Part shown: piece after piece, positions 1 through 64,000 of the stretch | How the letters are laid out: each line of letters begins with the position of its first letter | How positions within the stretch are numbered: position 1 is the stretch's first letter | Source of the DNA: Blasia pusilla | Taxonomy: Eukaryota | DNA length: 64,000 nucleotides | Direction: 5' to 3' | NCBI GenBank assembly: GCA_050084515.1 | Contig: CM114271.1 | Coordinates: forward strand, 46,748,001-46,812,000 | Translations under genes and position numbers: made by a program | Notes under the pieces: generated by a model | Database searches by the model: none | Told to the model about the DNA's origin: nothing | What the model saw: only the letters and a program-made list of their open reading frames with translations

Positions 1-789
1 AGGAAACACACTTTCCTTAAGCGACATGAGGCTAGTAAGCCCTAAACCTACTTACACAAGTATTAGGGAAAGTGTTTCAACAAACGTCCTAAACTGGGTT
101 CGGAAATTATGGGAAAGCATTCCAATACGACTTCAATACCACGGTCCTGGTACTGGATTGAATTTGAGCTTATGGAAATACCTCTTAAATTGAACCTTCT
201 TCTCATCTGAATTCAATCCTATGTTTGCCAAGAATCAGCATTCTTTGTAAACGTAGCCGGTTGAGATCGTGTGATTTTCACATGAAATCTGAAACTTTAG
301 TAAAATTTTCGATGTGAAAATTGGTTTTTCTTTGTTAAATAAAAAAGAACCGGTTAGAATGATGAAATTTTTTCTTGTCTTGAAAGATCTCTCGGAAAAA
401 GATCCGGTGTGCCTAAAAGTCATGTTTGAGCACTAATTCAATCCATGCTATTACTTATGTTAAAAGAAAGTAAAATATTATTGAGATCATTTATCTTTTT
501 CAAATATTAAATGAGCTCCACCTAATCTCTCAGTAAAATTTATTTTTACTAATAAATTTATTATTATTCAAAAATAGACTTGGAAAATTTTACACATGAG
601 AATTTTAAGAGTTAAGCTTTTTAAGGGTTAGGAGAATTTTAATGCCAACATGGAAAAGTGAATGTATAGCCGCGGGAGTTAAGACCTTAACATTCCTTTG
701 AAGCGAATTCCAAGCAAGAAATGGAAATTAATAAATACACTGTGTATGGTAAGGATCCATTTCAGCCAACAAAATTAAAGATAATATAT

Positions 790-1500
790 TTTCTATATCT
801 ATATTATTATTGGAGAGTGCCTTCTTGATTTGCAGACATCTCTTTGCTTGACATGTGACAACCGGGCAGCAAGAAAAGATTTCCTCCTCTACAATCAACA
901 AGAAAAATATTTTGTGTCCAATATGATTAGTCCCTTCACTCTTGTGCATGGCACGGGTTGCCCACTACCTTAACAGAAGTTGGGTTACGAGAAGTTCCGC
1001 TCTTGTTATTGATACATGTGTTTTAGAGCTCTTCTTCTATCAACTAGTGTGCAGACCTTTCCCACCCATTCGTTAAGGCACCTTTCAATAAAGTACCTGT
1101 AACATGTGAAATATTTTCTTGCTGCCCAATTGCCACATGTCAAACATAGAAGAGTTTCCAAATCAAGAAGGCACTCTCATGATAATATAGATCTTAAAAA
1201 TAAAAAAATCAATTTTAATGTTTTATGCTCAATTGTAGTGTTTGTTGTATTAGAAGAGGTTCCGATGTTATAACACAACCACCACGAATAGTTACTAGTA
1301 AGGCATTTGGGAAATATTTTTTTTAAGAGCTAACTCATAATCTGTCAAGGGAAGAGATTAATAATATTATATATAAATTTAATTTTCTTTTCTTGCTATA
1401 GCATGTGAAATAATTTTTTATTGCCCAATAACCCTATGCCAAAAAAGAAGAGTTTATAAATAAAAAAGACACTATCTCATATTAACATAGATTTAAAAAT
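790..1500. repeat. Cluster of ~100-bp dispersed repeat copies (MITE-like): ~790-895 (-), ~1100-1197 (+), ~1402-1500 (+, more decayed)
   Basis: Core gaaatattttcttgctgcccaattgccacatgtcaaac...aaatcaagaaggcactctc occurs in both orientations; a further copy lies at ~50440-50524. Confidence 0.6.
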
Positions 1501-2112
1501 ATAATTATTATATTTGGAGAAAAAAAATCTAAATCTTTTTCCCGTCACTAATGTTGCATAACACTGGCAATATGAATAATCGGAAAATTGGAAGATTACT
1601 ACACGCCTTTCCCGACAACAATTGCACGGAGATGACGCGTCGCAGGGAACATGCAGACGTGGATGCCCTAATATCGTGGAGGCTCTAGATGTGGAAGTTT
1701 CTCCAGGTCACTAGTACGGTAGGACTACGTGGTCATTGGGCCCTTACCACAGTCATCGCAGCCATCATTCCATCTGCAGTTGACGGACGGAGAGGAAACC
1801 GTTGGACCGGGCGACCGCACAGAGTGACAGAGTTGCTCGATCGAGAAGAAACAGCCGCCGACACTGGGGGAGCGAAATCAGCAACATTGATGGGGAGTTA
1901 TTGTCGTTCCTCGCGGCGTTTATGGTTTTCCTGACTCCCTTAAATGTGTTCAGATCATCGTCATGTCAGACCGTGTTCTTCTGCTCCTCCTCGTGCTCGT
2001 GCCAACGGTGAAGGGATTTCCGCAGCCGCGCGAAAGCCTAGGGTCCTAGGGAGTAGGGACCAACTGTTGAGCATCGAATCCGCTAAAAGAAGGGGAATGC
2101 CCCCTTCTTCCT

Positions 2113-2266
2113 TTTCTGGTCGTGTTGTGGCCTTCAGGTTTTGACTCTTTGTGTCCCCCTCTTTTGTACTTCCGATGGGTTTTCCATCATTTCTGGTCGT
2201 GTTGTGGCCTTCAGGTTTTGACTCTTTGAGTCCCCCTCTTTTGTACTTCCGATGGGTTTTCCATCA
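2113..2266. repeat. 77-bp tandem duplication (2 copies) upstream of the AFG1-like gene
   Basis: tttctggtcgtgttgtggcc...gggttttccatca occurs at 2113 and 2190 with a single visible mismatch. Confidence 0.9.
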
Positions 2267-2589
2267 CTCGTTTTTATCGAAGTGCATCTTTGTTTTTTTT
2301 TCCGGGTGTCCTGGACTTCTGGATCGAGGTTCTGTGGAGTCCGGACTCAGTGTGGGGAGTTGCTTCGTGTGCATGGTGTGCTGAAGCTTCTGCTTCTGCT
2401 CCTGGCCTGGGAGCGCGGAGAGGAAGGTGTTCAAGGTTGTGATCTGCGGGGGTTGTGAGCGAAGAGGGGATGCGGAATCTTTATTGCAGGAGAAAACTCG
2501 TTGAGCGGTGGCCGCAGATTTAATGTGTGTTGGGGATTGTGAGGGATACATACGACAGGTCGCTGTGGAGGGAATGAGGGCCGTGCATC

Positions 2590-5500
2590 ATGGTGCTGTG
2601 GCGACGTTTCTATCCTGCCCTTTTCCAGCAGGTTGTGAGTCTTCCTGTCATTGCAGTTCCTGCTGTTCACTTGCCAACGATTTTGCCCCAATGCTTCTTC
2701 CCCAGAGGGTTTCATGTCGCGGCTCGCTTGGAAGGAATTCAGGAGGGGACGTTGCCATTGGATGCCTACAATGATCTTGTGAAAGCTGGGGTCATCAAAC
2801 ACGATCAGGGACAGCTAGCAGCTTTACAGCCGTTGGAGCGATTACACGAAGAGCTCGAAAGTTACGAACCCCCTTTACATGGACTTGTTTCGAAGATTGC
2901 CTCGATCGTCAGTCTCAAGCCGAGGAGGCAGACACCAAGAGGGTATGTGATCACTTTTTCTGATCTCGAGGATCTCCAATAATTCGACGAGCAGCACAAT
3001 TTTGGGGGGGCCTTTTGTCTATTGACACGGCTTGCAAATTCGATAAAAACCATCCACAGCTCATAAAATTCTACAAATCCTCACGAAATTTTCTCAGAGA
3101 AGATGCTTGAAAAAGGAAGACATGGGCATCCAACAGGCTTTAACGCTACCATCTATCGTACTGAAGTGACCCTTTAACTTCAAATTTGGTAGTTAAGTCC
3201 TCTCGGCTCTGTTCCAATTGCGTTGCAGGGTTTACATCTATGGAGGGGTGGGTACAGGAAAAACTTTGGTAACAGACATTTTCTACCATTGCAGTCCAGT
3301 GAAGAGCAAACAACGCGTATATTTCCATCAATTCATGCTCGATGTACAGAAAAGGTCGGTGCTTCTGGCAAGTAGGATTGGTCCATGCTAGCTTCCAATC
3401 TGAATAACATAAATTCTCGCTGGTAGTATTCATCAAAAGAATGGAAGAAAAAGAAACTCATGTAGTGAGAATACTTGGTAATTGAACTTGGGTACCCATA
3501 TTCAGATTGAGGTGGTGAGAGTATTCTTGGGAATTGTCAAGAATTCTCTTACCCTAATACTTGGGCCCAAGTTAAAAAAAAGTCTGCCAACTTGTTTTGA
3601 GGCAGTTAAAACATACTTGAGAATTCTTGTTGGTTTAACTGTTTGTTATCTCTTGAACAGTGAAAAGTCAAGCTAGAATTCAGTCAGGAAAGTGAACGCT
3701 TCACACTACCTCCTGAAATGTCTAGTTTCTGATCTCAGGATGTTACTAAAAATGTGATGTCTGCCACCTTGATCTGAACACGGGTAAAACCTTGATCTGA
3801 ACATGGGTACTAGCTCAATATGGTGTAAACTAGTATCTTTTGTGAAATGGTTACTATAACCAACTTGGTAACTTATTTCACATTCATAACAATAAATCCT
3901 GGTCTGTGAGAACGTATTCAAGATATGCAGTGAAGCAGTCGCCTGGTTCATGGAGCTCGTAAACAATTTTTTTCATGCAGTGTCAATATGCTGGGCAGGG
4001 TGGATTGATGATGTGGAGTGGATATTTGCGGGACCCTATAGGTTGCATGAAGGAAAGATGAAAAGTGATAAGGGCAACAAGGGTGATGTGATGGAAGCTG
4101 TTGCCCACGACTTGTTGAGAAAAGGCTGGTTGCTCTGCTTTGATGAGTTACAAGTAAGTGAGTGCACCCACGGTTTTCAAAGGGGTGGAGTGAATCTAAT
4201 GTTTATTCTTTTAATTGAGTTGTCAGCCAAACTTTCTTGTGTCCCTCCACTGTCTTCATAGGTGTGCAATGTCTTGAAATATGGGTCTCAGAACTAGCAT
4301 ATGGAAATCTTGTGGTAGAGCTGAGTACGCGATGCTGTCGGCGTCTTCTTTTTAGCATAACTGTCGTTTTGGATGGCCTTTTAGCTATGAATCCTAGGAG
4401 AGGATCTTTTGACCTGAAGTAAATTGCTGTTTGTGGCAAGTAATCGTCCAGTCACTGTAGCAATGTCCTCAAAGAAACATCTTAAAATTGTGGGTTTTGC
4501 TGATCTAATCCCTTTATTGAAGGTTCTGGACATAGCTGATGCCATGATATTGAAAAATTTGCTGGAGAGCCTTTTTTAAAGCTGGAGCTGTTTTGGTTGC
4601 TTCATCAAACCGTGCTCCAACTGAGGCAGGTTTCTATGTTCTTATTTTGATGTAAAGATGGAACATTGCCCCCGAGAGGAACTTTGAACTTACGTGCTAG
4701 TTAGAAGAAAAATCAGATGCGAACAGTCTTATGTCTGACTAAGGTTGTGTTGGTGGTGCTCATGGTACGGGTGCCTGGCAAAGAACTGCGAGGAATAGGA
4801 TGATGTCCATTTTTGAGACCTTGCAAGTAGTTGACTTGCAGGATATTCCGCGAGATTGACCTCAAATTCTATACCTGCCCATCTATGTTATCAACAGGCG
4901 TATATACTACTATTTATAGCTTTTCATTTCTTTTGGTTATAAAATCTACCTCTTCTTCTTGACCCCAGACCGAGTTTTTAGATGTCTTTAAGCAGCTGCT
5001 TCGAGAATCCTTTTCACCATTTACGCTGCATCACAGAAACTCAGGCCTGAGTGTCTTCTAGTTTAGCTAGCAGCCTTCTGTTTGTAAACTTGTGAGCCCA
5101 GTTGAAAATAATTGGACCGAGATTGACGGACGGTTTTTTGCACTCGTGCAGCTTTATAAGAATGGATTGAATAGGGAGCTTTTTCTTCCATGCGTTGAAT
5201 TGATAAAGGAGCATTGCCATGTGCATCCTTTTCGGCCAGACGCCCCAGATTATCGCCTCATTGGTGTGAGTCCTAATGAAGCTGGGTACTGTCTCGTCAC
5301 CCTTGCTAGGGCAGTTTTAGAACCAGAATTTTTCTTTCTGCTTCTCTTCAAATGAGGACACAAGTTTCTCCACAACTGAAGAACTGTGAATCTAGAACAA
5401 TTCATGAAGACGCAAGCATAATGACATTCTTCCTTCATGTGACTAATTCAGATAAGACACTTAGAAGATACTGCTCTAGGTTGCTACTCAGATGCATCCC

Positions 5501-8500
5501 TTCAATTTTCTTACTGTATGGATGAACTAATGTTTGTGTAAGCGTTCTTGTGCGTGAACTTGGCCAGATGGATAACTACTGACCAAGGCCGCACTAAAGA
5601 AATGGAGAGGACGAGCCTTCAGACCTCGAATATACATTCGTAATATGCTACCCTAGACTGCCCTGGAAAGAAAGAACAAACCCCTTTTAATAAGTCAGGT
5701 TCGAGTCTTATTGGTGAAAGAACAGCGTCGGTGGTCATTGGATGTCAATTTTCATTTTCCTTTTGACTCTGGTGAGTGCTACATTGTGCAGTATGTATGT
5801 ATGTAAATTGGTCCAGCTTTGTTATGCCACTGAGTTTCTCCAGCAGAAATAAAGATGCTTTATGGAAAAGAATTCTTGCCCGTTCATCTCATGCTATCTT
5901 TGTCGAAAATCTGCACTAAACTCTTGATTCTAGTAGAGAGATCTGATTTGCTCTATGGTTTGCAGTGCGTTGTCTACTGTTTGGTACATGCCTCTCAATA
6001 AGGAAACAACACATAAACTTGAGCAATCATTTGCCGAGCTTGCAGGAAACAGGCCGGTAGGACCTACTGTTATTAAGGAGGGCACACGCACCATTATTGG
6101 TTAGATTCCTTCTTTCTAGTTCTCAACCTCTCTCCAGTCAGTGTTTTTCAGAATTCTCCATTTTGCTTCCATAGCTTGCGCGCAATGTTTTATAGTAGCT
6201 TTACTGAACTTCTCAAACTTCTTGAACACGGATGGAACTTATAGGAAACAGTTTCTTTCTTCTTTTCACTACACACGGTTGCTTAGTGAACAGAGGAGTA
6301 AATACTAACAAGGTCTGGTTCCTTTTCACAGTGCCAAGGGCAGCGGGTGGAATTGCGATTTTCACTTTTGAGGAGCTCTGTGGCACGCCGAAAGACGCTG
6401 CAGAATACGTAGTAATTGCGGCATCATTTCACACTGTGTTCATTTCTGGCATTCCGCGGATGACACGGGCCCACGGTGAACTGGTACATATTTGTCACCT
6501 GTACGTAAAAATGCACGAAACCATGAGGAAAGTCAATCATGATGATGATCAAGAGCGAAATCAAAAAAGGGTCACGTCTACACTCTATGAAGAGGCAGCA
6601 AGGGTTGCGTTTGCAGATCGGAGATTATGTGAATCTTGTGGTGCGGCAGAAATTTAAGCTAGCAGATTCCGAGGTGAAAACAACTAGTATTTTCAACTGA
6701 TGGGGTCCATTTTGGTGTAAAATGTGCAGGCCCGACAGTTCGTTACTTTGGTCGACGTTCTCTATTTGCAGGTGAACATCTGCCACAACTCAGGGCTACC
6801 CGATAGCAGTGAAAGTTACTAATGTGTGAAATCTGTGCCATATTCATGAAAGTCTATCACTCTTCGTGCTGACCTGCTGACTCGAAGAAAGGTGATTTTT
6901 TCCCAGGAAGTTCATGTTTGTGAGCTAGGGCATGTCCAGAAATATACTTTGTTCCGAATGATGCCAGGCGTTTGTAATACTTCCGAGTCTTACTGCTAAC
7001 TGAGACAGGAAGCTCTGTTAAAGACTGCCACTCACAGTAGTGATAGTCGTAAAGACCCTGTAGGAGTGATGGGTTTGCGTCCTTTATTCTGGAATGTAAA
7101 CTGGTCAAGTCATGAAATCAGAACTTCGTTTCTGCTTCAGCTACTTTTGTGATATGTGATCATGAATCTTGTTCTTGACAGAGGGTGAAGCTGATAGTCA
7201 GTGCCGATGCAGATCCCGGTAGCGTGTACCGGCCCAGGTACGCTTCACAGTGAAAACATTCGTATCTTATTCCTCAAAGCTTGCTAGATCATGGTTGGTT
7301 GCACGTACTGAAAGTGTTAGTTTGATTTTCGTTCGGAAGTCAGTTTACCAGCGAAGAAGAATACATTGGGAAGCATTTTGAGCGAAGAATGGTAGCCGCT
7401 GAGTCGACCTATGTATGTGTGGTACACTGGAAATTTGTCTAGGGAAGTAATTCCGAGAATGTCGCTGCTACAGACACGAAGAAGAACAAGTTGGACCTCT
7501 TGGCAGTGAGAGCGGAAAGCCATTGGCGAGTTCTTCATCGTACGTCGAGAGTGATGAAGAGCTTGCGTTTGCAAGGACTGTCTCTCGTCTACACCATATG
7601 CAGTCTGCAGAGTACTTGTCAGCCCCTTGGGTTCCACCAGGAAAGGCGCTTTTGGTCGATTTGTTTAGTATTAAGCTCCGCGAAGGCGATTTGCGCAGGT
7701 ACATCCGCAGCAAATCAATGGAAAGCTTCTTGCATCGTTTTTGTAGAGATGAAATGAAGACATGTCACTTGAGAACCGGTCCTGCCTCACTTGAGCTGTT
7801 TCCTCGAGCACACTCGAAATTATCATCTGTCTGCAGTACAGTCTCATTGCAGAGCTGCCTCTATTCAGAGATCAGCTAGCTGTCCTGACCATTCAATTCG
7901 CGCAGTGGGTTCATTTTCCTTACGCCTGTGACTAGGTTCTCCCATTTTGTCTGAATTGTACCACAAATAGTTGTAACTTCACGTAATTGAATTGATCGGT
8001 CTATGACACCCTGATCCTCCGGGAAGTTTAACGGGTTTCGCACTTGGAATGAGGATCTTATTTTATTGGTCAAACGACTCCGCAAACATTGAATGGTCGA
8101 TGTTGTATCTGGGTACCATGTGAGTAGAGCGTGTAGGCTAAATATGCCGTGTGTGTTAATGCCGTGAGGATTCACTGGGCGGATGTGCGTCTACTCAGGT
8201 GATGGAGTCTCCTCATCACTAACTGCGACAACCTGTTTCCTTCATTCAGGATATGGGACCGGTACAACACGGACCAGGATTCTACGCTGAGTCGCGAAGA
8301 ACTGCGGCTCATGATGGAGGACCTCACAGAGATGAAGTCAGGTCATCGAAACGTGTTCCCGGTGAGTTGCGTTGGACAGTTTTCCATCCAGTAGTGAGCA
8401 TGAGAAGTGATATATCATACAAGGGCTTAATCAACGGAGCTTATCTCCAGTTGAAGAACACTCATAAGATCCTTTAGGGTGAAAATTAGTGAACGACGCC

Positions 8501-8957
8501 GCCCAATGCAAGGACAGTTCCTGATACGATAGTCGAAAGCAACGGGGAGACGCATATGCGCCTGTTTGGTCAGTGTTTGATGGATTGTTCTCGGGGCAAT
8601 TGTAGGTTTGGACTGAGGGTAGGTTCGAATATTTTTGTGTAGATATTGTCATGGATCCCGCCACCTACCGTTACTCGATAGGAGAAGGTTTTGGGAGCGA
8701 ACGGAAAGAGTCAAAGAGGCGGGTATAAGAAACCAAGCGGGCAAATGGCTAAAAATCTCAGCTTGATGTGCGTGGTGCAGGAGCTGGTCGACGACATGTA
8801 CCAGAAGCTGGACGCTAATCACGACGGCCTCGTTGTGTGGGAGGAGTTTAGATTATGGGCTTCAGCGGCAGTAGGCGAATACTTGAGAGGAGATCGTAGC
8901 CTGCGCAGTGTAGATGCCAGTGACCGTTTTTTTTGTTCAAGCCGTACTTTGACATAA
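2590..8957 (+). CDS. AFG1: AFG1/LACE1/ZapE-family ATPase with a putative N-terminal targeting peptide and a C-terminal EF-hand pair; 12 inferred exons; one +1 frameshift in exon 4 as assembled
   Basis: Manually spliced exons: 2590-2942, 3229-3354, 4042-4153, 4523-4625, 5152-5285, 5966-6099, 6332-6483, 6730-6771, 7182-7237, 7474-7698, 8250-8361, 8781-8957. Motifs: Walker A GVYIYGGVGTGKT, RVYFHQFML, Walker B LLCFDELQVLDIADAMIL, SNRAPTELYKNGLNRELFLP, FTFEELCG, ARQFVTLVDVLY, EELAFARTVSRLHHMQSAEY. These match the AFG1 family as I know it, and splice phases are consistent. Confidence 0.88.
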
Positions 8958-11900
8958 GAGAGTGACATTTGTGACGATTGCGCCTGGTCTTTGGTGACTC
9001 CTCACTGTTAGCTGCAGTTCTAAGTACCTTGCCGTGCCTGTGGCGTCGCGATCTGGAATTTTGCCTCACACCAGCATGCGTTTGACGAACTCAAATCAAT
9101 ACCTGTTCCTAGCTCGACTTCTCTGTCCATATGCTCTCAACAAGTCTCCTGTGGATGGACCGCAGCCCGGGCTGGCTGCGTGTAAGTAGTGAGTGGTACG
9201 CGGGTTGGAAATAGTCAAGTTTCCACCGGTGGACCATACGTATTTCCCGCCATGTCCCCTTCCCAGAAGCTCAGCCAAGACCCGATGGGTATCTATATTA
9301 CCACAGGGAACACACGCTGCGCTGTAACATTCGCGGTACAGATCAAGCTTTCTTGACCCTCGCAACCTAGAATGTAAGCAAGAACGGATCCACACTGCCA
9401 TCCATCCCAGGGTAGCCCAACCACAAGCGCAATGTCACAGGCGGATCATAGCTGCTGTTTGTGAATCTCTTCGGCTCAGCGGATCGAGGGCTGCAGGGAG
9501 AAGATTTTGTGACCCACTCATGAATGTGTGGACTCACGTGGAAAGGAAAACATCTAGTCTAGAGCGAAGTCGAATAATTGTGAGGCCGAGACAATTGACG
9601 GTCCGATGAGAGTCCAAATGACGTGGTCTATGCGACCCACGATCCGGAGGGGTCGCGACGTTGCCCGAGTGAGTGACAGATGACGAGAGTCCGGAAAGAG
9701 AGGACCGATTACAGGGGTGGGCCCGTCGGCCGTGTTTCTTGAGTCGAGAAGGGGAACAGGATGCATACCACAGGGAATAATGCCCCACACAGCGCGCGCA
9801 AGGAGACATCGGAGTGATTGCGAATGATGCAACGGCAAGCATCGTTCTGGGAGACAAATTATCGACATGCGCGAAGCTATGAGTTCGAAACGAGAGCGAG
9901 AGCGCAGATGCCTTGGAGACCTTGATCTTGCTTTCGCTGCTCCTCGCTGGCGGACTGCCTGATGGGCGGGTGGGGCCCGAGAAACGCCTGGGATCATTTG
10001 CAACTTTGCGTTCTTTCTATAGCACGATTTTGTGCTCCGCGTGCGCTGGGCCCCTACTAGACCATCAGAACACAAAGCAATGCGAAAATAGTGCGCAAGA
10101 ATGAGCGATCGTTCGTGAGGGCGTGGGACGTTTGTTTTCCTCTGCTCCTCCTCTCCCCCGGGCATCCTGTCCCGAGCACTCCCTCCCGTCCCGGGCTCGG
10201 TTGTCCGTCCGTCCGCTCTCACCAGCCCGGTCGGTCTCTGCCTCGAGACCGGTCATCGTGGCACGAATGGTATCGCTCACTGATTTTCTTTAGGTCTCCT
10301 AATGCACACCCGTTTTCCCACGACTGGAATGTAGTACAGTACCTTCGCCTGGCCTCGGGTTGTCTGTCCGTCCTCTGATGAACTGCCATCTCCTGCGTCG
10401 CTCCCGACGCACGACAGGACTCAAGAACCTGAGCTGAGCCTGTCCCTTAACCCGGCCGCCAAGCTCAAGGCTCAAGGACGATTCTCAAGGCCGCCCCCCC
10501 GACTCCGGCACCGGTAGATTAGATTGCACCGACTGCCCCGCGGGATTAGATTAGATTAGATTACAGGTATATTATATTAGACGAGCGTAGATTACGGCAG
10601 GCAGGCAAAGATAGATGGGCCCCTAGGGGATCGATGCGCAGACCGTGGCAGACACGGTCGATAGCTAGCTCCCCGGTTCGGTTCGTTCGGCTCTGCTGGC
10701 CTGGTTGCCTGCCGGACCTGGCCGGTTGCGTGGGCCCATGCTCGCTCAGAGTTTCAGGTCTGTCAGCTCAATGCATGCTTGATCTCGTTCGTGCTTTTCA
10801 GCTGCGGTCATGTGCTTTGGGTCCCACCCTGCACGCTCGATCTCTTCACTGAATCGTCGCCGTCAACCGCTTTCCCATCCAGCTCCAATCCTTCAGACTC
10901 TCCGTTCGCTGCTAGGCTACTTTGGGGTACCACCCAACTACCCAACCGCGACTTTCCTTTCTCATTCGGCGTTAGCATGCCTCGCCTGACTCTCCAACAA
11001 ACAGCAGCCATTTATGACGCTTCTACTTTGTCCGCTTGCTCCTCCTCCTCCTCCTCCATGATCGGCGACCCCCCCATGCTCGCGAGATGCACACATCGTG
11101 GTGAGCCTAAGGAAGAGACAGCACCAGGTCGGGGCAGGCTCCGGAATTGTTCCGAAGGATTCCTCATTCTTTCTTCGAAACTGAGTGCCTCCGCTCCTTT
11201 AATGTCGCACTCCTTTTTCTTCCTTCGATTGCGGTCGCTCCTGAGGCTGATGCTCGTCGAAAGCACGCCGTACTCGTCCCTGCCTGCCTGCCTGCCTCCC
11301 CTCCTCCTCCCCTACTCCCCTACTCCTACTCGTCACCGAGTGCCTTCCATTTCTGCCACCATCCCTGGATCATACGACCCACACTCTTCTCGTTTTTGCA
11401 TCGCACGGCCGCTCGGACAACCAAAGCTAAGTCCATGGTCAGCCCGAAACCCTTTTCGACCTCGACCCTTACTCCCTTACGTCAATACACGGTTCATTCC
11501 CTCAGCTCAGTTTCAGCGGCCAGCTAGCCAGCCAGTCCTCGAAAAGTCATGTAGAACATGCACTCTTGTGCATGGCCGCAATGGAATGTGCATCAAAGCA
11601 TGAACTACAGTGTATTCCATTCAGAGATCCCGAGCACAACAACGCCATGACGAGGGCTACAGTCCAGAATTGATATGGATCCCACCGACTTTACAGTTGT
11701 CCTGCACAGGACTTCAGATACTACTCTAAATGCGCCGGGTGCTACACCAGCCATCATTCGTTCTCAAAGGCTATGCATTGCACGCAGATTATGTAGTACC
11801 TGAAGTCTTATACTTCGATTATTTCCGTCCGAAACCGTCCAATTCGCTCGTCATTGACGAGACCCTCGCGGTGTATGCAATCAGGGAGGCACCCGTTGGA

Positions 11901-14854
11901 TGAGCACTAACTCCTAAAAGTTGACGAAGTCACTAAACTCCCTTTCTTACACCTTTCGCTGGACTAGTGTCGCGCTGCTAAGATTGGTGCTGTTCCCAGA
12001 CCTCTCGCTAGCTCGAGATTGATATCATCCCATCACTTCATTGGGAACATGATAGCTTTTCAAGGACATGGCGGTGTACTCGACTAGGACTACGCTGTGT
12101 ACACCATGTGATGTGGTACATGTGGTAGTTGTCTAAAGATACCAGTAGTTGGAGTTAATTCCTGTCCACTTCCCGTCAAACCCGTAGTTCCTATCCAGCG
12201 CTGCTTCACTGGATTTATTCGGGACGGTACGCCTCAGCTCGATGAGTCATCAACCGTGATCGACCAATAGTCACCCGCTACGATACTATAGTAGGCTTAT
12301 GCCCCCCCCCACAACCACCCCCTTAAAGTACGCTCCTCTTCACCCGAACCTCGGAACCGTATTGTGGTAATATTGCCCAAACGTCTTGTAACGCTTTCTT
12401 ATCTCCACCATGGTACCGTGTGTCTCCCTAGTGTAGGCCGAAGCGGCCTACTATAGCTACCAGTCTTGCTAAAAGTCGCGGCCATCTGACATCTCCTTTA
12501 CACATTGACGTTTACACAAAGGTAGGAATCCTCCTATAGTAGAATTTGGAAAAACCCGCTACAACGCGCCTACACCTACTGCAGTAGCCTGCATCTTTCT
12601 GAGACAGTTAGCCCCATAGCCGAGTCTAGCTCCCACCGTAAAATATTATATCACTGCAGTAGGTTGGCATCTGCTTGCAACATTGACGCGTGAACCAGAA
12701 GCTCGGAAACGTAGTGCGGTTTAGTAGGCCTGCGTTGCGCGTACACCCAGATCAACGTCGTCCTCTCCTTACCGCAGTAACCGCGTCTCTCCCTACTACA
12801 GTATATCGCTTCTCCAATCATTGTACTTTTTTCTTTCAATAATAAACTTAGACATGCAGTGGGGTTACCCCAACGGACGGAGACAGGACAGATCCCCCCC
12901 GCCCCCTTGGCCAGTAGACTAAACCTCCTGCTTTTCTTCGCGGAGGATCTCCTAAGATCTTTCCCGGTGTTGAACGAATTACGACATCAGAGTCAGCGCT
13001 CCCATATAACTCCTTAAAACGGGGGAAGAGATGGGGCTGCTTTCATATCTGCACTCTTGTTTTCAACGTCTAGATTATAATTTTGGGGCATATTGAATGT
13101 GACAAAAGCTTTTTTGTGAGTTTGGTTATGACAAGTGTACGACTAAAGAAAGACGACTAATAGAAGAATTGGGTTAGTATGTAAAGAAAATAATCATTGC
13201 CTATGCATGTAACTGCTTTTTTTTTCCTCTCTTCTTATAGCCTATCCATGTGGATTCCACTCGTCGTGGTCTATTCAAAATCTCTCGCCCCACATGTAAT
13301 TTTCTTCCCACACTCTCAAAAGGACCACACATTGGTTTTGTTGGGAGAAAACGCATGGCGGTCCCATGGGGTGAAAATCATTTTGATCCCTAGTCTAACA
13401 TGTAAACTCTATAGAACTCAAATCCTCTAAAAGCCCCTCTCTATGTGGATTCTATTGTAAATTAAGACAAAAATACTACATGGACGACAGACTTACACCA
13501 TAATGTACTTATATAAAAGTTCAAGTAATCTCATGAGAAATGGAATAGAAACAAGTTTAGGGACACTTTGAATATAGAATAGACATTTGAGAGAAGGTGA
13601 GAAATATACAAAACACATTTAATACTAGCCATTCCATACAACAATGAATACAATGGAAAGAAATAACATAGAAAAATTGAGAGACACATTATATCAGTGA
13701 ATGAAGAAATAAGAATTACACTACACAAGGGATTCGATATAGAGAGTCAAGAAGTACGACACAAGGATGAAGAACAAATGGACTCTGTTTTAGCGACCTT
13801 GGTTAACATTTTCCTCAACCTAAACAAGCTATATAGAAAATGGGGATTTCAATACATACAACCTACTTCAATACACTATGAAGCAACCTTGCCCTTTTGA
13901 TACATACGTGCCCTTATATAACATCAACATTGGCGTTTAAGTACATAATATAACCCTATGTACTTAAAATGGTAAGTAATGAAGGTTAGTACTATGCGGA
14001 TATTGTTCCACATCATGTTTACGCTCTGCTAGCCACTCTATGTGCACTAAATAGAAAATGCACTTGTGGCATTGTCTTGACGCATACTGCGAAATGTAGG
14101 CACTATGTAAGTGGGGACTATATTAATGAAGCTCCAATACAAAGACTATCAAGACAATAAATAACATAACTTAAGGATGCACAACTTATCTAGTTCATAG
14201 TGAGAGTTCTATTATATCTTCAATGTAGAGAACTTGTGGATTGTTTGGTTATATCTTTGTGTGAGTGCTCGAATAAAGTTGGTTGTAGTGTTTTTTTATC
14301 AAGGTTTCAAGGTTTTTGACATATTCCCTTCTTTTTTTCCTTTGTCACGTCTTTTAAGATAGATCGGTGAGATCTAGTAGGGCGCCTTCATGAATAATGG
14401 AGGACAGGCTCAATAGGTTGAGGATGACTTGTTGAGGCCTCGGAAAACCTGAGAGAGCAGGTTTCCCCTTCGTTTCGCTCATTTGGAGCCATATTTAGGA
14501 ACTTACTATTTTAGGTAAGTACCATTTTGAATATATGATCGACTTTCTATTTTTGGAAAATGGTCCTTGACCTCCTACATCAGGTCAAGAGCCAAGGAGG
14601 TGACTTGGGAGAATAGGTTACCATGGAGAGAGCTTGGGAGAGGGGAGGGGTATACCTCAAGGAGAGAGAGTTTGAGAGCTCATTCTCTCTTTGTTGAACC
14701 TCTTGGCATAAGGCGGCGGAGCTATGGTCCCTTGCCTTGTGAGTGTAATCCAAGCCTCTCATTAGGAGAGTGGGTTTGGTTTGACATGAGAGAGAGTGCA
14801 CACCTTTGAGAGCTATGGTGTGAGATGGTGTAAAGAGAGATTGGATCTTACTTT

Positions 14855-14870
14855 ATAAAGAGAGAATGAG
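14855..14870 (+). promoter_or_regulatory. Putative self-priming primer-binding site, family A
   Basis: ATAAAGAGAGAATGAG directly after a1 is complementary (one G:U) to CTCATTCTCTCTTTGT at 14679-14694, about 30 nt downstream of TATA at 14651. Confidence 0.7.
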
Positions 14871-16427
14871 AGAGTGAGAGAGCTTCATGGGGGAGTTCGC
14901 TGGTCACTTGCTGTTTTTGCAAGTTGGGGATCGTGTTCCCCGTTCAGCGGCTCATGAGAGTACTCACCAGAGCAAGGGCTTCTTTGATTGTTCTTTGCAT
15001 TTGCTGATTTTTCATGTGGAAGAGTGGCGCGCGGAAGCGCTGCCCAATTTTTGATAGGGATTGAGTATGGGGGTGAGTTTCCCCATGCCAGTGCTCTCGG
15101 GAGCACCATGTAGCTTGCTGATTTGTATTTTTATAGGTTTTACATTTTCTTTGGGAGAAATCAGCGCGGAAGCGCTGCCGAATTTTGTGTTGGAGAAAGA
15201 GACATTGGGCTTTACGATAATCCCTGTCAATTTTGACTAGAATGTCCGATTTTAAATATTTTTAATGCTATCGTAGATCGTAAAGTTATGCACATTGTGC
15301 AACAAACAATGCACAATTTGGAGTTGCGAGCAAAAAGTTATGGTCAATCTTGCAAAACTGTCATTGCTAGGCAATTTTTAGGGTTAAATTGTTCAAACCC
15401 TAATCAGCCGCCACGCCGGCGGCGGCTGTCACCATCCAGTCACCGTCAACGGTCTGCCATCAACGGTCAACCATCATCATCAACGGTCAACCGTCACCGT
15501 CACCGGTCGGTTTACACCATCAACGGTCAATCGTCACCTTCAATGGTCCATCGTCCGTTGTCCACCCTTTGGTTGCCATTGCCGCTGTTACGGCGTGGAG
15601 GGTCTTCCACGACGTTCGTTGATTCTCTTACTTGCGTCGCCACCACGTACTTTGTTTTGGCCGCCATCGTCATCGCAGTTTTGTCATCAACCAATGATGG
15701 CAGATGAGTTTTGATTTCATGCTGCTATGTTGTGATTGGTAGCTGTTCGACGACGATCGAGTACCGTGCCGTGACGCCCGTAGCCGCAACGCACCGCCAA
15801 TTGCCGCGCCGTGCTACTCGTGGCCGCACCGCACCGTCTCGATCACGGAGCCGCTCCATCATTATGGAGCTGAGTGTGGGTTTATTGTTGATTGAGGAGG
15901 GTATGCCGCCAAGTGCCGCATCGCACCATCGAGGGCCGTGCCATTCGTAGCCGGTCCGTGCCACCTGCAACGTCGCACCGTTCCGCTGGAACCGCACTGT
16001 CTATCGAGGAGTTTTGAGCAGCGTTAGTACGGGAGGAGTATGACTTGCAGATTGGAGGAGTTGTCTCCACGACCGAGTTGGGGTCGAGATTTGCAGTTGC
16101 TGAGGAGCGACATCGACATGTGTTTAGGTTATCCATTATGGTCCTTTACCCTGCACGTGTAAGGGATTCTGGGATTTGGGTAGTTTATTTGGGGATATTG
16201 GGTGTGTGGATGGTGAGAGCATCATTTATGTATGTGGTTTAGGGGACATAGACCTCTGTGGGATGTTCGGAGTTGAGGGTAGGTTATCGATGAGATGATA
16301 GCCTGGTCGATTTGCCGCACCACGCCGCTTGTTGCCGCACGTTACACGTCTCGGGGAGGGAGACTGTAGATCGAGTGCCGCATGTTTGGGATGAGTGATT
16401 GAGGGATTACTTGCAAGGCGAGAGTGA

Positions 16428-19400
16428 TTGGGTGAGAAGGGCACGAGGGTCATCACGGCGTCCATTTGGGACTTTGAGAGACGAAGTGGTGAACCTGAGA
16501 GTAGCTCTAGAGGTTTTACGCGGAGTGGCGCGAGGTTCCGAGTGTCTCCACGTGAGGGACCACCTCCACCTCCTTCTGTGTCATTGTCAGACAAGGAGGA
16601 GGGTGTAGAGGAGTTTGTGAGCACATTGCCACACATTGTGAGTGGTCATACCAGTTGGGCGTATGAGATGGACGACCCGGGTAGAGGACCGCGTAGCTTT
16701 TCAGGTGCAGTAGGTACAATTGAGTTGCACGATTTCATAGCAGAGTTTAGGAGTTGGTGCGACTCCCAACGGACCAGGAACTCTAGAGAGTTCAACCCGT
16801 TTACAACATGGAACGATATGTTCCAGCATTTAGAAGGGGCGCCCATGGACGATTACCATGAGTTCTCTCAAAGATATGCACGTGAGATCGAGGCGTGGAG
16901 GCTCTACTATGACCTACATTATGTGTCATAGACATAGCCGTTCCCAGATGAGGAGGAGGAGTCAGGAGAGGCTACTTCCTCTTCCACTAGTGACGTTTTA
17001 AGAGGGATCACTCGCACGGGAGCAGTTCCACCGTGTAGTCGGGTTTGTCCCAGGTTCAACCCTGTGGTTGAGTTCTTTGTTGAGTTGAGGGTGAGCTACC
17101 AGGGGGTACGGACGGAGAAGTTGCGGAGCATCCACGACTTCTAGAGGCGCCCGGGTGAGAGTTTTCGTGAGGCTTACACTTGCTTGCTCTGGTTGATCAA
17201 TGTCACTCAGGGGGTGACAGAGGCTCAAGCTATCCAGTCATGGTACGCGATGTTGGACCGGACCCTGCGGACACGTGTGCGGGAGGGGGTGCTTCTTATG
17301 AACACCTCCCCTACGTTGAGAGATGTTTTTAGGACCGCCGAGAACATTGAGCGCAACATGGCGGAGGAGAGCATAGCCACCATGGGTTCTGGGCGAGAGC
17401 AGTCGCGATTGTCTGCACCACATGTGCAGCAATGTGGACTCCGAGATAGGTCGACTGTAGCACCACAAGCTCAGGGAGCATACCGGGAGGCCATGCCACA
17501 GAGACCTGGGCCTTCATATGCGGCTCAACAGCAGCCGCCTACTATCACTTGTTGGTCATGTCGTGAAGCCCATCATCAACGCGATTGCACTCGTCAGGGT
17601 CATGGACGTGTGCCTCAGCATCGAGGGGAAGATGGTGCTGCACCAGGAGGTTATTAGTGTGACTATTGTCAGAGGTATGGTCATACACGCGCCAGGTGTT
17701 TCAGTTTACATCCTGAGTTACGTCCGGACCGAGGGCTAGAGAGGGCACCAAAGCGAGTAGCCGGTCCGGGTGGGCCTAGAGATCGTGCACCAGGTGGTCT
17801 CGTTGGGGAATGAGGAGGTGGAGTTGCCCGATAGGGTGGTGGAGTTCCCCGAGGAGGAGGTAGAGTACCATCACCTAGATGCACCGAGGGAGACGCGGGA
17901 CGTGCGGCTGGGATGGTTGCTCAAATACAAGAGCTACAAGAGCAGATTGCCGCTATGGCATTGAGGTTACCCGATGCCGAATGTGTGGCATCAACATCAT
18001 ATGGAGCAGCCAGAGACATGGAGGATCCTGGTTGGATGTGCGGGGCTACCCTGATGGAGGCAGCCACAGTTGTGACGCGTGGAGCAACAGTAGAGTTGGA
18101 TCCATAGCGAGGGGAAGCCAGGAAACAAACTAGGCTTCCTCAGTCTTTCACGTTGTTTGAGGCGATGAGAACCCCATCGATGGGTCCTGATCAGAGTTCT
18201 TGGAGAGTTGGTGATGTTGTTGGTGTGCAGGCACAGAGGGCGATAGGAGAAGCAAGTGCGATGACTCCTATTGTTGATGCTCAGGAGGGGCATATGTCGA
18301 GCACGTTGTTGGGGGCGGCCACCATTGTGTACCGTGCTCCTTTATTTTCTACTTCCAATGTTATGACGTTGGGGGGTACGCCCGCCGAGGCTTTTCGGCT
18401 GGCCGCTTCACTATGTGAGCGTGGAGTTGGAGTTCCTACATCACATTCACAGGTGATTGCAGAGGAGGTGATGGACCTGCCCTTGGAGCAGATGCTCGGG
18501 CCGTCCACGTCAGATTCATGGCAGGCTACGGCGGCTAGGATGGTGGAGATGCCCGCTAGACCCGCGATAGAGCGTGCCATGGCTTCTCCTGGTGTTGTGT
18601 TGCTGGATAACCGAGGAGAGGTCTTCCAATTGGTGAGTCCTAGAGATAGAGCTTTTAGTCCGCAGCGCGTCTTGTTGGATTCAAGAGCGCAACCCTTGAT
18701 GTTGGGGAAAGCGTCATTTAGAGGATTGGGCTTGACAAGAGCCGATGTGGAGCGTTGTCCATTCCGGATACAGACATCCTTGGATGGAGCGAGTACCACA
18801 CAATATAATATATTACCCGACAGGAGGTCGTGGTGAGGATTCGCGCGGGACATCCTACATATAAGTCCGTGGTGCGAGCCAAGGCGATAGTGACTGATGC
18901 AGAGTCCTACGACGTCTTGGTTGGTGGAGCAATGTTATACCCGATGGGGTTTTCCCTGGATTACTGGGAGGAGTCAGCATCCTACAGACTAGGATGGCAG
19001 TTAAATGATGGGTGCCTTACCTCATTACCCGTCCGATTCACATGTGCAGTGATCGAGCAACGTCCAGGAGAGATGGCGACCTTAGCAACATTTAGCAGTG
19101 CCATCACTTGGCCTGGTGATTTGATTGAGAGACATGTCCATACAGAGGATACTCCCATTCTTAACATTTCTATGGAGAGGAGTGTTATGGTAGCCGCATC
19201 ATTCCGTGGAGGAGAGGTGCCGCTGTGGGGCTCGACTGAGGAGCTTTGATGATTGGTAGATGAGCACGTGCAGACAGTGTGGACCGAGGCGTTTGCACCG
19301 GAGCGTGACGGGTTTGAGGAACCCGAGGTAGCAAGGAGTGCTACGATGACACCCTTGGATACCACACCCATTATGCGGTGTACCCTGGAGGAGGGTATTT

Positions 19401-20955
19401 GAGTGTTGGATCTCTTTGGAGGGATTAGCACCGGGTTAGCTACTGTTTTGCAGGCAAGAGCGCGAGTACAGCAGTACATGTATGTAGAGAGTGATGATGT
19501 TGCAAGGCGCATGTCACTACGATATGTGGCACAGTTACGCCTACGTTTTCCCAACTTATTGTCTGCGTCTGCAGTATAGGGGTACTAGAGTTCCCTACCG
19601 AGGGATATTTCATTATTGGGGGCACATGACTTAGAGCGGGTCGGGACCATTGATTTGGTCATTGTCGGTTGGCCATGTCAGGGCCAATCGAGTGTTGGAC
19701 AAGGCAGCGGGTTGGCTGACACTCGATCCATGTTGTTTTGGGAGATGTTGAGGGTCTTACGGTAGTTGAAGGAGCACCAGTCTCGTTCTCCAGCCTACAT
19801 TCTAGAGAATGTGCGGATCTTAGGAGACTCCATGTCATGGGTGGTGACGAGTGCTCATCAGGTATGTGCTTGGATCGGCCCAACAGTGTTCTTGGATGCG
19901 GCGAGTGTAGGTTCTAGAGCCCATTTCCCATGTGTATGGTGGACCAACTTGGTGCCCCATGCGGTGTTACAGAGGGCGTATGCGAGAGTGGAGCGCTCCT
20001 CCCATTTGTTAGTGGATTCCATTCTGGATCCAGGTCGTCGATCACACGAAGTGAGGCACGATGATGGACCACCGTTGACTGTGGTCAACAAGGTAGGCAG
20101 GCCGCGGGCAGCCTTGCCCACGTTTGTGAGTTTTCCCACTTCTTAGGCATACAAGGAGGCCCGTCCTAGCTTGGTTTGGACCAAGTTCAGCGGTTGGTGG
20201 AGCCCAACGCCGACGAGAGAGAGCGAGCGATGGGATTTCCCACACGAGTGACGGTAGTACTGTCAGTGTCAGAGGCATTACGACGCCATGTCTTGGGTTA
20301 GGCGATGGCTCTGGATTGCTTGACATGGATCCTCAGCTTGGGAGTGGTTGAGTAGCGCCGTATGAGATCGCGACAGATCACAGCGGTTGCGTTGGTGAGC
20401 CCCATGCCTACCAAGACGGTGGAGGCAATGGCTGGGGGCAAGACCCGGGGAGACCTACACACCAGGGGAGATCGGGAGAGATACCCTTGGACTTCTTGGG
20501 ATGTTTTGCAGGTACGCCATGAGATGATAGCCACAGCATCGAGCGTGGTTCCAGACACTACATGTGGAGGAGATCAGAGTTTGCAGTTGGGTGCAGGAGA
20601 GCGGCCGAGTGTTGTTGTTTGAGACAGGGTTGCACCATAGCAATCACCAATACCCGCGCTGGAGAGTCCTACCGTAGTCACGATGGAGACTTGGGAGCCA
20701 GGTATGGGCCCTAAGTTGACAAGAGGAGAGCGGCGCTGGTTACATCAGTTCCTCACGAGTTATAGGAGTTGCTTTGCGTTTAGCATGGAGGATTTGGGTA
20801 CGCTGAAGGGACCGGGGATCCGCATTGAGTTGTCGAGTGATACGCCGATCTTCCGACGATCCTACAGGTACAGTGATATGGAGAGGACTTTGATTCAGAG
20901 TAGGAGCCAGTACATGGTCGGAGCAGGACTAGTGGAGATGTCGCATGGGGAGTAT
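16428..20955 (+). pseudogene. Degenerate gag-protease-DNA methyltransferase-RT(N-term) polyprotein of element A-I
   Basis: Gag with two CCHC knuckles (CWSCREAHHQRDC, CDYCQRYGHTRARC), aspartic protease (VLLDSRAQPL), MTase motifs, RT start (PIFRRSYRYS). Many TAG/TGA stops and two small frameshifts. Confidence 0.88.
19394..20343 (+). pseudogene. DNMT3-like C5 cytosine methyltransferase domain within the A-I polyprotein
   Basis: Motif I GI*VLDLFGGISTG, II YMYVESD, IV DLVIVGWPCQG (TGGCCATGTCAG 19670-19681), VI YILENV, VIII AHFPCVWWTNL, IX ERERAMGFP, X RHVLG*AM. In frame with the protease C-terminal region upstream and RT downstream, apart from a 4-nt deletion near 20175. Confidence 0.85.
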
Positions 20956-23900
20956 TGTCGTACGCATACACATCGCTACACAACATACATCTATCACCGA
21001 ACATACACACAAACACGCACGATCCCATGCTAACTCATGGCATCCAAACAACGAGACAAGATGTACTAAAATATCTCCAATAAAGTAAGATCCAATCTCT
21101 CTCTACACCATCTCACACCATAGCTCTCAAAGATGTGCACTCTCTCTCATGTCAAACCAAAGCCACTCTCCTAATGAGAGGCTTGGGTTACACTCACAAG
21201 GCAAGGGACCATAGCTCCGCCGCCTTATGCCAAGAGGTTCAACAAAGAGAGAATGAGCTCTCAAGCTCTCTCTCCTTGAGGTATACCCCTCCCCTCTCCC
21301 AAGCTCTCTCCATGGTAACCTATTCTCCCAAGTCACCCCTTTGGCTCTTGACCTCATGTAGGAGGTCAAGGGTCACTTAACAAAAATAGAAAGTTGACCA
21401 TATATTCAAAATACTACTTACCTAAAATAGTAAGTTTTCTCAATATGATTCCAAATGAGCCGAAATGAAGGGGAAACTTGCTCTCTCAAGTTTCCCGCGG
21501 CCTCAGCAGGTCATCTTCGATCTACTGAGCATGTCCTCCATAACTCATGAAGGCGTTCTACTAGATCTCACCGATCTATCCTAAAAGACGTGATAGTTAT
21601 CGTGGGCATACACATCACTACACAACATACATCATTATCATCGAACACACACACAAACACGCACGATCCCATGCTAACTCATGGAATCCAAACAACGAGA
21701 CAAGAAGTACCAAAATATCTCCAATCGTCCCCCTAAATGGTGGTTAGGTCTCTCTAACTCCAGATAGCCCTCTATCTCTATCTACCATGACATACATCTC
21801 TAGGATGCTAAGAGCAGAAAGGCTAGGTGCTCATGTGGCCCCATCGTTAGTCGCCTTCCTGTCATCCATGTCACATAAAAAGTCGGAATCGAAACCTACC
21901 TAGTATCTCCTCTATATACATTTGGGACACATCCATCGTCCCCAAGGAACCCTAGTGAGAGGTGGCGTCAAACATGCCATATGCCAACCTCTCGAACATC
22001 CATCACAGACTAGCATCATGGCCGCACCATGGGTAGAACCACACAACATACAACGCAAGCCTGCAGGAACTATTGCTAAGCTCGGATCTACTCTACCAGC
22101 AATGTTAGGAAGGTCACATGGCGCACAATTACGCACATGGTCCTTCCATACCATACCATCGCGTCCCTCCAGCAAGAGAACATCGGCTGGCAAAACGTCA
22201 CGCACTCTCAAGATAATGCGCCTATAGTCACATCCAACATCATTGGTGCCGTCTGCTGCAAGTAGATATAATATTCCTGATGAAACCTCCAGATAGTTGG
22301 TCGATAACCACCACCCTGAATAGTCGCATACATCAACGTATCCCGATGCTGCGCAATCGCCAAGTTCTCGAACGCCATGGGCATCACTCTCCGAAACAAC
22401 TCAGCCCTCTGAGAACATGCTCGCATCCATACATCTGGGTCATCAAGGTCCAAAGACTCACCAAAGATCTCGACGAATGGCCGTAGGTAAATCTGGCTCT
22501 CGGCCATAAAGTAGCAAGTACGGTGAAAAAGACGCTAAGGATGCCTGCTTGCTGAATATGTATCCCATCGCCAACCAGGGCAACTGGAGGTCCCAATCTC
22601 CTAGGTGACCTCTTTGCAAGCCATACTTGCGTAAACCCCTCTTCACCGTCTGCACAACTCTCTCCGCTAATCCATCCGCCTCGGGATGATCTCGCGAAGT
22701 CGTACGATGTTCGATGAGTGCCTGATCACACAAGGCCTGGAACTCACCGCAAAACTCGGTACCATGGTCTATCAACACCTCAGCCGGTGCGCCATAATGA
22801 CTCAGCTTTTTGTCAAGGAAGGCATAAGCTACTCCCGCAAACGATTTTTTAGGCAATGCAACCAACTCGATCCACTTCGAGAAGTGGTCGACCATCACCA
22901 ACACATAACGACTGTGACGCTCCGTCAAAGACAAAGGTCCTACAAAATCCAAACTCCATCTATACCCTAAGCCCATGATTGGTAATGGATGCAACTGTGG
23001 AGTCGCAGCATTGAACGATGCTCGGACCCGATCACACACCATGCACACTGGCAACAAATTGTTGAACGTCACTCTGCATACCTCGCCACCAATTCTGAAT
23101 CTGGAGCAAGTTGTACGTCCGCTTCACCCCAAAGTGACCCAACTCCTCGTGGGCATGCTGCACTAGTCGTACTCTCTGCGAAGGATGCGGCACTACGCGT
23201 ACTCTGCCATTCTCCCAAACCCTCAAAACATGCGTCCCCTCCCAACGGAACCGTCTGGCCCGCTGTAGGATCCGATCCTGCTCTCTAGCATCCACGGTGC
23301 TCGCAACACTGCCATACGAACGTACTCCAAGACTACTCCATCATCATGAATATCTCGGCCACTTGTCGTCTCCTCACTGGCCTCGGGATCCAATGACTCT
23401 CCACTAGACCTTGCCATCAAAATCTCCACTCTCAGGCTCTCCATAGCCAACATGCCTAAATAGGCTAACGCGTGCCATCTTGGCACTGACTCCTCATCAC
23501 TCTCTCCATGCCATCGAGCTTCAGTCGTATCTCGTTGACTCGGGCATGGGTTACGACTCAACCCATATGCATCTTGGTTGAGCGTCCCATGTCTCTGTAC
23601 CACCTGAAAATCATAATCCTGCAACAAGAAAGCCCATCAATCATATTCCTGCAACAAGAGAGCCCATCTCGCAAGCTTCCCTGTAAGCTTGTCGGACTCC
23701 ATCAACCACTTCAGTGGTTGATGATCAGTGATGATGGTAAAGGGATTGCCAAATAAGTAACACCTAAAATGCACGACAGCCCACACCGCAGCCAAGCACT
23801 CACCCTCATACGAGTTGTACTTCGCCTCTGCAACGTTGTTTGAGCGGCTAGCATAAGCCACCATGAAATCTCTACCCTCATCATCATGTTAGGTGAGCAC

Positions 23901-26900
23901 CGTTCCAAGCCCCAACATGCTCCAATCTGTGTGCAACTGGAAAGGACGCCACGGGATCGGTCTTCTCAAGATGGGCGCAGACGTCAATCTATCCTTGAGC
24001 AACTTAAATGCTCGCTCTTGCTCATCCCCCCAGTGCCACTCATGATCCATCTTTGTCAACAAGATCAAGGGCTTCGCAATCAAACTGAATCCCTTGACGT
24101 ACCGCGGATAGAAGTTCGCCAATCCCATGAATGCGCAAACACGGCTCACATCTGTAGGGCGTGGAATGCGTGAGATAGCCTCTACCTTTGTATGTTGAAC
24201 ACCAAGGCCCCTTGGGTATATCGTATGACCCAAATACTCAATCTGGTCGTAGAAGAACTTGCACTTGCCTGGATGTAGCTTCAGCCCATGTAATTGCAAT
24301 CGTCGAAACACCTCCTCTAGATGTCACTCATGCTCCTCAACCGTGGCCCTAAAGACTATGATGACTTCAATATAACACCTAGCAAAATCCAGACCAGCCA
24401 AGATCCTATCCATGACCCTTTGAAACTCAGTGGGGGCGTTCTTTAACCCAAATGGTGAGAACCGCCACTGGTACAAACAATCCTTCCCGTGAGGATCGAT
24501 GCCCCAAAATACCGTCTTCTGCCTGTCCTCCAATCTGATAGGCAGTTGATGGTATCCCGCTCGTAAATCCAATGAACTGAAGACCTTTGCGTGACCAATC
24601 GTATCAAAGATCTCCTCAAGGATGGGCATGGCATACCTATCGGACTTCGTCTGTCGATTGATAGGTCGGTAATCCCCACACATCCGCTTATCCGTCCAGT
24701 TGCCATGTACATCCTTCTTGGCGGGCATGACAACGGCACATGCATACTCCCCATGGGACATCTCCACTAGTCTTGCTCTAACCAAGTCCTGGCTCCTACT
24801 GTGAATCAAAGCCCTCTCAATATCACTGTACCTGTAGGGTCGTCGGAAGATCGGCGTATCACTCAACAACTCAATGCGGATCCCCGGTCCCTTCAGCCTA
24901 CCCAAATCCTCCATGCTAAATGCAAAGCAGCTCCTATAACTCGTGAGGAATTGATGTATCCGGCGCCGCTCTCCTCCTGTCAACGTAGGGCCCATATCTG
25001 GCTCCCAAGTCTCCATCGTGACTAGGGTAGGACTCTCGGGCGCGGGTATTGGTGGTTGCTATGGTGCAACCCCGTCTCGAACAACAACGCTCGACTGCTC
25101 TTCTGCAGCCAACTGCAAACTTTGATCCCCTCCACATGCAGTGCTCGGAACCACGCTCGATGTTGTGGCTATCATCTCCTAGCGTACCTGCAAAACATCC
25201 AAAGAAGTCCAAGGGTGTCTCTCCCAATCTCCCGTGGTGTGTCAATCTCCTCGGGTCTCGCCCCCGGCCACTACCTCCACCGTCTCGGTACGCATGGGGC
25301 TCACCAACGCAACCGTTGTGATCTGTCGCGATCTCATCTGACTCTGCTCAGCCACCCCCACGCTGAACATCAATGTCAAGCAGTTCAAGTCCATCGCCTA
25401 ACCCAAGACATGGCGTCGTGATGCCTCTGATACTGACAGGATTTACGTCACTCCTGTGGGAAATCCCATCGCCCGCTCTCTCTTGTCGGCGCTGGGCTCC
25501 ACCAACCTCTGAACTTGGTCATCCTAAACCAAGCCTAGACTGGCCTCCTTGTATGCATAGGAAGCGGGAAAACTCATAAACGTGGGAAAGGCTGCTCGCG
25601 GCCTGCCTATCCTTTTAACCACAGTCAGCGATGGTCGATCATCGTGCCTCACTGCTTGTGATCGATGACCTGCATCTAGAATGGAATCCACTAACAAATG
25701 GGAGGGGCGCTCCACTCTCGCATACGCCCTCTGTAACACCGCATGGGGCAACAAGTTGGTCCACCATAGACGCGGGCAATGGGCTCTAGAACCTACACTC
25801 GCCGCATCCAAGAACATTGCTGGGCTGATCCAGGCATGCACCTAATGAGCACTTGTCACCACCCGTGACCTAGAGTCTCCTAAGATGGGCACATTCTCCA
25901 GAATGTAGGTTGGAGAACGAGATTGGTGCTACTGCAACTGCAGTAAGACCCTCAACATCTCCCAAAACAATCTGGACCGAGTATCAGCCAACCCGCTACC
26001 TCGTCCAGCACTCGATTGGCCCTGATATGGCCAACCGGCAATGACCAAATCAATGGTCCCTACCCGTTGTAAGTCCTGCGCCCCCAACAATGAAATATCC
26101 CTCGGTAGGGAACTCTAGTACCCCTGTACCGCGGATGCAGACAATAAGTTGGGAAAACGTAGGCGTAAGAGCGCCACATGTCGTAGTAAGACGCGCCTCG
26201 CAACATCATCACTCTCCACATACAGGTACTGTTGTACTTGCACTCCTTCCTGCAAAACAATAGCTAACCCGGTGCTAATCCCTCCAAAGAGATCTAACAC
26301 TCGAATACCCTCCTCCGGGATACACCAAACAATGGGTGTGGAATCCAGGGGTGTCATCGTAGCACTCCCTGCTATTTCAAGTTTCTCAGACCCGTCACGC
26401 TCCGGTGCAAACGCTTCGCTCCACGCGGTCTACACGTGCTCATCTGCCAATCATTGGAGCTCCTCAGTCGAGCCCCATAACGGCACCTCTCCTCCACGGA
26501 ATGATGCAGCTACCATAACACTCCTCTCCATAGAAATGTTAGGAATGGGAGTATCCTCTGCATGGACATATCTCTCAATCAAATCACTAGGCCAAGTGAT
26601 GGCACTGCTAAATGCTGTTAAGGTCGCCATCTCTCATGGCCGTTTCTCGATCACTGCACCTGTGAATCAAACGGGTAATGAGCTAAGGCGCCCATCACCT
26701 GACTGCCATCCTGGTCTGTAGGACGCTGACTCCTCCCAGTAATCCAGGGAAAACCCCATCGGGTATAACACTGCTCCATCAACCAAGACGTCGTAGGACT
26801 CTCCATCAGTCACTATCGCCTTGGCGCGCACCACAGACTCATCTGTAGGATGTCCCGGGCGAATCCTCACCACGACCTCCTCTAAGGTGATATACTGTGT

Positions 26901-26960
26901 GGTACTCGCTCCACCCAAGGATGTCTGTATCCAAAATGGACAACGCTCCTCATCGGCTTT
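20956..26960 (-). mobile_element. Family A element, nested antisense copy (A-II), 5'-truncated: PR C-term, MTase, RT, RNaseH, integrase, PHD, then PPT-b-a-b
   Basis: 3' end CGACA at 20956 interrupts the RT of A-I. b2 20956-21080; a2 21081-21595; b1 21598-21724; PPT 21725-21737. RT (RMCGDYRPIN, LDLRAGYHQ, PFGLKNAP) ~23889-25016; RNaseH (LHTDWS, TDHQPL); integrase (HAHEELGHFG..CMVC, WSLDF, LIDHGTEF, GLAER) ~22208-23200; PHD ~21918-22053; MTase ~25355-26309. Confidence 0.9.
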
Positions 26961-28643
26961 CGCGATGCGTTCTTTGCTGGTCGATACGTTGAGGTATGCG
27001 ACTATTTGGGGTGGTGGTTATCGACCAACTATCCGGAGGTTTCATCAAGGAGATTATGTCTACTTACAGCAAACGGCATTGACGACGTTGGATGTGACTA
27101 CAGGGCGCACTATCCTGAGAGTGCCTGACTTTTTGCCATCCGGTGTTCTTTTGCTGGAGGGACGCGATGGTATGGTATGGAAGGACCATGTGCGTAATTG
27201 TGCGCCATGTGACCTTCCTAACATTAATGGTAGAGTAGATCCGAGCTTAGCAATAGTTCCTGCAGGCTTGCGTTGTATGTTGTGTGGTTCTACCCGTGGT
27301 GCGGCCACGATGCTAGTCTGTGATGGATGTTCGAGAGGTTGGCATATGGCATGTCTGCACCACCTCTCACTAGGGTTCCTCGGGGACGATGGATGTGTCC
27401 CAAATGTATATAGAGGAGATATTAGGTAGGTTTCGATTCCGACTTTTTATGTGATATGGATGACAGGAAGGCGACTAACGATGGGGCCACATGAGCACCT
27501 AGCCTTTCTGCTCTTAGCATCCTAGAGATGTATGTCGTGGTAGATAGAGATAGAGGGCTATCTGGAGTTAGAGAGACCTAACCACCATTTAGGGGGACGA
27601 TTGGAGATATTTTGGTACTTCTTGTCTCGTTGTTTGGATTCCATGAGTTAGCATGGGATCATGCGTGTTTGTGTGTGTGTTCGATGATAATGATGTATGT
27701 TGTGTAGTGATGTGTATGCCCACGATAACTATCACGTCTTTTAGGATAGATCGGTGAGATCTAGTAGAGCGCCTTCATGAGTTATGGAGGACATGCTCAG
27801 TAGATCGAAGATGATCTGCTGAGGCCGCGGGAAACTTGAGAGAGCAAGTTTTCCCTTCGTTTCGGCTCATTTTGGAATCATATTGAGAAAACTTACTATT
27901 TTAGGTAAGTAGTATTTTGAATATATGGTTGCCTTTCTATTTTTGGTAAGTAATCCTTGACCTCCTATATGAGGTCAAGAGCCAAGGAGGTGACTTGGGA
28001 GAATAGGTTACCATGGAGAGAGCTTGGGGGAGGGGATGGGTATACCTCAAGAGAGAGAGCTTGAGGGCTCATTCTCTCTTTGTTAAACCTCTTGGCATAA
28101 GGCGGCCGAGCTATGGTCCCTTGCCTTGTGAGTGTAATCCAAGCCTCTCATTAGGAGAGTGGGTTTGGTTTGACATGAGAGAGAGTGCACACCTTTGAGA
28201 GCTATGGTGTGAGATGGTGTAGAGAGAGATTGGATCTTACTTTATTGGAGATATTTTAGTACATCTTGTCTCGTTGTTTGGATGCCATGAGTTAGCATGG
28301 GATCGTGCGTGTTTGTGTGTATGTTTGGTGATAGATGTATGTTGTGTAGCGATGTGTATGCGCACGTCACCTTCTATTTCAGGTTGGATCAAGTAATGAT
28401 TTGATTATTCACTTGGTAGCCAATGAGTGTAAGTTATCAATTTGTAACATAATAACACTACTACATATGATATAAATCTGGAAGTCTAGAGAGCCGCAAT
28501 ATAGTCGCTATACACTCATACTCTACACACAAAAATCAAGTCAATTTTGAGTATTTTCGCCATGTTTTCTTACTCTTGTATAACACTAGAAAGAAAAACT
28601 CTTGAACTTTGTGCTAATTACTTCCAAGTTTGCATATACGGTG

Positions 28644-28645
<2 letters not shown>

Positions 28646-28742
<97 letters not shown>
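28646..28742. repeat. Compound microsatellite (TA)n(GA)n
   Basis: Uninterrupted TA run ~28646-28720 followed by an AG run to 28742. Confidence 0.97.
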
Positions 28743-29119
28743 TTGACCATATACACAATGATGGATTTAAGGAGCACAAGGAAGAGAATATATCATAGGA
28801 TTCTATATTTGAGCCACACCCGACACATAATGATGATCGCACACATAATTTCATTTGAAAATATTTTGATACGAGTAATGATGATAGTGACTTGGGTTTC
28901 TTAAATGAGGAGGTAGTCATCCCATTGTACCCTTCATCTTGAACTATATGGTTGTCTTCCATTTGGCTCTTGCTCGACTTGCTCAAGCGATATCCAGGCA
29001 CAAATGTACGTATGGATGATTTGTTTCAACTCCTACACAGTCGACTCATCTCGGCCGCCTTAATTGGAGAGAAAAACATAATACCATGATCTAGATCATG
29101 AGCTCCGCACATTCTCTCT

Positions 29120-30170
29120 AGCGTCGGACTAGATTACAACGGGAGACAAGCATGTACTTGTGATCAATATCTATATCAAGGATTAGGTGCCTCATTGAGG
29201 TCTTGCAATTATCTACATTCAAGTTGTGGGAAAACACAATACCATGAGGACATGAGGGGAGATTTCCTAGAGAATTGTCTTTGGAAGTTCCTAATCATTA
29301 TTTGCCTAATTCATATGTATCGATGCCCTTCCCTTGCAAGGTTGCATGTGGAGAAAGTCCGTGTCCGTGGACTTAAGTCCATCCTATGAAAGGACTTCTC
29401 TGTATGGGCCCCACCTTCCCCTTCTTTCTCATTCCCCTTACTTGGCTTCGTGTTCCATACTCCCCTTTTCTTCCTCCCTCCACCTCCACTCCCTTCTCCC
29501 TTATTGCTCCTCTCATCCTTGCCTTGCCTTCCATCATGGAGTATAAGTGTGGGTCCCACCTCTTGGAACCTATATCCATAGACATGTCCAAACTTGTCGT
29601 CCATGTCCGTCCTATGGAAGGACTTCTCCGATTCTATGCAACCATGTTCCCTTGTTGAGTTGATGGTTTGGCATTCTACATATCGATCATTGGATAGATA
29701 CATGCGAGGATATATGTGATTGGTTTTGGATTCACCTACCCTTTCACACATAGAGAGTAGGTTTCCTTCTTTGAGAAAGGAGCGCTATCATGTTTGATTT
29801 GGATTAGTGACAATGGGATTTTGCATAGGTCTTACTTGGTTTAATTGGCTGGTGATTTTTGTGAGCTATAATCTCTCGCCACAGTTATGACCATATGATA
29901 CATGCAGAAATCATTCCAAGTGCATTACTTACATAAATTGAACATGGGATTCTTTTATTCCACTACATGGTTAGAAACATAAATCAATTTCTATACTAAA
30001 CTCTAATTTTGCTTGCAAGGTCCCAAAATGGTGAGGCATATTGACACTTACATGGAGCTAGTCGAGGAGTTGGCAATATTATGGGATGGAGTTCATACAT
30101 TCATTTGGAGAGCTGCATGTCAAGGTCTAACCGGATATTCACACTTCAAGCTGTATTGATGTGGACTAAG
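29120..30170 (+). mobile_element. Decayed CACTA/En-Spm transposase (Tnp2/Transposase_21-like) remnant
   Basis: From 30019 the sequence reads GPKMVRHIDTYMELVEELAILWDGVHTF, and after a frameshift FTLQAVLMWT, resembling the En/Spm GPKxPxxIDVYLxPLVxEL..LWxGV and FxLRAxLMWT motifs. Upstream GLDYN..AC..CGKTQY and SYNLSP fragments also fit. Confidence 0.65.
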
Positions 30171-32454
30171 TGCCTACGTACGACAATTAGCCGTCTACAA
30201 TAGACAAAGGGGAAAAGATACCTTCGCCTTCCAGGATGCGTCGACCACCATTCTTTTCTTTTGTAGACGTGGTGCTGGTGGGAACCTAGTAGTTGATAAG
30301 CATAGCATCTCCATCACTAACATCGACAAGATAGCCAACATCTGTTTTCTTTTTATTATATTTTTCACTCTAGACCTGGATGAGAGGAAATCATTTCCAT
30401 GTAACTAGGTTCAATCTCAAAATTCATTGGGACATATACTAATTTTGAGATTTTTATAGTATAGTGAACCTAACCCTAACTTAAGTAAATTTTTAGTACA
30501 AAGGTATGTGTTAGGTTTATAGGTCTTGGAGATCATGCATGCTAGCATGACCATACGGATTATGTCGTAGAGTATAGTGTGCTAGTAGAGGACATACCTT
30601 ATGTAGGGCCGAAGTGTCTAGGTAGGGATGCGGTTTCATACATAGGGTTGGGGGTTACTCCGTTGAGGGTGACTTTTCCAGTAGGGCCCGCCCTTAGGTT
30701 GGAGGGTATAGTGTGGAGTGTACTCAAAAAACAATAGTTCTTTGAGTTGAGCCTGTTCCGTTGGGAGTTAGCCTTGGCTATGGTGGTTCCTAAAAGCTTC
30801 GACCTAGATTCTCCCATCGTGAAGTGGGTTTGGCTCCATTGTATGTGATTCTATATGTGTTTTACTACAGTAGGTCTTTCATGGATTTCACTCAAAGAAT
30901 TGGAGTAGATCGATGGTAGCTTGGATCGTAGATTAGAAGGATCTAGTTAGGGCTTATTGTATACTCAACTGTGGATATTCGTGGCTTGTGGCCTATTTTT
31001 GAGATGAGGATCTGGTACGTGATTGGTTGGGAAAGAAGCGTCTTGCTGAGAGCTTTCCAACGCACTTTAGATTGCCGGATTTCCTCAAGGGAGTTGGAAG
31101 TTATCAAAGATTGAAGATTCACGTTCATGTTCGATGGTTTTCTGATGTGGAGAGCTTGGAGTGTTGAAGCTCTGTAGGTTGAAGGTTCCTATTGCTACCT
31201 CTATTGTGATCTCATGCAAAGCTATCTGCTTGAGTGTGTGGAGCGGATTGCTGTTGTAGTGAAAGAGTGTTGCAGATTTCCATGTGCATGAATTTGGGCG
31301 GAAGCGCTGTCTGATTTGCGATTCTGGAGGTGTATGGACAACAAGTTTGTCTGATTTTTAGCTCGGAGTACAGAGCTCGGTTGTAGCTGATTTTTTGTGG
31401 AGAGGTAGCTATGGTGGCCAATTGAATTTTGGTTGAAATAGATTCAATTTTGGTTGAGTATTTGGGGCGTAATTGCTGGTCAAAATTTCTAGACTAGCAA
31501 GGTCTGGCTATGGTGGACAGCAGATCGGAGGGGCTGGTTGGTTGGTGACTCGTCCGTTGTTGGGGACGCCTATCCCGATGGGGGCGCCCTGGTTGGGCCT
31601 CTCTCCATAGCAAAGCATGGCAAACGGGGCGATAGGGGCATGTCTCGAGCATTTCTTGGCATTTCAAGGCTTCGAGGCAACTCGTGGTAGCTCGGGGCGA
31701 GTGGGCGTGAGAGGCGGAGTAAGGAGCAAGGAGCAAGCAAGCAAGCTTGCTTGCTTGGGCGCGAGGTAGTTTTTGCAGGATTTGTGAGTTGAGTGTTGCA
31801 TAACTGGTCACCCATCTTTGGGCTATTCTGCCTGGAAGACGCTTAATTGCTGAGTATTTAACTATGCCAGTGTACACATTGGTGTAGCTCCTTTGGTGTT
31901 ATTTGGAGATGCGTTAGGCGCTTTTATGCATCTCGGGTTTTCGGTTGATGGACCTCTAGCGCATAGTACGGTGTGGCCTCTCCATACATGTGACATTTTC
32001 AGGTGTTGCGAGTGCGACTAGCACGTCATCGACCATCGGCGGAGTAACTATTGCGTTAGAATTGTGTGGTTGGTTCTGTGGATTCAGGGGGCGCCACGTT
32101 TGGTGGATTGTGTTACATTGATTTCCGTTTTGTACTTCCATTTGCGATTTGAGGGTTGTCGTTGGACTTCTTGTATTTGGATCCCCTCCATCGTTGCTTC
32201 TTGCTTGCGCGCCCATTGTTAGAGCTTACGCTGATTTCCAGAGTAGTTTTACTCTTGTGTGCTACTGGTAGTGAGGCTGGAGTGATGACCAATAAGACTA
32301 CATTTGTTTCTTTCACGGTGAGAGTGGAGTGATGACTAGTAGATCGTGGGAGGCTTCTTGTGGTGATGACAGGTTAGGTTGCCTACACCCATAACTAGTA
32401 GAGCTAGAATAGTATAGCGACATTGACGTCACTTGGTTACTTAGTGGTGGTGAT

Positions 32455-35400
32455 TTGGCATCGGCGTTGGTCATCACGGAGTTGTCTGGTGATCTGGTTG
32501 GGGAGCGTGGTGTGGACAGTGGTGGTTTTACACGGAGTGGATTGAGGTATCGGCTACCTTTTCTACTTCTGACGGTTGATGAAGAGGAGGACGAGGGTGT
32601 TCCAAACACCAAGTCTTCTACATTGTTATCGAGTGTTGCAGCTCCATTGATTTGGGACATGGACGGGATGTATGGGACCATGAAGGGCCCACAAAAATAC
32701 TCGGGTGCAGTGGGCACCATTGAATTGGAGGACTTCATTCAGGAGTTTGACAGTTGGTGTGATATGCAGATGTTGTGGAACGCCACGTTGTTTACACCCT
32801 TCTTGGCTTGGAAGGGGTTGTTTCAGCGCTTGGAGGGACCACCCATGGATAATTACCATGAGTTTAGGAGGGACCATGCTGCTGAGATTGAGACGTGGAG
32901 ATAATATTGGTCTCTAGGCTATATGTCTATCACCCATGGTGGTATTGGTAGTAGTGCTCTTACTATGTCAGCCATCCCGACATTGAGTGTTGCGAGTATG
33001 AGCTGGAGTGGGTTTACCAGTGGAGGTACTAGTGGGGATACTAGTGGAGGTACTAGTGCCCCACCATCGTTCAGCCCGGTTGCAGAGTTCTTCAAGAGGT
33101 TGAAGAAGAATTATCAGGGAGTGAAGATAGAGAAGTTGAGGAGTCTTCAGGAATTCGAGCGAAACACTGGTGAGAGTCTTCGTGAGGCATACACTCGTAT
33201 GCGATGCTTGATTTCAATTATCTAGGGTGTGACTGAGGCTCAGACAATCTAGTTTTGGTATGGGATCTTGGACAAAGAGTTGCGTCGTAGGGTACGTGAT
33301 GCTACTCTTATGAGTGATGATTCACCCACATTGGCCCATAAGTTTGCTGTATCTGAGAAGATTGAGCTTAACATGGTGGAGGAGAGGGTGATGACATCCG
33401 CATTTAGTAGGGATACAACTACTACTTCTCATGTTCAGCTATCCACCTCACAATCTCGTAGTAGTGGTGGTGGTAGTAGTAGTAGTGGGAGTCGTGGGGG
33501 ATCCACACGACCTCAGTTAGGTCCTAGAGGGACGCTTGCACAGAGACCATTGCCTTCATTTGTTGCCCCGCAACAAGGACAGTCATGTTGGACATGTGGA
33601 GGTGATCATGTTAGGAGGTTTTGTCCCCAAGAGGATGGGAGACGGACTTTGGAGGATGGACCTCAGTCAGCCCCAACTCAGTGTGATCATTGTGGGAGAC
33701 CAGGTCATCCTCGAGAGTGTTGCTTTGATCTTCATCAAGAGTTGAGATCAGGCCGCGGCCGTGGTGGAGTAGCTCCGAGAGGCCGAGGTGGTAGAAGTGG
33801 TAGGGTTGGTAGAGGTGGACCAGCGGTTGGAGAGCCTACGGTTGCTGCCCCTACCACTATGACAGTGTCAGCTATGGCTGCCAGGATTGAGCAGTTGGAG
33901 CATAGGTTGGCTACTATGGCTGGTATCCAGCATAGAGCAGGTTCGAGAGCAGCTTCCACCTCTTATGGAGGGGATGATCTCTCTTATATGGCAAGTGCAG
34001 CACATGTTGAGGCATCGGCTGCAGTTACGAGAGGAGCCACTCGAGCATCAGAGCCACGTGGTGCTACTGTGGAGTTGGACCCATAGAGGGGTGAGGCTCG
34101 GAGGCAAGCTAGGCTCCCCCAGTCATTCTTGTTGTTTGAGGTGCTTAGGACTCCATCCATGGTTCCTAAACAACCTATTGAGCCTACAATGGGGACTGAG
34201 GCATCTATATCGCGTGTAGTAGACACGGATGCAACATCCAATGCAGTATTGCGGATGGCAACTTGAGTGTTGGGATCCCCATTGTTTTCATCCACTGAGT
34301 TGATGGCCTTAGGAGTTGACTTAGCTCCTGTATTTCAGCTAGCAGCCATGTTGTGTGAACGTGAGAGTGTTACTGCTACATGTGCTGAGGTGGATGAGGG
34401 TGTTGCGGTGGAGCAACCCTCTATGTCACGTGTAGCATTGAGTACCAGTGCTACTTGGCAGGCAACAACGGCGAAGATGGATGCATTACCAGCCCGGCCA
34501 GCCATTGATTGTGAGAGGCTTAGACCTGGTGTTTGTATGTTGGACAACCGGAGTGGGATCTTCCGATTGGTGAGTCCTACAAGACAAGTGTATAGACCAG
34601 ATAGAGTCTTGTTAGACTCTGGTGCCCAACCTTTCATGTTGGGAAAGGCAGCATGTATTGGTTTGGGTTTTTGGAGGTCAGAGCTTGAGCCTTGCCCATT
34701 CCAGATTCAGACATCACTTGGAGGAGCCAATGATAGGTCTCATTTCATGACATGGGAGAATTTGTCTGTACAGTTGAGACCAGATCATGCGACTGATAGC
34801 TCCAGGTTGGGAGTACCTGAAGTGGTCACATCATCTAAGTCGTATGATGTATTGGTTGGAGGAGCAGTATTGTACCCGATGGGTTTTCAGATGGACTACT
34901 GGATTGAGACAGCGTCTTATAGACCTGGTTGGCAGACCGGGGATGGACGTACGAGCCACGTTCCTGTGAGATTTATTTATGGGGCTTGACCAGGAGGGTC
35001 TTCCCCAACAGTGTTAGCATCTGTGGCTAGTTTTAGCGGAGTAGTCACTTGGCCAGGAGACTTTTTGGAAGGTAACATTTCTACTATGGATTCTCCTGTG
35101 CATGAGGAGGTAGAGGAGGTCCCTAGTTTTGCAGAAGTGGCATCCTCATCGTTGGATGTGCCACTTTGGAGTTCAGGAGGTGCACTACGGTAGGAGGCTG
35201 ATCGCCTAGTGCAGGAGGCTTGGTGTGAGGCTGTTATACCTCCGAGGAAGAGAAGGCTCCACGGCGGACTCCTACTTTTGGTCTAGTTGGATTATCCCCT
35301 TTGGATACTACATCCATTGTAAGGCAGTATCCGTCGGAGGGCATTTGTGTGTTAGATCTCTTTGGTGGGATTAGCATTGGTTTGGCTGCAATGTTGCAGG

Positions 35401-38400
35401 CTGGTATTCCTATGCAAAGATACGTGTATGTGGAGCGAGATGAGGCGGTCCTGAGAGTCTCATCCAGACATATTGGTCAATTGATGCGGAGATATCCTGA
35501 GTTGTTGCCGCCATCAGCTATTCGTGGGTACCGGCGTGCTTTGCCGTCACACATTGCATTTTTGGGAGCGGAGGACCTTTAGAGGGTTGATCTTGTGGAT
35601 TTGGTGATTTCTGGATGGCCATGTCAGGGTCATATACGTGCGTTGGTCGTGGTGAGGGATTACATGACCCTAGGTCTCAATTGTTTTGGGAGATGTTGCG
35701 TGTGTTAGGACATCTTCAGGTTCATTAGGCAGGTGCTCCAGCTTACATTGTGGAGAATGTTCCATTGTTGGGTGACACTCGGACCCGGATAATGGCGAGT
35801 GTTCACGAGGTGCGATCTTGGATTGGACCAGCGGTGTTGTTGGATGCAGCGCGAGTTGGCTCGTGTGTATATTGGCCACGCTTGTGGTGGACAAACTTGT
35901 TGCCTAGGGAGGTTCTACGTCGAGCATATGATGCAATGCAGTGGGATCCTTGCCTTACAATGGATAGTGTCTTGGGTAGTGGGCGACTTTCTCAGGTGGT
36001 GAGGGTTATTGATCGGTCACCTATGGCAGTGGTGAACCGTGTGGGGCAACCTAGGATGGCACTATCCACATTTGTGAGTTTTCCCTTGTCACATGCCTAC
36101 AAGGAAGGTGGTCCCGGGCTTGTATGGGATTCTCATGTGCGACAGTTGGTGGAGCCTAACGCTGATGAGAGAGAGCATGCGTTGGGATTTGCTATTGGTG
36201 TGACAGCGGTTGCTTCTATTTTGGAGGCTTCACGACATCATGTGTTGGGTCAAGCCATGGCCCTGAATTGTTTGACCTGGATTTTGAGTCTTGGTATGGC
36301 CGAGCAGCGTCGGCCATACGGCTTCAGACTATGTCTATGGATCTTCCACCCCTTGTGATGAGCTCGATGGCTACCGGGACGGTAGAGGCATCAACTAGGG
36401 GCGAGGAGAGTAGTATTTTGCATCCTTGGAGTAAATGGGATGAAATGGCTGGGCATGTGGAGTTGGTTGCTCATGTAGTGGAGGAGTTATTTGCTTAGAT
36501 GATGGTGTAGCTAAGGGTGTACCATCTTGTGAGGCGGTTGCATAGCAGCCAATGGCGTCGTCCTTTCCCTCTAGTGTGCCCGTGGAGGAGACTTTGGAGC
36601 CATTACTTGGGCCCAGGCTTACGGGAGGTGAGAAACTATGCTTGACACAGTTCCTACGTGCTTATAGGAGTTGTTTTGCCTTTAGCATGAAGGAGTTGGG
36701 TGCTTTGGTTGGACCCGATATACGGATTGATTTGGCTAGAGATACGCCAATCTTCCATCGTCCCTACCGATATAGTGATATGGAGAGGGATCTGATTGAG
36801 AGTAGGACGTTGGACCTTTTGGAGGCTGGATTAGTGGAGTTTTCGTATGGAGAGTATGCATCAACCATTGTCATGCCTGCTAAAAAGGATGTGCATGGCA
36901 ACTACATGGATAGGCGGATGTGTGGAGATTACTATCCTATCAATCAACAGACCAAGGCCGGAAGGTATGCCATGCCTACATCTGAGGAGATCTTTGATGT
37001 GGTGGGACACGCAAAGATTTTCAGTACTTTGGATCTTCGGGCAGGATACCATCAGTTGCGGATTCGAGAGAGTGACAAGGCCAAGACAACATTTTGGGGT
37101 GTCAACTCTCATGGCAAGGATTTTTTGTACTAGTGGAAATTCTTACCCTTTGGGTTGAAGAATACACCTGCCAAGTTTAAGAGAGTGATGGACAGGATCC
37201 TAGCACGGTTGGATTTTATTTAGTGTTACATTGATGATATCTTGGTGTTCAGTAACACGGTGGAGGAGCATCAGATACATTCGTAGATTGTGTTTGAGCA
37301 GTTGAGAGCTCATGGTCTACGTTTGCATCCAAGAAAGTGTAAGTTCTTCCATGAGGATGTTGAGTACTTGGGTCATGTGATCTATCCAAGTGGTTTGGGA
37401 GTTCAGCAAGCAAAGGTGGAGGCTATTGCACTTATTCCTCGTCCAATAGATGTGAGTTGAGTTCGGGCATTCATGGGATTCGCGAACTACTATCGGAGGT
37501 ATGTGAAGGGATTTAGTGCTATGGCAAAGCCTTTGAACCAATTGCTAAATTAAGTTCAAGAGTGGCACTGGGGAGATTATCAAGAGAGAGCTTTTGTGGA
37601 GCTCAAGGCCCAGTTGATGGTCGCGCCTATCTTGAGGAGACCTATCAGAGGGCGCCCATTTCAGTTGCACACTGATTGGAGTATGTTGGGACTTGGAGCG
37701 GTGTTGACACAACATGATGATGAGCATATGGAGTTTGTGGTGGCCTATGCAAGTCGTTCGAATAATGCAGCGGAGTCGCGCTATAGTTCATATGAGGGAG
37801 AGTGCTTGGCAGTAGTGTGGGTTGTGGCACACTTTAGGTGTTACTTGTTTGGCACACAGTTTACCCCTATTACTGATCACCAACCGTTCAAGTAGTTGAT
37901 GGAGTCTGACAAGCTTACAAGGAAGCTTGCACAGTGGGCTCTTATCTTACAGGAGTATGACTTCCAGGTGGTACATAGACCTGGAGTTGCCAACCTTGAT
38001 GTTGATGGGTTGAGTAGGAATCCATGTACTAGCCAAGAGGATGCAACTAGGGCTAGATGGCATGGCGAGGTTGATGAGGAGATGGTGCCAGGTTGGCATC
38101 CATCTGTCTTTTTATGTTGGTTAGGGGTAGACTCTAGTATGGAGGACCACATGACATCTTACTCTAGTTAGAGGGTAGATGGCCAGCCTTCAGATCCTAA
38201 GGTTGGAGATGGTGGTACGGATCAGCGTGATATTCATGATGATGCGTTGATGTTGGATTTCCTACAGACCAGTAGGATGCCAGGCATAGTGAGTGCCAAG
38301 GAATGAGATCGTGTTCTTCAACGTGCTAGGAGGTATCGATTGGAGGGAACACATATTCTCCGTGTGTGGGAGGATGGTAGAGTACGAGTGATGCCGCATT

Positions 38401-38575
38401 TGGCTCAGAGAGAGCGCATTGTGCGACATGCCCATAAGGAGTTGGGACATTTTGGTATAAAGCGTACGTATAGCTTACTCCTTGGTCAGATATTGGTGGC
38501 GTGGCATGCATACTCAGGTGAAGCAATTGGTGTCACGTTGTATGGTTTGTGACCGGGTGAGGGCATCATTTAATG
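32455..38575 (+). pseudogene. B-I polyprotein, 5' part: gag, protease, DNMT3-like MTase (~35340-36295), RT, RNaseH, integrase N-terminus
   Basis: CWTCGGDHVRRFC and CDHCGRPGHPRECC knuckles; VLLDSGAQP; GICVLDLFGGISIG, LVISGWPCQG (35601-35630), YIVENV, WPRLWWTNL, EREHALGF, HVLGQAM; RT YIDD (~37226); LHTDWS; HAHKELGHFG..CMVC. Confidence 0.88.
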
Positions 38576-41500
38576 TGTCGTGCGAATCCACATCGTCATA
38601 CAACATACATCGTTGACATACCATACTCACATACATACATAACATAGACGAGAGTATCCACAAACACAAGTGTACCACAATTGAAATGCGTGAAAGACCT
38701 ACTGTCATAAAACACGTTTACAATCACATACAATCGAGCCAAACCCACTCCACGATGGGAGAATCTAGGTCGAAGCTTATGGAAACACCATAGCCAAGAG
38801 CTCTACTCACTACCAAGGCTAACTCCCAAATAACAGGCTCAACTCAAAGAACTGATTGTTCTTTGAGTGCACTCCACCTTATATCCTCCAACCTAAGAGC
38901 GGGGCCCACTGGGAAAGTCACCCCAACCGAGTAACCCCAACCCTATGTATGGAACCGCATCTCTACCAATCCACTACGGTCCTACATAAGGAATGGCCTC
39001 TACTAGCACACCATACTCTACGACATAACCGTATGGTCATGACAATTTGTCGTGCCGAATCCACATCGTCATACAACATACATCATTGACATACCATACT
39101 CACATACATACATAACATAGACGAGTATCCACAAACACAAGTGTACCACAACTCGCCCCCTAATCTGGCGGTTAGGTCCTCTAACTCCCGGTAGCCCTAT
39201 ACATCTACTACATGCTATACACCTTCTTGGGTGCCCGAATCGAAGGCCGGTGCTAGGTTGCCCCATCGTTAGTCGCACATCAGTAATCCATATGATGCAA
39301 AGATCAAGTCATCTACCTCTCCTAAGTACATCGAGGACAAACCCACCTTCCAAAGAGAGGAACGACATCCAAACGTGAGTCAAACACATCATGTGCCAAC
39401 CCCTAGAACACCGATCACACACCAACATACGGTGCCGCGTTGCAGTGGACCCACACAACATGCACCTCAAGCTAGCACGTATCATGGCTAAGCTTGGGTC
39501 AACAGTACCATCCACATTTGGAAGATAACATGGCGCACAATTACGCACATGGTCCTTCCAAACAACTCCATCACGACCCTCTAACAAGAGAACTCCGAAG
39601 CCAACACCTCGCGACTTTTCGTAAAATAGTGCGGCCTGCCGTCACATCCAACATTGTCGGTGCAATCTGCTGCAAATAGACATAGTCCCCCACATGGAAC
39701 CTACGAATCGATGGTCGAGAACCTCCACCCCGAATGGTTGCATACCGCAACGTATCCTTGAGTTGAGCAATGGCAAGATTCTCAAAGGCTGTTGGCATAA
39801 CTCTCCGAAAGAGCTCCGCTACCGAGAACACACCCTCATCCACATCTCTCGGGTCATCAAGGTTCACCACCTCACTAGACTCCCGATGAATTCTTTGCTT
39901 TGGCAAGTCCGGATCTCACCGTATAATAGAAAATAAGGTGAGAAGGAAGCCAAGGATGCTTGGCGATTGAACCTATACCCCATGGCTAACCATGGCAACT
40001 GAATATCCCAGTCTCCAAGATGCCCCTTCTATAGGCTATACTTGCGCAATGCCCTCTTCACCGTCTAAACCACACGCTTAGCCAAACCATCCGCCTCTGG
40101 ATGATCTCGAGACGTGGTCCGATGATCAATCAACGCCTTGTCACACAAGACTTGAAACTCACCCGAAACTCGTACCTGGTCGGTCAAGACTTGGTGGTGC
40201 ACCAAAATGACTAAGCACTCTATCTAGAAACGCATACGCCGTTCCTCACTTGCCTTGTCCGGTAATGCCACCAACTCAATCCACTTGGAGAAGTGCTCCA
40301 CCATCACCAACACATATCGATGATGTAAATACCAACGGTAACGGTCCCGCAAAGTCCACACTCCAACGGTAACCCAACCCCATAATAGGCAAGGGGTGTA
40401 ATTGTGGTGTAGGGGCATTAAATGATGCCCTCACCCGGTCACAAACCATACAACGTGACACCAATCGCTGCACTGAGTATGCATGCCACGCCACCAATTC
40501 GCCAAGGAGTAAGCTATACGACGCTTTACCCCAAAATGTCCCAACTCCTCATGGGCATGTCGCACAATGCGATCTCTCTGGGCCAAATGTGGCACTACTC
40601 GTAGTCTACCATCCTCCCCACGCGGAGAATATGTGTTCCCTCCAATCGATACCTCTTAGCACATTGAAGAACACGGTCTCGCTCCTTGGCACTCACTATG
40701 CCTGGCACCCTCTTGGTCCGTAGGAACTCCAACACCAACGCATCATCATGAATATCACGCTGATCCGTACCACCATCTCCAACCTTAGGATCCAAGGTGG
40801 CCATCTACCCCTCGACTAGAGTAAGATATCATGTGGTCCTCCATACTAGAGTCCACCCCTAACCAACATAAAAGGCGGATGCATGCCAACCTGGCACCAT
40901 CTCCTCATCAACCTCGCCATGCCATCTAGCCCTGTTGTTGTATCCTCTTGGCTAGTACATGGGTTCCTACTCAACCCATCAAGCATCAAGGTTGGCAACT
41001 CAGGTCTATGTACCACCCGGAAGTCATACTCTGTAAGATAAGAGCCCTTTGTGCAAGCTTCCTTGTAAGCTTGTCCGACTCCATCACCACTTGAGCGGTT
41101 GGTGATCAGTAACAAGGGTAAGCGGGTGCCAAACAAGTAACACCTAAATTGTGCCACACCCACACTCTTGCCAAGCACTCTCCCTCATATGAACTATAGC
41201 GACTCCATTTGCATTATTCGAACGACTTGAGGCCACCACAAACTCCATGTGCTCATCATCATGTTGTGTCAACACCGCTCCAAGTCCCAACCTACTCCAA
41301 TCAGTGTGTAACTGAAATGGGCGCCCTCTGATAGGTCTCCTCAAGATAGGTGCCGCCACCAACTGGGCCTTAAGCTCCACAAAAGCTCTCTCCTGATCAT
41401 CTCCCCAGTGCCACTCTTGATCTGATTTCAGCAATTGGTTCAAAGGCTTTGCCATAGCACTAAATCCCTTCATATACCTCCGATAGTAGTTCGCCAATCC

Positions 41501-44500
41501 CATGAATGCCCGAACTCAACTCACATCTATCGGACGCGGAATAAGTGCAATAGCCTCCACCTTTGCTTGCTGAACTCCCAAACCACCTGGATAGATCACA
41601 TGACCCAAGTACTCAACATCCTCATGGAAGAACTTACACTTTCCTGGATGCAAACGTAGACCATGAGCTTTCAACCGCTCAAACACCATCTGCAAATGTA
41701 TCTGATGCTCCTCCACCGTGTTACTGAACACCAAGATATCATCAATGTAACACCGAACAAAATCCAACCCTGCTAGGATCCTGTCCATCACTCTTTGAAA
41801 CTCGGCCGGTGCATTCTTCAACCCAAAGGGTAAGAATTTCCTTTGGTACAAAAATCCTTGCCATGAGAGTTGACACCCCAAAATGTTGTCTTGGCCTTGT
41901 CACTCCCGAATCGGCAATTGATGGTATCCGCCGAAGATCAAAGTACTGAAAATCTTTGCCTGTCCCACCACATCAAAGATCTCTCAGGTGTAGGCATGGC
42001 ATACCTATCGGCCTTGGTTTGCCGATTGATAGGACGGTAATCTCCACACATCCGCCTATCAGTGTAGTTGCCATGCATATCCTTTTTAGCAGGTATGACA
42101 GTGGCTGATGCATACCCTCCATGCGACAACTCCACTAATCCAGCCTCCAAAAGGTCCAACGTCCTACTCTGAATCAAGTCCCTCTCCATATCACTATATC
42201 GATAGGGACGACGGAAGATTGGCGTATCACTAGCCAAATCAATCCGTATACCGTGTCCAACCATAGAACCCAACTCCTTCATGCTAAAGGCAAAACAACT
42301 CCTATAAGCACGTAGGAACTGTGTCAAGCGTCGTTTCTCACCTCCCGTAAGCTTGGGCCCAAGTAATGGCTCCCAAGTCTCCTCCACTGGCATACTAGAG
42401 GGAGAGGACGATGCCATTGGTTGCTCATAACCCCTCACAAGATGATACACCCTTAGCTACACCATCATCCGAGCAAATAACTCCTCCACCAAAGATGAGC
42501 AACCAACTCCACATGCCCAGCCATTACATCCCATCTACTCCAAGGATGCAAAATACTACTCTCCTCGCCTTCAACCGATGCCTCTACCGCCCCGGTAGCC
42601 ATCGAGCTCATTACAAGGGTGGAAGACCCACAGACATAGTCCGAAGTCGACGCGTTGCTCGGCCATACCAAGACTCAAAATCCAAGTCAAACAATTCAGG
42701 TCCATGGCGACCCAACACATGACGTCGTGAAGCCTCGAAATAGAAGCAACCACTTTGTCACACCAAGAGCAAATCCCATCGCACGCTCTCTCTCATCAGC
42801 GTTAGGCTCCACCAACTATCGCACATGAGAATCCCATACAAGCCCGGACCACCTTCCTCGAGGCAGGCATGTGACGAGGAAAACTCACAAATGTGGGTAG
42901 TGCCATCCTAGGTGGCCCCACATGGTTCACCATTGCCATGGGTGACCGATCAATAACCCTCACCACTTGGGAAAGTCGCCCAAAGATCCAAGATACTATC
43001 CTTTGTAAAGGCGAGGATCATTTGCCAGACCGCATCATATGCTCGACGTAGAACCTCCCTAGGCAACAAGTTTCTCCACCACAAGCGTGGGCGATGTGCA
43101 CGCTGAGCCAACTCTGTTGCATCCAACAACACCGCTGGTCCAATCCAAGAGCGCACCTCATGAACACTCGCCATCATCCAGTCCGAGTGTCACCCAACAA
43201 TGGAACATTCTCCAAAATGTAAGCTAGAGCACGTGCTCGATGAACTGAAGATGTCGTAACACCCGTAACATCTCCCAAAACAATCGAGACCTAGGGTCAT
43301 GTAATCCCTCACCCGACCAAAGACGTGTATGACCACGACATGGCCATCCAAAGCAATCACCAAATCCACAGGACCAATTCTCTCAAGGTCCTGCGCGCCT
43401 CAACAATGCAATGTGTGATGGTAAAGCACGCTGGTACCCACGAATAGCGATGGCGGCAACAACTCAGATACCTCCGCATCAATCGACCAATATGTCGGGA
43501 TGAGACTCTGGGCCGTCTCATCTCGCTCCACATACACGTATCTCCCGACAGAATACCGGCCTACAACATCTGACCAAACCAAAGTGCTAATCCCACCAAA
43601 GAGATCTAACACACAAATGCCCTCCGGCGGATACGCCATACAATGGGTGTAGTATCCAAAGGGGATAACCTAATCTGGGCCAGTAGTAGGAGTCCGCCGT
43701 GGGGCCTCCTCTTCCTCGTGAGGTATAATGACCTCACACCAAGCCTCTGCACTAGGCGTCGCCTCTGCCGTAGTGCATCGCTGAACTCCAAAGTGGCACA
43801 TCCAACGATGAGGATGCCCTTTGCTGCAAAAATAGGGACCTCCTCTTCCTCCTCATGCGCAGGAGAATCCATAGCGTAAAACATTACCCTCCAAAAAGTC
43901 TCTGGCCAAGTGACTACTCCACTAAAACCAGCCATAGATGCTAACACGTTGTTGGGGAAGACCCTCCTGGTCGAGCCCCGAAATAAATCTCACAGAACTT
44001 GGCTCATACGTCCATCCCGGACGCCAACCTGGTCTATAAGACTGTCTCGACCCAAGTAATCCATCCGAAAACCCATCGGGTACAATATCGCTCCTCCAAC
44101 TAGTACATCATACGACTCGGATCGATGTGACTACCGCAGATACTCCCAACCGGAGCTATCGATCGCATGATCTGGTCTCAAACTGTCATGTAAAACTTCT
44201 CCCGTGTCATGAATTGAGACCTATCATTGGCTCCTCCAAGTGATGTTTGAATCGGAATGGGCAAGGCTCAAGCTCGACCTCCGAATACCCAAACCAATAC
44301 ATGCCGCCTTTCCCAACATCAAGGTTGGGCACCGAGTCTAACAAGACTCTATCGGTCTATACACGTGTCTGTAGGACTCACCAATCGGAAGATCCCACTC
44401 CGGTTGTCCAACATACATACACCAGGTGTAAGCCTCTCACGATCAATGGTGGCCGGTGGTAATGCATCCATCTTCGCCGCCGCCGCCAAGTAGCACCGGT

Positions 44501-47500
44501 ACTCAATGCTACTCTCGACATAGAGGGTCGCTCCACCGCAACACCCTCATCCACCTCAACACGTGTAGCAAGAATAACACCCCACGTTCACACAACGTGG
44601 TCGCTAATCAAATACAGGAGCTAAGTCAACTCCTAAAGCCATCACTCCGTGGCGAAAACAATGGGGATCCAACACCGAAGTTGCCATCCGCAATCTTTGC
44701 ATTGATCTTTGCATCCGTGTCTACTACACGCGATGTAGATGCCTCAATCCCCACTATCGGCTCAATAGGCTGCGAGGAACCATGGATGGAGTCCTAAGCA
44801 CCTCAGACAACAAGAATGACTAGGGAAGCCTAGCCCGCCTGACCTCACCCCTCTGTGGGTCCAACTCCACAATAGCACCACGTGGCTCGACGCTCGAGTG
44901 GCTCCTCTCAGAATCGCACGGTGATGCCTCAACTTTTGTCCGCACTCGCCATATAAGAGAGATCATCCCCTCCATAAGAGGTGGAAGCCCCTGCTCCCGA
45001 ACCTGATCTATCTTTGGATACCGACCATAGTAGCCAACTTCTCGCTCCAATCGCTCAATCGGCAGACCATAGTCGACTTCGTAGTGGTAGGGGTAGCCAC
45101 CGAGGATCTCCAACCACCTGGTCCACCTCTACCACCCCTACCACCTCTACCACCTCGGCCTCTCGGAGCTACTCCACCACGGCCACGGCCCATGATCTCA
45201 ACTCGGATGAAGATCAAAGCAACGCTCTCGAGGATGACCTAGTCTCCCGCAATGATCACACCTGAGTTGGGGCCGATCGAGGCCCATCCTCCAAAGTCCG
45301 TCTCCCATCCTCTTGGGGACAAAACTTCCTAACATGATCACCTCCACATGTCCAACATGATCGTCCTTGCTGCGGGGCAGCAAATGAAGGCAATGGTCTC
45401 TGCACAAATGTCCCTCTAGGACTTGATCGAGGTCGCGTGTACCCCACGACTCCCACTACTACTACCACCACCACTACTACGAGATGTGAGGTGGGCGGTG
45501 AACACGAAGTAATAGTTGTATCCCCCCATGAATGCGGATGTCACCACTCTCTCCTTCACCATGTTAAGCTCAATCTTCTCGAGATAGAGCAAACACATGG
45601 GTCAATGTGGGTGAATCATCACTCATAAGAGTAGCATCACGTACCCCCTACGGCGCAAATCTCTGTCCAAGATCCCATACAAAATGGATGCTGATCCTCA
45701 ATCACACCATGGGTAATCGAAATCAAGCGCCGATACGCGTGTGTATGCCTTACGAAGACTCTCACCAGTCTTTCGCTCAAAGTCCTGAAGATTCCTCAAC
45801 TTCTCCGTCTTCACTCCTTGATAGTTCTTCTTCAACCTCTTGAAGAACTCTACAACGGGCTAAACGATGGTGGGGCACTAGTACCTCCACTAGTACCCCC
45901 ACTAGTACCTCCACCGGTACCCCCACTCCGACTGCACTCATTACCACTCGCGTTGGGTTTTGGTGGCATAGTAGGAGCACTACTACCAATACCACCATGG
46001 GTGATAGACACATAGCCTGGAGACCAATATTGTCTCCATGCTTCAATCTCAACAACATGGTCCTTCCTAAACTCATGGTAATCATCCATGGGTGGTCCTT
46101 CCAAATCTTTGAAACAACCCCTTCCAAGCCAAGAAGGGTGTAAACAACGTATGCGTTCAACATCGCATATCACACCACGTATCAAACTCCTGCATGAAGT
46201 CCTCCAACTCAATGGTACCCATTGCACCGAGTATCGTGGGCCCTTCATGGCCCCATATCCACCGTCCATGTCCCAAATCAATGGAGCGCAACACTCGATA
46301 ATAACGTAGAAGACTGGTGTTTGGAACACCCTTGTCCTCCTCTTCATCAACCGTCGGAAGTGGAAAAGGTAGCCGATACCTAAATCCACTCCGTGTGAAA
46401 CCACCATTATCCACCACGGTCCCCAACCAGACCACCCGACTGACTCCCGTGATGACCAACGCCGATGCCGCACCACCACCAAATTACCCAAGTGACGCCG
46501 ATGTCGCTCTACTATTGTAGCTCTACTAGCTATGGGTGTAGGCAATCTAACCTCTCATCACTACAAGAAGCCTCCCACGGTCTCATGGTCATCACTCCAC
46601 CTCACTACCGGTAGCAGGGGAGTAACACTACTCTGGAAATCAGCGTCAACCCTAACAATGGGCGCGCAAGCAAGAAGCACGATGGAGGGGATCCAAACAC
46701 AGGAAGTCCAACGACAACCCTCCAACCGCAAATGGAAATCAAGGTAACACAATCCACCAAACGTGGTGCCCCCTGAATCCACAAAACCCACCACACAATT
46801 CTAACGCAATAGCTACTCCGCCGCGGGTCGATGACGTACTAGTCGAACTCGCAGCACCTGAAAATATCACCTGCATGGAGAGGCTACACCGTACTATGCG
46901 CTAGAGGTACATCAACCAAAAACCTGAGATGCATAAAGCGCCTAACACATCTCCGAATAGCACCAAATGAGCTACAACAGTCTGTACACTAGCATAGTTA
47001 AGAACTCAGCAGTTAAGCGTCCTCCAGGCAGAATAGCCCAAAGATGGGTGACCATTTATGCAAAACTCAAATCCCAAATCCTGCAAAAATTGCCTCACGC
47101 CCAAGCAAGCAAGCTTGATTGCTTGCTCCTTGCTCCTTACTCCGCCTCTCACGCCCACTCGCCCCGAGCTACCACGAGTTGCCTCGAAGCCTCAAAACGC
47201 CGAGACATGCCCCTATCGCCCCGTTCGCCATGCTTCGCTATGGAGAGAGGTCCAACCAGGGCGCCCCCAACGGGATAGGCGTCTCCAACAATGAACGAGT
47301 CACCAACCAACCAGCCCCTCCGATCCGCGAAATTTCGATCAGAAATTCTTCACAAATACGTGACCGAAATCAAATCTGTTTCGATCAAAATTCAATTGAC
47401 CACCATAGCTATCTCCCCACAAAAACTCAGCTACAACCGAGCTCCATACTCCGAGCTAAAAATCAGACAAACTTGCTGTCCATACAACTCTATAACCGCA

Positions 47501-48288
47501 AATCCGACAGCGCTTCCGCCAAGTTTCATGAACGCAGAAATCCGCAACGCTCCACGCACTCGAGCAGATAGCTTCACATGAGATCACAATACAAGTAGCA
47601 ATAGGAACCTCTCACCCGATCTGGATGAACTTCAACAGAGCTTCCGCACTCCAAGCTCTCCACATCAGAAAATTGTCGAACATGAACCAGAATCTTCAAT
47701 GCTTGATAACTTCCAACTCCCTTGACGAAATCTGGCGATCTATAGCGCGTTGGAAAGCTCTCAGCAAGGCGCTTCTTTCCCAACCAACCACGCACCTGAT
47801 TCACACCTCCAACATAGGCAACAAGCCCCGAACATCCACGGCTGAGTACACAATCAACCCTAACCAGATCCTACTGATCTACAATCGAAGCTACCATCGA
47901 TCTACTCCAGTTCTTTGAGTGAAATGCGTGAAAGACCTCTTTGTCATAAAACACGTTTACAATCACATACAATCGAGCCAAACCCACTCCACGATGGGGA
48001 GAATCTAGGTCGAAGCTTATGGAAACACCATAGCCAAGAGCTCTACTCACTACCAAGGCTAACTCCCAACGCATAACAGGCTCAACTCAAAGAACGATCG
48101 TTTCTTTGAGTGCACTCCACCTTATATCCTCCAACCTAAGAGCGGGCCCCTTTGGGAAAGTAACCCCAACCGAGTAACCCCAACCCTATGTATGGAACCG
48201 CATCTCTACCAATCCACTATGGTCCTACATAAGGAATGGCCTCTACTAGCACACCATACTCTACGACATAATCCGTATGGTCATGACA
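38576..48288 (-). mobile_element. Family B element, complete nested antisense copy (B-II, ~9.7 kb) inserted in the B-I integrase
   Basis: Starts TGTCATGA (48288), ends CACGACA (38576), TSD AATG (38572-38575 / 48289-48292); removing it restores RASFNAPTP. a1 47920-48288; PPT ~39153-39163; b1 39048-39152; a2 38682-39044; b2 38576-38681. Gag ~46500-45000, PR ~44340, MTase ~43621-42665, RT with YIDD 41516-42450, RNaseH, integrase, PHD ~39329-39464. Confidence 0.92.
47909..47920 (-). promoter_or_regulatory. Putative self-priming primer-binding site, family B (equivalent at 30890-30901 in B-I)
   Basis: Minus-strand ACTCAAAGAACT directly after a1 is complementary to GTTCTTTGAGT (48085-48095), about 31 nt downstream of TATAAG (48126). 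Confidence 0.7.
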
Positions 48289-49388
48289 AATGCCCCTACA
48301 CCAAAGTTACACCCCTTGCCTATTATAGGGTTGGGTTACTGTTGGAGTGTGGACTTTGCGGGACCTTTACCGTTGATTGTACGACATCATCGATATATGT
48401 TGGTGATGGTGGAGCACTTCTCCAAGTGGATTGAGTTGGTGGTATTACCTGACAAGGCAAGTGAGGGAACGGCATATGCGTTTCTTGATAGAGTGCTTAG
48501 TCATTTTGGTGCACGAGCTGAGGTGCTGACTGATGAGGGTACAGAGTTTCAAGGTGAGTTTTAGATCTTGTGTGACAAGGCGTTGATTGATCATCGGACC
48601 ACGTCTCGAGATCATCTAGAGGCGAATGGTTTGGCTGAGCGTGTGCTTCAGACGGTGAAGAGGGCATTGCGCAAGTATGGCCTATAGAAGGGGCATCTTG
48701 GAGACTAGGATATTCTGTTGCCATGGTTAGCCATGGGATATAGGTTCAGTCGCCAAGCATCCTTGGCTTCCTTCTCACCTTATTTTCTGTTATACGGCCG
48801 AGATCCAGACTTGCCATTAGCAATTTGTCGGGAGTCTAGTGAGGTGGTGGACCTTGATGACCCAGAGATGTGGATGAGAGTGTGTTCTCAACGGGCAGAG
48901 CTCTTTCGGAGAGTTATGCCAACATCCTTTGAGAATCTTGCCATTGCTCAACTCAAGGATACGTTGCGGTATGCAACTATTCGGGTGGAGGTTATCGACC
49001 ATCGATTCGTAGGTTCCATGTGGGGAACTATGTCTATTTGCAGCAGATTGCACCAAAAACGTTGGATGTGACGGCAGGCCGCACTATTTTACGAGTGCGA
49101 GAGGTGTTAGCTTATGGAGTTCTCATGTTGGAGGGTCGTGACGGAGTTTTTTGGAAGGACCATGTGCGTAATTGTGCGCCATGTCATCTTCCAAATGTGG
49201 ATGGTACTGTTGATCCAAGCTTAGCCATGATACGTGCTAGCTTGAGGTGCATGTTGTGTGGGTCTGCTGGTAACGCAGCCCGTATGTTGGTGTGTGATCG
49301 GTGTTCTAGGGGTTGGCACATGATATGTTTGACTCCACGTATGGATGTTGTTCCTACTGGAAGGTGGGTTTGTCCTCGATGTACTTAG
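48289..49388 (+). pseudogene. B-I integrase core and C-terminal PHD finger (continuation after B-II)
   Basis: WSVDFAGPL, VLTDEGTEF, GLAERV; CMLCGSAGNAARMLVCDRCSRGWHMICLTPRMDVVPTGRWVCPRC (C4-H-C3) at 49248-49382. Confidence 0.9.
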
Positions 49389-50439
49389 GAGGGGTAGATG
49401 ACTTGATCTTTGCATGATATGGATTACAGATGTGCGACTAACGATGGGGCAACCTCACACCCAACCTTTTGACTCGTGCACCCACGAAGGTGTATAGCAT
49501 GTAGTAGATGTATAGGGCTACCTGGGAGTTAGAGGGACCTAACCACCAGTTAAGGGGGTGAGTTATGATACACTTGTGTTTGTGTATGCTCTCGTCTATG
49601 TTATGTATGTATGTGAATATGGTATGTCAACGATGTATGTTGTATGACGATGTGGATTCTCACGACAGCTCTCATGACCATACGGATTATGTCGTAGAGT
49701 ATAGTGTGCTAGTAGAGGCCATACCTTATATAGGGCCATAGTGTCTAGGTAGGGATGCGGTTTCATACATAGGGTTGGGGGTTACTCCGTTGAGGGTGAT
49801 TTTTCCAGTAGGGACCGCCCTTAGGTTGGAGGGTATAGTGTGGAGTGTACTCAAAGAACAGTTAGTTCTTTGAGTTGAGCCTGTTGCGTTGGGAGTTAGC
49901 CTTGGTAGTGAGTAGAGCTCTTGGCTATGCTGGTTCTCGCAAGCTTCGACCTGGATTCTCTCATCTTGGAGTGGGTTTGGCTCGATTGTATGTGATTCTA
50001 TAGGTGTTTTATGACAGTAGGTCTTTCACGGATTTCAGTTGTGGTACACTTGTGTTTGTGTATGCTCTCGTCTATGTTATGTATATATGTGAGTATGGTA
50101 TGTCAACGATGTATGTTGTATGACGATGTGGATTCGCACGAAAATGCCCAATCTATGGGCCCAACAAAGGGGCAATGTATTGTGGACCATTGCAGACCAC
50201 AATATATCATGCACGGTGTTGTGAAGTTTGTTTCATAAGAGCACAAAGAGGGGATGGGTCTCATAGGAGAGCCATTGATTGCCATCAACATGCCTTGCAT
50301 CATGAATTGTATAGATTGGATGGTACGTAGAGGTGAGATCTTGTGTGCTTAGTCTGACAACAAACACAAGTTATGGTTGGAACACCTCACCTTATTAGAC
50401 TATGAGTATCCAAAGTATAGCTTCACTAACTATCTATAT

Positions 50440-50524
50440 TATTATGGGAGAGCGCCTTTTTGATTTCCAAACACCTCTTTGTTTGACATGTGGCAATTAG
50501 GTAGCAAGAAAATATTTCACATGG
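50440..50524 (-). repeat. Dispersed copy of the ~100-bp MITE-like repeat seen at 790-1500
   Basis: gagagcgcctttttgatttccaaacacctctttgtttgacatgtggcaattaggtagcaagaaaatatttcacatg matches the reverse complement of ~1103-1180. Confidence 0.6.
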
Positions 50525-52591
50525 TATCGGAACCAAAAAGAAATTTTGAATTTGTGTGCAATGTCATTAATCCCTACCCTTCACGGGCTATAGACTAGCA
50601 AAAACTCTTCAACATTTTTTTTATTTTCTTTGCCTCGCACGGTACCTTACTAATTTCTATGTATTTTAAACATATCCAAAATTTGATGACACAAATGTGG
50701 CATTTGTGTCATATTTATTTTAAACAGTTAATTGCATACCTCTCAAATTTTTGTGCTATTATTTGTGACCCATTTTCTTTTTGCATTCCTCCACCCTGGA
50801 AAGACATACACATGGCAAGGATTATGCCCCTTTATTAACGGGATTTCACCCTTAGGCTTCGGCCCTTCTCGATGGCTATGTCCAATCATTTTTTTGATTC
50901 ATTTCTTTTCTTGCTTTGTACTTCACCCACTGAAGACGTGGCCAATTAAAAGAAACCTCCGGAACGGCTGATTCCGCTACTGTCACGCGCTGTCCTTCCG
51001 CTTTCCCCTTCACTTACCACGGTAACGAACCTCTACGCTAAACTAAACGAGGTTAAAGAAACTACTCCCAGAGCTCGTCAAATCAGCCGTAGTAAAGTTA
51101 CTCGCGAAGTCGACACCTAAGCGTGACTTCGTCGAGGCCAGTACAATGTCGGCCACGTGTAGCCAGATCTGTGGCGAGCAGTCCGTAGGCGACCGCCTTT
51201 GAGAGCGAATCTTTGGCCCAAAACGGACGGGACGGAAGTCAGGGGACGCCCAAGGGCTGGGGACGATTGGCAATCTGACAGCCCCCCCCCCCGCCCAATG
51301 GTGCCCGAAACAAATACCGGCGGAAAATAGCCCTTTTGGGGTTATGGTCCCCGGAACCGGAAAGCGCATCATGGCGAAGTATTTAGAAAGGAGGAGGAGG
51401 AGGAGGAGGAGGACGGTGACGACGTCGACGCGGGGTTCGCCTACGTGGCGCTGGGGTTGCTGGTCTGGAGATTAGCGCAAGAAAGCTGGCACGGGTTGAT
51501 GCGAACGAAGACTAACGAACGCCTCCCAAATAATGGAAGGAACTCGAGAAATCATTGCGGGTAGAGGAAAGCCTGGAAAGGTTCGCGGCCCAACCTGACC
51601 GTGGTTAGATCAACTGGAGGGAGGAAGGGAGGGAGGGTGGATGGAAAGGGGACCCCGTCGGGCTATGGGTTATTTTAGTAGCTAAATATAGATGACCGGG
51701 AGAGACCCAGCTTGCAACGCGCGAGAAGAGAATATCCACGCCGGGTCAACCGGTGCGCAACCCGCAACGATTGCCCAATGCCGCTCGACAGAAGGGAGGG
51801 AGAGGATGTGCGAGAGAAGTTCCGGACGTAATCGCATGATTAACATCACGTTTCGTGGCGATTGATTAGAAGCGTCACGCACGAGTCCAACAGAGACTTG
51901 ATCCCAGGCAAGAAAGCCTCCTCTGCCTCCGTTCACCGAAAGAGAGAGAGAGAGAGAGAGAAAAGGACCAAGTGTAACACGGGCCCGTTTGACTATTACG
52001 CATCGGTTTGGGGTTTCACTCCAGGTTCGGAGGACGGTGACTACTGTTGCATCGTCGTGTTTTAATTGGGCCATTATTCTCCTAGTGCAGCCACTGTACC
52101 CTGGGCATAAGGATGTGACTTCCTCCTTTGCCACTCCAGTTCGGCAGGAGAAGAGCGAGAGAGTGTGAGCACAGCAGCTCTCCTCGTTGAAAGAGACGCA
52201 GGGTGGGCGAGAGGGCTCCAGGAAGGGGAGGGTTGAACAGCAGCGGGCCCGTTCTCTTCTTGCTCTGTATCGTCCGTTTTGACTCTTGCAGTCGCTGGCC
52301 TCCTCGCTCTCCAAATCAGACGAGCGATAATACCTCTCTGCCATTCTTCTCATCTCACCGTAGGACTTCTCTTGCCTCCTGTCCATTCCCCCATCGTGTG
52401 ATTGGCGCTGGTGATTGCTTTGCGGATTGCATTCTCCATCCTCTGGCGTCCTACTCGTGGCATTCTCGATTTCCTGCAGCCCACTTTGCAAGAGACTAGT
52501 AGCTGATTCTTCTTGCGGTGTCACTTTCATTTTCAGGCTCCTTCTACAGGTCGAGTGTGAGATCTATCCGTCTAATAGACAGCCAAGCAAC

Positions 52592-55531
52592 ATGAAGGCT
52601 CTGATATTGGTGGGGGGCTTCGGCACCAGGCTGAGGCCGCTTACGCTCAGTGTCCCTAAGCCTCTTGTGGATTTCGCCAACAAGCCCATGATCCTCCATC
52701 AGGTGTGTCTTTTCTGCTTGGTCAAAGGCGTGAAACTGCAATTCACAGTGCACCTTATGAATTGCGGGCTGGCGCGGAAAGTGAAGATCCCAATGCTCAC
52801 AACAGAGCTGTCGCTGCGATTAAGCATAATGTCGACGATATTCACGACTCGGTCTCGAGGCATCTATTGTCACGCCTTCCAAAATCGCGAACCTTTGAAG
52901 TAAATTGTGATCGCATCAGTTAGAGTGTCCAATCATTGATGCCGGAGAAGGTACAATTGTCGCCAGTACAAGGAGACGCCTCCGAAACTTCTGGTTTCGG
53001 AGTGGCGGACGAGAAACGAACCCTGAGCGATCGTTCTTTGGTCAGGGCTAAGTGCCCTGATGTGGCTAAAGGTGTTAGTGGGGACCAACGTTAGAAGAAA
53101 GCCATCATATGCCATGGAGTCACTGATGTTCTCTTTTCTTGCAGATCGAAGCGTTGAAGTCAGCCGGAGTTACTGAGGTCGTTTTGGCAATCAACTACCA
53201 ACCCGAGGTACACTTCAATTTCTTCGGAGATATCAACTATCTGAGATTTGCTGCTCTTGGGGGTGTTTGTGCCCTCGTGGTTGTCTACCCATGAGTCGAG
53301 TGACACCGTCTATAAACTAGTGGAATGCGTCGTGATCACAGTAGATCTCGCCGTAGCCATGAATCTACGAATGGCAGAGGCACCACTCTCTGTTATCCTC
53401 CCCATGAAGTAAACAGCTGCCACAGAACACCATCATGGACAGACGAGGCATTGGATATAGATCTGCAATTCCAGTAGCGTTGTCGAGCCGGAGAAAACTT
53501 TTTTCACTTTCGTCTACAGAAAGTTGGATCTTTCGTTCTCGTCTTAGAGAACACATGAATTCCCATGATCTTTTCTCCTTCCAGCCTTCCGCAAAACAGA
53601 GTGAAAGGGTAGTGTCCATCGCTTTCGCTCCAGCGATCAACAAAGGCGACCTTGCGCCTTTCGGTGACCTGGCTGTCTTAAAAAGGTCGACTGATATTAG
53701 ACAGTGGTCCAAGTGACGCCACCTGACCTGTGGACGCCTCGGCACAAACTGTATGAGGCTGGCATCTGCGACTTGATCGTGAAGATTCTGTTCTTGGAGA
53801 CGGCTCCAACGTGAAGCTGCTGATCGTTTGCTTGACAATCCCAGCTCTCGCTTTCCGATTAGGAGATCCACGTAGTTGATTGCGTTGAATGAGATTGGCA
53901 ATTTCCATTCCTCTCTCTTTGTACGGGTGGTCGTGGTGCTAGTTCCATATAACAAATAGGTAAACTAATGCGGTACCCACCTCCTTGCGATGTCAAATGC
54001 GCTGACCGATCGAATGTAACGGCGTGCAGGTTATGCTGACCTTCCTGAAGGAATTCGAAGCTAGATTGGGTATAAAAATTGTTTGCTCCCAAGAAAGAGA
54101 GCCCATGGGAACAGCTGGCCCCCTGGCTTTGGCACGAGATATACTGGCTGATGGATCCGGTGAACCTTTTTTCGTTTTGAATAGCGACGTGATCAGTGAA
54201 TATCCACTGAAAGAAATGATTGTATTTCACAAGAGCCATGGTGGTGAGGCTTCTATCATGGTTACCAAGGTACTGGCCCAGTGCATTTTTTTCGCATTTC
54301 CGCGTCCAGATAGTACCGGTGGATGTGAAGTTTCTTCCAGTTCAGTTTCTCTTTGGAAACTCATGTTCTCTGCCCCGACCGAATTCTGTCCTGCAGGTAG
54401 ACGAGCCCTCCAAATATGGTGTGGTGGTCATGGATGAAGCAAGTGGAGAAGTTCAGCGATTTGTCGAGAAGCCTCAGATGTTTGTCGGAAACAAAATCAA
54501 TGCTGGTATCTATCTTTTGAACCCCAGCGCTCTCAACAGAATAGAGCTACGGCCTACTTCCATCGAGAAGGAAGTGTTCCCCAAGATTGCTGCCGAGAAG
54601 AAGTTATTTGCTATGGTACTTCCAGGTTTCTGGATGGACATCGGTCAACCCCGAGATTATATCACAGGTACACAACCGCAAGAAGTGACTCCTCAAATCT
54701 ATATGCTCTCCCGAATGCTGAGTGCATAGCTTAACTACGTGATTACGAAGTCCTCGCGCGCTTTTGAGTCCCTTGATGCTAGAAGTTATTCATCGATGCT
54801 AGAAGTGTGAAAGTTAGACAAGTTGCGGCCAAACCGCGATTCGGGTCATCCTGAAAGCAGCACCTCATACTCCACGATGAAAATGAAATCTGTGTGGAAC
54901 TTTTTCACTCGTAACGTAATGATAGGGTTTGCTGGGGGAATTGATTTCTCTTGTTTGAAGGAAAGACCTCAAACCTGGTCGTGAAAGCGATCATTGTAGA
55001 TTTATGTCCTGTCTAGTTTTCAGATGTTGATGGGTCTCATTGCTTTGTTCCGCGAGTCTTTACATGGTGAGGTAGGCCTTGACATATGCGACACGCCAGC
55101 TCTCACTCACACCTTGAAGCGGAATTCCAGGTTTGCGCCTCTACTTGGATTCCCAGAGGAGGAGGCATCCAGAGGTCCTCGCCACGGGTGTTCATGTGGT
55201 GGGCAACGTGGTTGTTGATGAGACCGCCCAGATTGGAGAGGGCTGCTTGATCGGCCCTGATGTTGCAATTGGTCAGGGCTGTGTCATAGAGAGTGGAGTC
55301 CGGCTCTCTCGTTGCACCATCATGCGTGGAGTTCGAATTAAGAAACATGCGTGTGTTTCTGGCAGCATCATTGGGTGGCATTCTACAATCGGACAATGGG
55401 CTCGAGTAGAAAACATGACTGTGTTGGGAGAGGATGTGCACGTTTGCGATGAAATATACAGCAATGGTGGAGTCGTTCTACCACACAAGGAAATCAAATC
55501 GAGCATCCTCAAGCCTGAGATTGTGATGTAG
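52592..55531 (+). CDS. VTC1: GDP-mannose pyrophosphorylase (mannose-1-phosphate guanylyltransferase), 361 aa, 5 coding exons
   Basis: Exons 52592-52702, 53145-53207, 54030-54269, 54397-54667, 55131-55531 sum to 1086 nt, all introns [82 protein letters not shown], hexapeptide repeats, ending ..ILKPEIVM. Typical plant CYT1/VTC1. Confidence 0.96.
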
Positions 55532-58500
55532 TCGATGAGCGATCTACATAAGTTCAATCCCCGCTTACAATTGAATATCGGTAATCAGGAGGCTCTCGCG
55601 AGCGCATGGAATGCTGTGCTGGTGGAGTTCCACTATAAGAGCGATCATCTTGATATTCTGCTTGATGTTCGGAAGACAGCCAGAGATACATAAGCAGGGC
55701 TTGATAACCACCCGAGCTACATCTGACCGGTTCAGAATATTTTCTGAGAGGAATCAATCCCCACAAGTTGTGTAAAATACAAATGGTAATCTCTTCCGAG
55801 TAGAGGGAAAGGGAGAGGGAGGATCTTCTTTCTGAAAGCCAACGATAAGCAGAAATGAAATCTGCCCGATGGACTCTGGAGAGTTTTACTCTTTTCTTAG
55901 GTAGTGCTGTTTTTGACCCTGTAATCTAGTGAGAGCTTATACTGATGTAATTGACGCCTACGGTTTTGTACAAGGCACCGTGGTTTTCGTCTGACAGTCA
56001 CTTAAGATGAACGGATGGATCAATGAGCTTTGGCACTTCCAGAAAAATAAAGTGCAAGTCAGCATCAAGTGTTGGGGTTTTGATCAGGACTCACTTGAGA
56101 TTATACGAGGATTACCCATGTAGCGGGTTGTTTAGGTGGTTTTGAGTTCCTCCTATCGGCCATTCTCTCTCTTAGTTGAGACAGCAAAAATACGGGAATC
56201 TCTGGTATTACTCGGTCATACTTTTTGTAACCGTGACTTCACATCCGTATGGATACAAACCGATTGACTGGATATTCACTTCTCTCGTGGACCAATGATG
56301 AGAAAATCGCCTGTGTAATCCTTCTATGTATTCCATCTGTGTTCTCGCGTAGGGCGTGTCTCGTCACCCATCTGATAATTTCTGATTGCATTGTGGAATC
56401 CATGTAGTCAGCTCACGTTGGGAATTTCGTTACTCACAGACTGCCTTCGATTTCGTGACGAGCCCTCTCTCCATTCATTCCACCTAGCATGCAGCAAGTG
56501 AGGCCGAGACGTCTCCGATCTTTTCCTCTTACGATTCTCCTTGCATACTGGCCGGTACCAAATCTCTGCCTTCTTGGGAGGTCGCTGGATTGTCGCGGTC
56601 AGCACTCGTATCTCTAAGCTATCTTTCCTACCTACCTTATCGGTTCGGGTTCTGCGCCCGTGTCACGGAAGCACGTGGTACCGTACCCTACTCCAGGCCA
56701 CCTAGCTGTGATGTATGTTATTGTGGTCGGTCGAGTGCAGCGCTTGATGAAATACGGTCCGTTCCACAGCAAGATACACGATTGCATGGGGGACCCATCT
56801 CACTATGTCACCTGACAGATTTAAGAGTCAGTGAGGGGTGGAGAACGGATCGAAGCGAGTTTGCGTAGCTGGAGCACATGGTAAGGAGAATCATCACCCG
56901 AGTGACAGCTATGTTCGGAACGAGCTGTCATTTATTTCTTCAGTGGGTCGTGGACCTACTCGTTCCCAGTGGAGTTCCAGGGAAGATTTTCCCATTGTTA
57001 CCACTTCGAGAGACGCGGTAACGAGTTCGTTGTATAGCTCATTATCCCGAGGCATCGTTTCATCGGGAGCCTCCGGAGTAGCGAATCCTTGCAAGGATTG
57101 TACGGTGAGCCATAACATATCCTGATTGCATGTAGACAGGCTAGTGACAGTCTACTCTCACCCGAAGGCTAGGAACTAGTAGGAAGAGGGCGTCAACCGA
57201 CTCGTGAGCACTTGTAACGATACTTGAAGTAGATCAGCTTTAGTCATTGATGTTGTCATCCTACATTCTGCTTGCCTTTTCATTTGGTACCTCACTGTCC
57301 TCTCCCTGGACCTTGTGAGGTAAGTTTCTTCTATCCATCATTTCTCCCACGATCGATGACGTCTCTCAGACAAACTAGTGCCCCCTACTCATCGTCGAAG
57401 GCCCGTCCAAAACTGCCGAGGCCTGTTGTATAGTACCGCTCGAAAACTTCTGCGCCGTGCAGGGTAGGGGTGGTTTAGCACGCGCGTGCTTCTCTTCTCC
57501 GGGTTCTCCCGTCCACCGCTCCACCAGGCTTGTGATCTGCTTATCTTTTCCCTGCTGTGATGCTAATTTTAATGACAAACGCCGTGAGGAGTCTCTTGAG
57601 CACACTGGAGTCCGAGATAACCAATGAAAGTACCACGACGTTTTACTTTCTTTATGAGGATATAGCAGTCTTCGGAACCGAATGTGCACGCGATAAAGAG
57701 TCTGTCAGGCACTAAAAGCCCGAAGTCAGTCCATTAACTTACTGCTCAGAAGTTTTGCTGTATCACATTGTTATTTGAAGTAGTCTGGCCGAGGACAACC
57801 GCGTGCTCACCAACAGTGTTCAGTCGGTGAAAATCGATCTGGAGATTCTCGCACGAGAGCTCCAATCTTTACGAGCAACAGGGAGAATCTTGAGGTACGT
57901 GAGCGCGGAATCCAGGCGTTCATGTACTCGGCGTAGCATTGAGTTTCGACGAATCCAAGTTGCATGTGAAGATGATAGTAAGCCAAGCTTCTAAGTTTGA
58001 ACTCATTCGCTGATCGAACCATCTTCTGATCGACCATGATTGCATGTGCGTGATTTTCGGCCAATGTCTTTCTTGTACATCTCAGAGACACTATCCGAAC
58101 GCCTTTTCCAACAGAATCGTCATCCCAGCATTTGGATGCAAAGCGTGGAATCCCCCGGGATCGGCATGCCAAGAAGAAGTTTACCACATCACAATCCTCG
58201 AAGGTTCCCGCAGGAAACTGGTTTTTTCACACGGGCACCTCACTCGGTCCTTTCGCGAGCGTTATCGAATCTGAATCGCCACCTCGTCATCTACATGCTC
58301 CACCCCTGATTTCGACCTCTCACGAGCTGCCTTTGTGCATTTTTCTCTTTCCGTACGTATCCCGTGCGTGCTCCAAAGGGGTACAGTCTTCCATATCAGA
58401 CGCCCCACTTTCTACAGGCGTTTCTGTCACTTTTTCCGCAGACTTCCTCTTCATCCATCCACTTCACTGTCCATCGTCGGGCTTGAATTCTACCCCGGTC

Positions 58501-60966
58501 CACATCCGGACGACACTCATCGACTGTAGCTGCACCCCGGGGCTCCGTCGTCGTCGTTGGCAGCAGCTGAACAAGAATTCACGAGACATGCCCCGCTTTC
58601 TACAGTCGTTCCTCTCCCTTTTTCTGCATCCTTCCTATGCATCCATCCACTTCTCCGCCCATCGTTGCGCGTCGATTCTGTCCCGCTAGCGCCACATCCG
58701 GCCGACACGAATGGACTGCAGTTGCACCCCTCTGTCGTTGTCAGCCGCTGTCTAGCGAAGTGAGCTAGAAATAAGAAAACCCCAATAAAAAGCCGGAGAT
58801 GGAAAACGCATAAGAATAAAAAATTAGAGTCGTATGAGAAGGCCGCAATCAACCGAGAAAAGAAAAGGGCACCCCTCACCCGATGAACTCACCAACAGGA
58901 GAGACATGATTATCACTAATTGGGCCTTTAGGACGCTCCACACAAATTTAAGATTTGTTTTCTTCATGGTGTTATTTGCATTGAAGAAAATTTTAGATTT
59001 TAAAAAATATCTCTATCCTACATCCAACCTATCCCTATTTTCCTTCCTAGAAGTTCTACTCATGAATTTCAGAAAATAAGAACATGTCATTCCATCCCCT
59101 ATCAAATTAAACCATGTTATGGAAATGTTATTTGGGACTCCATTAACCTGAGAAATAATTTTATCTACTCTTGCAAACTAAAATACTCTCCCTACAAAAT
59201 TTTCTTCACCCGCCATTGCAATCATTTTAGATTCTTCGAGGTCGGAGAAATTGCCCAAATTATCAACTCTTTTTCTTAGAGGACCAATGTACATGAGCCA
59301 TAAAGATCCCACAACTCTTTCCAATGTTTCACTATCCAACATTGTAAGGCCTGGCATGTTCTAGATTGGAATACTCTAATAGACACTAATGTAATTTGAA
59401 GGCCATTTCCACGATTTATACCATGTTCTCAATTGCAAATGATCACTTAAGATCTTCATAATAGAAGTTCGGAACTTCAATTGATTGTGTGAATACCTCT
59501 AATGTTTCCCTAAAATACTTCAAGCAATCTTGTCCATCCTTCCCTTCCTTCAAACCTTTCAAAGAAATTTGTGGAGATGGCCATATTGTTCCTATTGGAA
59601 CAAAATTCAAGAAAAGAAGCCCTACTATCTGAAATAAAATTGTAGATAATTAAAATAAATACTTGTTTTTATTTTCTCACATAGTATTGTCAAGTTGCAA
59701 GTAGAGGACGAAATGAAGACTACCTTCCCATTCTTTGATAATTTTTTGCAAAAGTGTCATGGTCAAATTCATATCATTTTAAATATTGGGATAATTCATA
59801 GAAACCCTAGGCGATAATAACTTCTCACCGAAGATAAGGTATCCCACCACATGAACTTATATGAAATACTTCTTGTCCATATTTTTTGGGCATGCGAGTG
59901 AAAATGAGGTCCATGTGTTTTCTCCCGATCCATCCCATCAAGAACCTCTCAAGCATAATTTTTTTGATGTAGTGAAACATTTCTTGTGATGTTTAACCGA
60001 GTTTCTCCCTCTCTTTCATATGTTGATTTTGGTGTGTAGATAAGACCAACACGTACTCTTCTTTGTAAGAATATATGAATTTGTAATATTATCTCATTTG
60101 TGATCTTGAAACAAAGTATCATACAACTGATCACTTTTTGTTTCCCATCTCTAACTCATGACTTAGAGTGATCGATCATAGAACTCCTCTTCCAAACTAT
60201 GTTCACATCACTATCGTAGCTCAAACCTAGCACCATCTTGAGCAAAATATCTTGTGCCTTCCACATTCGATTTCAACACTCTCCGCTTATAACTTACAAT
60301 AATTAGTCGTAGGACCCATCTTTTAGAATGTGTCATACAACCAATCACTTGGAAACTTTAAAAAAAATCTTTTTAAGTCCCACCATCTTTGATGATTTCA
60401 TATTTTCTGAATCTATGGAACAATATTTATATGGTCGGCATCGTTAGCCATGCTTTTACTCATAGTTGGGTTTCCATACTATCTTATATCCAATAAACCA
60501 TCTAATATCCTAGCTACCAAGCCAAATTATTAGGTGGAGGAGGTTCCACATAATCTTCCCTTAGCCAACTAGGGGTAGAAAGTTCACACTTAGTCTTAAT
60601 AATATTCAACTTTTCTAGGGGAATCTTTCCTCTTGGAGTCCAAATTCCTGTAAAAAATATAGAATACTTACTTAGTAACATCTTTGGAAGATCTTGGTTG
60701 GAATTAGTATGCTCATTGGATCCTTGAAACTCACGAGTGGAATCCCTATGTTCTTAATTTTTTTCTCTGAAGAACAAGAAAGAGTCAAAACTGATCATGA
60801 TTTCTGAAAATACTTCTTGTTTCAAATTTTTAGTGGAAAAACCAAATCGAGACTGATTAGTGATGGTGATTATCTCGTATAAGAGAAGCTTTTGGAGCTA
60901 CTTACAAATATTTTATGATTAAATTTTTATCCTTAAGTCATTTTTCTCCTCCACACACATCTCTCT

Positions 60967-61594
60967 TGTCGTGCGCATATACATCGCTACATAATCCACA
61001 TCGTTGGTCACATCTACATACCACACAACGCCGATCTTCCCCAACATACGGGTAGATCCACACATAAATGAAACATAGTCACGCACATACATTGGGACCC
61101 CACAACATATTCAAGAGTAGTAAAAATGGCTCACCCGGCCTAAAACTCCACTCATAAATCTACATCGGCATATAGGACCATATCCACCCTCTGCTATGAA
61201 GAAATCCGGACGCTACCACCCTAACTCCTACACACCCACACATGTCTATGCAAGAGAGGCGCGCTTAAGGCTCAACATGAGAAATATGGCTTGGGAAAGC
61301 CATCTTCCTCACTCTTATACCCTTATGAAGAGCCAAAACGCTCTTCCCCCAAAAATAGCCCTACCAACGATAACCTAGGTGCACAGGTTACGGGGTGACC
61401 GTTGACTCGGTCAACGGGGCACTTGCCAGACTAAAACCAAAAAATGAAAATCTTCATAAACGACGTTTCCGACACAACAGACTTGTCGCCAACCTCATCC
61501 GACATCTCGACACAAAGTTACACCCAAACAGCCCGCTGGCTTTCTATGTCGTCAATGCGATAGAACTCTACCTATGTCAAAATAAGATGTGACA
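60967..61594 (-). mobile_element. Family C solo a+b unit (solo-LTR equivalent)
   Basis: Minus strand starts TGTCACATC (61594) and ends GCGCACGACA (60967), an end shared with the b repeats of families A and B. a = 61111-61594, GT-rich b = 60967-61110. No matching TSD. Confidence 0.72.
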
Positions 61595-62063
61595 AAGGAG
61601 CAAATCTTCAAATAATATGGTGTTGTATGGAGATTTCTAATATTTCTTTGAGTGGTTCCTTAGGGTTTGAATGTAGCTATGATGATTCTTTGGATTTTCC
61701 AAAAGAAATGTTACCCAACCATATTTTATGGAGTAAAAATGAAGCCTTTGGTGTGGAATTAATTTTGACATCGTCATTCAAAACCATTTAAATGACGGGT
61801 AGTTTGTTTGAGTAATGGAGAAAAAATTAGAGGGATATGTGATCATTCTCAAGCACTCTAAATCCATCCATCTGAAATGTCATACGACCAATCACTCTTG
61901 GGAGTTTTGTTGTTCCAATTCTCCGAAGGAGGCTTTAAACTAATCGGTTGGTTGGAAGCTCCTACAACCGATCAGTTTAAAGTTCGGCTTGACTTTTGTC
62001 ATATGGAGAGAGGAGAAAAAAATCCTTTGACGCATCACTTCTAAGATCATGTCTAGTGAAGAG

Positions 62064-62980
62064 TGTCACATCTTATTTTGATGTAGATAGAGTTCTATCG
62101 CGTCGACGACATTGAGAATTAGCGGGCTATTGGGGTGTAACTTCGTCTCGCGATGTCGGATGAGGTTGGCGACACGTCTGTTGAGTCGGGAACGTCGTTT
62201 ATGGTGATTTCCCTATTTTGGTTTTAGGCTTTCAGGTGACCCATCGGGTAACCTGTACACGCAGGTTACCGTTTGGAGGGCTATTTTTGGGGGAAGAGCC
62301 TTTTGGCTCTTCCCAAAGGTATAAGAGTGAGAGAGATGGCTTTCTCAAGCCATCTTTCTCATGTTGAGCCTTAGGAGCGCCTCTCTTGCATAGACGTATG
62401 TGGGTGTGTAGGAGTTAGGGTGGTAGCGTCTGGATTTCCTCATAGCATAGGGTGGATGTGGTTTGATATGCCAATGTAGATTCATGAGTGGAGTCTTAGG
62501 CCGGGTAAGCGGTTTCTACTACTCTTGATTTTACATGAGAAAGATGTCAAGGGGCTGATGGGAATTTTTTGTTTGCAGTCAGGCAAGCGAGTTGCCTCGA
62601 TTGGAGAGCCCTGGAGACGTACTTGTGGCATTTTGTGTGTTGTTTTCTATTCAGAAGGTTTTGCGCGGAAGCACTTTCCGTTTATCTCAAATCTTGTTGG
62701 TGCGGGTTGACGGGGGACAAAAATAGAGCGTAACGTCTAGTGGGACGGCAAGTACACGCGAGTCAGCATTTTCGGGAAATGGCAAGAGTATCGGGAAAGA
62801 GGAAGAGAAGGCTAGGGCAAGACCATGGTAGCTGCCATGAGAGCTAGGTCGCAGCCGTCGGTCTTGGGTTAGGTTAGGTCAAACGTACGTGGTATGTAGT
62901 ATAGTCGAGGGTGGGGTCCCGGGGAGTGTGCAGACTAGGGCTAAGTGGGATGAGGTCCTATAACTCCTTAGGAACTTATG
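62064..62980 (+). mobile_element. Family C element 5' end: repeat a (62064-62528), PBS and leader; truncated
   Basis: Starts TGTCACATC and is a diverged inverted match to 61111-61594. It is followed by the self-complementary PBS and not by b. Right boundary approximate. Confidence 0.72.
62533..62546 (+). promoter_or_regulatory. Putative self-priming primer-binding site, family C
   Basis: ACATGAGAAAGATG just after repeat a is the exact complement of CATCTTTCTCATGT (62351-62364), 31 nt downstream of TATAAG (62320). Confidence 0.7.
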
Positions 62981-62984
62981 TATT

Positions 62985-63553
62985 CGACGCCGCTCTCCTC
63001 CTGTCAACTTAGGGCCCATATCTAGCTCCCAAGTCTCCATCGTGACTACGTAAGATCCAATCTCTCTCTACACCATCCCACACCATAGCTCTCAAAGTTG
63101 TGCACTCTCTCTCTCTCTCATGTCAAACCAAACCCACTCTCCTAATGAGAGGTTTGGGTTACACTCACAAGGCAAGGAACCATAGCTCCGCCGCCTCATG
63201 ACAAGAGGTTCAACGAAGAGAGAATGAGCTCTCAAGCTCTCTCTCCTTGAGATATACCCCTCCCCTCTCCCAAACTCTCTCCATGGTAACCTATTCTCCT
63301 TGGTTCTTGACCTTATGTAGGAGGTCAAGGTCCACTTGCCAAAAATAGAAAGTTGATCATATACTCAAAATGGTACTTGCCTAAAATAGTAAGTTCCTCA
63401 ATATGGCTCCAAATGAGCCGAAACGAAGGGAAAACCTGCTCTCTCAGGTTTCCCAGGGCCTCAGCATGTCATCCTCAATCTATTGAGTGTGTCCTCCACT
63501 ACTCACAAAGATGCTCTACTAGATCTCACCGATCTATCCTAAAAGATGTGAGA
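62985..63553 (-). mobile_element. Family A deletion derivative: repeat a (63051-63553) fused directly to ~65 bp of the RT start
   Basis: 63051-63553 matches repeat a of family A; 62985-63050 matches the gtagtcacgatggagacttggg... segment at ~20674-20735. Confidence 0.8.
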
Positions 63554-64000
63554 GTGATCAACGTATCCCCACGTGGTCGACCACCACTACTCCCTGCAAA
63601 CTGCACCGGTAGATGGCTCACCCTTCCATCACCTGATCGCCAGTATGGCCGATAAGAAACCGTCTCCTCCCAAAAATCCAGAATGAAACCTAGAGGGTAC
63701 AACATCGTACTCCCTACCAACCCATCATACGACTCTGCCGATGTCATAATCGCCCGAGTGCGCACCATTGCACTATCCGTCTCATGCTCTAGCTGAAGTC
63801 TAATCACTAACTTTTACAGAGTCATGTATTGCGTGGATGATACGCCCTCAATAGAGGTCTGTATCTGAAAGGGACAGCGCTCAATGTCGCCTTTCCGTAA
63901 ATCCAACGCCAAACACGCCGCCTTCCCTAACATCAAGGGTTGGGCTCCTGAATCAAGTAGAACGGACTACGGATGGTACACTGTACCTCTAGGACTAACC
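63554..64000 (-). mobile_element. Protease-region fragment of a further related element (runs off the window)
   Basis: LLDSGAQPLMLGKAA..ERCPFQIQTS..AESYDGLVG..LYPLGFILDFWEE..SYRP.W..GDGR is homologous to, but diverged from, families A and B. Confidence 0.8.

Follow-up and report, generated by a model that had tools for sequence, protein, structure and literature searches.

Candidate self-priming in split-repeat retrotransposons with a retroviral-type integrase in Blasia pusilla

In a 64,000-nt stretch of the Blasia pusilla assembly (GCA_050084515.1, contig CM114271.1, positions 46,748,001-46,812,000; hereafter the window) several retroelements carry a 5' repeat that is not followed by a TGG-type tRNA primer binding site (PBS), which raises the question of how their reverse transcription may be primed. 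An earlier note on this DNA proposed a mechanism similar to that of the fission yeast element Tf1, in which the element's own transcript would anneal by its 5' end directly behind the repeat.

In the following, P denotes the stretch at the end of the 5' repeat A1 and P' its complement inside repeat A; the letters of the repeats (A and B, with copies A1, A2, B1 and B2) are independent of those of the element families (A to E). Repeat limits were derived from self-BLAST and alignment, and termini and target duplications were read from the letters. The window contains the following features:

14343..14856, plus strand: family A, 5' repeat A1 (self-BLAST, alignment), starting with TGTCACG; target duplication CCTT upstream at 14339-14342
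14651..14654, plus strand: family A, TATA-like box (GGTATAC), 28 nt upstream of the paired stretch
14658..14693, plus strand: family A, local hairpin (P*-loop-P') downstream of the TATA box and upstream of TGAACC; -16.9 kcal/mol, z -1.83
14679..14694, plus strand: family A, P', the 16 nt with which the transcript is predicted to begin, directly followed by TGAACC
14855..14870, plus strand: family A, P, candidate primer binding site; overlaps the last 2 nt of A1 and pairs with the 5' end in the minimum free energy (MFE) fold
27598..28369, plus strand: family A, 3' end with B1 (27598-27727), A2 (27730-28245) and B2 (28246-28369), followed by the duplication CCTT (28370-28373); G-run polypurine tract (PPT) just before B1; B1/A2 junction CACGATA-AC-TATCACG
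20956..26958, minus strand: second family A copy, inverted and 5'-truncated, with RT, RNase H, H2C2, rve and PHD; B-A-B end at 20956-21727
30543..38575, plus strand: family B copy 1, 5' part with A1 (30543-30889), P' (30735-30747) and P (30890-30902); target duplication ATGC at 30539-30542
38576..48288, minus strand: family B copy 2, complete, with A1 (48288-47921), P' (48095-48085), P (47920-47910) and B1-A2-B2 (39153-38576)
48289..50143, plus strand: family B copy 1, 3' part with PHD region, polypurine tract, B1 (49561-49667), A2 (49670-50036) and B2 (50037-50143), followed by ATGC (50144-50147)
62064..62546, plus strand: family C, 5' end with A1 (62064-62528/32), TATAAG (62320), hairpin (62327-62362), P' (62351-62364) and P (62533-62546)
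60955..61594, minus strand: family C, solo-like A-B unit ending ..GCGCACGACA, lacking both an internal region and a matching target duplication
63050..63559, minus strand: further family A copy of repeat A, joined directly to an RT-region fragment (62953-63048), the PBS and the 5' internal part being deleted

Copy 2 of family B is nested inside copy 1 with the target duplication AATG, and the uninterrupted target is visible in the sister copy. Contigs of four sequencing runs were compared with positions 38500-48400: all joints could be explained by the doubled A and B repeats, some stretches were without cover in the runs guessed to be RNA, and the contigs carry no information on starts or ends.

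Complementarity at the end of the 5' repeat

In family A positions 14679-14694 pair with 14855-14870 over 16 bp including one G.U, 14 of the pairs being contiguous Watson-Crick pairs. Family B pairs over 11 bp in copy 2 (minus strand, 48085-48095 with 47910-47920) and over 13 bp with a G.U, 10 of them exact, in copy 1 (30735-30747 with 30890-30902), and family C forms a perfect duplex of 14 bp (62351-62364 with 62533-62546). All four coordinate pairs of the earlier note hold, with small shifts of the edges in family B. In each of the four elements P starts at -2 to +4 nt relative to the repeat end, so that the repeat boundary coincides with the start of P.

Counted from the first T of the TATA-like box, the first paired base follows at 28, 28, 31 and 31 nt in the four window elements, in agreement with the roughly 30 nt noted before, and P' is 178, 155, 175 and 178 nt away from the end of repeat A. 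A conserved TGA(G/A)CC lies directly 3' of P' in all four. The TATA boxes are weak in families A and B (GTATAC, GTATAG), and GAGA tracts are abundant in family A.

When 24 nt at each of 20000 random window anchors were compared with the 450 nt upstream, an exact reverse-complement match of at least 14 nt was found for 30 anchors (0.0015) and one of at least 11 nt for 126 (0.0063). The complementarity at the end of repeat A is confirmed to be real and far above chance. Since the A repeats of families A, B and C lack BLAST-detectable similarity to one another, the families represent three separate cases.

Beyond the window, the comparison set comprised 80 related metagenome contigs (loci with L numbers). 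P' and P match over 17/17 nt in L004, 16/17 in L022 and 12 nt in L027. The earlier note had made its proposal depend on the pairing being kept in other families. This applies to a fourth family, D, with 15/15 nt in L064, 15 nt including one G.U in L053 and 14/15 in both L059 and L076, where P' begins 31-32 nt past TATAAAA; a fifth family, E, is weak in this respect (7 nt exact; 11/12 with one G.U). Across all families perfect pairing, over 11-17 nt, sets in 26-32 nt after the TATA box. In many old copies P' has acquired mismatches or has been hit by deletions (L005, L021, L035), and copies of the L004 type contain a second PBS-complementary site approximately 85 nt before the repeat end.

The pairing is family-specific, as had been claimed from the differing primer sequences. 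In a cross-family matrix the own-family match was the longest in six of the seven rows, and B_L022 and Bw were tied or exceeded only by related B copies. The leaders of the families were compared by a script anchored on TGARCC; a MAFFT alignment of them was dropped because family A was misaligned. Of 18 copies of repeat A that run into the internal region, 7 have an exact match of at least 11 nt, against none of the 19 that run into repeat B; the corresponding null on loci is 0.0061. Compared to L004, two adjacent positions of P' differ in L022, and its PBS has both complementary changes. The covariation count within family B was not significant: only a single sequence shows double-sided changes, at two pairs, and as much was reached in 114 of 500 shuffles.

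Candidate primers of minus-strand synthesis

The pairing starts at the point where the repeat stops, which places P where a minus-strand primer must anneal; Tf1-like self-priming is therefore the best reading. P (11-17 nt) probably serves as the minus-strand PBS, with P', the predicted 5' terminus of the element transcript approximately 30 nt after the TATA box in the repeat, as its primer. The Tf1-like mechanism suggested earlier is supported by the position of P, its family specificity, the recurrence in contigs and the absence of the match where repeat A is followed by repeat B.

According to this scheme the RNA would fold back so that P' anneals to P, RNase H would cleave where the duplex ends on its inner side, next to the conserved TGAGCC, and the freed oligonucleotide would prime DNA synthesis across the 115-178 nt that separate P' from P. 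The strong-stop DNA would then be transferred to the matching sequence in the 3' copy of repeat A. The plus strand would start from the G-run polypurine tract before B1 and copy the primer, whereby the PBS would be rewritten from P' in each cycle; PBS and P' would thus covary between families without selection. We infer the transcription start from the TATA spacing; cleavage by RNase H and every strand transfer are likewise presumed. The conserved TGARCC marks the end of the duplex in each case, which may be a hint of release by RNase H.

The earlier note had proposed RNA folding and covariation as checks. The covariation within family B did not reach significance. In all three predicted leaders that were folded, the MFE structure is closed by the P'-P stem (z = -4.39, -2.37 and -3.30 for folded stretches with hand-chosen ends).

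It seems unlikely that P' and P instead form a long-range RNA stem (U5-leader, circularising or packaging) and that a host tRNA or tRNA fragment primes further downstream. Such an arrangement could make use of the TGG-containing stretches 11-35 nt past the repeat end and of a short conserved (G/C)ATGG after P in families A, B and C, and any structured 5' UTR is expected to give stable leader folds. However, an LTR-type repeat ends where the 3' end of the primer anneals, so that a primer 11-35 nt further on would place P in the repeat, yet A2 is without P. As the earlier note had stated, no TGG-type site follows repeat A: TGG is absent from the repeat border in five families and from the first 10 nt after repeat A in families A, B and C, where it first appears at about +33, +11 and +31, respectively. 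In family D there is none within the first 40 nt. Beyond the ATGG the TGG stretches differ between families, whereas one shared tRNA site would be expected for related families of one host. No tRNA genes were detected in the 64-kb window.

Equally improbable in our view is self-priming with another primer end, either from a transcript starting upstream of the hairpin or by a primer from the P' copy of the 3' repeat or from a second RNA. In families A, B, C and E, P' doubles as one arm, the 3' one, of a local hairpin, the 5' arm of which lies upstream of the predicted transcription start; in families A, B and C the hairpin is situated between the TATA box and TGARCC. The earlier note had been silent on this role of P' as a hairpin arm. 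The conservation of the hairpin P*-loop-P' in these four families could favour an upstream start, as could the ability of the L004 PBS region to pair along the entire hairpin (24 bp, 3 of them G.U), suggesting a former extension of the pairing upstream of the predicted start. If transcription began further upstream, the hairpin would compete with the PBS. On the other hand, the start of the perfect duplex keeps its distance of 26-32 nt from the TATA box throughout the families, and the hairpin is missing from family D.

The view that the complementarity is a DNA-level inverted repeat (recombination, integrase binding, strand transfer) or a chance product of low-complexity GA/CT sequence could appeal to the GAGA-rich family A and to a functional-looking palindrome elsewhere in the elements (the B|A junction), but is very improbable, the null distributions and the occurrence of five different sequences at one and the same position excluding chance, and the ends used by integrase being the start of repeat A and the end of repeat B rather than P or P'.

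Split repeats, integrase ends and a possible replication scheme

Repeat A is only part of the repeat system, a point on which the earlier note was also silent. The integrated elements have the layout A-internal-B-A-B, with repeat A alone at the 5' end and B-A-B at the 3' end. Two complete identical LTRs around PBS and PPT were not found; the order A1 - internal - B1 A2 B2 corresponds to the split direct repeats of the DIRS order. Upstream of repeat A, host flank and not repeat B is present in 15 of 15 independent 5' copies (read by eye). Nine independent 3' ends terminate at the end of repeat B, and the PPT and B are not always followed by the junction and A-B.

The element ends read TGTCAYR...CAYGACA (TGTCA..TGACA) and are flanked by 4-bp target duplications both in the window (AATG, CCTT, ATGC) and in the contigs (AAGG in L004, CATA in L021, AATA in L052, TACA in L022). 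The duplications match at three of four positions in L035 and L059, and none was found in L064 and L041. The ends joined by integrase are the start of repeat A and the end of repeat B, and because of this repeat A is not a whole LTR. The earlier equation of the end of repeat A with the U5 end consequently holds for reverse transcription, but not for integration.

A2 shares only 1-4 nt of P with A1, namely AT in family A, A in family B and, in 7 of 10 copies of family D, C plus A, AA or AAT. Past these shared nucleotides, repeat B starts exactly at the base where the polypurine tract ends. The A2|B2 joint would have the appearance expected of joined cDNA ends if the minus strand begins at the A|P border, and the palindromic B|A joint (..ACA GC TGT..) looks like an LTR-LTR circle junction. 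This sequence evidence fixes the two putative strand starts, which would be the A|P border for the minus strand and the PPT|B border for the plus strand. An interpretation of repeat B as GT-rich like U5 was rejected as weak: its G+T content is 0.65-0.71 in families A, B and C but 0.53-0.59 in families D and E, and that of the A repeats is 0.56-0.63.

Based on Pfam, the domain order is RT - RNase H - integrase (rve + H2C2), and in the window copies rve is followed by a PHD finger and not by Chromo; the distant relative P0114 carries both. The best solved relative of P0009 is the Ty3 Gag-Pol (7q5b, E 1e-91). No gag, protease or recombinase families were detected by Pfam in the 5' 6 kb of the elements, no phage-integrase (tyrosine recombinase) family among 54 + 40 ORF translations, and no DNA methylase domain in the window copies. 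The Protein Atlas returned generic integrase clusters only and did not narrow the lineage.

The product of reverse transcription is predicted to be (B-jn-A)-P-internal-PPT-(B-jn-A), jn being the palindromic B|A junction. As the elements integrate as A-internal-B-A-B and the B|A joint resembles a circle junction, the integrated form A-P-internal-PPT-B-jn-A-B would represent a circular permutation of this product, opened at jn. Tentatively, we consider it possible that a bryophyte/charophyte lineage of integrase-encoding, gypsy-type elements self-primes and subsequently integrates a circular permutation of its cDNA. The LTR (A+B) may be split in the RNA, the U5-like B after the PPT being joined to U3 by a ready-made circle junction; the cDNA ends (A|P and PPT|B) might then be joined, and integrase might open the junction of the left copy only.

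The odd repeat layout is thereby turned into a testable scheme in which the cDNA ends, the junction of the joined ends and the junction to be cut are all named. If the scheme is true, the routine substrate of a DDE integrase would here be a palindromic site inside the molecule and not DNA ends. Relatives are present in Marchantia, a liverwort grown in the laboratory, in which the 5' ends of RNA as well as extrachromosomal cDNA could be sequenced.

Comparison with known systems

The self-primer of Tf1 in Schizosaccharomyces pombe is 11 nt long. As in Tf1 and the Tf1/sushi group, the candidate PBS described here directly follows the 5' repeat and is complementary to the (here predicted) start of the own RNA, with a duplex of about 11 nt or more and without a TGG site of the tRNA type. 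Compared by features, the elements differ from Tf1 in the 11-17 nt duplex, the hairpin over the predicted start and the split repeats (A..B-A-B), and from the chromoviruses of the Tf1/sushi group in the PHD finger at the integrase C-terminus, no chromodomain being present in the window copies.

According to the part of Neumann 2019 (PMC6317226) considered here, self-priming is recorded for Tf1/sushi and predicted for the plant Tcn1 and TAR lineages, and elements with predicted self-priming account for 12% of the plant LTR elements surveyed. The Tcn1 clade of mosses and club-mosses and the TAR lineage of Ty1/copia are plant LTR elements without a tRNA PBS, as is probable for the elements of the window, and the host of the window is also of bryophyte grade. 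Unlike the elements of the window, they are described in these passages as ordinary LTR elements, Tcn1 with a chromodomain. Self-priming itself is thus known from Tf1 and predicted in plants; the candidate occurrence described here would extend it by one lineage, the PHD-integrase elements of liverworts, mosses and Klebsormidium.

For KnitGypsy-Dnmt3 of Klebsormidium nitens, the legend of Fig. 4c in de Mendoza et al. 2018 (PMC5890265) gives DIRS-type repeats and Gypsy domains. The relatives of the window integrase include proteins of Klebsormidium that combine RT, RNase H and integrase with a DNA methylase; in contrast to KnitGypsy-Dnmt3, no such methylase domain was found in the window copies. 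In the available portion of that paper no priming mechanism, junction analysis or target duplications were found. This legend is the one statement on split repeats combined with a DDE integrase in the partial literature considered, and the supplementary tables of Neumann 2019 may list the present lineage.

The Chlamydomonas Gypsy elements REM1 and Gypsy-7a_cRei likewise encode a Ty3/gypsy-type polyprotein with a PHD finger (PMC9940879). They differ in that the PHD finger precedes the integrase and in the ordinary LTRs drawn for them, the left of which is 8 bp shorter, and the sections of that paper at hand describe no link to priming.

The layout A1, internal region, B1-A2-B2 is shared with the PAT-like, Ngaro and VIPER elements, as far as these are described in the excerpts of PMC4157794 and PMC7192593. 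In contrast to these tyrosine recombinase elements, the elements of the window possess a DDE integrase with H2C2, 4-bp target duplications and TG..CA ends. More unusual than the candidate self-priming is that split repeats, otherwise typical of tyrosine-recombinase retrotransposons, here accompany an integrase of the retroviral type, TG..CA ends and target duplications. For DIRS-1 the primer is stated as unknown in the portion of the source considered; if the proposed scheme is true, its self-priming logic might also explain the primer of tyrosine-recombinase elements with a similar layout.

Retrotransposon families with split repeats

Self-comparison and Pfam scans of stop-to-stop ORFs revealed nested, decayed gypsy-type retrotransposons of three families (A, B and C) in the window. 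Their domain order is reverse transcriptase (RT), RNase H, H2C2 zinc domain, rve integrase and C-terminal PHD finger, and Pfam gave no hit to a tyrosine recombinase, gag or protease family in the stop-to-stop ORFs of these elements. Among solved structures, the best relative of P0009, an intact homologue, was the Ty3 Gag-Pol polyprotein (7q5b, E 1e-91). Among 1990 candidates, 134 proteins were related to the integrase with E <= 1e-10, the named ones belonging to liverworts (Calypogeia, Riccia, Marchantia), Sphagnum and Klebsormidium.

The integrated unit consists of the 5' copy of repeat a (A1), the internal region, a first copy of repeat b (B1), the 3' copy of a (A2) and a second copy of b (B2), has the ends TGTCAYR...CAYGACA and is flanked by 4-bp target duplications. 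Split direct repeats are present here in an element encoding a DDE integrase. The exact borders of family B copy 2 (38576-48288), which is nested in copy 1, were taken from the uninterrupted sister sequence: it starts with TGTCATG (A1 start), ends with CACGACA (B2 end) and is flanked by AATG.

Target duplications and B1-A2 joints
38572-38579 and 48285-48292: target duplication AATG, family B copy 2
30539-30546 and 50137-50147: target duplication ATGC, family B copy 1
14339-14346 and 28360-28373: target duplication CCTT, family A
Metagenome loci L004 (AAGG), L021 (CATA) and L052 (AATA): 4-bp duplications flanking A1...B2
27716-27736; 49656-49676; 39040-39060 (minus); ~40 sites in L001-L080: B1-A2 joint, near-palindrome ..CAYGACA NN TGTCATG..

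In further metagenome loci, three of four positions of the flanking duplication match in L035 and L059, and the flanks of L064 do not match. The B1-A2 joint reads CAYGACA, two nucleotides and T(G/A)TCATG in about 40 copies from L001-L080; the spacer is GC, AC, AT, GT or once TC, and TA frequently replaces CA/TG. Nearly all variants are derivable from CAGCTG via C>T or G>A and look like the decay of CAGCTG expected for methylated CHG sites. In form, the joint is like an LTR-LTR circle junction that the element carries internally; A plus B therefore shows a canonical LTR layout (TG..TATA..start....CA), with the internal region located between A1 and B1.

Several further observations concern the content of the window and of its relatives. 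About 6 kb between the putative primer binding site and the RT (30890-36500, and 42000-47900 on the minus strand) contain long ORF fragments without a Pfam family, gag and protease included. A C-5 cytosine DNA methylase domain occurs in the pol ORF of the integrase relatives P0025, P0028, P0046, P0056, P0061, P0085 and P0114, one of which additionally carries a chromodomain; the window copies have neither domain. The family A region 18740-28366 is rearranged, with an inverted, 5'-truncated copy (20956-26958) in place of ~2.4 kb of the outer copy, and is something other than a simple nested insertion. At 62953-63559 a minus-strand family A copy of a is fused directly to an RT-region fragment, the primer binding site and the entire 5' internal part being absent. 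AFG1-like ATPase exons (6226-7876, plus) and a nucleotidyl-transferase exon (54220-54726, plus) are probably host gene fragments; a GC-rich 312-aa ORF (10665-11600, plus) had no family match.

Complementarity between the putative primer site and the predicted RNA start

The earlier note had proposed that the putative primer binding site at the end of A1 (P) pairs with a stretch inside a that is the predicted RNA start (P'). All of its coordinate pairs were borne out.

P'-P pairing in the window
14679-14694 and 14855-14870: family A, 16 bp with one G.U, 14 contiguous
48085-48095 and 47910-47920: family B copy 2, 11 bp
30735-30747 and 30890-30902: family B copy 1, 13 bp with G.U, 10 exact
62351-62364 and 62533-62546: family C, 14 bp

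Exact reverse-complement matches between 24 nt and the preceding 450 nt were measured at 20000 random window anchors, of which 30 reached 14 nt and 126 reached 11 nt. Since their a repeats share no BLAST-detectable similarity, families A, B and C represent three separate cases. The primer sequences differ, and the geometry is fixed in all four window elements, as had been claimed for pairing and TATA spacing: P' starts 28, 28, 31 and 31 nt downstream of the first T of a TATA-like box, a conserved TGA(G/A)CC directly follows its end, the repeat ends 155-178 nt downstream of P', and the first base of P falls anywhere from 2 nt upstream to 4 nt downstream of this end. On folding, the predicted leader is closed by the P'-P stem in all three families (z = -4.39, -2.37 and -3.30, for stretches whose ends were chosen by us).

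A search with the alignment of integrase relatives confirmed 479 of 600 matched stretches in metagenomes, of which 80 loci were kept; besides relatives of family B, these include two additional families, D and E. Among the kept loci, L006, L047 and L043 are the same as L004, L021 and L042, respectively. In loci of family B the pairing amounts to 17/17 nt (L004), 16/17 (L022) and 12 (L027). Family D has its own distinct P and P' and a TATAAAA box 31-32 nt upstream, lacks the hairpin described below and TGAGCC, and pairs over 15/15 nt (L064), 15 nt with one G.U (L053) or 14/15 (L059 and L076). Complementarity is weak in family E (7 nt exact, 11/12 with a G.U). Old copies in which P' has suffered deletions or substitutions (L005, L021, L035) show little pairing. 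In a control comparison, an exact match of at least 11 nt was found in 7 of 18 A copies followed by the internal region compared to none of 19 followed by B, the null frequency on these loci being 0.0061. In a cross-family matrix the own-family match was longest for A, the B group, C and D, not for E.

Within family B, two adjacent P' positions differ between L022 and L004, and L022 carries both complementary changes in its primer site. The within-family test found 84% of cells paired compared to 30-49% with the partner slid; its two pairs changed on both sides were matched by 114 of 500 shuffles and hence not significant, so that covariation holds mainly between families.

Families A, B, C and E have a hairpin in which P' also serves as the 3' arm, with a 5' arm located downstream of the TATA box and upstream of the predicted start; in L004 the primer site region can pair with the entire hairpin (24 bp including 3 G.U). 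This hairpin could mask the copy of P' that lies in the 3' repeat, or it might indicate an RNA start farther upstream than predicted. A second stretch complementary to the primer site, TTCTTTGAGTGG, adjoins a conserved GAGTGGGYTTGG block ~85 nt before the repeat end in L004 (~1930-1945) and occurs at the same place in L005, L010, L035 and L047; it is absent in the window's family B. The motif ~GCGCGGAAGCGCTGCC..AATTTT, found twice in the family A leader (15027-15051, 15163-15186) and once, diverged, in that of family C (~62662-62680), may be a signal involved in packaging or dimerisation. Families A, B and C share a short conserved (C/G)ATGG 13-20 nt past the primer site (14885-14892; 47893-47900, minus; 62558-62565), in which the first ORF might have its start codon.

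The repeat borders and the site of priming

In LTR-type replication the repeat end coincides with the annealing site of the minus-strand primer's 3' end. A1 and A2 resemble each other as far as P, of which they have only the initial 1-4 nt in common: family A has AT, family B has A, and family D has C plus A, AA or AAT in 7 of 10 independent copies (CAT, CAATC and TAAG in the other three). Beyond these, A2 passes into B, beginning at the exact base after the G-run polypurine tract upstream of B1. Because a few nucleotides of P are followed by B from the edge of this tract, the A2-B2 joint looks like the united 5' ends of both nascent DNA strands, including a small primer remnant, and would place minus-strand initiation at the border between A and P. 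The joint varies more than the B-A junction; L008 has 19 extra nt (2670-2690), and L069/L079 a 12-nt duplication of the repeat end (~3270-3300).

TGG-containing stretches do exist 11-35 nt downstream and could be taken for a tRNA site serving in place of P; however, they are not conserved between families, and priming there would have left P within the repeat. P itself is not of the TGG type, in agreement with the earlier note, as none of five P sequences starts with TGG. Self-priming from a predicted transcription start is the best-supported reading and appears probable.

Proposed permuted integration and comparison with known elements

An RNA reaching from A1 to A2 would, by standard strand transfers, yield (B-jn-A)-P-internal-PPT-(B-jn-A), jn being the junction spacer and PPT the polypurine tract. 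The integrated form would correspond to this product if its two ends were joined and the molecule opened at the left copy's junction. Read by eye, what lies directly upstream of A is host flank in all 15 independent 5' copies and B-jn in none (same-place loci counted once; L010, L067 and L076 left out due to missing or decayed context); the other conceivable permutation did not occur among them. At ~30 3' ends jn-A(-B) is present; nine independent ones (L011, L022, L031, L041, L042, L049, L062, L068, L074) lack jn-A-B and terminate with the B that directly follows the polypurine tract. One of these A-internal-B elements, L022, has a perfect duplication (TACA). Such elements may be B1xB2 recombinants or primary products. 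As a guess, the permutation could arise by circle formation with a one-sided cut, or by elongation of the right end along the left B after a nick by the integrase at the left junction. The proposed permuted integration of a split LTR is a more surprising feature than self-priming, a known mechanism for which both the lineage (new) and the architecture (unusual) are different here.

In excerpts of Neumann 2019 (PMC6317226), self-priming is predicted for 12% of plant LTR elements, of the Tcn1 and TAR lineages, citing Tf1/sushi; for SM-Tcn1 no primer binding site was found (Novikova 2010). According to a figure legend in De Mendoza 2018 (PMC5890265), KnitGypsy-Dnmt3 of Klebsormidium combines DIRS-like repeats and Gypsy domains; neither excerpts of that paper nor a further literature search yielded a priming, junction or duplication analysis for it. 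Excerpts of PMC7192593 state the DIRS-1 primer as unknown. Split direct repeats are otherwise described, in excerpts of PMC4157794, for tyrosine-recombinase elements, whereas the elements in the window encode a DDE integrase instead.

Follow-up and report, generated by a model that had tools for sequence, protein, structure and literature searches.

The window, meaning the whole analysed stretch of 64,000 nucleotides, contains four decayed insertions belonging to two families, A and B. They are best explained as members of one Ty3/gypsy-type lineage carrying a DNMT3-type cytosine methyltransferase (MTase). The probability of this explanation as a whole is about 0.8, while the part that concerns identity and anatomy is firmer still and can be regarded as highly probable. 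Pfam analysis of 297 open reading frames returns RVT_1, RNaseH, H2C2, rve and PHD, in this order; the elements are Ty3/gypsy-like, with RT-RNaseH-integrase and a C-terminal PHD finger. The coding layout is gag(CCHC)-protease-MTase, a TAG codon, and RT-RNaseH-integrase(H2C2 + rve)-PHD finger. The repeats are split and direct, in the arrangement A1...B1-x-A2-B2 (self-blastn), and in each family a younger copy is nested, in inverted orientation, inside an older one.

The older family A copy, A-I (14343..28369, plus strand), has TG...CA ends and is flanked by the target duplication CCTT (14339-14342 and 28370-28373). Its 5' terminal repeat A1 (14343..14856) shows 91.65% identity to A2 (27732-28245) by self-blastn. 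Downstream on the same strand lie the gag region (16668..18638), delimited by tblastn alignment to Marchantia gag-PR-MTase gene models, the protease (PR) active-site stretch LLDSRAQP (18672..18695), in which the Gly of D-S-G is replaced by Arg, the MTase domain, and the RT start (20641..20955), truncated by the insertion of A-II. This insertion breaks A-I at 20955/20956, and about 2.4 kb of RT-RNaseH-integrase is missing. The 3' part (26983..28369, plus strand) comprises the integrase-PHD end, B1 (27602-27724), with a PPT-like AGGGGGA directly upstream, A2, and B2 (28246-28369). A-II itself (20956..26958, minus strand) is 5'-truncated, with its 3' end (...GACA) at 20956. Its minus-strand features are the 3' repeat block (20956..21723; B2 20956-21079, A2 21080-21593, B1 21601-21723), an ORF whose PHD finger lies at the C-terminal end of the integrase region (21915..22400; PF00628, E 1e-10), the integrase (22461..23340; rve core 22461-23123 and, in a different frame, the H2C2 zinc-binding part 23035-23340), and RT plus RNaseH (23640..25058; RT 24327-25058, RNaseH 23640-24323), where the YxDD box has become YIEV. 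A lone family A 'A' repeat (63050..63559, minus strand) is 86-89% identical to the other A repeats, with neither a B repeat nor an internal region beside it.

In family B, the older copy B-I (30543..50143, plus strand) is split by B-II into 30543-38575 and 48289-50143. Its termini are degenerate (TA...AA), and the target duplication ATGC is found at 30539-30542 and 50144-50147. Repeat A1 (30543..30890) is 88.2% identical to A2 (49673-50037). Gag and PR are read in one frame (32659..35256), with 63% identity to Marchantia Mp_4g09160 over 867 columns and the PR motif LLDSGAQP at 34609-34632. The RT-RNaseH-integrase start (36546..38575; YIDD 37224-37247, RNaseH 37554-37892, H2C2 38307-38549) ends at the B-II insertion, and the 3' part (48250..50143) carries rve (48250-48561), PHD (48933-49385), B1 (49569-49665), A2 and B2 (50038-50143), all on the plus strand. 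The nested B-II (38576..48288, minus strand) is a full-length element with TG...CA ends and the target duplication AATG (38572-38575 and 48289-48292); the empty site of its insertion is legible from its own paralogous sequence. Its A1 (47920-48288) and A2 (38682-39045) share 95.7% identity, the latter lying in the 3' repeat block (38576..39152) between B2 (38576-38681) and B1 (39056-39152).

Target duplications of 4 bp are present in all three testable elements (A-I, B-I and B-II); together with the TG...CA ends, they establish insertion by a DDE integrase. Split direct repeats in an A1...B1-A2-B2 layout are also a property of DIRS-like, PAT and Ngaro elements. Unlike these, the window elements have no tyrosine recombinase; they possess the DDE integrase (rve), TG...CA ends and, in 3/3 cases, 4-bp target duplications.

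Translation reveals a C5 cytosine methyltransferase domain in all four copies, always with the protease upstream and RT downstream. A sequence-only reading had proposed unpermuted C5-MTase motifs at four places in two families, and the domain is indeed present at each of them, with the order I-IV-VI-VIII-IX-X held in 4/4 copies. In A-I (domain 19340..20397, plus strand), the motifs lie at 19403-19429 (I), 19667-19684 (IV), 19799-19813 (ENV), 19934-19951 (VIII), 20215-20241 (IX) and 20287-20307 (X); PC and ENV are kept, in spite of eight in-frame stops and at least one frameshift (near 20155-20179). The A-II domain (25302..26375, minus strand; motif I at 26300-26274 through X at 25412-25392) has six stops and no frameshift. 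The B-I domain (35280..36355, plus strand; motifs from 35349 through 36259) is the best kept of the four, with two stops, one frameshift near 35633-35642, and intact PC, ENV, RLWWTNL and LGQAM. That of B-II (42614..43716, minus strand; motifs from 43612 through 42710) is heavily disrupted, with many stops and several frameshifts, yet motifs I, IV (PCR), ENV, VIII and IX are still legible. The motif strings quoted initially form a composite that no single copy carries in full: GWPCQG occurs only in A-I and B-I, being GWPYQG in A-II and GWPCRG in B-II, while HVLGQAM is found only in B-I, because in A-I and A-II a stop falls inside the motif. Retention of PC and ENV likewise holds for A-I and B-I but fails for A-II, where the catalytic Cys of motif IV is gone. 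When eight single-frame reads (stops written X) were compared with PF00145 at a cutoff of 22 bits, two passed, A-I with 40.0 bits (E 4.2e-10) and A-II with 34.7 bits (E 1.7e-8); the remaining six, split by frameshifts, gave zero PF00145 matches. Chance is excluded as the origin of the match. All four copies are dead, none is able to make an enzyme, and nothing is done by them now.

The MTase stretches might instead derive from a DNMT3 gene or pseudogene of the host, either as fragments lying beside a transposon or as a one-time passenger. Bryophytes reportedly have host DNMT3 genes, which is the only support found for this very improbable reading. It is contradicted by the finding that all four copies, from two families whose MTase DNA is only about 65% identical, have the domain at one and the same place between PR and RT, by the absence of visible introns in the MTase stretches, by the location of all copies within target-site duplications, and by the dozens of relatives that carry the same fusion. 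Furthermore, A-II reads collinearly in a single frame from 26375 to 23640, starting in the C-terminal portion of PR and continuing through MTase, TAG, RT and RNaseH.

Regarding expression, the A-I domain had been read as in frame with the flanking PR and RT, forming a single polyprotein with them. Neither point holds as stated. A-I uses three different frames (frame 0 for PR, frame 2 for motifs I-VI, and frame 1 for motif IX, the TAG and RT), and three of the four copies contain an in-frame TAG followed by CAR-YYA at the MTase/RT junction: TAG CAA TCA in A-I (20638..20646, plus strand), TAG CAA CCA in A-II (25053..25061, minus strand) and TAG CAG CCA in B-I (36543..36551, plus strand). At the corresponding place B-II shows GAG together with an indel. 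Among the relatives (24 examined), 5 of the 10 gene models with the LNCLTWI motif end there, 65-87 aa past the motif; relatives from other lineages, for example P0186 and P0181 (2138 and 2327 aa), are predicted single ORFs with no stop at the TAG place. The conserved in-frame TAG before RT therefore makes the MTase the C-terminal end of ORF1 (Gag-PR-MTase), and the sequence suggests that it would be joined to RT by readthrough only. The CAR-YYA rule for readthrough is taken from PMC2754532; the context of the stop is TMV-like. Live members would make mostly Gag-PR-MTase, with smaller amounts of Gag-PR-MTase-RT-RH-IN-PHD arising by readthrough. Fusion to Gag would incorporate the MTase into the particle.

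The nearest solved relatives of the domain are DNMT3A/B/C, by sequence, profile and fold, and the original assignment as DNMT3-like rather than permuted DRM is borne out by all three rankings. A phmmer search of the PDB places DNMT3A first (E 9e-10), ahead of DRM (0.009) and bacterial enzymes (>0.04). A profile built from 16 members of the family matches DNMT3A (2e-25), DNMT3B (1e-23) and DNMT3C (5e-23) more strongly than DRM (3e-14), M.HhaI (1e-9) and DNMT2 (3e-6). For the AF2 model of the MTase domain of a Marchantia relative (pLDDT 95.3), only DNMT3A/B/C appear among the Foldseek matches listed, to rank 49, with 6f57_D at the top (E 1.6e-19, TM 0.85). Placement in the DNMT3 clade rests on this ranking against solved structures. 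The animal enzymes share the motif order and the PC and ENV catalytic motifs with the element domain, although identity to the Marchantia model is only 19-23% in structural alignments. The element protein also lacks PWWP and ADD, is transposon-encoded and fused to Gag-protease, and has LGQAMD at motif X, unlike the DNMT3 form. Plant DRM is a member of the same superfamily, but its alignment with the element domain is partial and covers the N-terminal half (query 9-141 to chain 226-352); the permuted motifs of DRM, against the unpermuted order here, and the consistent lead of DNMT3 rule out a DRM-like identity. The stretch between motifs VIII and IX, the target-recognition region of C5 MTases, comprises about 88 codons in A-I.

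Between families, the dN/dS of the MTase is 0.147 (A-I vs B-I) and 0.168 (A-II vs B-I), similar to the 0.154-0.161 of RT-RNaseH and not near 1, as the proposed comparison of A and B was meant to probe; at about 2, the between-family dS is saturated, which leaves the ratio approximate. These values support purifying selection on the MTase between families, while within families dN/dS is 0.53 and 0.81. Two RNA-seq runs show strand-specific sense coverage of both families, the MTase included, at a depth of about 34-62. The majority of reads match the window copies at 85-95% and hence come from other copies, intact or not; in one run, many RNA molecules begin at 30704, within A1 of B-I.

Database comparison returns 1815 matching representatives at E<=1e-3 and 108 at E<=1e-30. 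Long matching proteins number 25 (16 Marchantia, 2 Calypogeia, 2 Sphagnum and 5 others), and the same kind of element is found in gene models of Marchantia, Riccia, Calypogeia and Sphagnum. The nearest relatives are liverwort and Sphagnum gene models (50-63% identity), with Closterium next, and the host has the appearance of a land plant and is probably a liverwort, in agreement with the setting first suggested. [quoted passage not shown] In the unrooted domain tree the window copies are nested in a bryophyte clade (support 1.0), to which Closterium is sister. A scan of 24 long relatives showed a PHD finger after the integrase in 14. Green-algal gypsy elements such as the Scenedesmus sp. PABB004 'pol' (KAF8056149.1; RT-RNaseH-MTase-integrase-PHD; MTase 39% identity, E 7e-42) share the integrase that ends in a PHD finger, but their MTase lies after RNaseH and not before RT, an arrangement found in 54 of 65 relatives with both domains. 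RT-before-MTase proteins form a clade apart from the PR-MTase-RT type (supports 0.65 and 0.81), the clade of all of them being weakly supported (0.65).

The suggested kinship with the element described from Klebsormidium by de Mendoza 2018 is upheld by KFL_013780020, a K. nitens protein, not necessarily a published KnitGypsy-Dnmt3 copy, that matches a window copy at E 7.8e-29 with 31% identity and the same CCHC-PR-MTase order. KnitGypsy-Dnmt3 is likewise Gypsy-type, with an unpermuted DNMT3-like domain within its coding region (PMC5890265). Its repeats are termed DIRS-like in the Fig. 4c legend, comparable to the split direct repeats here, and its Ka/Ks of <0.2 resembles the 0.15-0.17 of the window families. 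The differences are the host, a charophyte alga as opposed to a land plant and probable liverwort, and the two diverged families side by side in the window; in addition, the main-text passages of PMC5890265 on KnitGypsy-Dnmt3 mention no in-frame TAG after the MTase and no target duplications, nor is an integrase PHD finger mentioned, the word PHD occurring 0 times in the main text. It is unlikely that the bryophyte elements took up their MTase independently, so that the Gypsy-DNMT3 likeness would be convergent and not that of one old streptophyte lineage. Retrotransposons have captured DNMTs repeatedly and independently (de Mendoza 2018, PMC5890265), K. nitens P0152 is not adjacent to the bryophyte plus Closterium clade in the unrooted domain tree, and identity to the K. 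nitens protein is low. Against this, that protein is much closer to the window domain than DNMT3A is (E 9e-10) and shares its domain order, the published legend calls the KnitGypsy-Dnmt3 repeats DIRS-like, as are the split repeats here, PHD after integrase recurs in the wider group, and Closterium is sister to the bryophytes.

As for function, we tentatively suggest, at somewhat less than even odds, that the live enzyme may be a de novo DNA methyltransferase acting on newly made DNA of the element itself or on its insertion site, in which case methylation would occur as the element DNA leaves the particle. In the only published test of the class, KnitGypsy-Dnmt3 produced no detectable methylation in yeast (PMC5890265, section 10). 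This would fit an inactive domain in live members, i.e. a DNMT3L-like or decoy module diverting or binding the host de novo machinery, or another non-catalytic role, and non-catalytic DNMT3 paralogues regulating active ones do exist (DNMT3L, DNMT3B3). The authors themselves, however, call the yeast result inconclusive, since the assay did not work with human DNMT3B either. Moreover, the family keeps its catalytic residues: across 16 relatives the Cys of motif IV hardly varies, and the Glu of motif VI and the H-R-x-R of motif VIII are invariant. The Marchantia, Calypogeia and Sphagnum models preserve PC and ENV, as do A-I and B-I, and MTase dN/dS is as low as that of RT, which makes an inactive module rather improbable.

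The window elements are of the known Gypsy-DNMT3 kind, the same as KnitGypsy-Dnmt3, a kind whose only description to date is from an alga and which is here present in a probable liverwort.

In three-frame translation, the motifs that the sequence-only reading had quoted for a DNMT3-like C5 cytosine methyltransferase (MTase) domain are visible at all four places claimed, namely in copies A-I and A-II of retrotransposon family A and B-I and B-II of family B. In every copy they ascend along the element strand in unpermuted order: I (VLDLFGGIS), IV (GWPCQG), VI (ENV), VIII (RLWWTNL), IX (ERERAMGF) and X (HVLGQAM). The Pfam input consisted of eight single-frame reads with stops written as X. Two of these match PF00145 above its gathering cutoff of 22 bits, that of A-I at 40.0 bits (E 4.2e-10) and that of A-II at 34.7 bits (E 1.7e-8), and related proteins score 23-58 bits. 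The remaining six single-frame reads give no PF00145 match because frameshifts interrupt them; likewise, fragmentation of the domain leaves none of the 297 stop-to-stop ORFs (≥ 70 aa) with a PF00145 match of its own at E 1e-3. The two reads above the cutoff, together with the motifs in order, therefore demonstrate that the MTase domain is present in the window and is no chance match, and its proposed occurrence in four copies of two families is confirmed, as is the PF00145 match proposed as its check.

The quoted motif set is a composite over the copies: motif IV reads GWPYQG in A-II and GWPCRG in B-II, and motif X is interrupted by a stop in A-I and A-II. Loss of the catalytic residues in the family consensus had been named as evidence against the proposal; such a loss is seen in a single copy. 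The Glu-Asn-Val of motif VI is retained in all four copies and the Pro-Cys of motif IV in A-I, B-I and B-II, both being conserved among the relatives too, but A-II carries Pro-Tyr and so has lost the catalytic Cys. All four copies are broken inside the MTase, with 8 stops and at least one frameshift in A-I, 6 stops and no frameshift in A-II, 2 stops and one frameshift in B-I, and many of both in B-II.

The nearest characterised enzyme is DNMT3, as indicated by sequence, profile and fold ranking against the PDB. With the A-II read as phmmer query, DNMT3A ranks first (9e-10), followed by DNMT3C and DNMT3B; tobacco DRM reaches 0.009 with a partial alignment only, and bacterial enzymes lie above 0.04. 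A profile of 16 family members gives 2e-25 for DNMT3A, 1e-23 for DNMT3B and 5e-23 for DNMT3C, versus 3e-14 for DRM, whose chains cover only the first 140 profile positions, 1e-9 for M.HhaI and 3e-6 for DNMT2; DNMT1 is absent among the best 60 of the 61 PDB matches of this profile at E ≤ 1. The domain of P0006, a Marchantia relative 58% identical to the A-II read, is modelled by AlphaFold2 with a pLDDT of 95.3, and among the matches listed for this model by Foldseek against the PDB, to rank 49, DNMT3A/B/C are found exclusively (top match 6f57_D, E 1.6e-19, target-normalised TM 0.85). An ESM Atlas look-up of the Marchantia domain returned generic PF00145 clusters only, phage ones included, without alignment.

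DRM enzymes have a circularly permuted motif order, VI-X before I-V, whereas the order in the window copies is unpermuted. Taken with the profile and fold rankings, this bears out the assignment as DNMT3-like and not DRM. Host DNMT3 of animals and plants carries PWWP and/or ADD N-terminal to the catalytic domain; in contrast, Pfam finds neither in the window ORFs nor in the relatives scanned, and the window elements have a PHD finger on the integrase instead. These companion domains are described as missing from protist and algal DNMT3s as well (PMC12344493), and a published tree places the Klebsormidium copies inside the DNMT3 clade (de Mendoza et al. 2018, PMC5890265).

Self-comparison and a Pfam scan of all 297 ORFs give the layout gag, protease (PR), MTase, RT, RNaseH, integrase (H2C2 plus rve) and PHD finger. 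The elements thus show the Ty3/gypsy order PR-RT-RNaseH-integrase, the integrase being of the DDE (rve) type, and as Gypsy-type elements they carry the DNMT3-like domain within gag-pol (PR-MTase-RT-RNaseH-H2C2/rve), a fusion that the relatives share. The PHD finger (PF00628) is located at the C-terminal end of the integrase ORF, at 21915-22400 (minus strand), 26797-27426, 39312-39641 (minus strand) and 48933-49385. Chromoviruses carry a chromodomain at the integrase C-terminus, and it is at this place that the window elements have the PHD finger, which is also found 3' of the integrase in 14 of the 24 long relatives scanned. Between the 5' repeat and the gag start, both families have a leader of ~1.8 kb (14857-16667 and 30891-32658); that of A-I contains ORFs with repetitive, low-complexity translation at 15237-15711. 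The families differ by ~35% at the DNA level over the MTase, and within-family DNA identity is 89% for A-I/A-II and 87% for B-I/B-II.

Regarding the reading frame, a single frame of A-II from 26375 to 23640 runs from the C-terminal portion of PR through the MTase and RT to RNaseH, and the frame 26999-21912 comprises 1,696 codons with 25 stops. The continuity of frame over PR-MTase-RT claimed for A-I is not found: frame 0 holds PR, frame 2 holds motifs I-VI, and frame 1 holds motif IX together with the TAG discussed below and RT.

In three of the four copies, the MTase is separated from RT by an in-frame TAG followed by CAR-YYA: TAG CAA TCA in A-I (20638-20646, plus strand), TAG CAA CCA in A-II (25061-25053, minus strand) and TAG CAG CCA in B-I (36543-36551, plus strand). 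B-II shows GAG and an adjacent indel at this site. UAG followed by CAR-YYA is described as the TMV readthrough context (PMC2754532). Ten of the 24 relatives examined carry the motif LNCLTWI; the gene models of five carriers stop 65-87 aa past it, and the other five continue into RT, as spliced or partial models. The TAG context in three copies and the relatives' models ending there suggest that Gag-PR-MTase constitutes ORF1, closed by the MTase, with RT-RNaseH-integrase-PHD as a putative readthrough extension; the enzyme would then be made in Gag-like amounts. Against readthrough, some relatives are predicted as single ORFs. The idea that the MTase forms one polyprotein with RT has to be revised, given the intervening conserved TAG and the gene models that end there.

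All four 3' ends, in both families, display split direct repeats of the form A1 ... B1-x-A2-B2, where A and B are two repeat pieces and x denotes the few nucleotides between B1 and A2. The B1-x-A2-B2 block lies at 27602-28369 in A-I, 20956-21723 (minus strand) in A-II, 49569-50143 in B-I and 38576-39152 (minus strand) in B-II. The B piece, 104-124 bp long, stands right after each 3' repeat A and recurs directly upstream of A. An origin of this stretch as host flank duplicated in inverted orientation, by palindromic rearrangement or assembly artefact, was rejected, since in each of the four copies the piece also precedes the 3' repeat and lies inside the target duplications.

The element termini are TG...CA, and the three elements with both ends are all flanked by 4-bp target duplications: A-I (14343-28369, CCTT), B-I (30543-50143, ATGC, with degenerate termini) and B-II (38576-48288, AATG), and the empty site of the B-II insertion is readable from its own paralogous sequence. 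These features indicate that a DDE integrase made the insertions. Split direct repeats are characteristic of DIRS-like elements, with which the window elements share this layout. However, DIRS-like elements use a tyrosine recombinase and generate no target duplication, whereas the window elements have target duplications and an rve integrase, the Pfam scan of the window ORFs giving no tyrosine recombinase match. The repeats of KnitGypsy-Dnmt3, an element of Klebsormidium nitens, are described as 'the same as that of a DIRS retrotransposon' in the Fig. 4c legend of PMC5890265, and those of the window copies are split likewise.

A canonical Ty3/gypsy element has identical LTRs at both ends, a primer-binding site (PBS) after the first and a polypurine tract (PPT) before the second; in contrast, the window elements have A only at the 5' end and B-x-A-B at the 3' end. 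The PPT-like AGGGGG precedes B1, not A2, and no convincing primer-binding site is found after A1. The B1-x-A2 junction consists of the element 3' end, 2-3 nt and the element 5' end, and most RNA reads show it as the perfect palindrome GACAGCTGTC. From this anatomy we infer that the integrated copy resembles a two-LTR circle (with LTR = B-x-A) reopened at x. DNA-contig joints jumping from B1 to B2 were set aside, as short contigs may have collapsed the B repeat.

The copies are also nested. A-II lies inverted inside A-I at 20955/20956, at the RT start, and B-II is a clean inverted insertion in B-I, in the integrase H2C2 region (38575/38576-48288/48289). The identity between A1 and A2 is 95.7% in B-II and 88.2% in B-I, and B-II is the younger of the two. 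At the junction 26958-26983, the 5' 4.4 kb of A-II and ~2.4 kb of the A-I RT-RNaseH-integrase region are missing, both losses being explained by one deletion across the boundary of the nested insertion. That a younger copy is inverted in an older one of its own family in both cases (n=2) could reflect chance or like-chromatin targeting. A lone family-A repeat of type A at 63050-63559 (minus strand), 86-89% identical to the others and without adjacent B piece or internal sequence, represents a solo repeat or else the 5' remnant of a copy since lost.

A search for longer proteins returns 25 relatives, comprising 16 from Marchantia polymorpha, 2 from Calypogeia fissa, 2 from Sphagnum and 5 others. 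Identity to the A-II read is 32-66% for the named models and 38-63% for those that cover at least 90% of it; Mp_4g09160 (1278 aa) stands for a cluster of 18 member sequences. A near-length search yields 198 proteins at E ≤ 1e-10, and among the best 120 of these the named sources are M. polymorpha, M. paleacea, Riccia sorocarpa, Calypogeia fissa, Sphagnum and one bacterial metagenome-assembled genome (MAG), with no vascular plant named. The MAG protein, P0350, bears the label 'Candidatus Obscuribacterales' and shares 49% identity with the Marchantia transposon MTase across 98% of its length; eukaryotic contamination of the MAG bin is its probable source.

An exhaustive HMMER search extends the set to 1815 representatives at E ≤ 1e-3, of which 512 reach E ≤ 1e-10 and 108 reach E ≤ 1e-30. 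Among 179 proteins inspected for domain order, RT precedes the MTase in 54, the MTase precedes RT in 11, the MTase stands alone in 113, and one shows none of these. The domain tree comprises 145 rows, is rooted on the related protein P0025, and leaves out B-II and domain matches below 230 or above 450 residues. In this tree, a single clade of 96 leaves (support 0.65) contains all 54 proteins with RT before the MTase, and the PR-MTase-RT proteins, with the exception of the root P0025, group with the window copies in a separate clade of 32 leaves (support 0.81). Within the latter, the window copies belong to a bryophyte clade of 20 leaves (support 1.0), whose neighbours are Closterium spp. for 7 of the 10 proteins looked up. 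Other relatives identified are Mesostigma viride, a Scenedesmus sp. 'pol' and K. nitens KFL_013780020 (E 7.8e-29, 31% identity; order CCHC, Asp protease, MTase), which may or may not be a published KnitGypsy-Dnmt3 copy. The wider clade has two alternative MTase positions, a seemingly undescribed situation.

Between the families, the MTase dN/dS is 0.147 (A-I vs B-I) and 0.168 (A-II vs B-I), rough values because dS is saturated at ~2, and that of RT-RNaseH is 0.154-0.161. Although the ratio is rough, it clearly stays below 1 and matches the RT value, indicating purifying selection on the DNMT domain; the value near 1 considered as contrary evidence in the sequence-only reading is not observed. 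Within families, dN/dS amounts to 0.53 (A-I vs A-II, MTase) and 0.81 (B-I vs B-II, RT). Values of 0.38-1.08 for the B-II MTase were discarded as the product of wrong-frame alignment across frameshifts.

Of two RNA-seq runs with the same species label, 8180 and 8322 reads align; small shares in air-metagenome runs were not taken as evidence on habitat. Coverage is strand-specific and sense over both families, MTase included, with a depth of ~34-61 in bins over the A-II MTase and 43-62 over that of B-I. Only 993 and 910 reads are at least 95% alike, which indicates that the transcripts come mostly from other copies. Both families show RNA features at 158 nt within the A repeat: many molecules start at 30704 (A1 of B-I, one run), and a loose-end boundary lies at 27890 (A2 of A-I, two runs). 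Either a transcription start or the border of a variable U3 could underlie them.

The elements have a CpG observed/expected ratio of 0.62-0.73, compared with 0.79-0.84 for the host flanks. The elements are flanked by two intron-split host genes on the plus strand, encoding an AFG1-like ATPase (5071-6654) and GDP-mannose pyrophosphorylase (52415-55528). Exon identity of the latter is 94% to M. polymorpha, 90% to Calypogeia, 87-89% to Riccia and 82-89% to the named vascular plants, which makes a liverwort the probable host. An inverted repeat pair at 61111-61594 and 62064-62528 (~480 bp, 83% identity) is unrelated to families A and B.

Regarding function, dinoflagellate DIRS-type DNMTs are reported to perform de novo CG methylation in yeast, and KnitGypsy-Dnmt3 gave no methylation there, a null result that its authors hold undecisive because human DNMT3B also failed in the same assay (de Mendoza et al. 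2018, PMC5890265). On the reading favoured here, the window families may encode an active de novo enzyme, borne in the particle and marking the element's own new DNA or its insertion site, a reading we hold at somewhat below even odds. The main alternative, a non-catalytic role resembling that of DNMT3L, is considered unlikely; the yeast null would fit it.

Gypsy-DNMT3 elements of 'streptophytes' are a known kind, cited as such in PMC12344493 and in a 2026 preprint (10.64898/2026.05.21.726589), and the window copies add to it. Marchantia, Sphagnum, moss and liverwort have no occurrence in the main text of de Mendoza et al. 2018 (PMC5890265), whose supplements may hold more. Our literature search yielded no paper on DNMT-bearing retrotransposons of liverworts or mosses, and the literature searched describes neither the land-plant occurrence nor a circular-permutation integration route. 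The terms 'PHD', 'methyltransferase' and 'Marchantia' were not found in the available text of the REXdb survey (PMC6317226), and a search of the Chlamyvir literature gave nothing relevant. The leaky TAG, the PHD integrase, integrase-type duplications around split repeats and self-nesting also seem to be undescribed.

Collectively, the window copies may be land-plant members of an old green-lineage gypsy clade that pairs a PHD-finger integrase with a DNMT3-like enzyme, a tentative joint reading to which we assign a probability of roughly 0.3. In its streptophyte branch (Klebsormidium, Closterium, liverworts and Sphagnum), the MTase would end the Gag-protease ORF right before the leaky TAG, and would thereby, as we propose, reach Gag-level quantities and enter the particle; in the chlorophyte branch it would follow RNaseH. 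The family would still be transcribed in a liverwort and would insert in its own older copies. Integration would proceed in circularly permuted form, the copy resembling a two-LTR circle reopened at the palindromic junction GACAGCTGTC, yet with integrase-type 4-bp duplications.

Element-encoded DNA methyltransferases reverse the usual view of methylation as a host weapon against transposons. Gypsy-DNMT3 has so far come from one charophyte alga; diverged, selected and still transcribed bryophyte families, whose relatives include many M. polymorpha gene models, change what is testable. For Marchantia, a model plant that is easy to work with, methylomes have been mapped and host methyltransferase mutants exist. 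An MTase at the end of an ORF before a leaky stop, a PHD integrase, split repeats with target duplications and self-nesting lead to testable hypotheses on dosage, packaging, targeting and integration. For annotation, many bryophyte gene models named 'DNA (cytosine-5)-methyltransferase' are transposon ORFs. If the joint reading is true, model plants such as Marchantia would harbour an unusual replication and integration route that is linked to self-directed methylation.

Follow-up and report, generated by a model that had tools for sequence, protein, structure and literature searches.

Split direct repeats in liverwort Ty3/Gypsy elements with a DDE integrase may represent a circularly permuted LTR

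By the textbook rule, retroelements with split direct repeats carry a tyrosine recombinase, and those with two LTRs carry a DDE integrase. The window, a 64-kb stretch of Blasia pusilla DNA, holds three elements, B-II (minus strand), B-I and A-I, for which self-BLAST and alignment gave the arrangement a–internal–PPT–b·NN·a–b, and it raises the question of how elements with a DDE integrase could come to possess split repeats. An earlier note on this DNA had claimed an a-internal-b-a-b layout for the three, together with a DDE integrase, TG..CA ends and 4-bp target duplications, and this is borne out by self-BLAST, Pfam and exact target duplications. Of the b-a-b 3' end that it described, the order stands but the direct contiguity does not: b1 and a2 are parted by a spacer of 2 nt (3 nt in B-II), and a2 and b2 by 0-1 nt. 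The features of B-II, which interrupts B-I, are:

38572..38575, no strand: target duplication AATG, 3' side, repeated at 48289-48292
38576..38680, minus: b2, the terminal b copy, with the conserved integrase end ...CACGACA at 38576
38681..38681, minus: a2/b2 junction, 1 extra nt between a end and b start; putatively joined cDNA ends
38682..39044, minus: a2; TGTCATG start at 39044, TATA-like motif 38877-38885, self-primer segment 38843-38852
39045..39047, minus: spacer from b1 end to a2 start, 3 nt; abutted-ends site
39048..39151, minus: b1, directly adjoining the polypurine tract
39152..39163, minus: polypurine tract (G-run)
39164..47904, minus: internal region, degenerate (Pfam, tblastn)
about 43624-43040, minus: DNMT-like region (tblastn)
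about 42384-40619, minus: RT-RH (Pfam)
about 40613-39918, minus: integrase (Pfam)
about 39596-39378, minus: PHD (Pfam)
47905..47919, minus: primer-binding site adjoining a1; putative self-priming
47920..48288, minus: a1, the sole 5' repeat; TGTCATG start at 48288
48289..48292, no strand: target duplication AATG, 5' side

Those of B-I are:

30539-30542 and 50144-50147: target duplication ATGC
30543..38575, plus: 5' part, interrupted by B-II
30543-30890, plus: a1
30891-30905, plus: PBS
35334-36307, plus: DNMT-like region (tblastn)
36582-38168, plus: RT-RH (Pfam)
38307-38549, plus: integrase zinc finger (Pfam)
48289..50143, plus: 3' part
48250-48561, plus: rve (Pfam)
48933-49385, plus: PHD (Pfam)
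49550-49562, plus: PPT
49563-49667, plus: b1
49668-49669, plus: spacer b1/a2
49670-50037, plus: a2
50038, plus: extra G between a2 and b2
50039-50143, plus: b2

Those of A-I are:

14343..28369, plus: whole element, target duplication CCTT
14343-14855, plus: a1
14679-14692, plus: self-primer
14857-14870, plus: PBS
27588-27600, plus: PPT
27601-27727, plus: b1
27728-27729, plus: spacer
27730-28244, plus: a2
28245-28369, plus: b2

In self-BLAST the two copies of a and of b listed above are, respectively, 95.7% (over 371 nt) and 95.5% identical in B-II, 88% and 95% in B-I, and 91.6% and about 90% in A-I. Alignment of the window copies shows that at the 5' end a1 continues into unrelated sequence instead of b. 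The 4-bp target duplications are exact in all three copies (AATG, ATGC and CCTT), a single match of this length being expected by chance about once in 256, and the element termini are TGTCA...ACGACA, mutated in B-I. Every window copy is degenerate, the longest stop-free stretch in 30000-50500 being 277 aa. Contigs from other sequencing runs span the empty B-II site at 48289.

The Pfam domains of the window follow the Gypsy order, with RVT_1, RT_RNaseH_2, Integrase_H2C2 and rve, then a C-terminal PHD, and no Phage_integrase match that would denote a tyrosine recombinase was found by Pfam in the scanned window ORFs or in either ORF of an intact relative, L002. The gene order of L002 is Gag?-PR-DNMT-RT-RH-DDE integrase-PHD, the protease lying below the Pfam cut-off. 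The closest solved structure is Ty3 Gag-Pol (7q5b; E 4e-98), and the D..D-35-E motif (D684, D744, E779) is fully conserved in all 27 relatives aligned. The methyltransferase remarked on earlier holds as distant homology: the DNMT-like fragments of the window itself have no Pfam match, but by tblastn they match the DNMT-bearing N-terminal parts of the relatives P0025 and P0028, with E values from 7e-10 (B-II) to 7e-58 (A-II, B-I), and Pfam DNA_methylase is present in P0025, P0046, P0108 and L002. The nearest named protein relatives come from liverworts, Sphagnum and Klebsormidium, nearest of all being liverwort proteins at 78-84% identity; DNMT-bearing polyproteins of K. nitens are 52-58% identical to the window integrase fragment and also match the pre-RT region. 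Searched against the protein atlas, the RT piece hit generic RT clusters only, and none of 28 pattern matches among viral contigs was related. In the intact relatives L001, L002 and L021 the contigs stop inside a, before any b2.

The window elements are nested, decayed copies of a streptophyte Ty3/Gypsy lineage of the KnitGypsy-Dnmt3 kind. The legend of Fig. 4c in de Mendoza et al. 2018 (PMC5890265) gives KnitGypsy-Dnmt3 of Klebsormidium nitens DIRS-type repeats (A-coding-B-A-B) with Gypsy domains, and the acquisition of the DNMT is placed there 'in the K. nitens lineage'. With this prior legend, and with window-related proteins that match the DNMT-bearing polyproteins of K. nitens, the architecture can no longer be called possibly undescribed, as the earlier note had it. 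In the available part of that paper, the description comes without target duplications, PBS/PPT analysis or mechanism. We found no second description of split-repeat DDE elements in the literature on split direct repeats, where the papers dealt with tyrosine-recombinase elements or were generic, nor in that on PHD/integrase Gypsy elements and DNMT-bearing Gypsy elements, and the lineage was not found in the accessible part of the REXdb survey. KnitGypsy-Dnmt3 and the window lineage have in common a Gypsy-type pol and DIRS-type repeats, and probably a DNMT3-like domain in the polyprotein. They differ in that the former resides in an alga, whereas the nearest named relatives of the window are liverwort proteins; the window copies, moreover, are decayed, and their DNMT region is seen by tblastn only.

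In related metagenome contigs, all 16 distinct 5' ends were a-only, with no b within 400 nt upstream of the 5' a at any of them. Distinct 3' ends numbered 43, comprising 20 of the long form (b·a·b), 17 of a short a–internal–b form that is nearly as frequent, 3 with b·a only and 3 without a class call, and no conventional two-LTR copy was found among 80 loci. The layout is thus lineage-wide, as the earlier note had supposed, rather than a local rearrangement. Among 14 complete copies (3 in the window and 11 in contigs), the 4-bp duplication was exact in 8, matched at 3 of 4 positions in 4 and did not match in 2. An inserted copy holds the complete b·NN·a unit once only. The complete genomic copies examined are all old, with repeat identities of 87-96% and a longest ORF of 137-494 aa in the contig copies, and long and short forms are alike decayed. 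The best-matching DNA run gave 76,263 contig pieces on 3 kb, mostly of about 100-200 nt, which shows a very high copy number; its contigs include the element end at 50141-50143, other copies in which the a end is followed by the PBS, and copies lacking the B-II insertion.

Two further sets of repeats in the window are:

20956..26958 (end about), minus: A-II, an inverted copy of the 3' two-thirds of A, inside A-I
20956-21081, minus: A-II b2
about 21081-21595, minus: A-II a2
about 21598-21724, minus: A-II b1
21725-21737, minus: A-II PPT
within 20956 to about 26958, minus: A-II coding remains, PHD, rve, RH, RT and DNMT-like (Pfam, tblastn)
60967..61594, minus: family-C solo a+b (a 61594 to about 61111; b about 61110-60967)
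62064..62528, plus: family-C 5' end, a only

A-II had been put forward as a further case of the split-repeat 3' end. Since b1 of A-I and b1 of A-II are 98.4% identical and the two b2 copies 97.6%, while b1 and b2 inside one copy agree at only about 90%, A-II arose by inverted duplication of a 3' end that had aged beforehand; it is a post-insertion duplicate of the 3' end of A-I, not an independent insertion, and does not count as a further case. For family C, the a-only 5' end at 62064 was confirmed, and at +4 after a it has a 14-nt site complementary to position 288 of a. The a+b solo is present too, but it lacks a target duplication (flanks CTCT versus AAGG).

The borders of the repeats coincide with priming sites. 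In every copy, the nucleotide after the G-run is the first of b. The end of a coincides exactly with a Tf1-like self-primer binding site whose partner segment lies inside a. In B-II, the primer-binding site opens with 10 nt (11 if the final base of a is counted) that are exactly reverse-complementary to 48086-48095 within a1. About 31 nt separate the self-primer from a TATA-like motif upstream of it, which lies at 48120-48128 in B-II a1. The published criterion for self-priming, as given in the available text of PMC6317226, is at least 10 nt complementary to the 5' repeat and starting 0-5 nt after it, and complementarity of this kind is present at all four 5' ends in the window. An exact complement of at least 10 nt between the start of the post-a1 sequence and mid-a was found in 10 of 20 elements, compared with 41 of 6000 control windows; the ten elements without an exact match are mutated copies. 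Four different self-primer/PBS sequence pairs covary. A canonical tRNA PBS (TGG right after a1) was absent from the copies read in the window and contigs.

The start of a and the end of b are conserved across all families, but the start of b and the end of a are not. The spacer between b1 and a2 is 2 nt in all contig copies read, in B-I, in A-I and in the 41%-identical intact relative L021, and b·NN·a consists of the two conserved integrase ends abutted around it. At the second junction, a2/b2, the last nucleotides of a meet the first of b, the window copies having 0-1 nt in between; the junction looks like joined cDNA ends. Among related copies, this a/b joint was blunt in six, 2 nt shorter in six, and in one case each 1 nt shorter, 1 nt longer, or marked by a 5-nt loss plus a G. 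On a 15-tip tree the joint type changes 6 times, against a mean of 7.2 for shuffled labels, with 18% of shuffles at 6 or fewer. Three joint types occur inside one clade with 100/99 support; there is also some clustering, in two small groups that are all 'minus 2', given which the joint may be partly inherited or the primer cut in a lineage-specific manner. The a1 and a2 of one element are sisters in three of five elements, the tree leaving two unsettled, and the trees do not set a1 copies apart from a2 copies, or b1 copies from b2 copies. As 21 of 25 inner branches of the b1/b2 tree are open, its sole usable outcome is the absence of class-specific columns, the number separating b1 from b2 being 0. 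On these comparisons, both copies of a repeat appear to derive from one template.

Based on these observations, we propose that the cDNA ends are joined, that the integrase cuts at the internal site where its recognition ends abut, and that the inserted copy is a circular permutation of an element with b·NN·a as its LTR; we give this reading a probability of roughly 0.55. With b beginning at the PPT and a ending at the self-primer PBS, the true LTR would be b·NN·a, neither a alone nor a+b. Transcription would begin midway through a1, about 30 nt downstream of the TATA-like motif. By folding back on the site adjoining a1, the initial 10-16 nt of the transcript would prime minus-strand DNA in the fashion of Tf1, and plus-strand DNA would be primed by the G-run before b1. 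Ordinary reverse transcription would then give b·NN·a–internal–b·NN·a, with the start of b and the end of a as its ends. The integrase would bypass these cDNA ends, its recognition ends (...ACGACA and TGTCATG...) lying abutted 2 nt apart inside each LTR. The cDNA ends would be joined as a/b, either as a 2-LTR circle or after cutting. In the upstream LTR, each strand of the abutted site would be nicked by the integrase, yielding processed CA-3'OH ends to be inserted with a 4-bp stagger. The product would be the permutation a–internal–b·NN·a/b, in which b1·NN·a2 carries the termini of the next generation and the start of a1 and the end of b2 are never copied. Repeat-less a–internal–b copies would be dead ends, formed when both LTRs are cut (or from a 1-LTR circle) or by deletion between b1 and b2.

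A circle with two identical abutted sites predicts that the mirror form, a/b·NN·a–internal–b, should be as frequent as the long form. Since this form was found at none of the 16 distinct 5' ends in contigs and none of the 4 in the window, our proposal requires an extra assumption, namely that the upstream LTR becomes double-stranded first or that mirrors collapse to short forms. A permuted LTR might also arise with no circle at all, if the integrase cut the upstream abutted site on linear cDNA, retained the freed b fragment and inserted the start of a together with the end of b, the host then sealing the break left where a ends and b starts, or the reverse transcriptase jumping across it. This route accounts for the missing mirrors if the upstream LTR is the first to be double-stranded, as the standard scheme of reverse transcription would suggest; it accounts as well for blunt, +1 and microhomology-type a/b joints, and for the short forms (17 of the 43 distinct 3' ends) as cases in which both LTRs were cut. 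However, each insertion would then leave the chromosome with a break in need of repair, and the same data fit the circle route equally; we consider it unlikely.

Replication in the manner of DIRS, PAT or Ngaro elements appears to us somewhat more doubtful again. Here, a full-length RNA from a1 to b2 would be copied, with b1·a2 as bridge or template for the untranscribed tips, the a2/b2 joint and b2 would be inherited, and the DDE integrase would insert the finished molecule. Split-repeat tyrosine-recombinase elements have the identical layout, the one published description takes it in this way (PMC5890265, legends to Fig. 1e and 4c), and the partial clustering of joint types on the tree agrees with it. 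Nevertheless, the PPT and the self-primer site match the start of b and the end of a to the nucleotide, as expected of cDNA ends; a/b joints vary among close relatives, even inside the 100/99 clade; no column separates b1 from b2, and a1 and a2 of one element are sisters; target duplications exist; and no tyrosine recombinase was found in the intact relative or in the scanned window ORFs. Repeats that form a permuted ordinary LTR (PPT/b ... a/PBS) lead away from a PAT/Ngaro-like mechanism. That these are ordinary two-LTR Gypsy elements whose ends were locally rearranged or mis-assembled in the window is highly improbable. A-I and A-II show that local rearrangement has taken place here, but the same layout recurs in three independent window copies with exact target duplications and at 20 distinct 3' and 16 distinct 5' ends in other assemblies, with nothing conventional among the 80 loci, and it has already been published for K. 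nitens (Fig. 4c legend, PMC5890265). The target duplications and the contig census refute it.

The window lineage shares with Ty3/Gypsy elements (Metaviridae) the PR-RT-RH-IN order with an rve integrase, a PBS after the 5' repeat and a PPT before the 3' repeat, TG..CA termini and a short target duplication; in place of two identical flanking LTRs, it has a at the 5' end and b·NN·a–b at the 3' end. With the PAT/Ngaro elements of the DIRS order it shares the plan A1-internal-B1-A2-B2, in which the internal B1-A2 joint stores the terminal sequences. Those elements, in contrast, have a tyrosine recombinase, where the window lineage has a DDE integrase, TG..CA ends and 4-bp duplications, and a PPT before b and a self-primer site after a that define an ordinary LTR unit. 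PAT/Ngaro elements are not known to make a target-site duplication. The Tf1/sushi group and the plant Tcn1 clade similarly have a PBS that adjoins the 5' repeat and is complementary to a segment within it, the predicted 5' end of the RNA. However, they possess two ordinary LTRs and mostly a chromodomain, whereas the window lineage has a permuted LTR and a PHD finger ending its integrase; the likeness is one of priming criterion.

The junctions have counterparts elsewhere. In the circle junctions of bacterial insertion sequences of the IS3, IS30 and IS256 types, two transposon ends abut with a spacer of a few bp and can be nicked on both strands by the DDE enzyme, and b·NN·a resembles them in its abutted ends and short spacer. 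Retroviral 2-LTR circles contain a U5/U3 joint, which a/b resembles; they are regarded as a dead end, the integrase acting on linear ends. In the window lineage, unlike retroviruses, U3 contains the conserved ends, and every long-form copy retains the joint of the cDNA ends. We put forward, tentatively and at a little under even odds, that a retroviral-type DDE integrase lineage, conserved across charophytes, liverworts and mosses, depends obligatorily on a site within U3 at which the element ends are abutted 2 nt apart, and inserts end-joined cDNA that is 2-LTR-circle-like or co-integrated. Among eukaryotic retroelements it would be the counterpart of the circle-junction pathway of bacterial IS elements, and would have arrived at DIRS-like split repeats by a route other than that of tyrosine-recombinase elements.

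The window lineage breaks the rule that ties split repeats to tyrosine recombinases, an exception noted once before, in a figure legend and for one alga. New here are its extension to land plants (liverwort and Sphagnum protein relatives), genuine target duplications, the reading of the repeats as a permuted LTR and the frequent repeat-less form, along with the placing of b at the PPT, the ending of a at a covarying self-primer site, the abutted integrase ends with their 2-nt spacer and the variable a/b joint. LTR finders are expected to take a1 and a2 as the pair, to set the 3' boundary wrong by one b length, to report no target duplication and to overlook short forms entirely, and bryophyte and charophyte annotations probably under-call the lineage. 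An internal substrate of abutted ends for integrase is an idea that was abandoned for retroviruses; if our model is true, these elements would be a natural system in which a retroviral-type integrase acts on such a site.

Self-comparison of the whole window reveals a nest of related elements, in which three copies from families A and B have clear limits:

38576-48288, minus strand: B-II, inserted within the integrase gene of B-I
30543-38575 and 48289-50143, plus strand: B-I, split by B-II
14343-28369: A-I

Each element carries repeat a (~350-370 bp in family B, 513 bp in family A) at its 5' end and again near its 3' end, where the second copy is flanked on both sides by a shorter repeat, b (105 bp in family B, 127 bp in family A). 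Alignment of the element ends showed that the sequence downstream of the first a (a1) is unrelated and is not b. The termini read TGTCA...ACGACA, and flank comparison showed that each copy is bordered by an exact 4-bp target duplication (AATG for B-II, ATGC for B-I, and CCTT for A-I). The a-[internal]-b-a-b layout described in the earlier note is thus confirmed at the coordinates given there.

A-II, which had been offered as a further case, is not an independent one. Its first b (b1) is 98.4% identical to that of A-I and its second (b2) 97.6%, but inside each copy b1 matches b2 at only ~90%; A-II is therefore an inverted duplication of the already aged 3' end of A-I. A-I (14343-28369) holds this block as an inverted duplicate of its own 3' two-thirds and lacks ~2.4 kb equivalent to A-II 22342-24744, which looks like inversion or duplication inside one old element rather than nested insertion. 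The solo a+b of family C, a third family, is present at 60967-61594, albeit without a target duplication. A family A repeat a at 63050-63559 (minus) is joined directly to reverse transcriptase (RT)-region sequence at 62953-63048 and thus marks an internally deleted copy; next to it lies part of another related element (63598-64000, minus; ~50-57% amino acid identity to B-I). The elements are situated between ordinary genes, since the window contains pieces of host genes: two ORF fragments with Pfam NTP_transferase at 52415-54726 (+), predicted to belong to a sugar-nucleotide pyrophosphorylase-type gene with introns, and an ORF fragment with an AFG1-like ATPase match (Pfam) at 6226-6654 (+). 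A short (~95-150 bp), MITE-like dispersed repeat occurs in both orientations (787-1504, 50431-50584), and there is a perfect-looking 77-bp tandem duplication (98.7%) at 2113-2266.

The window copies are decayed, and near family B no stop-free stretch exceeds 277 amino acids. The Pfam domains identified in the stop-free pieces follow the Gypsy order (RVT_1, RT_RNaseH_2, Integrase_H2C2 and rve), with a PHD finger at the C-terminus; no tyrosine recombinase was found. The integrase fragment of A-II matches polyproteins of the liverworts Riccia sorocarpa (84%), Calypogeia fissa (78-80%) and Marchantia polymorpha, as well as those of Sphagnum fallax and, at 52-58%, Klebsormidium nitens. Many unnamed relatives share the RT-RH-IN-PHD order, some with a C5 DNA methyltransferase domain too; all 27 of 27 aligned relatives retain the D,D-35-E triad unchanged, and the closest solved protein is Ty3 Gag-Pol. 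In L002, an intact relative, a first ORF of 1369 amino acids (Gag?-PR-DNMT, the aspartic protease match being weak) is separated from the RT-RH-IN-PHD ORF (1047 amino acids) by a single in-frame stop at 5083-5085, which suggests stop-codon read-through for pol expression. Upstream of RT, tblastn aligns the window copies with the methyltransferase-bearing parts of relatives' proteins; Pfam gave no methyltransferase match there.

To survey the layout, a profile of 27 polyproteins was used, with which 525 of 598 candidate metagenome stretches were confirmed; the best 80 loci were kept, a and b were mapped on all of them, and duplicates of the same place were dropped. All 16 distinct 5' ends were a-only, with no b within 400 nt upstream. 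The 43 distinct 3' ends are listed below, where PPT is the polypurine tract and NN the spacer between b1 and the second a (a2).

Forms of the distinct 3' ends among the best 80 loci
PPT-b.NN.a-b (long form): 20 of 43
PPT-b then flank (short form, a-internal-b; counted where the contig continued for 400 bp or more): 17 of 43
b.a without b2 (rearranged or truncated): 3 of 43
Undetermined form: 3 of 43

No conventional two-LTR copy was found among these 80 loci, and the claim of a lineage-wide layout therefore stands. The short form is almost as frequent as the long (L004, L006, L009, L011, L012, L022/L027, L024, L032, L033, L035, L036, L051, L065, L067, L069, L075, L077 and L079); L006 and L032 carry exact 4-bp target duplications. 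Among 14 complete copies (six long and five short from contigs, three from the window), eight have exact 4-bp duplications, four match at 3/4 positions and two do not match; complete copies of both forms are old. L039 has PPT-b.NN.a without b2 and an inverted b (positions 16-179) 5 kb upstream (7554-7715, 12985-13457), probably an inversion with its breakpoint at the a|b joint. Comparison of 47300-50300 with contigs of four runs showed that the family is very abundant in the best-matching run (76,263 contig pieces) and occurs in runs labelled as three organisms. Contig cover stops at the element end (50141-50143), other copies show the end of a followed by the primer-binding site (PBS), and three runs contain contigs that span the insertion point uninterrupted by B-II.

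The anatomy of the repeats can be read as that of a permuted ordinary LTR. In every copy b starts at the nucleotide right after a G-run polypurine tract, and the site at the end of a begins with 9-16 nt that are the exact reverse complement of a mid-a segment. The complement is at least 10 nt in 10/20 elements, among them those of all four 5' ends in the window, versus 41/6000 control windows, and four unrelated PBS/mid-a sequence pairs covary across families. This site agrees with the published self-primer criterion (PMC6317226). Judged by its sequence, it is a signature of Tf1-type self-priming. Together with a TATA-like motif ~31 nt upstream of the self-primer segment in B-II, it suggests that RNA probably starts mid-a and that the ordinary LTR unit is [b.NN.a], U3 probably being b plus the first half of a, and R-U5 the second half. 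The element termini are strongly conserved across all families and are abutted inside [b.NN.a], with a 2-nt spacer in all contig copies read, B-I, A-I and L021, and 3 nt in B-II; b(start) and a(end) show no conservation between families. L021 (9171 bp) is an intact but distant relative at 41% identity, assembled as a circle: its ends overlap identically over 123 bp (unit 9048 bp), an ORF of ~2100 amino acids spans the joint, and downstream of the PPT come a b just ~55 nt long and then the abutted-end site. The circle may reflect collapsed identical repeats or real circular DNA. In family A the internal site reads TA/TA on both sides (27719-27745, 21580-21606) where the true termini are CA/TG, which may be decay or a change blunting internal cutting; the change is absent from family B.

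The most likely mechanism is a permuted LTR, with integrase acting at the internal abutted-end site. Self-primed, otherwise ordinary reverse transcription would yield [b.NN.a]-internal-[b.NN.a]; integrase would bypass the cDNA ends and instead act within the upstream LTR, at its abutted-end site, where each strand would be nicked after CA and the two nicks would lie 2 nt apart. The cDNA ends would be joined to each other as a|b, either before cutting, as in a 2-LTR circle, or later by host repair or template jump. Insertion would leave a-internal-b.NN.a|b, a circular permutation flanked by a 4-bp duplication, in which b1.NN.a2 would pass the termini on to the next generation. Short copies could arise by cutting of both LTRs, from a 1-LTR circle or by b1 x b2 deletion, and would be unable to replicate because they lack the 3' R. 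Polarity is the model's main difficulty, since two identical sites in one circle should also generate mirror forms (a-b.a-internal-b), and none was found among the best 80 loci. Speculatively, the upstream LTR might be cut while the downstream LTR is still single-stranded, or mirror forms might collapse into short forms.

A DIRS-like route, in which the a|b joint is inherited, is disfavoured, given that b begins exactly after the polypurine tract in every copy, that a ends at a self-primer site complementary to mid-a, and that the joint varies among related copies. In the window copies the a2|b2 joint is a(end) followed by b(start), with either no extra nt or one between them; in 15 related contig copies six joints are blunt, six lack 2 nt, one is -1, one +1, and one has a 5-nt loss plus G. 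Joint type changes six times on the tree, which is no lower than under label shuffling (mean 7.2; 18% of shuffles ≤6), and three types occur inside one clade of 100/99 support. The repeats also argue against this route, as both copies within one element derive from a single template: in 3/5 elements a1 groups with a2 as its sister (2/5 are unresolved), the repeat trees contain no separate a1 and a2 or b1 and b2 groups, and no alignment column separates b1 from b2.

The architecture is real, lineage-wide and unusual, as the earlier note correctly saw, but its suggestion that it was possibly undescribed fails, since a published account exists, if barely. De Mendoza et al., 2018 (PMC5890265) described KnitGypsy-Dnmt3 of K. 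nitens, to which their Figure 4c legend ascribes DIRS-type repeats alongside Gypsy domains (their Figure 1e legend defines the DIRS arrangement as A-coding region-B-A-B), and placed the acquisition 'in the K. nitens lineage'; the window elements belong to this same kind, reported once before. The passages searched in that paper report neither target duplications nor primer sites for it and propose no mechanism, the passages searched in the REXdb survey (PMC6317226) make no mention of PHD, Marchantia, Klebsormidium or methyltransferase, and our literature search found no other account of KnitGypsy-Dnmt3 or of split-repeat DDE elements. What is new is that this kind extends to bryophyte-type hosts and has target duplications and a self-primer, that its repeat-less a-internal-b form is frequent and, as an inference, that these elements can be read as permuted LTRs with an internal abutted-end integrase site.

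Follow-up and report, generated by a model that had tools for sequence, protein, structure and literature searches.

Permuted direct repeats in Ty3/gypsy retrotransposons with a C5 DNA methyltransferase, and a possible integration route through joined LTR ends

How can a retrotransposon that encodes a DDE integrase come to carry one repeat at its left end and a different one at its right end? This question was raised by a 64-kb stretch of DNA (hereafter the window), wherein three complete copies and one partial copy of two families, A and B, exhibited the layout a1-internal-b1-NN-a2-b2, with NN a short spacer. The two families are about 70% alike. A preliminary description of this DNA had reported a polypurine tract (PPT) adjoining b1, a primer-binding site (PBS) adjoining a1, and the absence of any spacer between a2 and b2 in copy B-I; layout, coordinates and junction motifs all proved to be as it had claimed. 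The repeats and target-site duplications (TSDs) were as follows.

30539-30542: B-I left TSD ATGC, directly 5' of a1
30543..30890, forward strand: B-I repeat a1, whose start TAGCATG is a mutated TGTCATG
49562..49667, forward strand: B-I repeat b1, 3' end CACGACA at 49661-49667
49668..49669, forward strand: B-I spacer GC (2 nt), within the palindromic b-end/a-start junction
49670..50037, forward strand: B-I repeat a2, start TCTCATG
50038..50143, forward strand: B-I repeat b2, no spacer to a2, 3' end CACGAAA
50144-50147: B-I right TSD ATGC, directly 3' of b2
38576..48288, reverse strand: B-II, complete, lying inside B-I in the opposite orientation, same layout as B-I
48288..47920, reverse strand: B-II a1, followed by its PBS at 47919..47910
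39152..39048, 39047..39045, 39044..38682 and 38681..38576, reverse strand: B-II b1, spacer, a2 and b2
39054..39038, reverse strand: B-II junction CACGACA-AAT-TGTCATG
38572..38575 (left) and 48289-48292 (right): B-II TSD AATG, from an empty-site comparison with B-II's own homologous stretch 40380-40460
14339-14342: A-I left TSD CCTT
14343..14856, forward strand: A-I repeat a1
27591..28369, forward strand: A-I 3' block, with PPT 27591-27600, b1 27601-27727, spacer AC 27728-27729, a2 27730-28245 and b2 28246-28369, then TSD CCTT 28370-28373
27721-27736, forward strand: A-I b1/a2 junction CACGATA-AC-TATCACG
20956..26958, reverse strand: A-II, 5'-truncated, nested in A-I in inverse orientation
21725..21596, 21593..21080 and 21081..20955, reverse strand: A-II 3' end, b1, a2 and b2
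63050..63559, reverse strand: A-III, a solitary repeat a of family A fused to an internal fragment (62953-63048), without an upstream b

The protein order was gag, protease, C5 DNA methyltransferase, RT, RNase H, DDE integrase and PHD finger. Scanning 40 ORFs of the window and 26 ORFs from five related loci, we detected the Pfam domains RVT_1, RT_RNaseH, Integrase_H2C2, rve and PHD, the rve domain bearing out the earlier assignment of the integrase to the DDE class. No Phage_integrase match, which would indicate a tyrosine recombinase, appeared in these 66 ORFs or in the Pfam annotation of 47 homologues. Every copy examined was decayed by stops and frameshifts. The B-I coding features were the following.

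34906..36304, forward strand: C5 DNA methyltransferase region between protease and RT, frame broken (tblastn with L026:6403-7803)
37554..37892, forward strand: RNase H domain (RT_RNaseH_2), E 2e-31
38307..38549, forward strand: integrase H2C2 zinc-binding domain, just 5' of the B-II insertion
48250..48561, forward strand: integrase catalytic core (rve), E 5e-10
49248..49385, forward strand: C-terminal PHD finger of the integrase ORF, E 4e-11, homologues found

Full-length relatives encode zf-CCHC, DNA_methylase, RT, RNase H, IN and PHD. The methyltransferase-homologous region was present in all four window copies, and Pfam DNA_methylase was found in three of the five loci scanned (E 1.5e-6, 7.9e-5 and 1.9e-3). 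Its identity as a C5 cytosine methyltransferase was given by 29 of 30 atlas matches, and the motifs FGG, ENV and MGFP were legible in L026. The elements are thus Ty3/gypsy retrotransposons of the streptophyte Gypsy-DNMT3 kind. They have the protease-RT-RNase H-integrase order of Ty3/gypsy (Metaviridae), an integrase with H2C2 and rve domains, TG...CA termini (TGTNR) and a TSD within the range of that group, for which 5'-TG...CA-3' termini (TGTNR) and TSDs of 4-6 bp are given (PMC12440569, PMC2836005). They depart from it in one respect: in place of the same LTR at both termini, they have a on the left and b on the right. The Gypsy-DNMT3 features found here are a C5 methyltransferase domain within a gypsy Pol and DIRS-like repeats on a gypsy body.

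Where, then, did the integrase act? Elements started with TGTCA (TGTCATG) and ended with TGACA (CACGACA), and the duplicated target matched at four of four positions in 11 of 14 complete copies and at three of four in two more; L052 had none. These 4-bp TSDs were not part of the preliminary description. The a-start and b-end motifs were conserved over three lineages whose integrases are 47-86% identical, whereas b-start and a-end were not. Among 80 related metagenome loci, 30 carried b1-a2-b2 3' of the integrase gene, amounting to 23 distinct insertion sites. Because of the 4-bp TSDs and the recurrence of the arrangement at these 23 sites, the layout is beyond chance.

A possibility was that we were dealing with an ordinary element, having a as its LTR, in which b was locally duplicated after insertion or misassembled. 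As a matter of fact, the logic of LTR-finding tools pairs a1 with a2. This reading is refuted by the position of the TSDs, which lie beside a-start and b-end and do not bracket the a1/a2 pair; moreover, two families about 70% alike and 23 loci of independent assemblies have the layout in common, and b1 and b2 have copy-specific variants in common. We give it next to no credence.

The starts of reverse transcription were sought in the sequences next to the repeats.

30891..30899, forward strand: B-I PBS CTCAAAGAA, adjoining a1 and complementary to TTCTTTGAG within a
49552..49561, forward strand: B-I PPT AAGGGGGTGA, adjoining b1
49834-49837, forward strand: TATA-like box in B-I a2
49865-49874, forward strand: putative self-primer site GTTCTTTGAG in B-I a2
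14857-14870: A-I PBS AAAGAGAGAATGAG, a 14-nt complement equalled in 0 of 2000 shuffles

A G-run PPT directly adjoined b1 in the aligned a-internal-b-a-b loci and in the window copies. On the other side, the 10-14 nt lying 3' of a1 paired with a site inside a, 129-178 nt before its end, and in three lineages a TATA-like box stood about 30 nt upstream of this site. Each lineage had its own PBS letters (CTCAAAGAAC for B, AAAGAGAGAATGAG for A and TCTAGAAAAACT for group 2), yet the pairing was retained. Out of 2000 shuffles, the match was reached by 0 for A-I and L005, 5 for B-II, 16 for L050, 17 for B-I and 49 for L023; the complement stood above shuffles in these six of 12 copies but not in L052, L002, L074, L026, L080 and L068, for which we assume decay. 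No tRNA-type PBS was evident 3' of a1, and the self-primer reading was adopted instead. The pairing suggests that the element may be primed from the 5' end of its own RNA, as is Tf1.

With the PPT at b1 and the PBS after a1, the reverse-transcribed LTR should be b-NN-a and the integrase sites should lie inside it, as the preliminary description had already deduced. Its further claim that the repeats are regenerated in each cycle held as well: both B-I copies of b read GTGTATGC and both B-II copies GTGGATA, and no fixed difference between a1 and a2 was seen inside a when 9 sequences were compared with 11, and 7 with 14.

The two joints between repeats behaved differently. Most a-internal-b-a-b copies had a b|a spacer of 2 nt; in B-II it measured 3 nt, and some few old copies were less legible. 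We considered whether this spacer is a copy of the TSD (AAT and AATG in B-II, GC and ATGC in B-I); such a match is missing in A-I, L005 and L026, and we regard it as a coincidence. The a2|b2 joint varied by 1-4 nt, even between close copies, one deletion joint in L067/L068 excepted. Some a|b joints held letters derived from the PBS (L064, +TC; L071, +T) and others letters derived from the PPT (L004 and L019, +CGAG/CGAA). To judge from its variability and these extra letters, the a2|b2 joint looks like what is expected of joined cDNA ends. When contigs of four sequencing runs were compared with B-II, the b-end/a-start (GC), a|b and a|CTCAAAGAAC joints were among the matches listed, and no other permutation was among them. 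X3 contigs had GC between the sides of the b-end/a-start joint at a depth of 474. Incidentally, we noticed the a|CTCAAAGAAC joint in organism B also, among the matches listed for contigs compared with B-II.

Could both joints simply be inherited through the RNA? In a DIRS-like cycle, the transcript would span a1 to b2 and the repeats would serve in template switching that restores the ends. The layout is identical to the split direct repeats of PAT and Ngaro (PMC8969392, PMC4157794), and the same comparison was drawn in a 2018 paper (PMC5890265). The 66 ORFs, which hold no tyrosine recombinase, argue against such a cycle, as do the 4-bp TSDs and TG..CA ends, DIRS elements being described as devoid of TSDs (PMC8969392). 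In addition, a and b are bounded exactly at PBS and PPT, the a|b joint differs between close copies, and there are no fixed a1/a2 differences. This explanation is already disfavoured, and we rate it as very unlikely.

We propose the following cycle instead. Transcription would start within a, some 130-180 nt short of its end, and the RNA's own 5' end would prime the minus strand at the site directly after a1, in the manner of Tf1, while plus-strand synthesis would be primed by the G-run PPT and begin with the first base of b. The product of reverse transcription would be a linear cDNA, ba-internal-ba, with b-NN-a as its LTR. The integrase would ignore the tips of this cDNA and recognise the palindrome ...TGACA-NN-TGTCA... 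inside each LTR. The U5 end (the end of a) would be joined to the U3 start (the start of b), probably in a circle or in an equivalent held by the integrase, and, of the b|a palindromes in the joined DNA, only that in the 5' LTR would be opened. The product would be the circular permutation a-internal-b-NN-a-b with its flanking 4-bp duplication. Taken as a whole, with its b-NN-a LTR, joined ends and opening at the 5' palindrome alone, we deem this cycle somewhat more probable than improbable. Counting against it are the decay of the copies, the six copies whose PBS complement is not above shuffles, the a-internal-b form described below, which it does not explain, and a missing permutation: the joined molecule has two identical b|a junctions and should yield both permutations, of which one was observed. 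We suggest that the 5' LTR might be the first to become double-stranded after the second strand transfer, so that its palindrome would be the first that the integrase meets.

The other permutation, a-b-a-internal-b, for which the preliminary description had recommended a search, was found at none of 14 distinct 5' ends. This bears directly on the idea that a free 2-LTR circle, closed by host end-joining, is opened by the integrase at whichever b|a palindrome it meets. Such a circle yields a-internal-b-a-b and accounts for the variable a|b joint, and integrase cleavage of 2-LTR junctions is documented in PFV and HIV-1. Yet the two junctions share more than 100 bp of identical sequence to either side, and a-b-a-internal-b is expected to be about equally common; the 0 of 14 5' ends with a-b-a stand against b-a-b 3' ends at 23 distinct metagenome loci and in four window copies. 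We consider the free circle improbable. Accordingly, the earlier proposal of a 2-LTR circle as substrate survives in part: the a2|b2 joint does resemble joined cDNA ends, whereas the second permutation of a symmetric circle is missing.

Alternatively, the reverse transcriptase itself might make the a|b joint, the plus strand jumping from the a end of the 3' LTR to the minus strand's 3' tip at b start, without host ligation, after which the integrase would cut the next b|a palindrome. This route is inherently asymmetric and fits the 0 of 14; it also predicts precise or near-precise joints, and a|b variation stays within about 4 nt except for the L067/L068 deletion joint. The extra letters derived from PBS and PPT do not help it, being compatible with either enzyme. 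No Ty3/gypsy reverse transcriptase is known to make end-to-end jumps regularly, and we find this route a shade less probable still than the free circle.

A second form, a-internal-b, likewise new with respect to the preliminary description, was present at 19 distinct metagenome loci whose b end was intact; its TSDs were perfect in five of the six copies with both ends legible. It was absent from the window, where all four visible 3' ends were b-a-b. In seven of the 80 loci, b was wholly missing (L007, L024, L033, L037, L061, L070 and L078). We rejected the notion that a-internal-b is a heritable sub-lineage: on an integrase tree of 41 rows, from which duplicates and loci with an integrase match below 900 nt were left out, the two forms were interspersed, and the tree requires 16 changes where shuffling gave a mean of 13.7. 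Of the loci, eight had been assembled more than once, in two or three versions each (18 contigs), and the form agreed every time. Random assembly collapse is not supported by this, although metagenome contigs can be chimeric and L020 is a chimera. The a-internal-b copies may be either later b1/b2 deletions or the outcome of an integrase pairing the 5' a-start with the 3' b-end.

In the textbook account of LTR retrotransposons, it is the tips of the linear cDNA that integrate, and circles are regarded as by-products. From the anatomy read in these genomes, tip integration is hard to reconcile with the present elements, because the TSD-flanked ends lie inside the repeat defined by PPT and PBS, and every full copy preserves a fossil U5|U3 joint. 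If joining were obligatory, here would be a eukaryotic retroelement whose DDE integrase normally uses abutted ends, and DIRS-like split direct repeats would gain a concrete, testable origin. On a broader scale, there might be a DDE-integrase lineage, extending from charophytes to bryophytes, that obligatorily integrates joined LTR-LTR DNA through a palindrome built into its LTR, much as IS3 minicircles do, its split direct repeats stemming from the geometry of reverse transcription and joining and not from tyrosine recombinases. We advance this tentatively, as a claim that falls somewhat short of probable; were it true, the lineage would be a living model of how DIRS-type elements arose from LTR elements. 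Tools that annotate LTR pairs probably mis-call or drop these elements, because a1 and a2 pair as 'LTRs' with no TSD beside a2. The missing a-b-a-internal-b and the existing a-internal-b are constraints on any mechanism. Marchantia is a tractable model plant, and direct testing is possible.

The layout is not new: DIRS-like repeats had been pointed out by de Mendoza et al. (2018) for a Klebsormidium Gypsy-DNMT3 element (PMC5890265). That element, KnitGypsy-Dnmt3 of Klebsormidium nitens, is like ours in its gypsy domains, in the C5 methyltransferase inside Pol and, according to the legend of Fig. 4c, in its DIRS-like repeat structure. Its host is a charophyte, whereas the present elements sit in a liverwort-type genome and have moss and liverwort relatives; ours also have a C-terminal PHD finger, TSDs and known PBS/PPT positions, the comparison with KnitGypsy-Dnmt3 covering domains and repeat layout as that paper gives them. 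The homologues retrieved included no Klebsormidium sequence. Literature searches on split direct repeats with gypsy and integrase returned only DIRS elements or general reviews, and one on Marchantia retrotransposon PHD integrase returned nothing relevant; Troyka, as presented in PMC12440569, is not related to the present layout.

The split-direct-repeat elements of the DIRS group (PAT, Ngaro, TOC) have the same A1-internal-B1-A2-B2 layout, and many carry a methyltransferase domain, which is Dam-like and not C5-type as here. They are described with a tyrosine recombinase and no TSD (PMC8969392), in contrast to the DDE integrase, TG..CA ends and 4-bp TSDs of the present elements. Priming would resemble that of Tf1/sushi elements and of plant Tcn1, which occurs in mosses and club-mosses and, in the account of Neumann et al. 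(2019), has a PBS complementary to the 5' end of its own transcript, not to a tRNA (PMC6317226). Those elements are described as having ordinary LTRs and chromodomains; what marks the present lineage is permuted repeats together with a DNMT and a PHD finger.

As to the proposed step itself, the integrases of PFV (PMC1180852) and HIV-1 (PMC4372172, PMC1905944) cleave the palindromic LTR-LTR junction of 2-LTR circles, cutting both strands at the CA...TG of the abutted ends and leaving them 3'-processed and ready for integration. For retroviruses it is circularisation that creates this palindrome, as the U5|U3 joint, and the pathway is optional. In the present elements, the palindrome would lie inside every LTR, the integrated copy would keep an uncut U5|U3 joint, and the element would depend on this pathway. 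Bacterial IS3, IS30, IS21 and IS256 elements differ in being DNA-only, moving by copy-out/paste-in without reverse transcription. Their DDE enzymes are related to retroviral integrase and take as substrate abutted ends a few bp apart, in IS3-family elements those of a minicircle (PMC3299598), and they have TG/CA ends and short TSDs, as do the elements described here (PMC2836005).

Self-comparison of the window resolved two families of long gypsy-type retrotransposons, A and B, about 70% alike, and in both families one copy is nested inside another in inverse orientation. All visible 5' ends read flank-a1-internal, and 4/4 visible 3' ends read PPT-b1-NN-a2-b2, a and b being the two repeat types, PPT the plus-strand priming site and NN the b1/a2 spacer. 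On re-reading of the sequence, the coordinates and motifs of the preliminary description were correct, and the copy-specific b variants that it had reported are real, GTGTATGC being present in both b1 and b2 of B-I, and GTGGATA in both of B-II.

Long-element copies in the window
30543-38575, resuming at 48289-50143, plus strand: B-I, from self-comparison
38576-48288, minus strand: B-II, nested in B-I
14343 to 28369, plus strand: A-I, broken at 20955/20956 by A-II
20956-26958, inverse (minus) strand: A-II, 5'-truncated, nested in A-I

B-II interrupts B-I between its H2C2 and rve domains (target site duplication copies at 38572-38575/48289-48292), and A-II sits in the DNMT/RT region of A-I (20955/20956). 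This same-family inverse nesting may reflect chromatin targeting via the PHD finger, or merely a transposon-rich region. One ~6.8-kb deletion is common to A-I and A-II, and took the 5' part of A-II together with 2.4 kb of A-I. At 62953-63559 (minus strand), a third family-A repeat a runs straight into an internal fragment with homology to A-I 20673-20767, apparently a copy that was rearranged or lost part of its interior. Short dispersed repeats (~100-150 bp, 73-86% alike) at 787-1504 and 50431-50584 flank the element cluster and bear no relation to families A and B.

Metagenome contigs were scanned with an alignment of 14 integrase-PHD proteins. At least 600 stretches matched, with at least 505 confirmed, and the a and b sequences served to annotate the best 80. 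They fall into three lineages, with integrase identity to the query of 47-86%. When insertions assembled from different samples were merged, the best 80 loci comprised 23 distinct form-1 and 22 distinct form-2 sites. The layout is a real feature, common to a lineage.

Sequence following the integrase in the best 80 loci
b1-a2-b2 (form 1): 30
b followed by unrelated sequence of ≥400 bp (form 2): 25
without a recognizable b: 7
contig stops before b: 13
contig stops within 400 bp past b: 2
partial: 3

The target of B-II was CATCATTTAATGCCCC, and comparison with B-II's own uninterrupted homologue gives ...AATG-(B-II)-AATG.... With a script that finds TGTCATG-like starts and CACGACA-like ends, we compared the four flanking bases in 14 complete copies (3 from the window and 11 related loci). 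A perfect 4-bp target site duplication (TSD), expected by chance in 1/256 per copy, was found in 11/14; 3/4 positions matched in two copies (L068, L080), and the TSD was absent in one (L052). The element ends are integrase ends. Passages in the literature describe matching features, namely the TGTNR pattern of gypsy LTRs and Ginger transposons (PMC2836005) for the termini TGTCA...TGACA, and the rule of TG..CA plus a 4-6 bp TSD (PMC12440569) for termini and TSD together. All three lineages keep the a-start (TGTCA/TATCA) and the b-end ((C/T)GACA), separated at the b1/a2 spacer mostly by 2 nt (3 nt in B-II, less clear in a few old copies), while their b-start and a-end sequences are not alike. 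Because of this conservation, the integrase site appears to be the palindrome ...TGACA-NN-TGTCA... and not the tips defined by reverse transcription.

In the window copies and the aligned form-1 copies alike, a G-run PPT (AGGGGG..., GGGGGGG) directly adjoins b1. On the other side, the letters immediately after a1, that is, the minus-strand priming site (PBS), complement a stretch within a that lies 129-178 nt ahead of the a end and that a TATA-like box precedes by ~30 nt. This pairing is kept across lineages while the sequence differs.

PBS and self-primer site, by lineage
CTCAAAGAAC / GTTCTTTGAG: B and group 1
AAAGAGAGAATGAG / CTCATTCTCTCTTT: A
TCTAGAAAAACT / AGTTTTTCTAAA: group 2

Among 2000 shuffles of a, the PBS match was reached by 0 for A-I, 0 for L005, 5 for B-II, 16 for L050, 17 for B-I and 49 for L023; by the same control, it was no better than chance in six older copies (L052, L002, L074, L026, L080, L068). 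Read from sequence, the arrangement would be Tf1-type self-priming, which Neumann et al. 2019 (PMC6317226) predict for the Tcn1 clade of mosses and club-mosses. Transcription would then start inside a, U5 would end where a ends, and U3 would begin with b's first base. The preliminary description had deduced a reverse-transcribed LTR of b plus a; with b-NN-a as the LTR and ba-internal-ba as the predicted cDNA, this inference holds, on better evidence than that description had. A second PBS copy (CTCAAAGAAC) lies in a, just upstream of the presumed transcript start (49850-49874, also B-II and group-1 loci); together with the self-primer site it makes the hairpin CTCAAAGAAC-AGTTA-GTTCTTTGAG.

The same description proposed a 2-LTR circle opened by a DDE integrase. 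That the integrase sites would lie inside the LTR made by reverse transcription, and that a joined LTR-LTR form would be required, is well supported by the anatomy. A free, symmetric circle opened at either of its two b/a palindromes is contradicted, because these palindromes are identical and cutting the other one would give a-b-a-internal-b. This permutation, which the description had itself named, was searched for and is absent: neither b nor a-b stood upstream of a1 at any of 14 distinct 5' ends with enough upstream sequence (11 loci, L005 and L021 being the same site, plus 3 window copies), and the 800 bp upstream of a1 yielded only a single 15-nt chance match in a relaxed BLAST.

In the mechanism that we favour, the integrated copy would be a circular permutation of the cDNA, made by joining the U5 end to the U3 start and opening the DNA at the 5'-LTR palindrome. 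Either a free circle would form first, or integrase would cut the 5' palindrome and keep hold of it during joining of the free tips, an order that would explain the asymmetry. Following the standard reverse-transcription scheme, a few hundred bases of synthesis after the second strand transfer would suffice to make the 5' LTR double-stranded, and the 3' LTR would wait for ~9 kb of plus-strand synthesis.

The repeats themselves were compared in group 1 (9 a1 versus 11 a2 sequences) and group 2 (7 versus 14). No fixed differences were found inside a, the consistent ones lying only in flanking columns included in the alignment. The a2/b2 joint is exactly the U5 end beside the U3 start, but it varies among copies of one lineage. 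It is precise (CAAT/ATACATG) in four group-2 copies, carries the first PBS letters in L064 (+TC) and L071 (+T), shows CGAG/CGAA from the PPT with the final CA of a missing in L004 and L019, is 2 nt short in L041 and L038, and has a small deletion in L067/L068. The joint thus appears to be made, not inherited, and the pattern is that expected for joined cDNA ends with variable primer removal.

Form 2, a-internal-b, was not foreseen by the circle model, and no such copy lies within the window. The b end is intact at 19/22 distinct sites, and TSDs are perfect in 5/6 copies readable at both ends (L002, L023, L029, L057, L074). On an integrase-region tree (41 rows, without duplicates and matches <900 nt), the two forms are fully interspersed, with 16 changes needed versus a shuffled mean of 13.7, which indicates that form 2 arises sporadically and does not breed true. 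It may result from b1/b2 deletion after insertion, or arise directly, integrase having paired the 5'-LTR a-start with the 3'-LTR b-end or opened a 1-LTR circle. Assembly collapse may account for part of it. Against collapse, eight sites were assembled 2-3 times (18 contigs), with an identical form every time; on the other side stand the absence of form 2 from the window and contig L020. The latter is 99.4% identical to L019 from integrase through b, yet its 3' flank is that of L023, and the interiors of L023 and L019 are only 92.8% alike; we read the contig as chimeric, the alternative being a true recombinant with a crossover inside b.

All copies are decayed. In 40 stop-to-stop ORFs, Pfam recognized RVT_1, RT_RNaseH(_2), Integrase_H2C2, rve and a C-terminal PHD finger in family B, and no tyrosine recombinase. 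The integrase-PHD ORF has annotated relatives in Marchantia polymorpha, Calypogeia fissa and Sphagnum fallax, which makes a liverwort the very probable source of the window. A scan of 26 ORFs from five related loci added an aspartyl protease and, between protease and RT, a C5 cytosine DNA methyltransferase (E 1.5e-6, 7.9e-5, 1.9e-3), the family to which 29/30 protein-atlas matches belong. The methyltransferase region was found in 4/4 window copies. In L026, motifs FGG, ENV and MGFP are readable, and the PCQ cysteine is W in this decayed copy. Single long relative proteins combine zf-CCHC, DNA_methylase, RT, RNase H, IN and PHD. Many Marchantia gene models labelled hypothetical protein with PF00145 are pieces of these elements.

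C5 methyltransferase regions
34906-36304: B-I
42658-44016, minus strand: B-II
18977-20352: A-I
25347-26726, minus strand: A-II
L026:6403-7803, L050:6748-7308, L057:5355-6221: related loci

The use of joined ends has precedents within the same enzyme superfamily, according to three reports: PFV integrase cleaves a palindromic 2-LTR-circle junction (PMC1180852), HIV-1 2-LTR circles can feed integration (PMC4372172), and IS3-family transposases integrate from abutted minicircle ends (PMC3299598). As to the elements, de Mendoza et al. 2018 (PMC5890265) described KnitGypsy-Dnmt3 in Klebsormidium nitens, and a passage of a 2026 preprint mentions 'streptophytes (Gypsy-DNMT3)'; our literature search found no other papers on such elements. 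The available text of PMC5890265 gives no TSDs, PBS/PPT positions, end motifs or mechanism for KnitGypsy-Dnmt3; what it shares there with the window elements is a gypsy body, a DNMT in Pol and DIRS-like repeats. We file the latter, by shared traits and not by phylogeny, as bryophyte members of the KnitGypsy-Dnmt3 kind. They differ from DIRS in two defining features, having no tyrosine recombinase and having TSDs, and from ordinary gypsy elements in one, their two termini not being the same repeat. As far as these sources go, the layout had been noted in print once before, for a kind known but mechanistically unexplained, to which the window adds a member.
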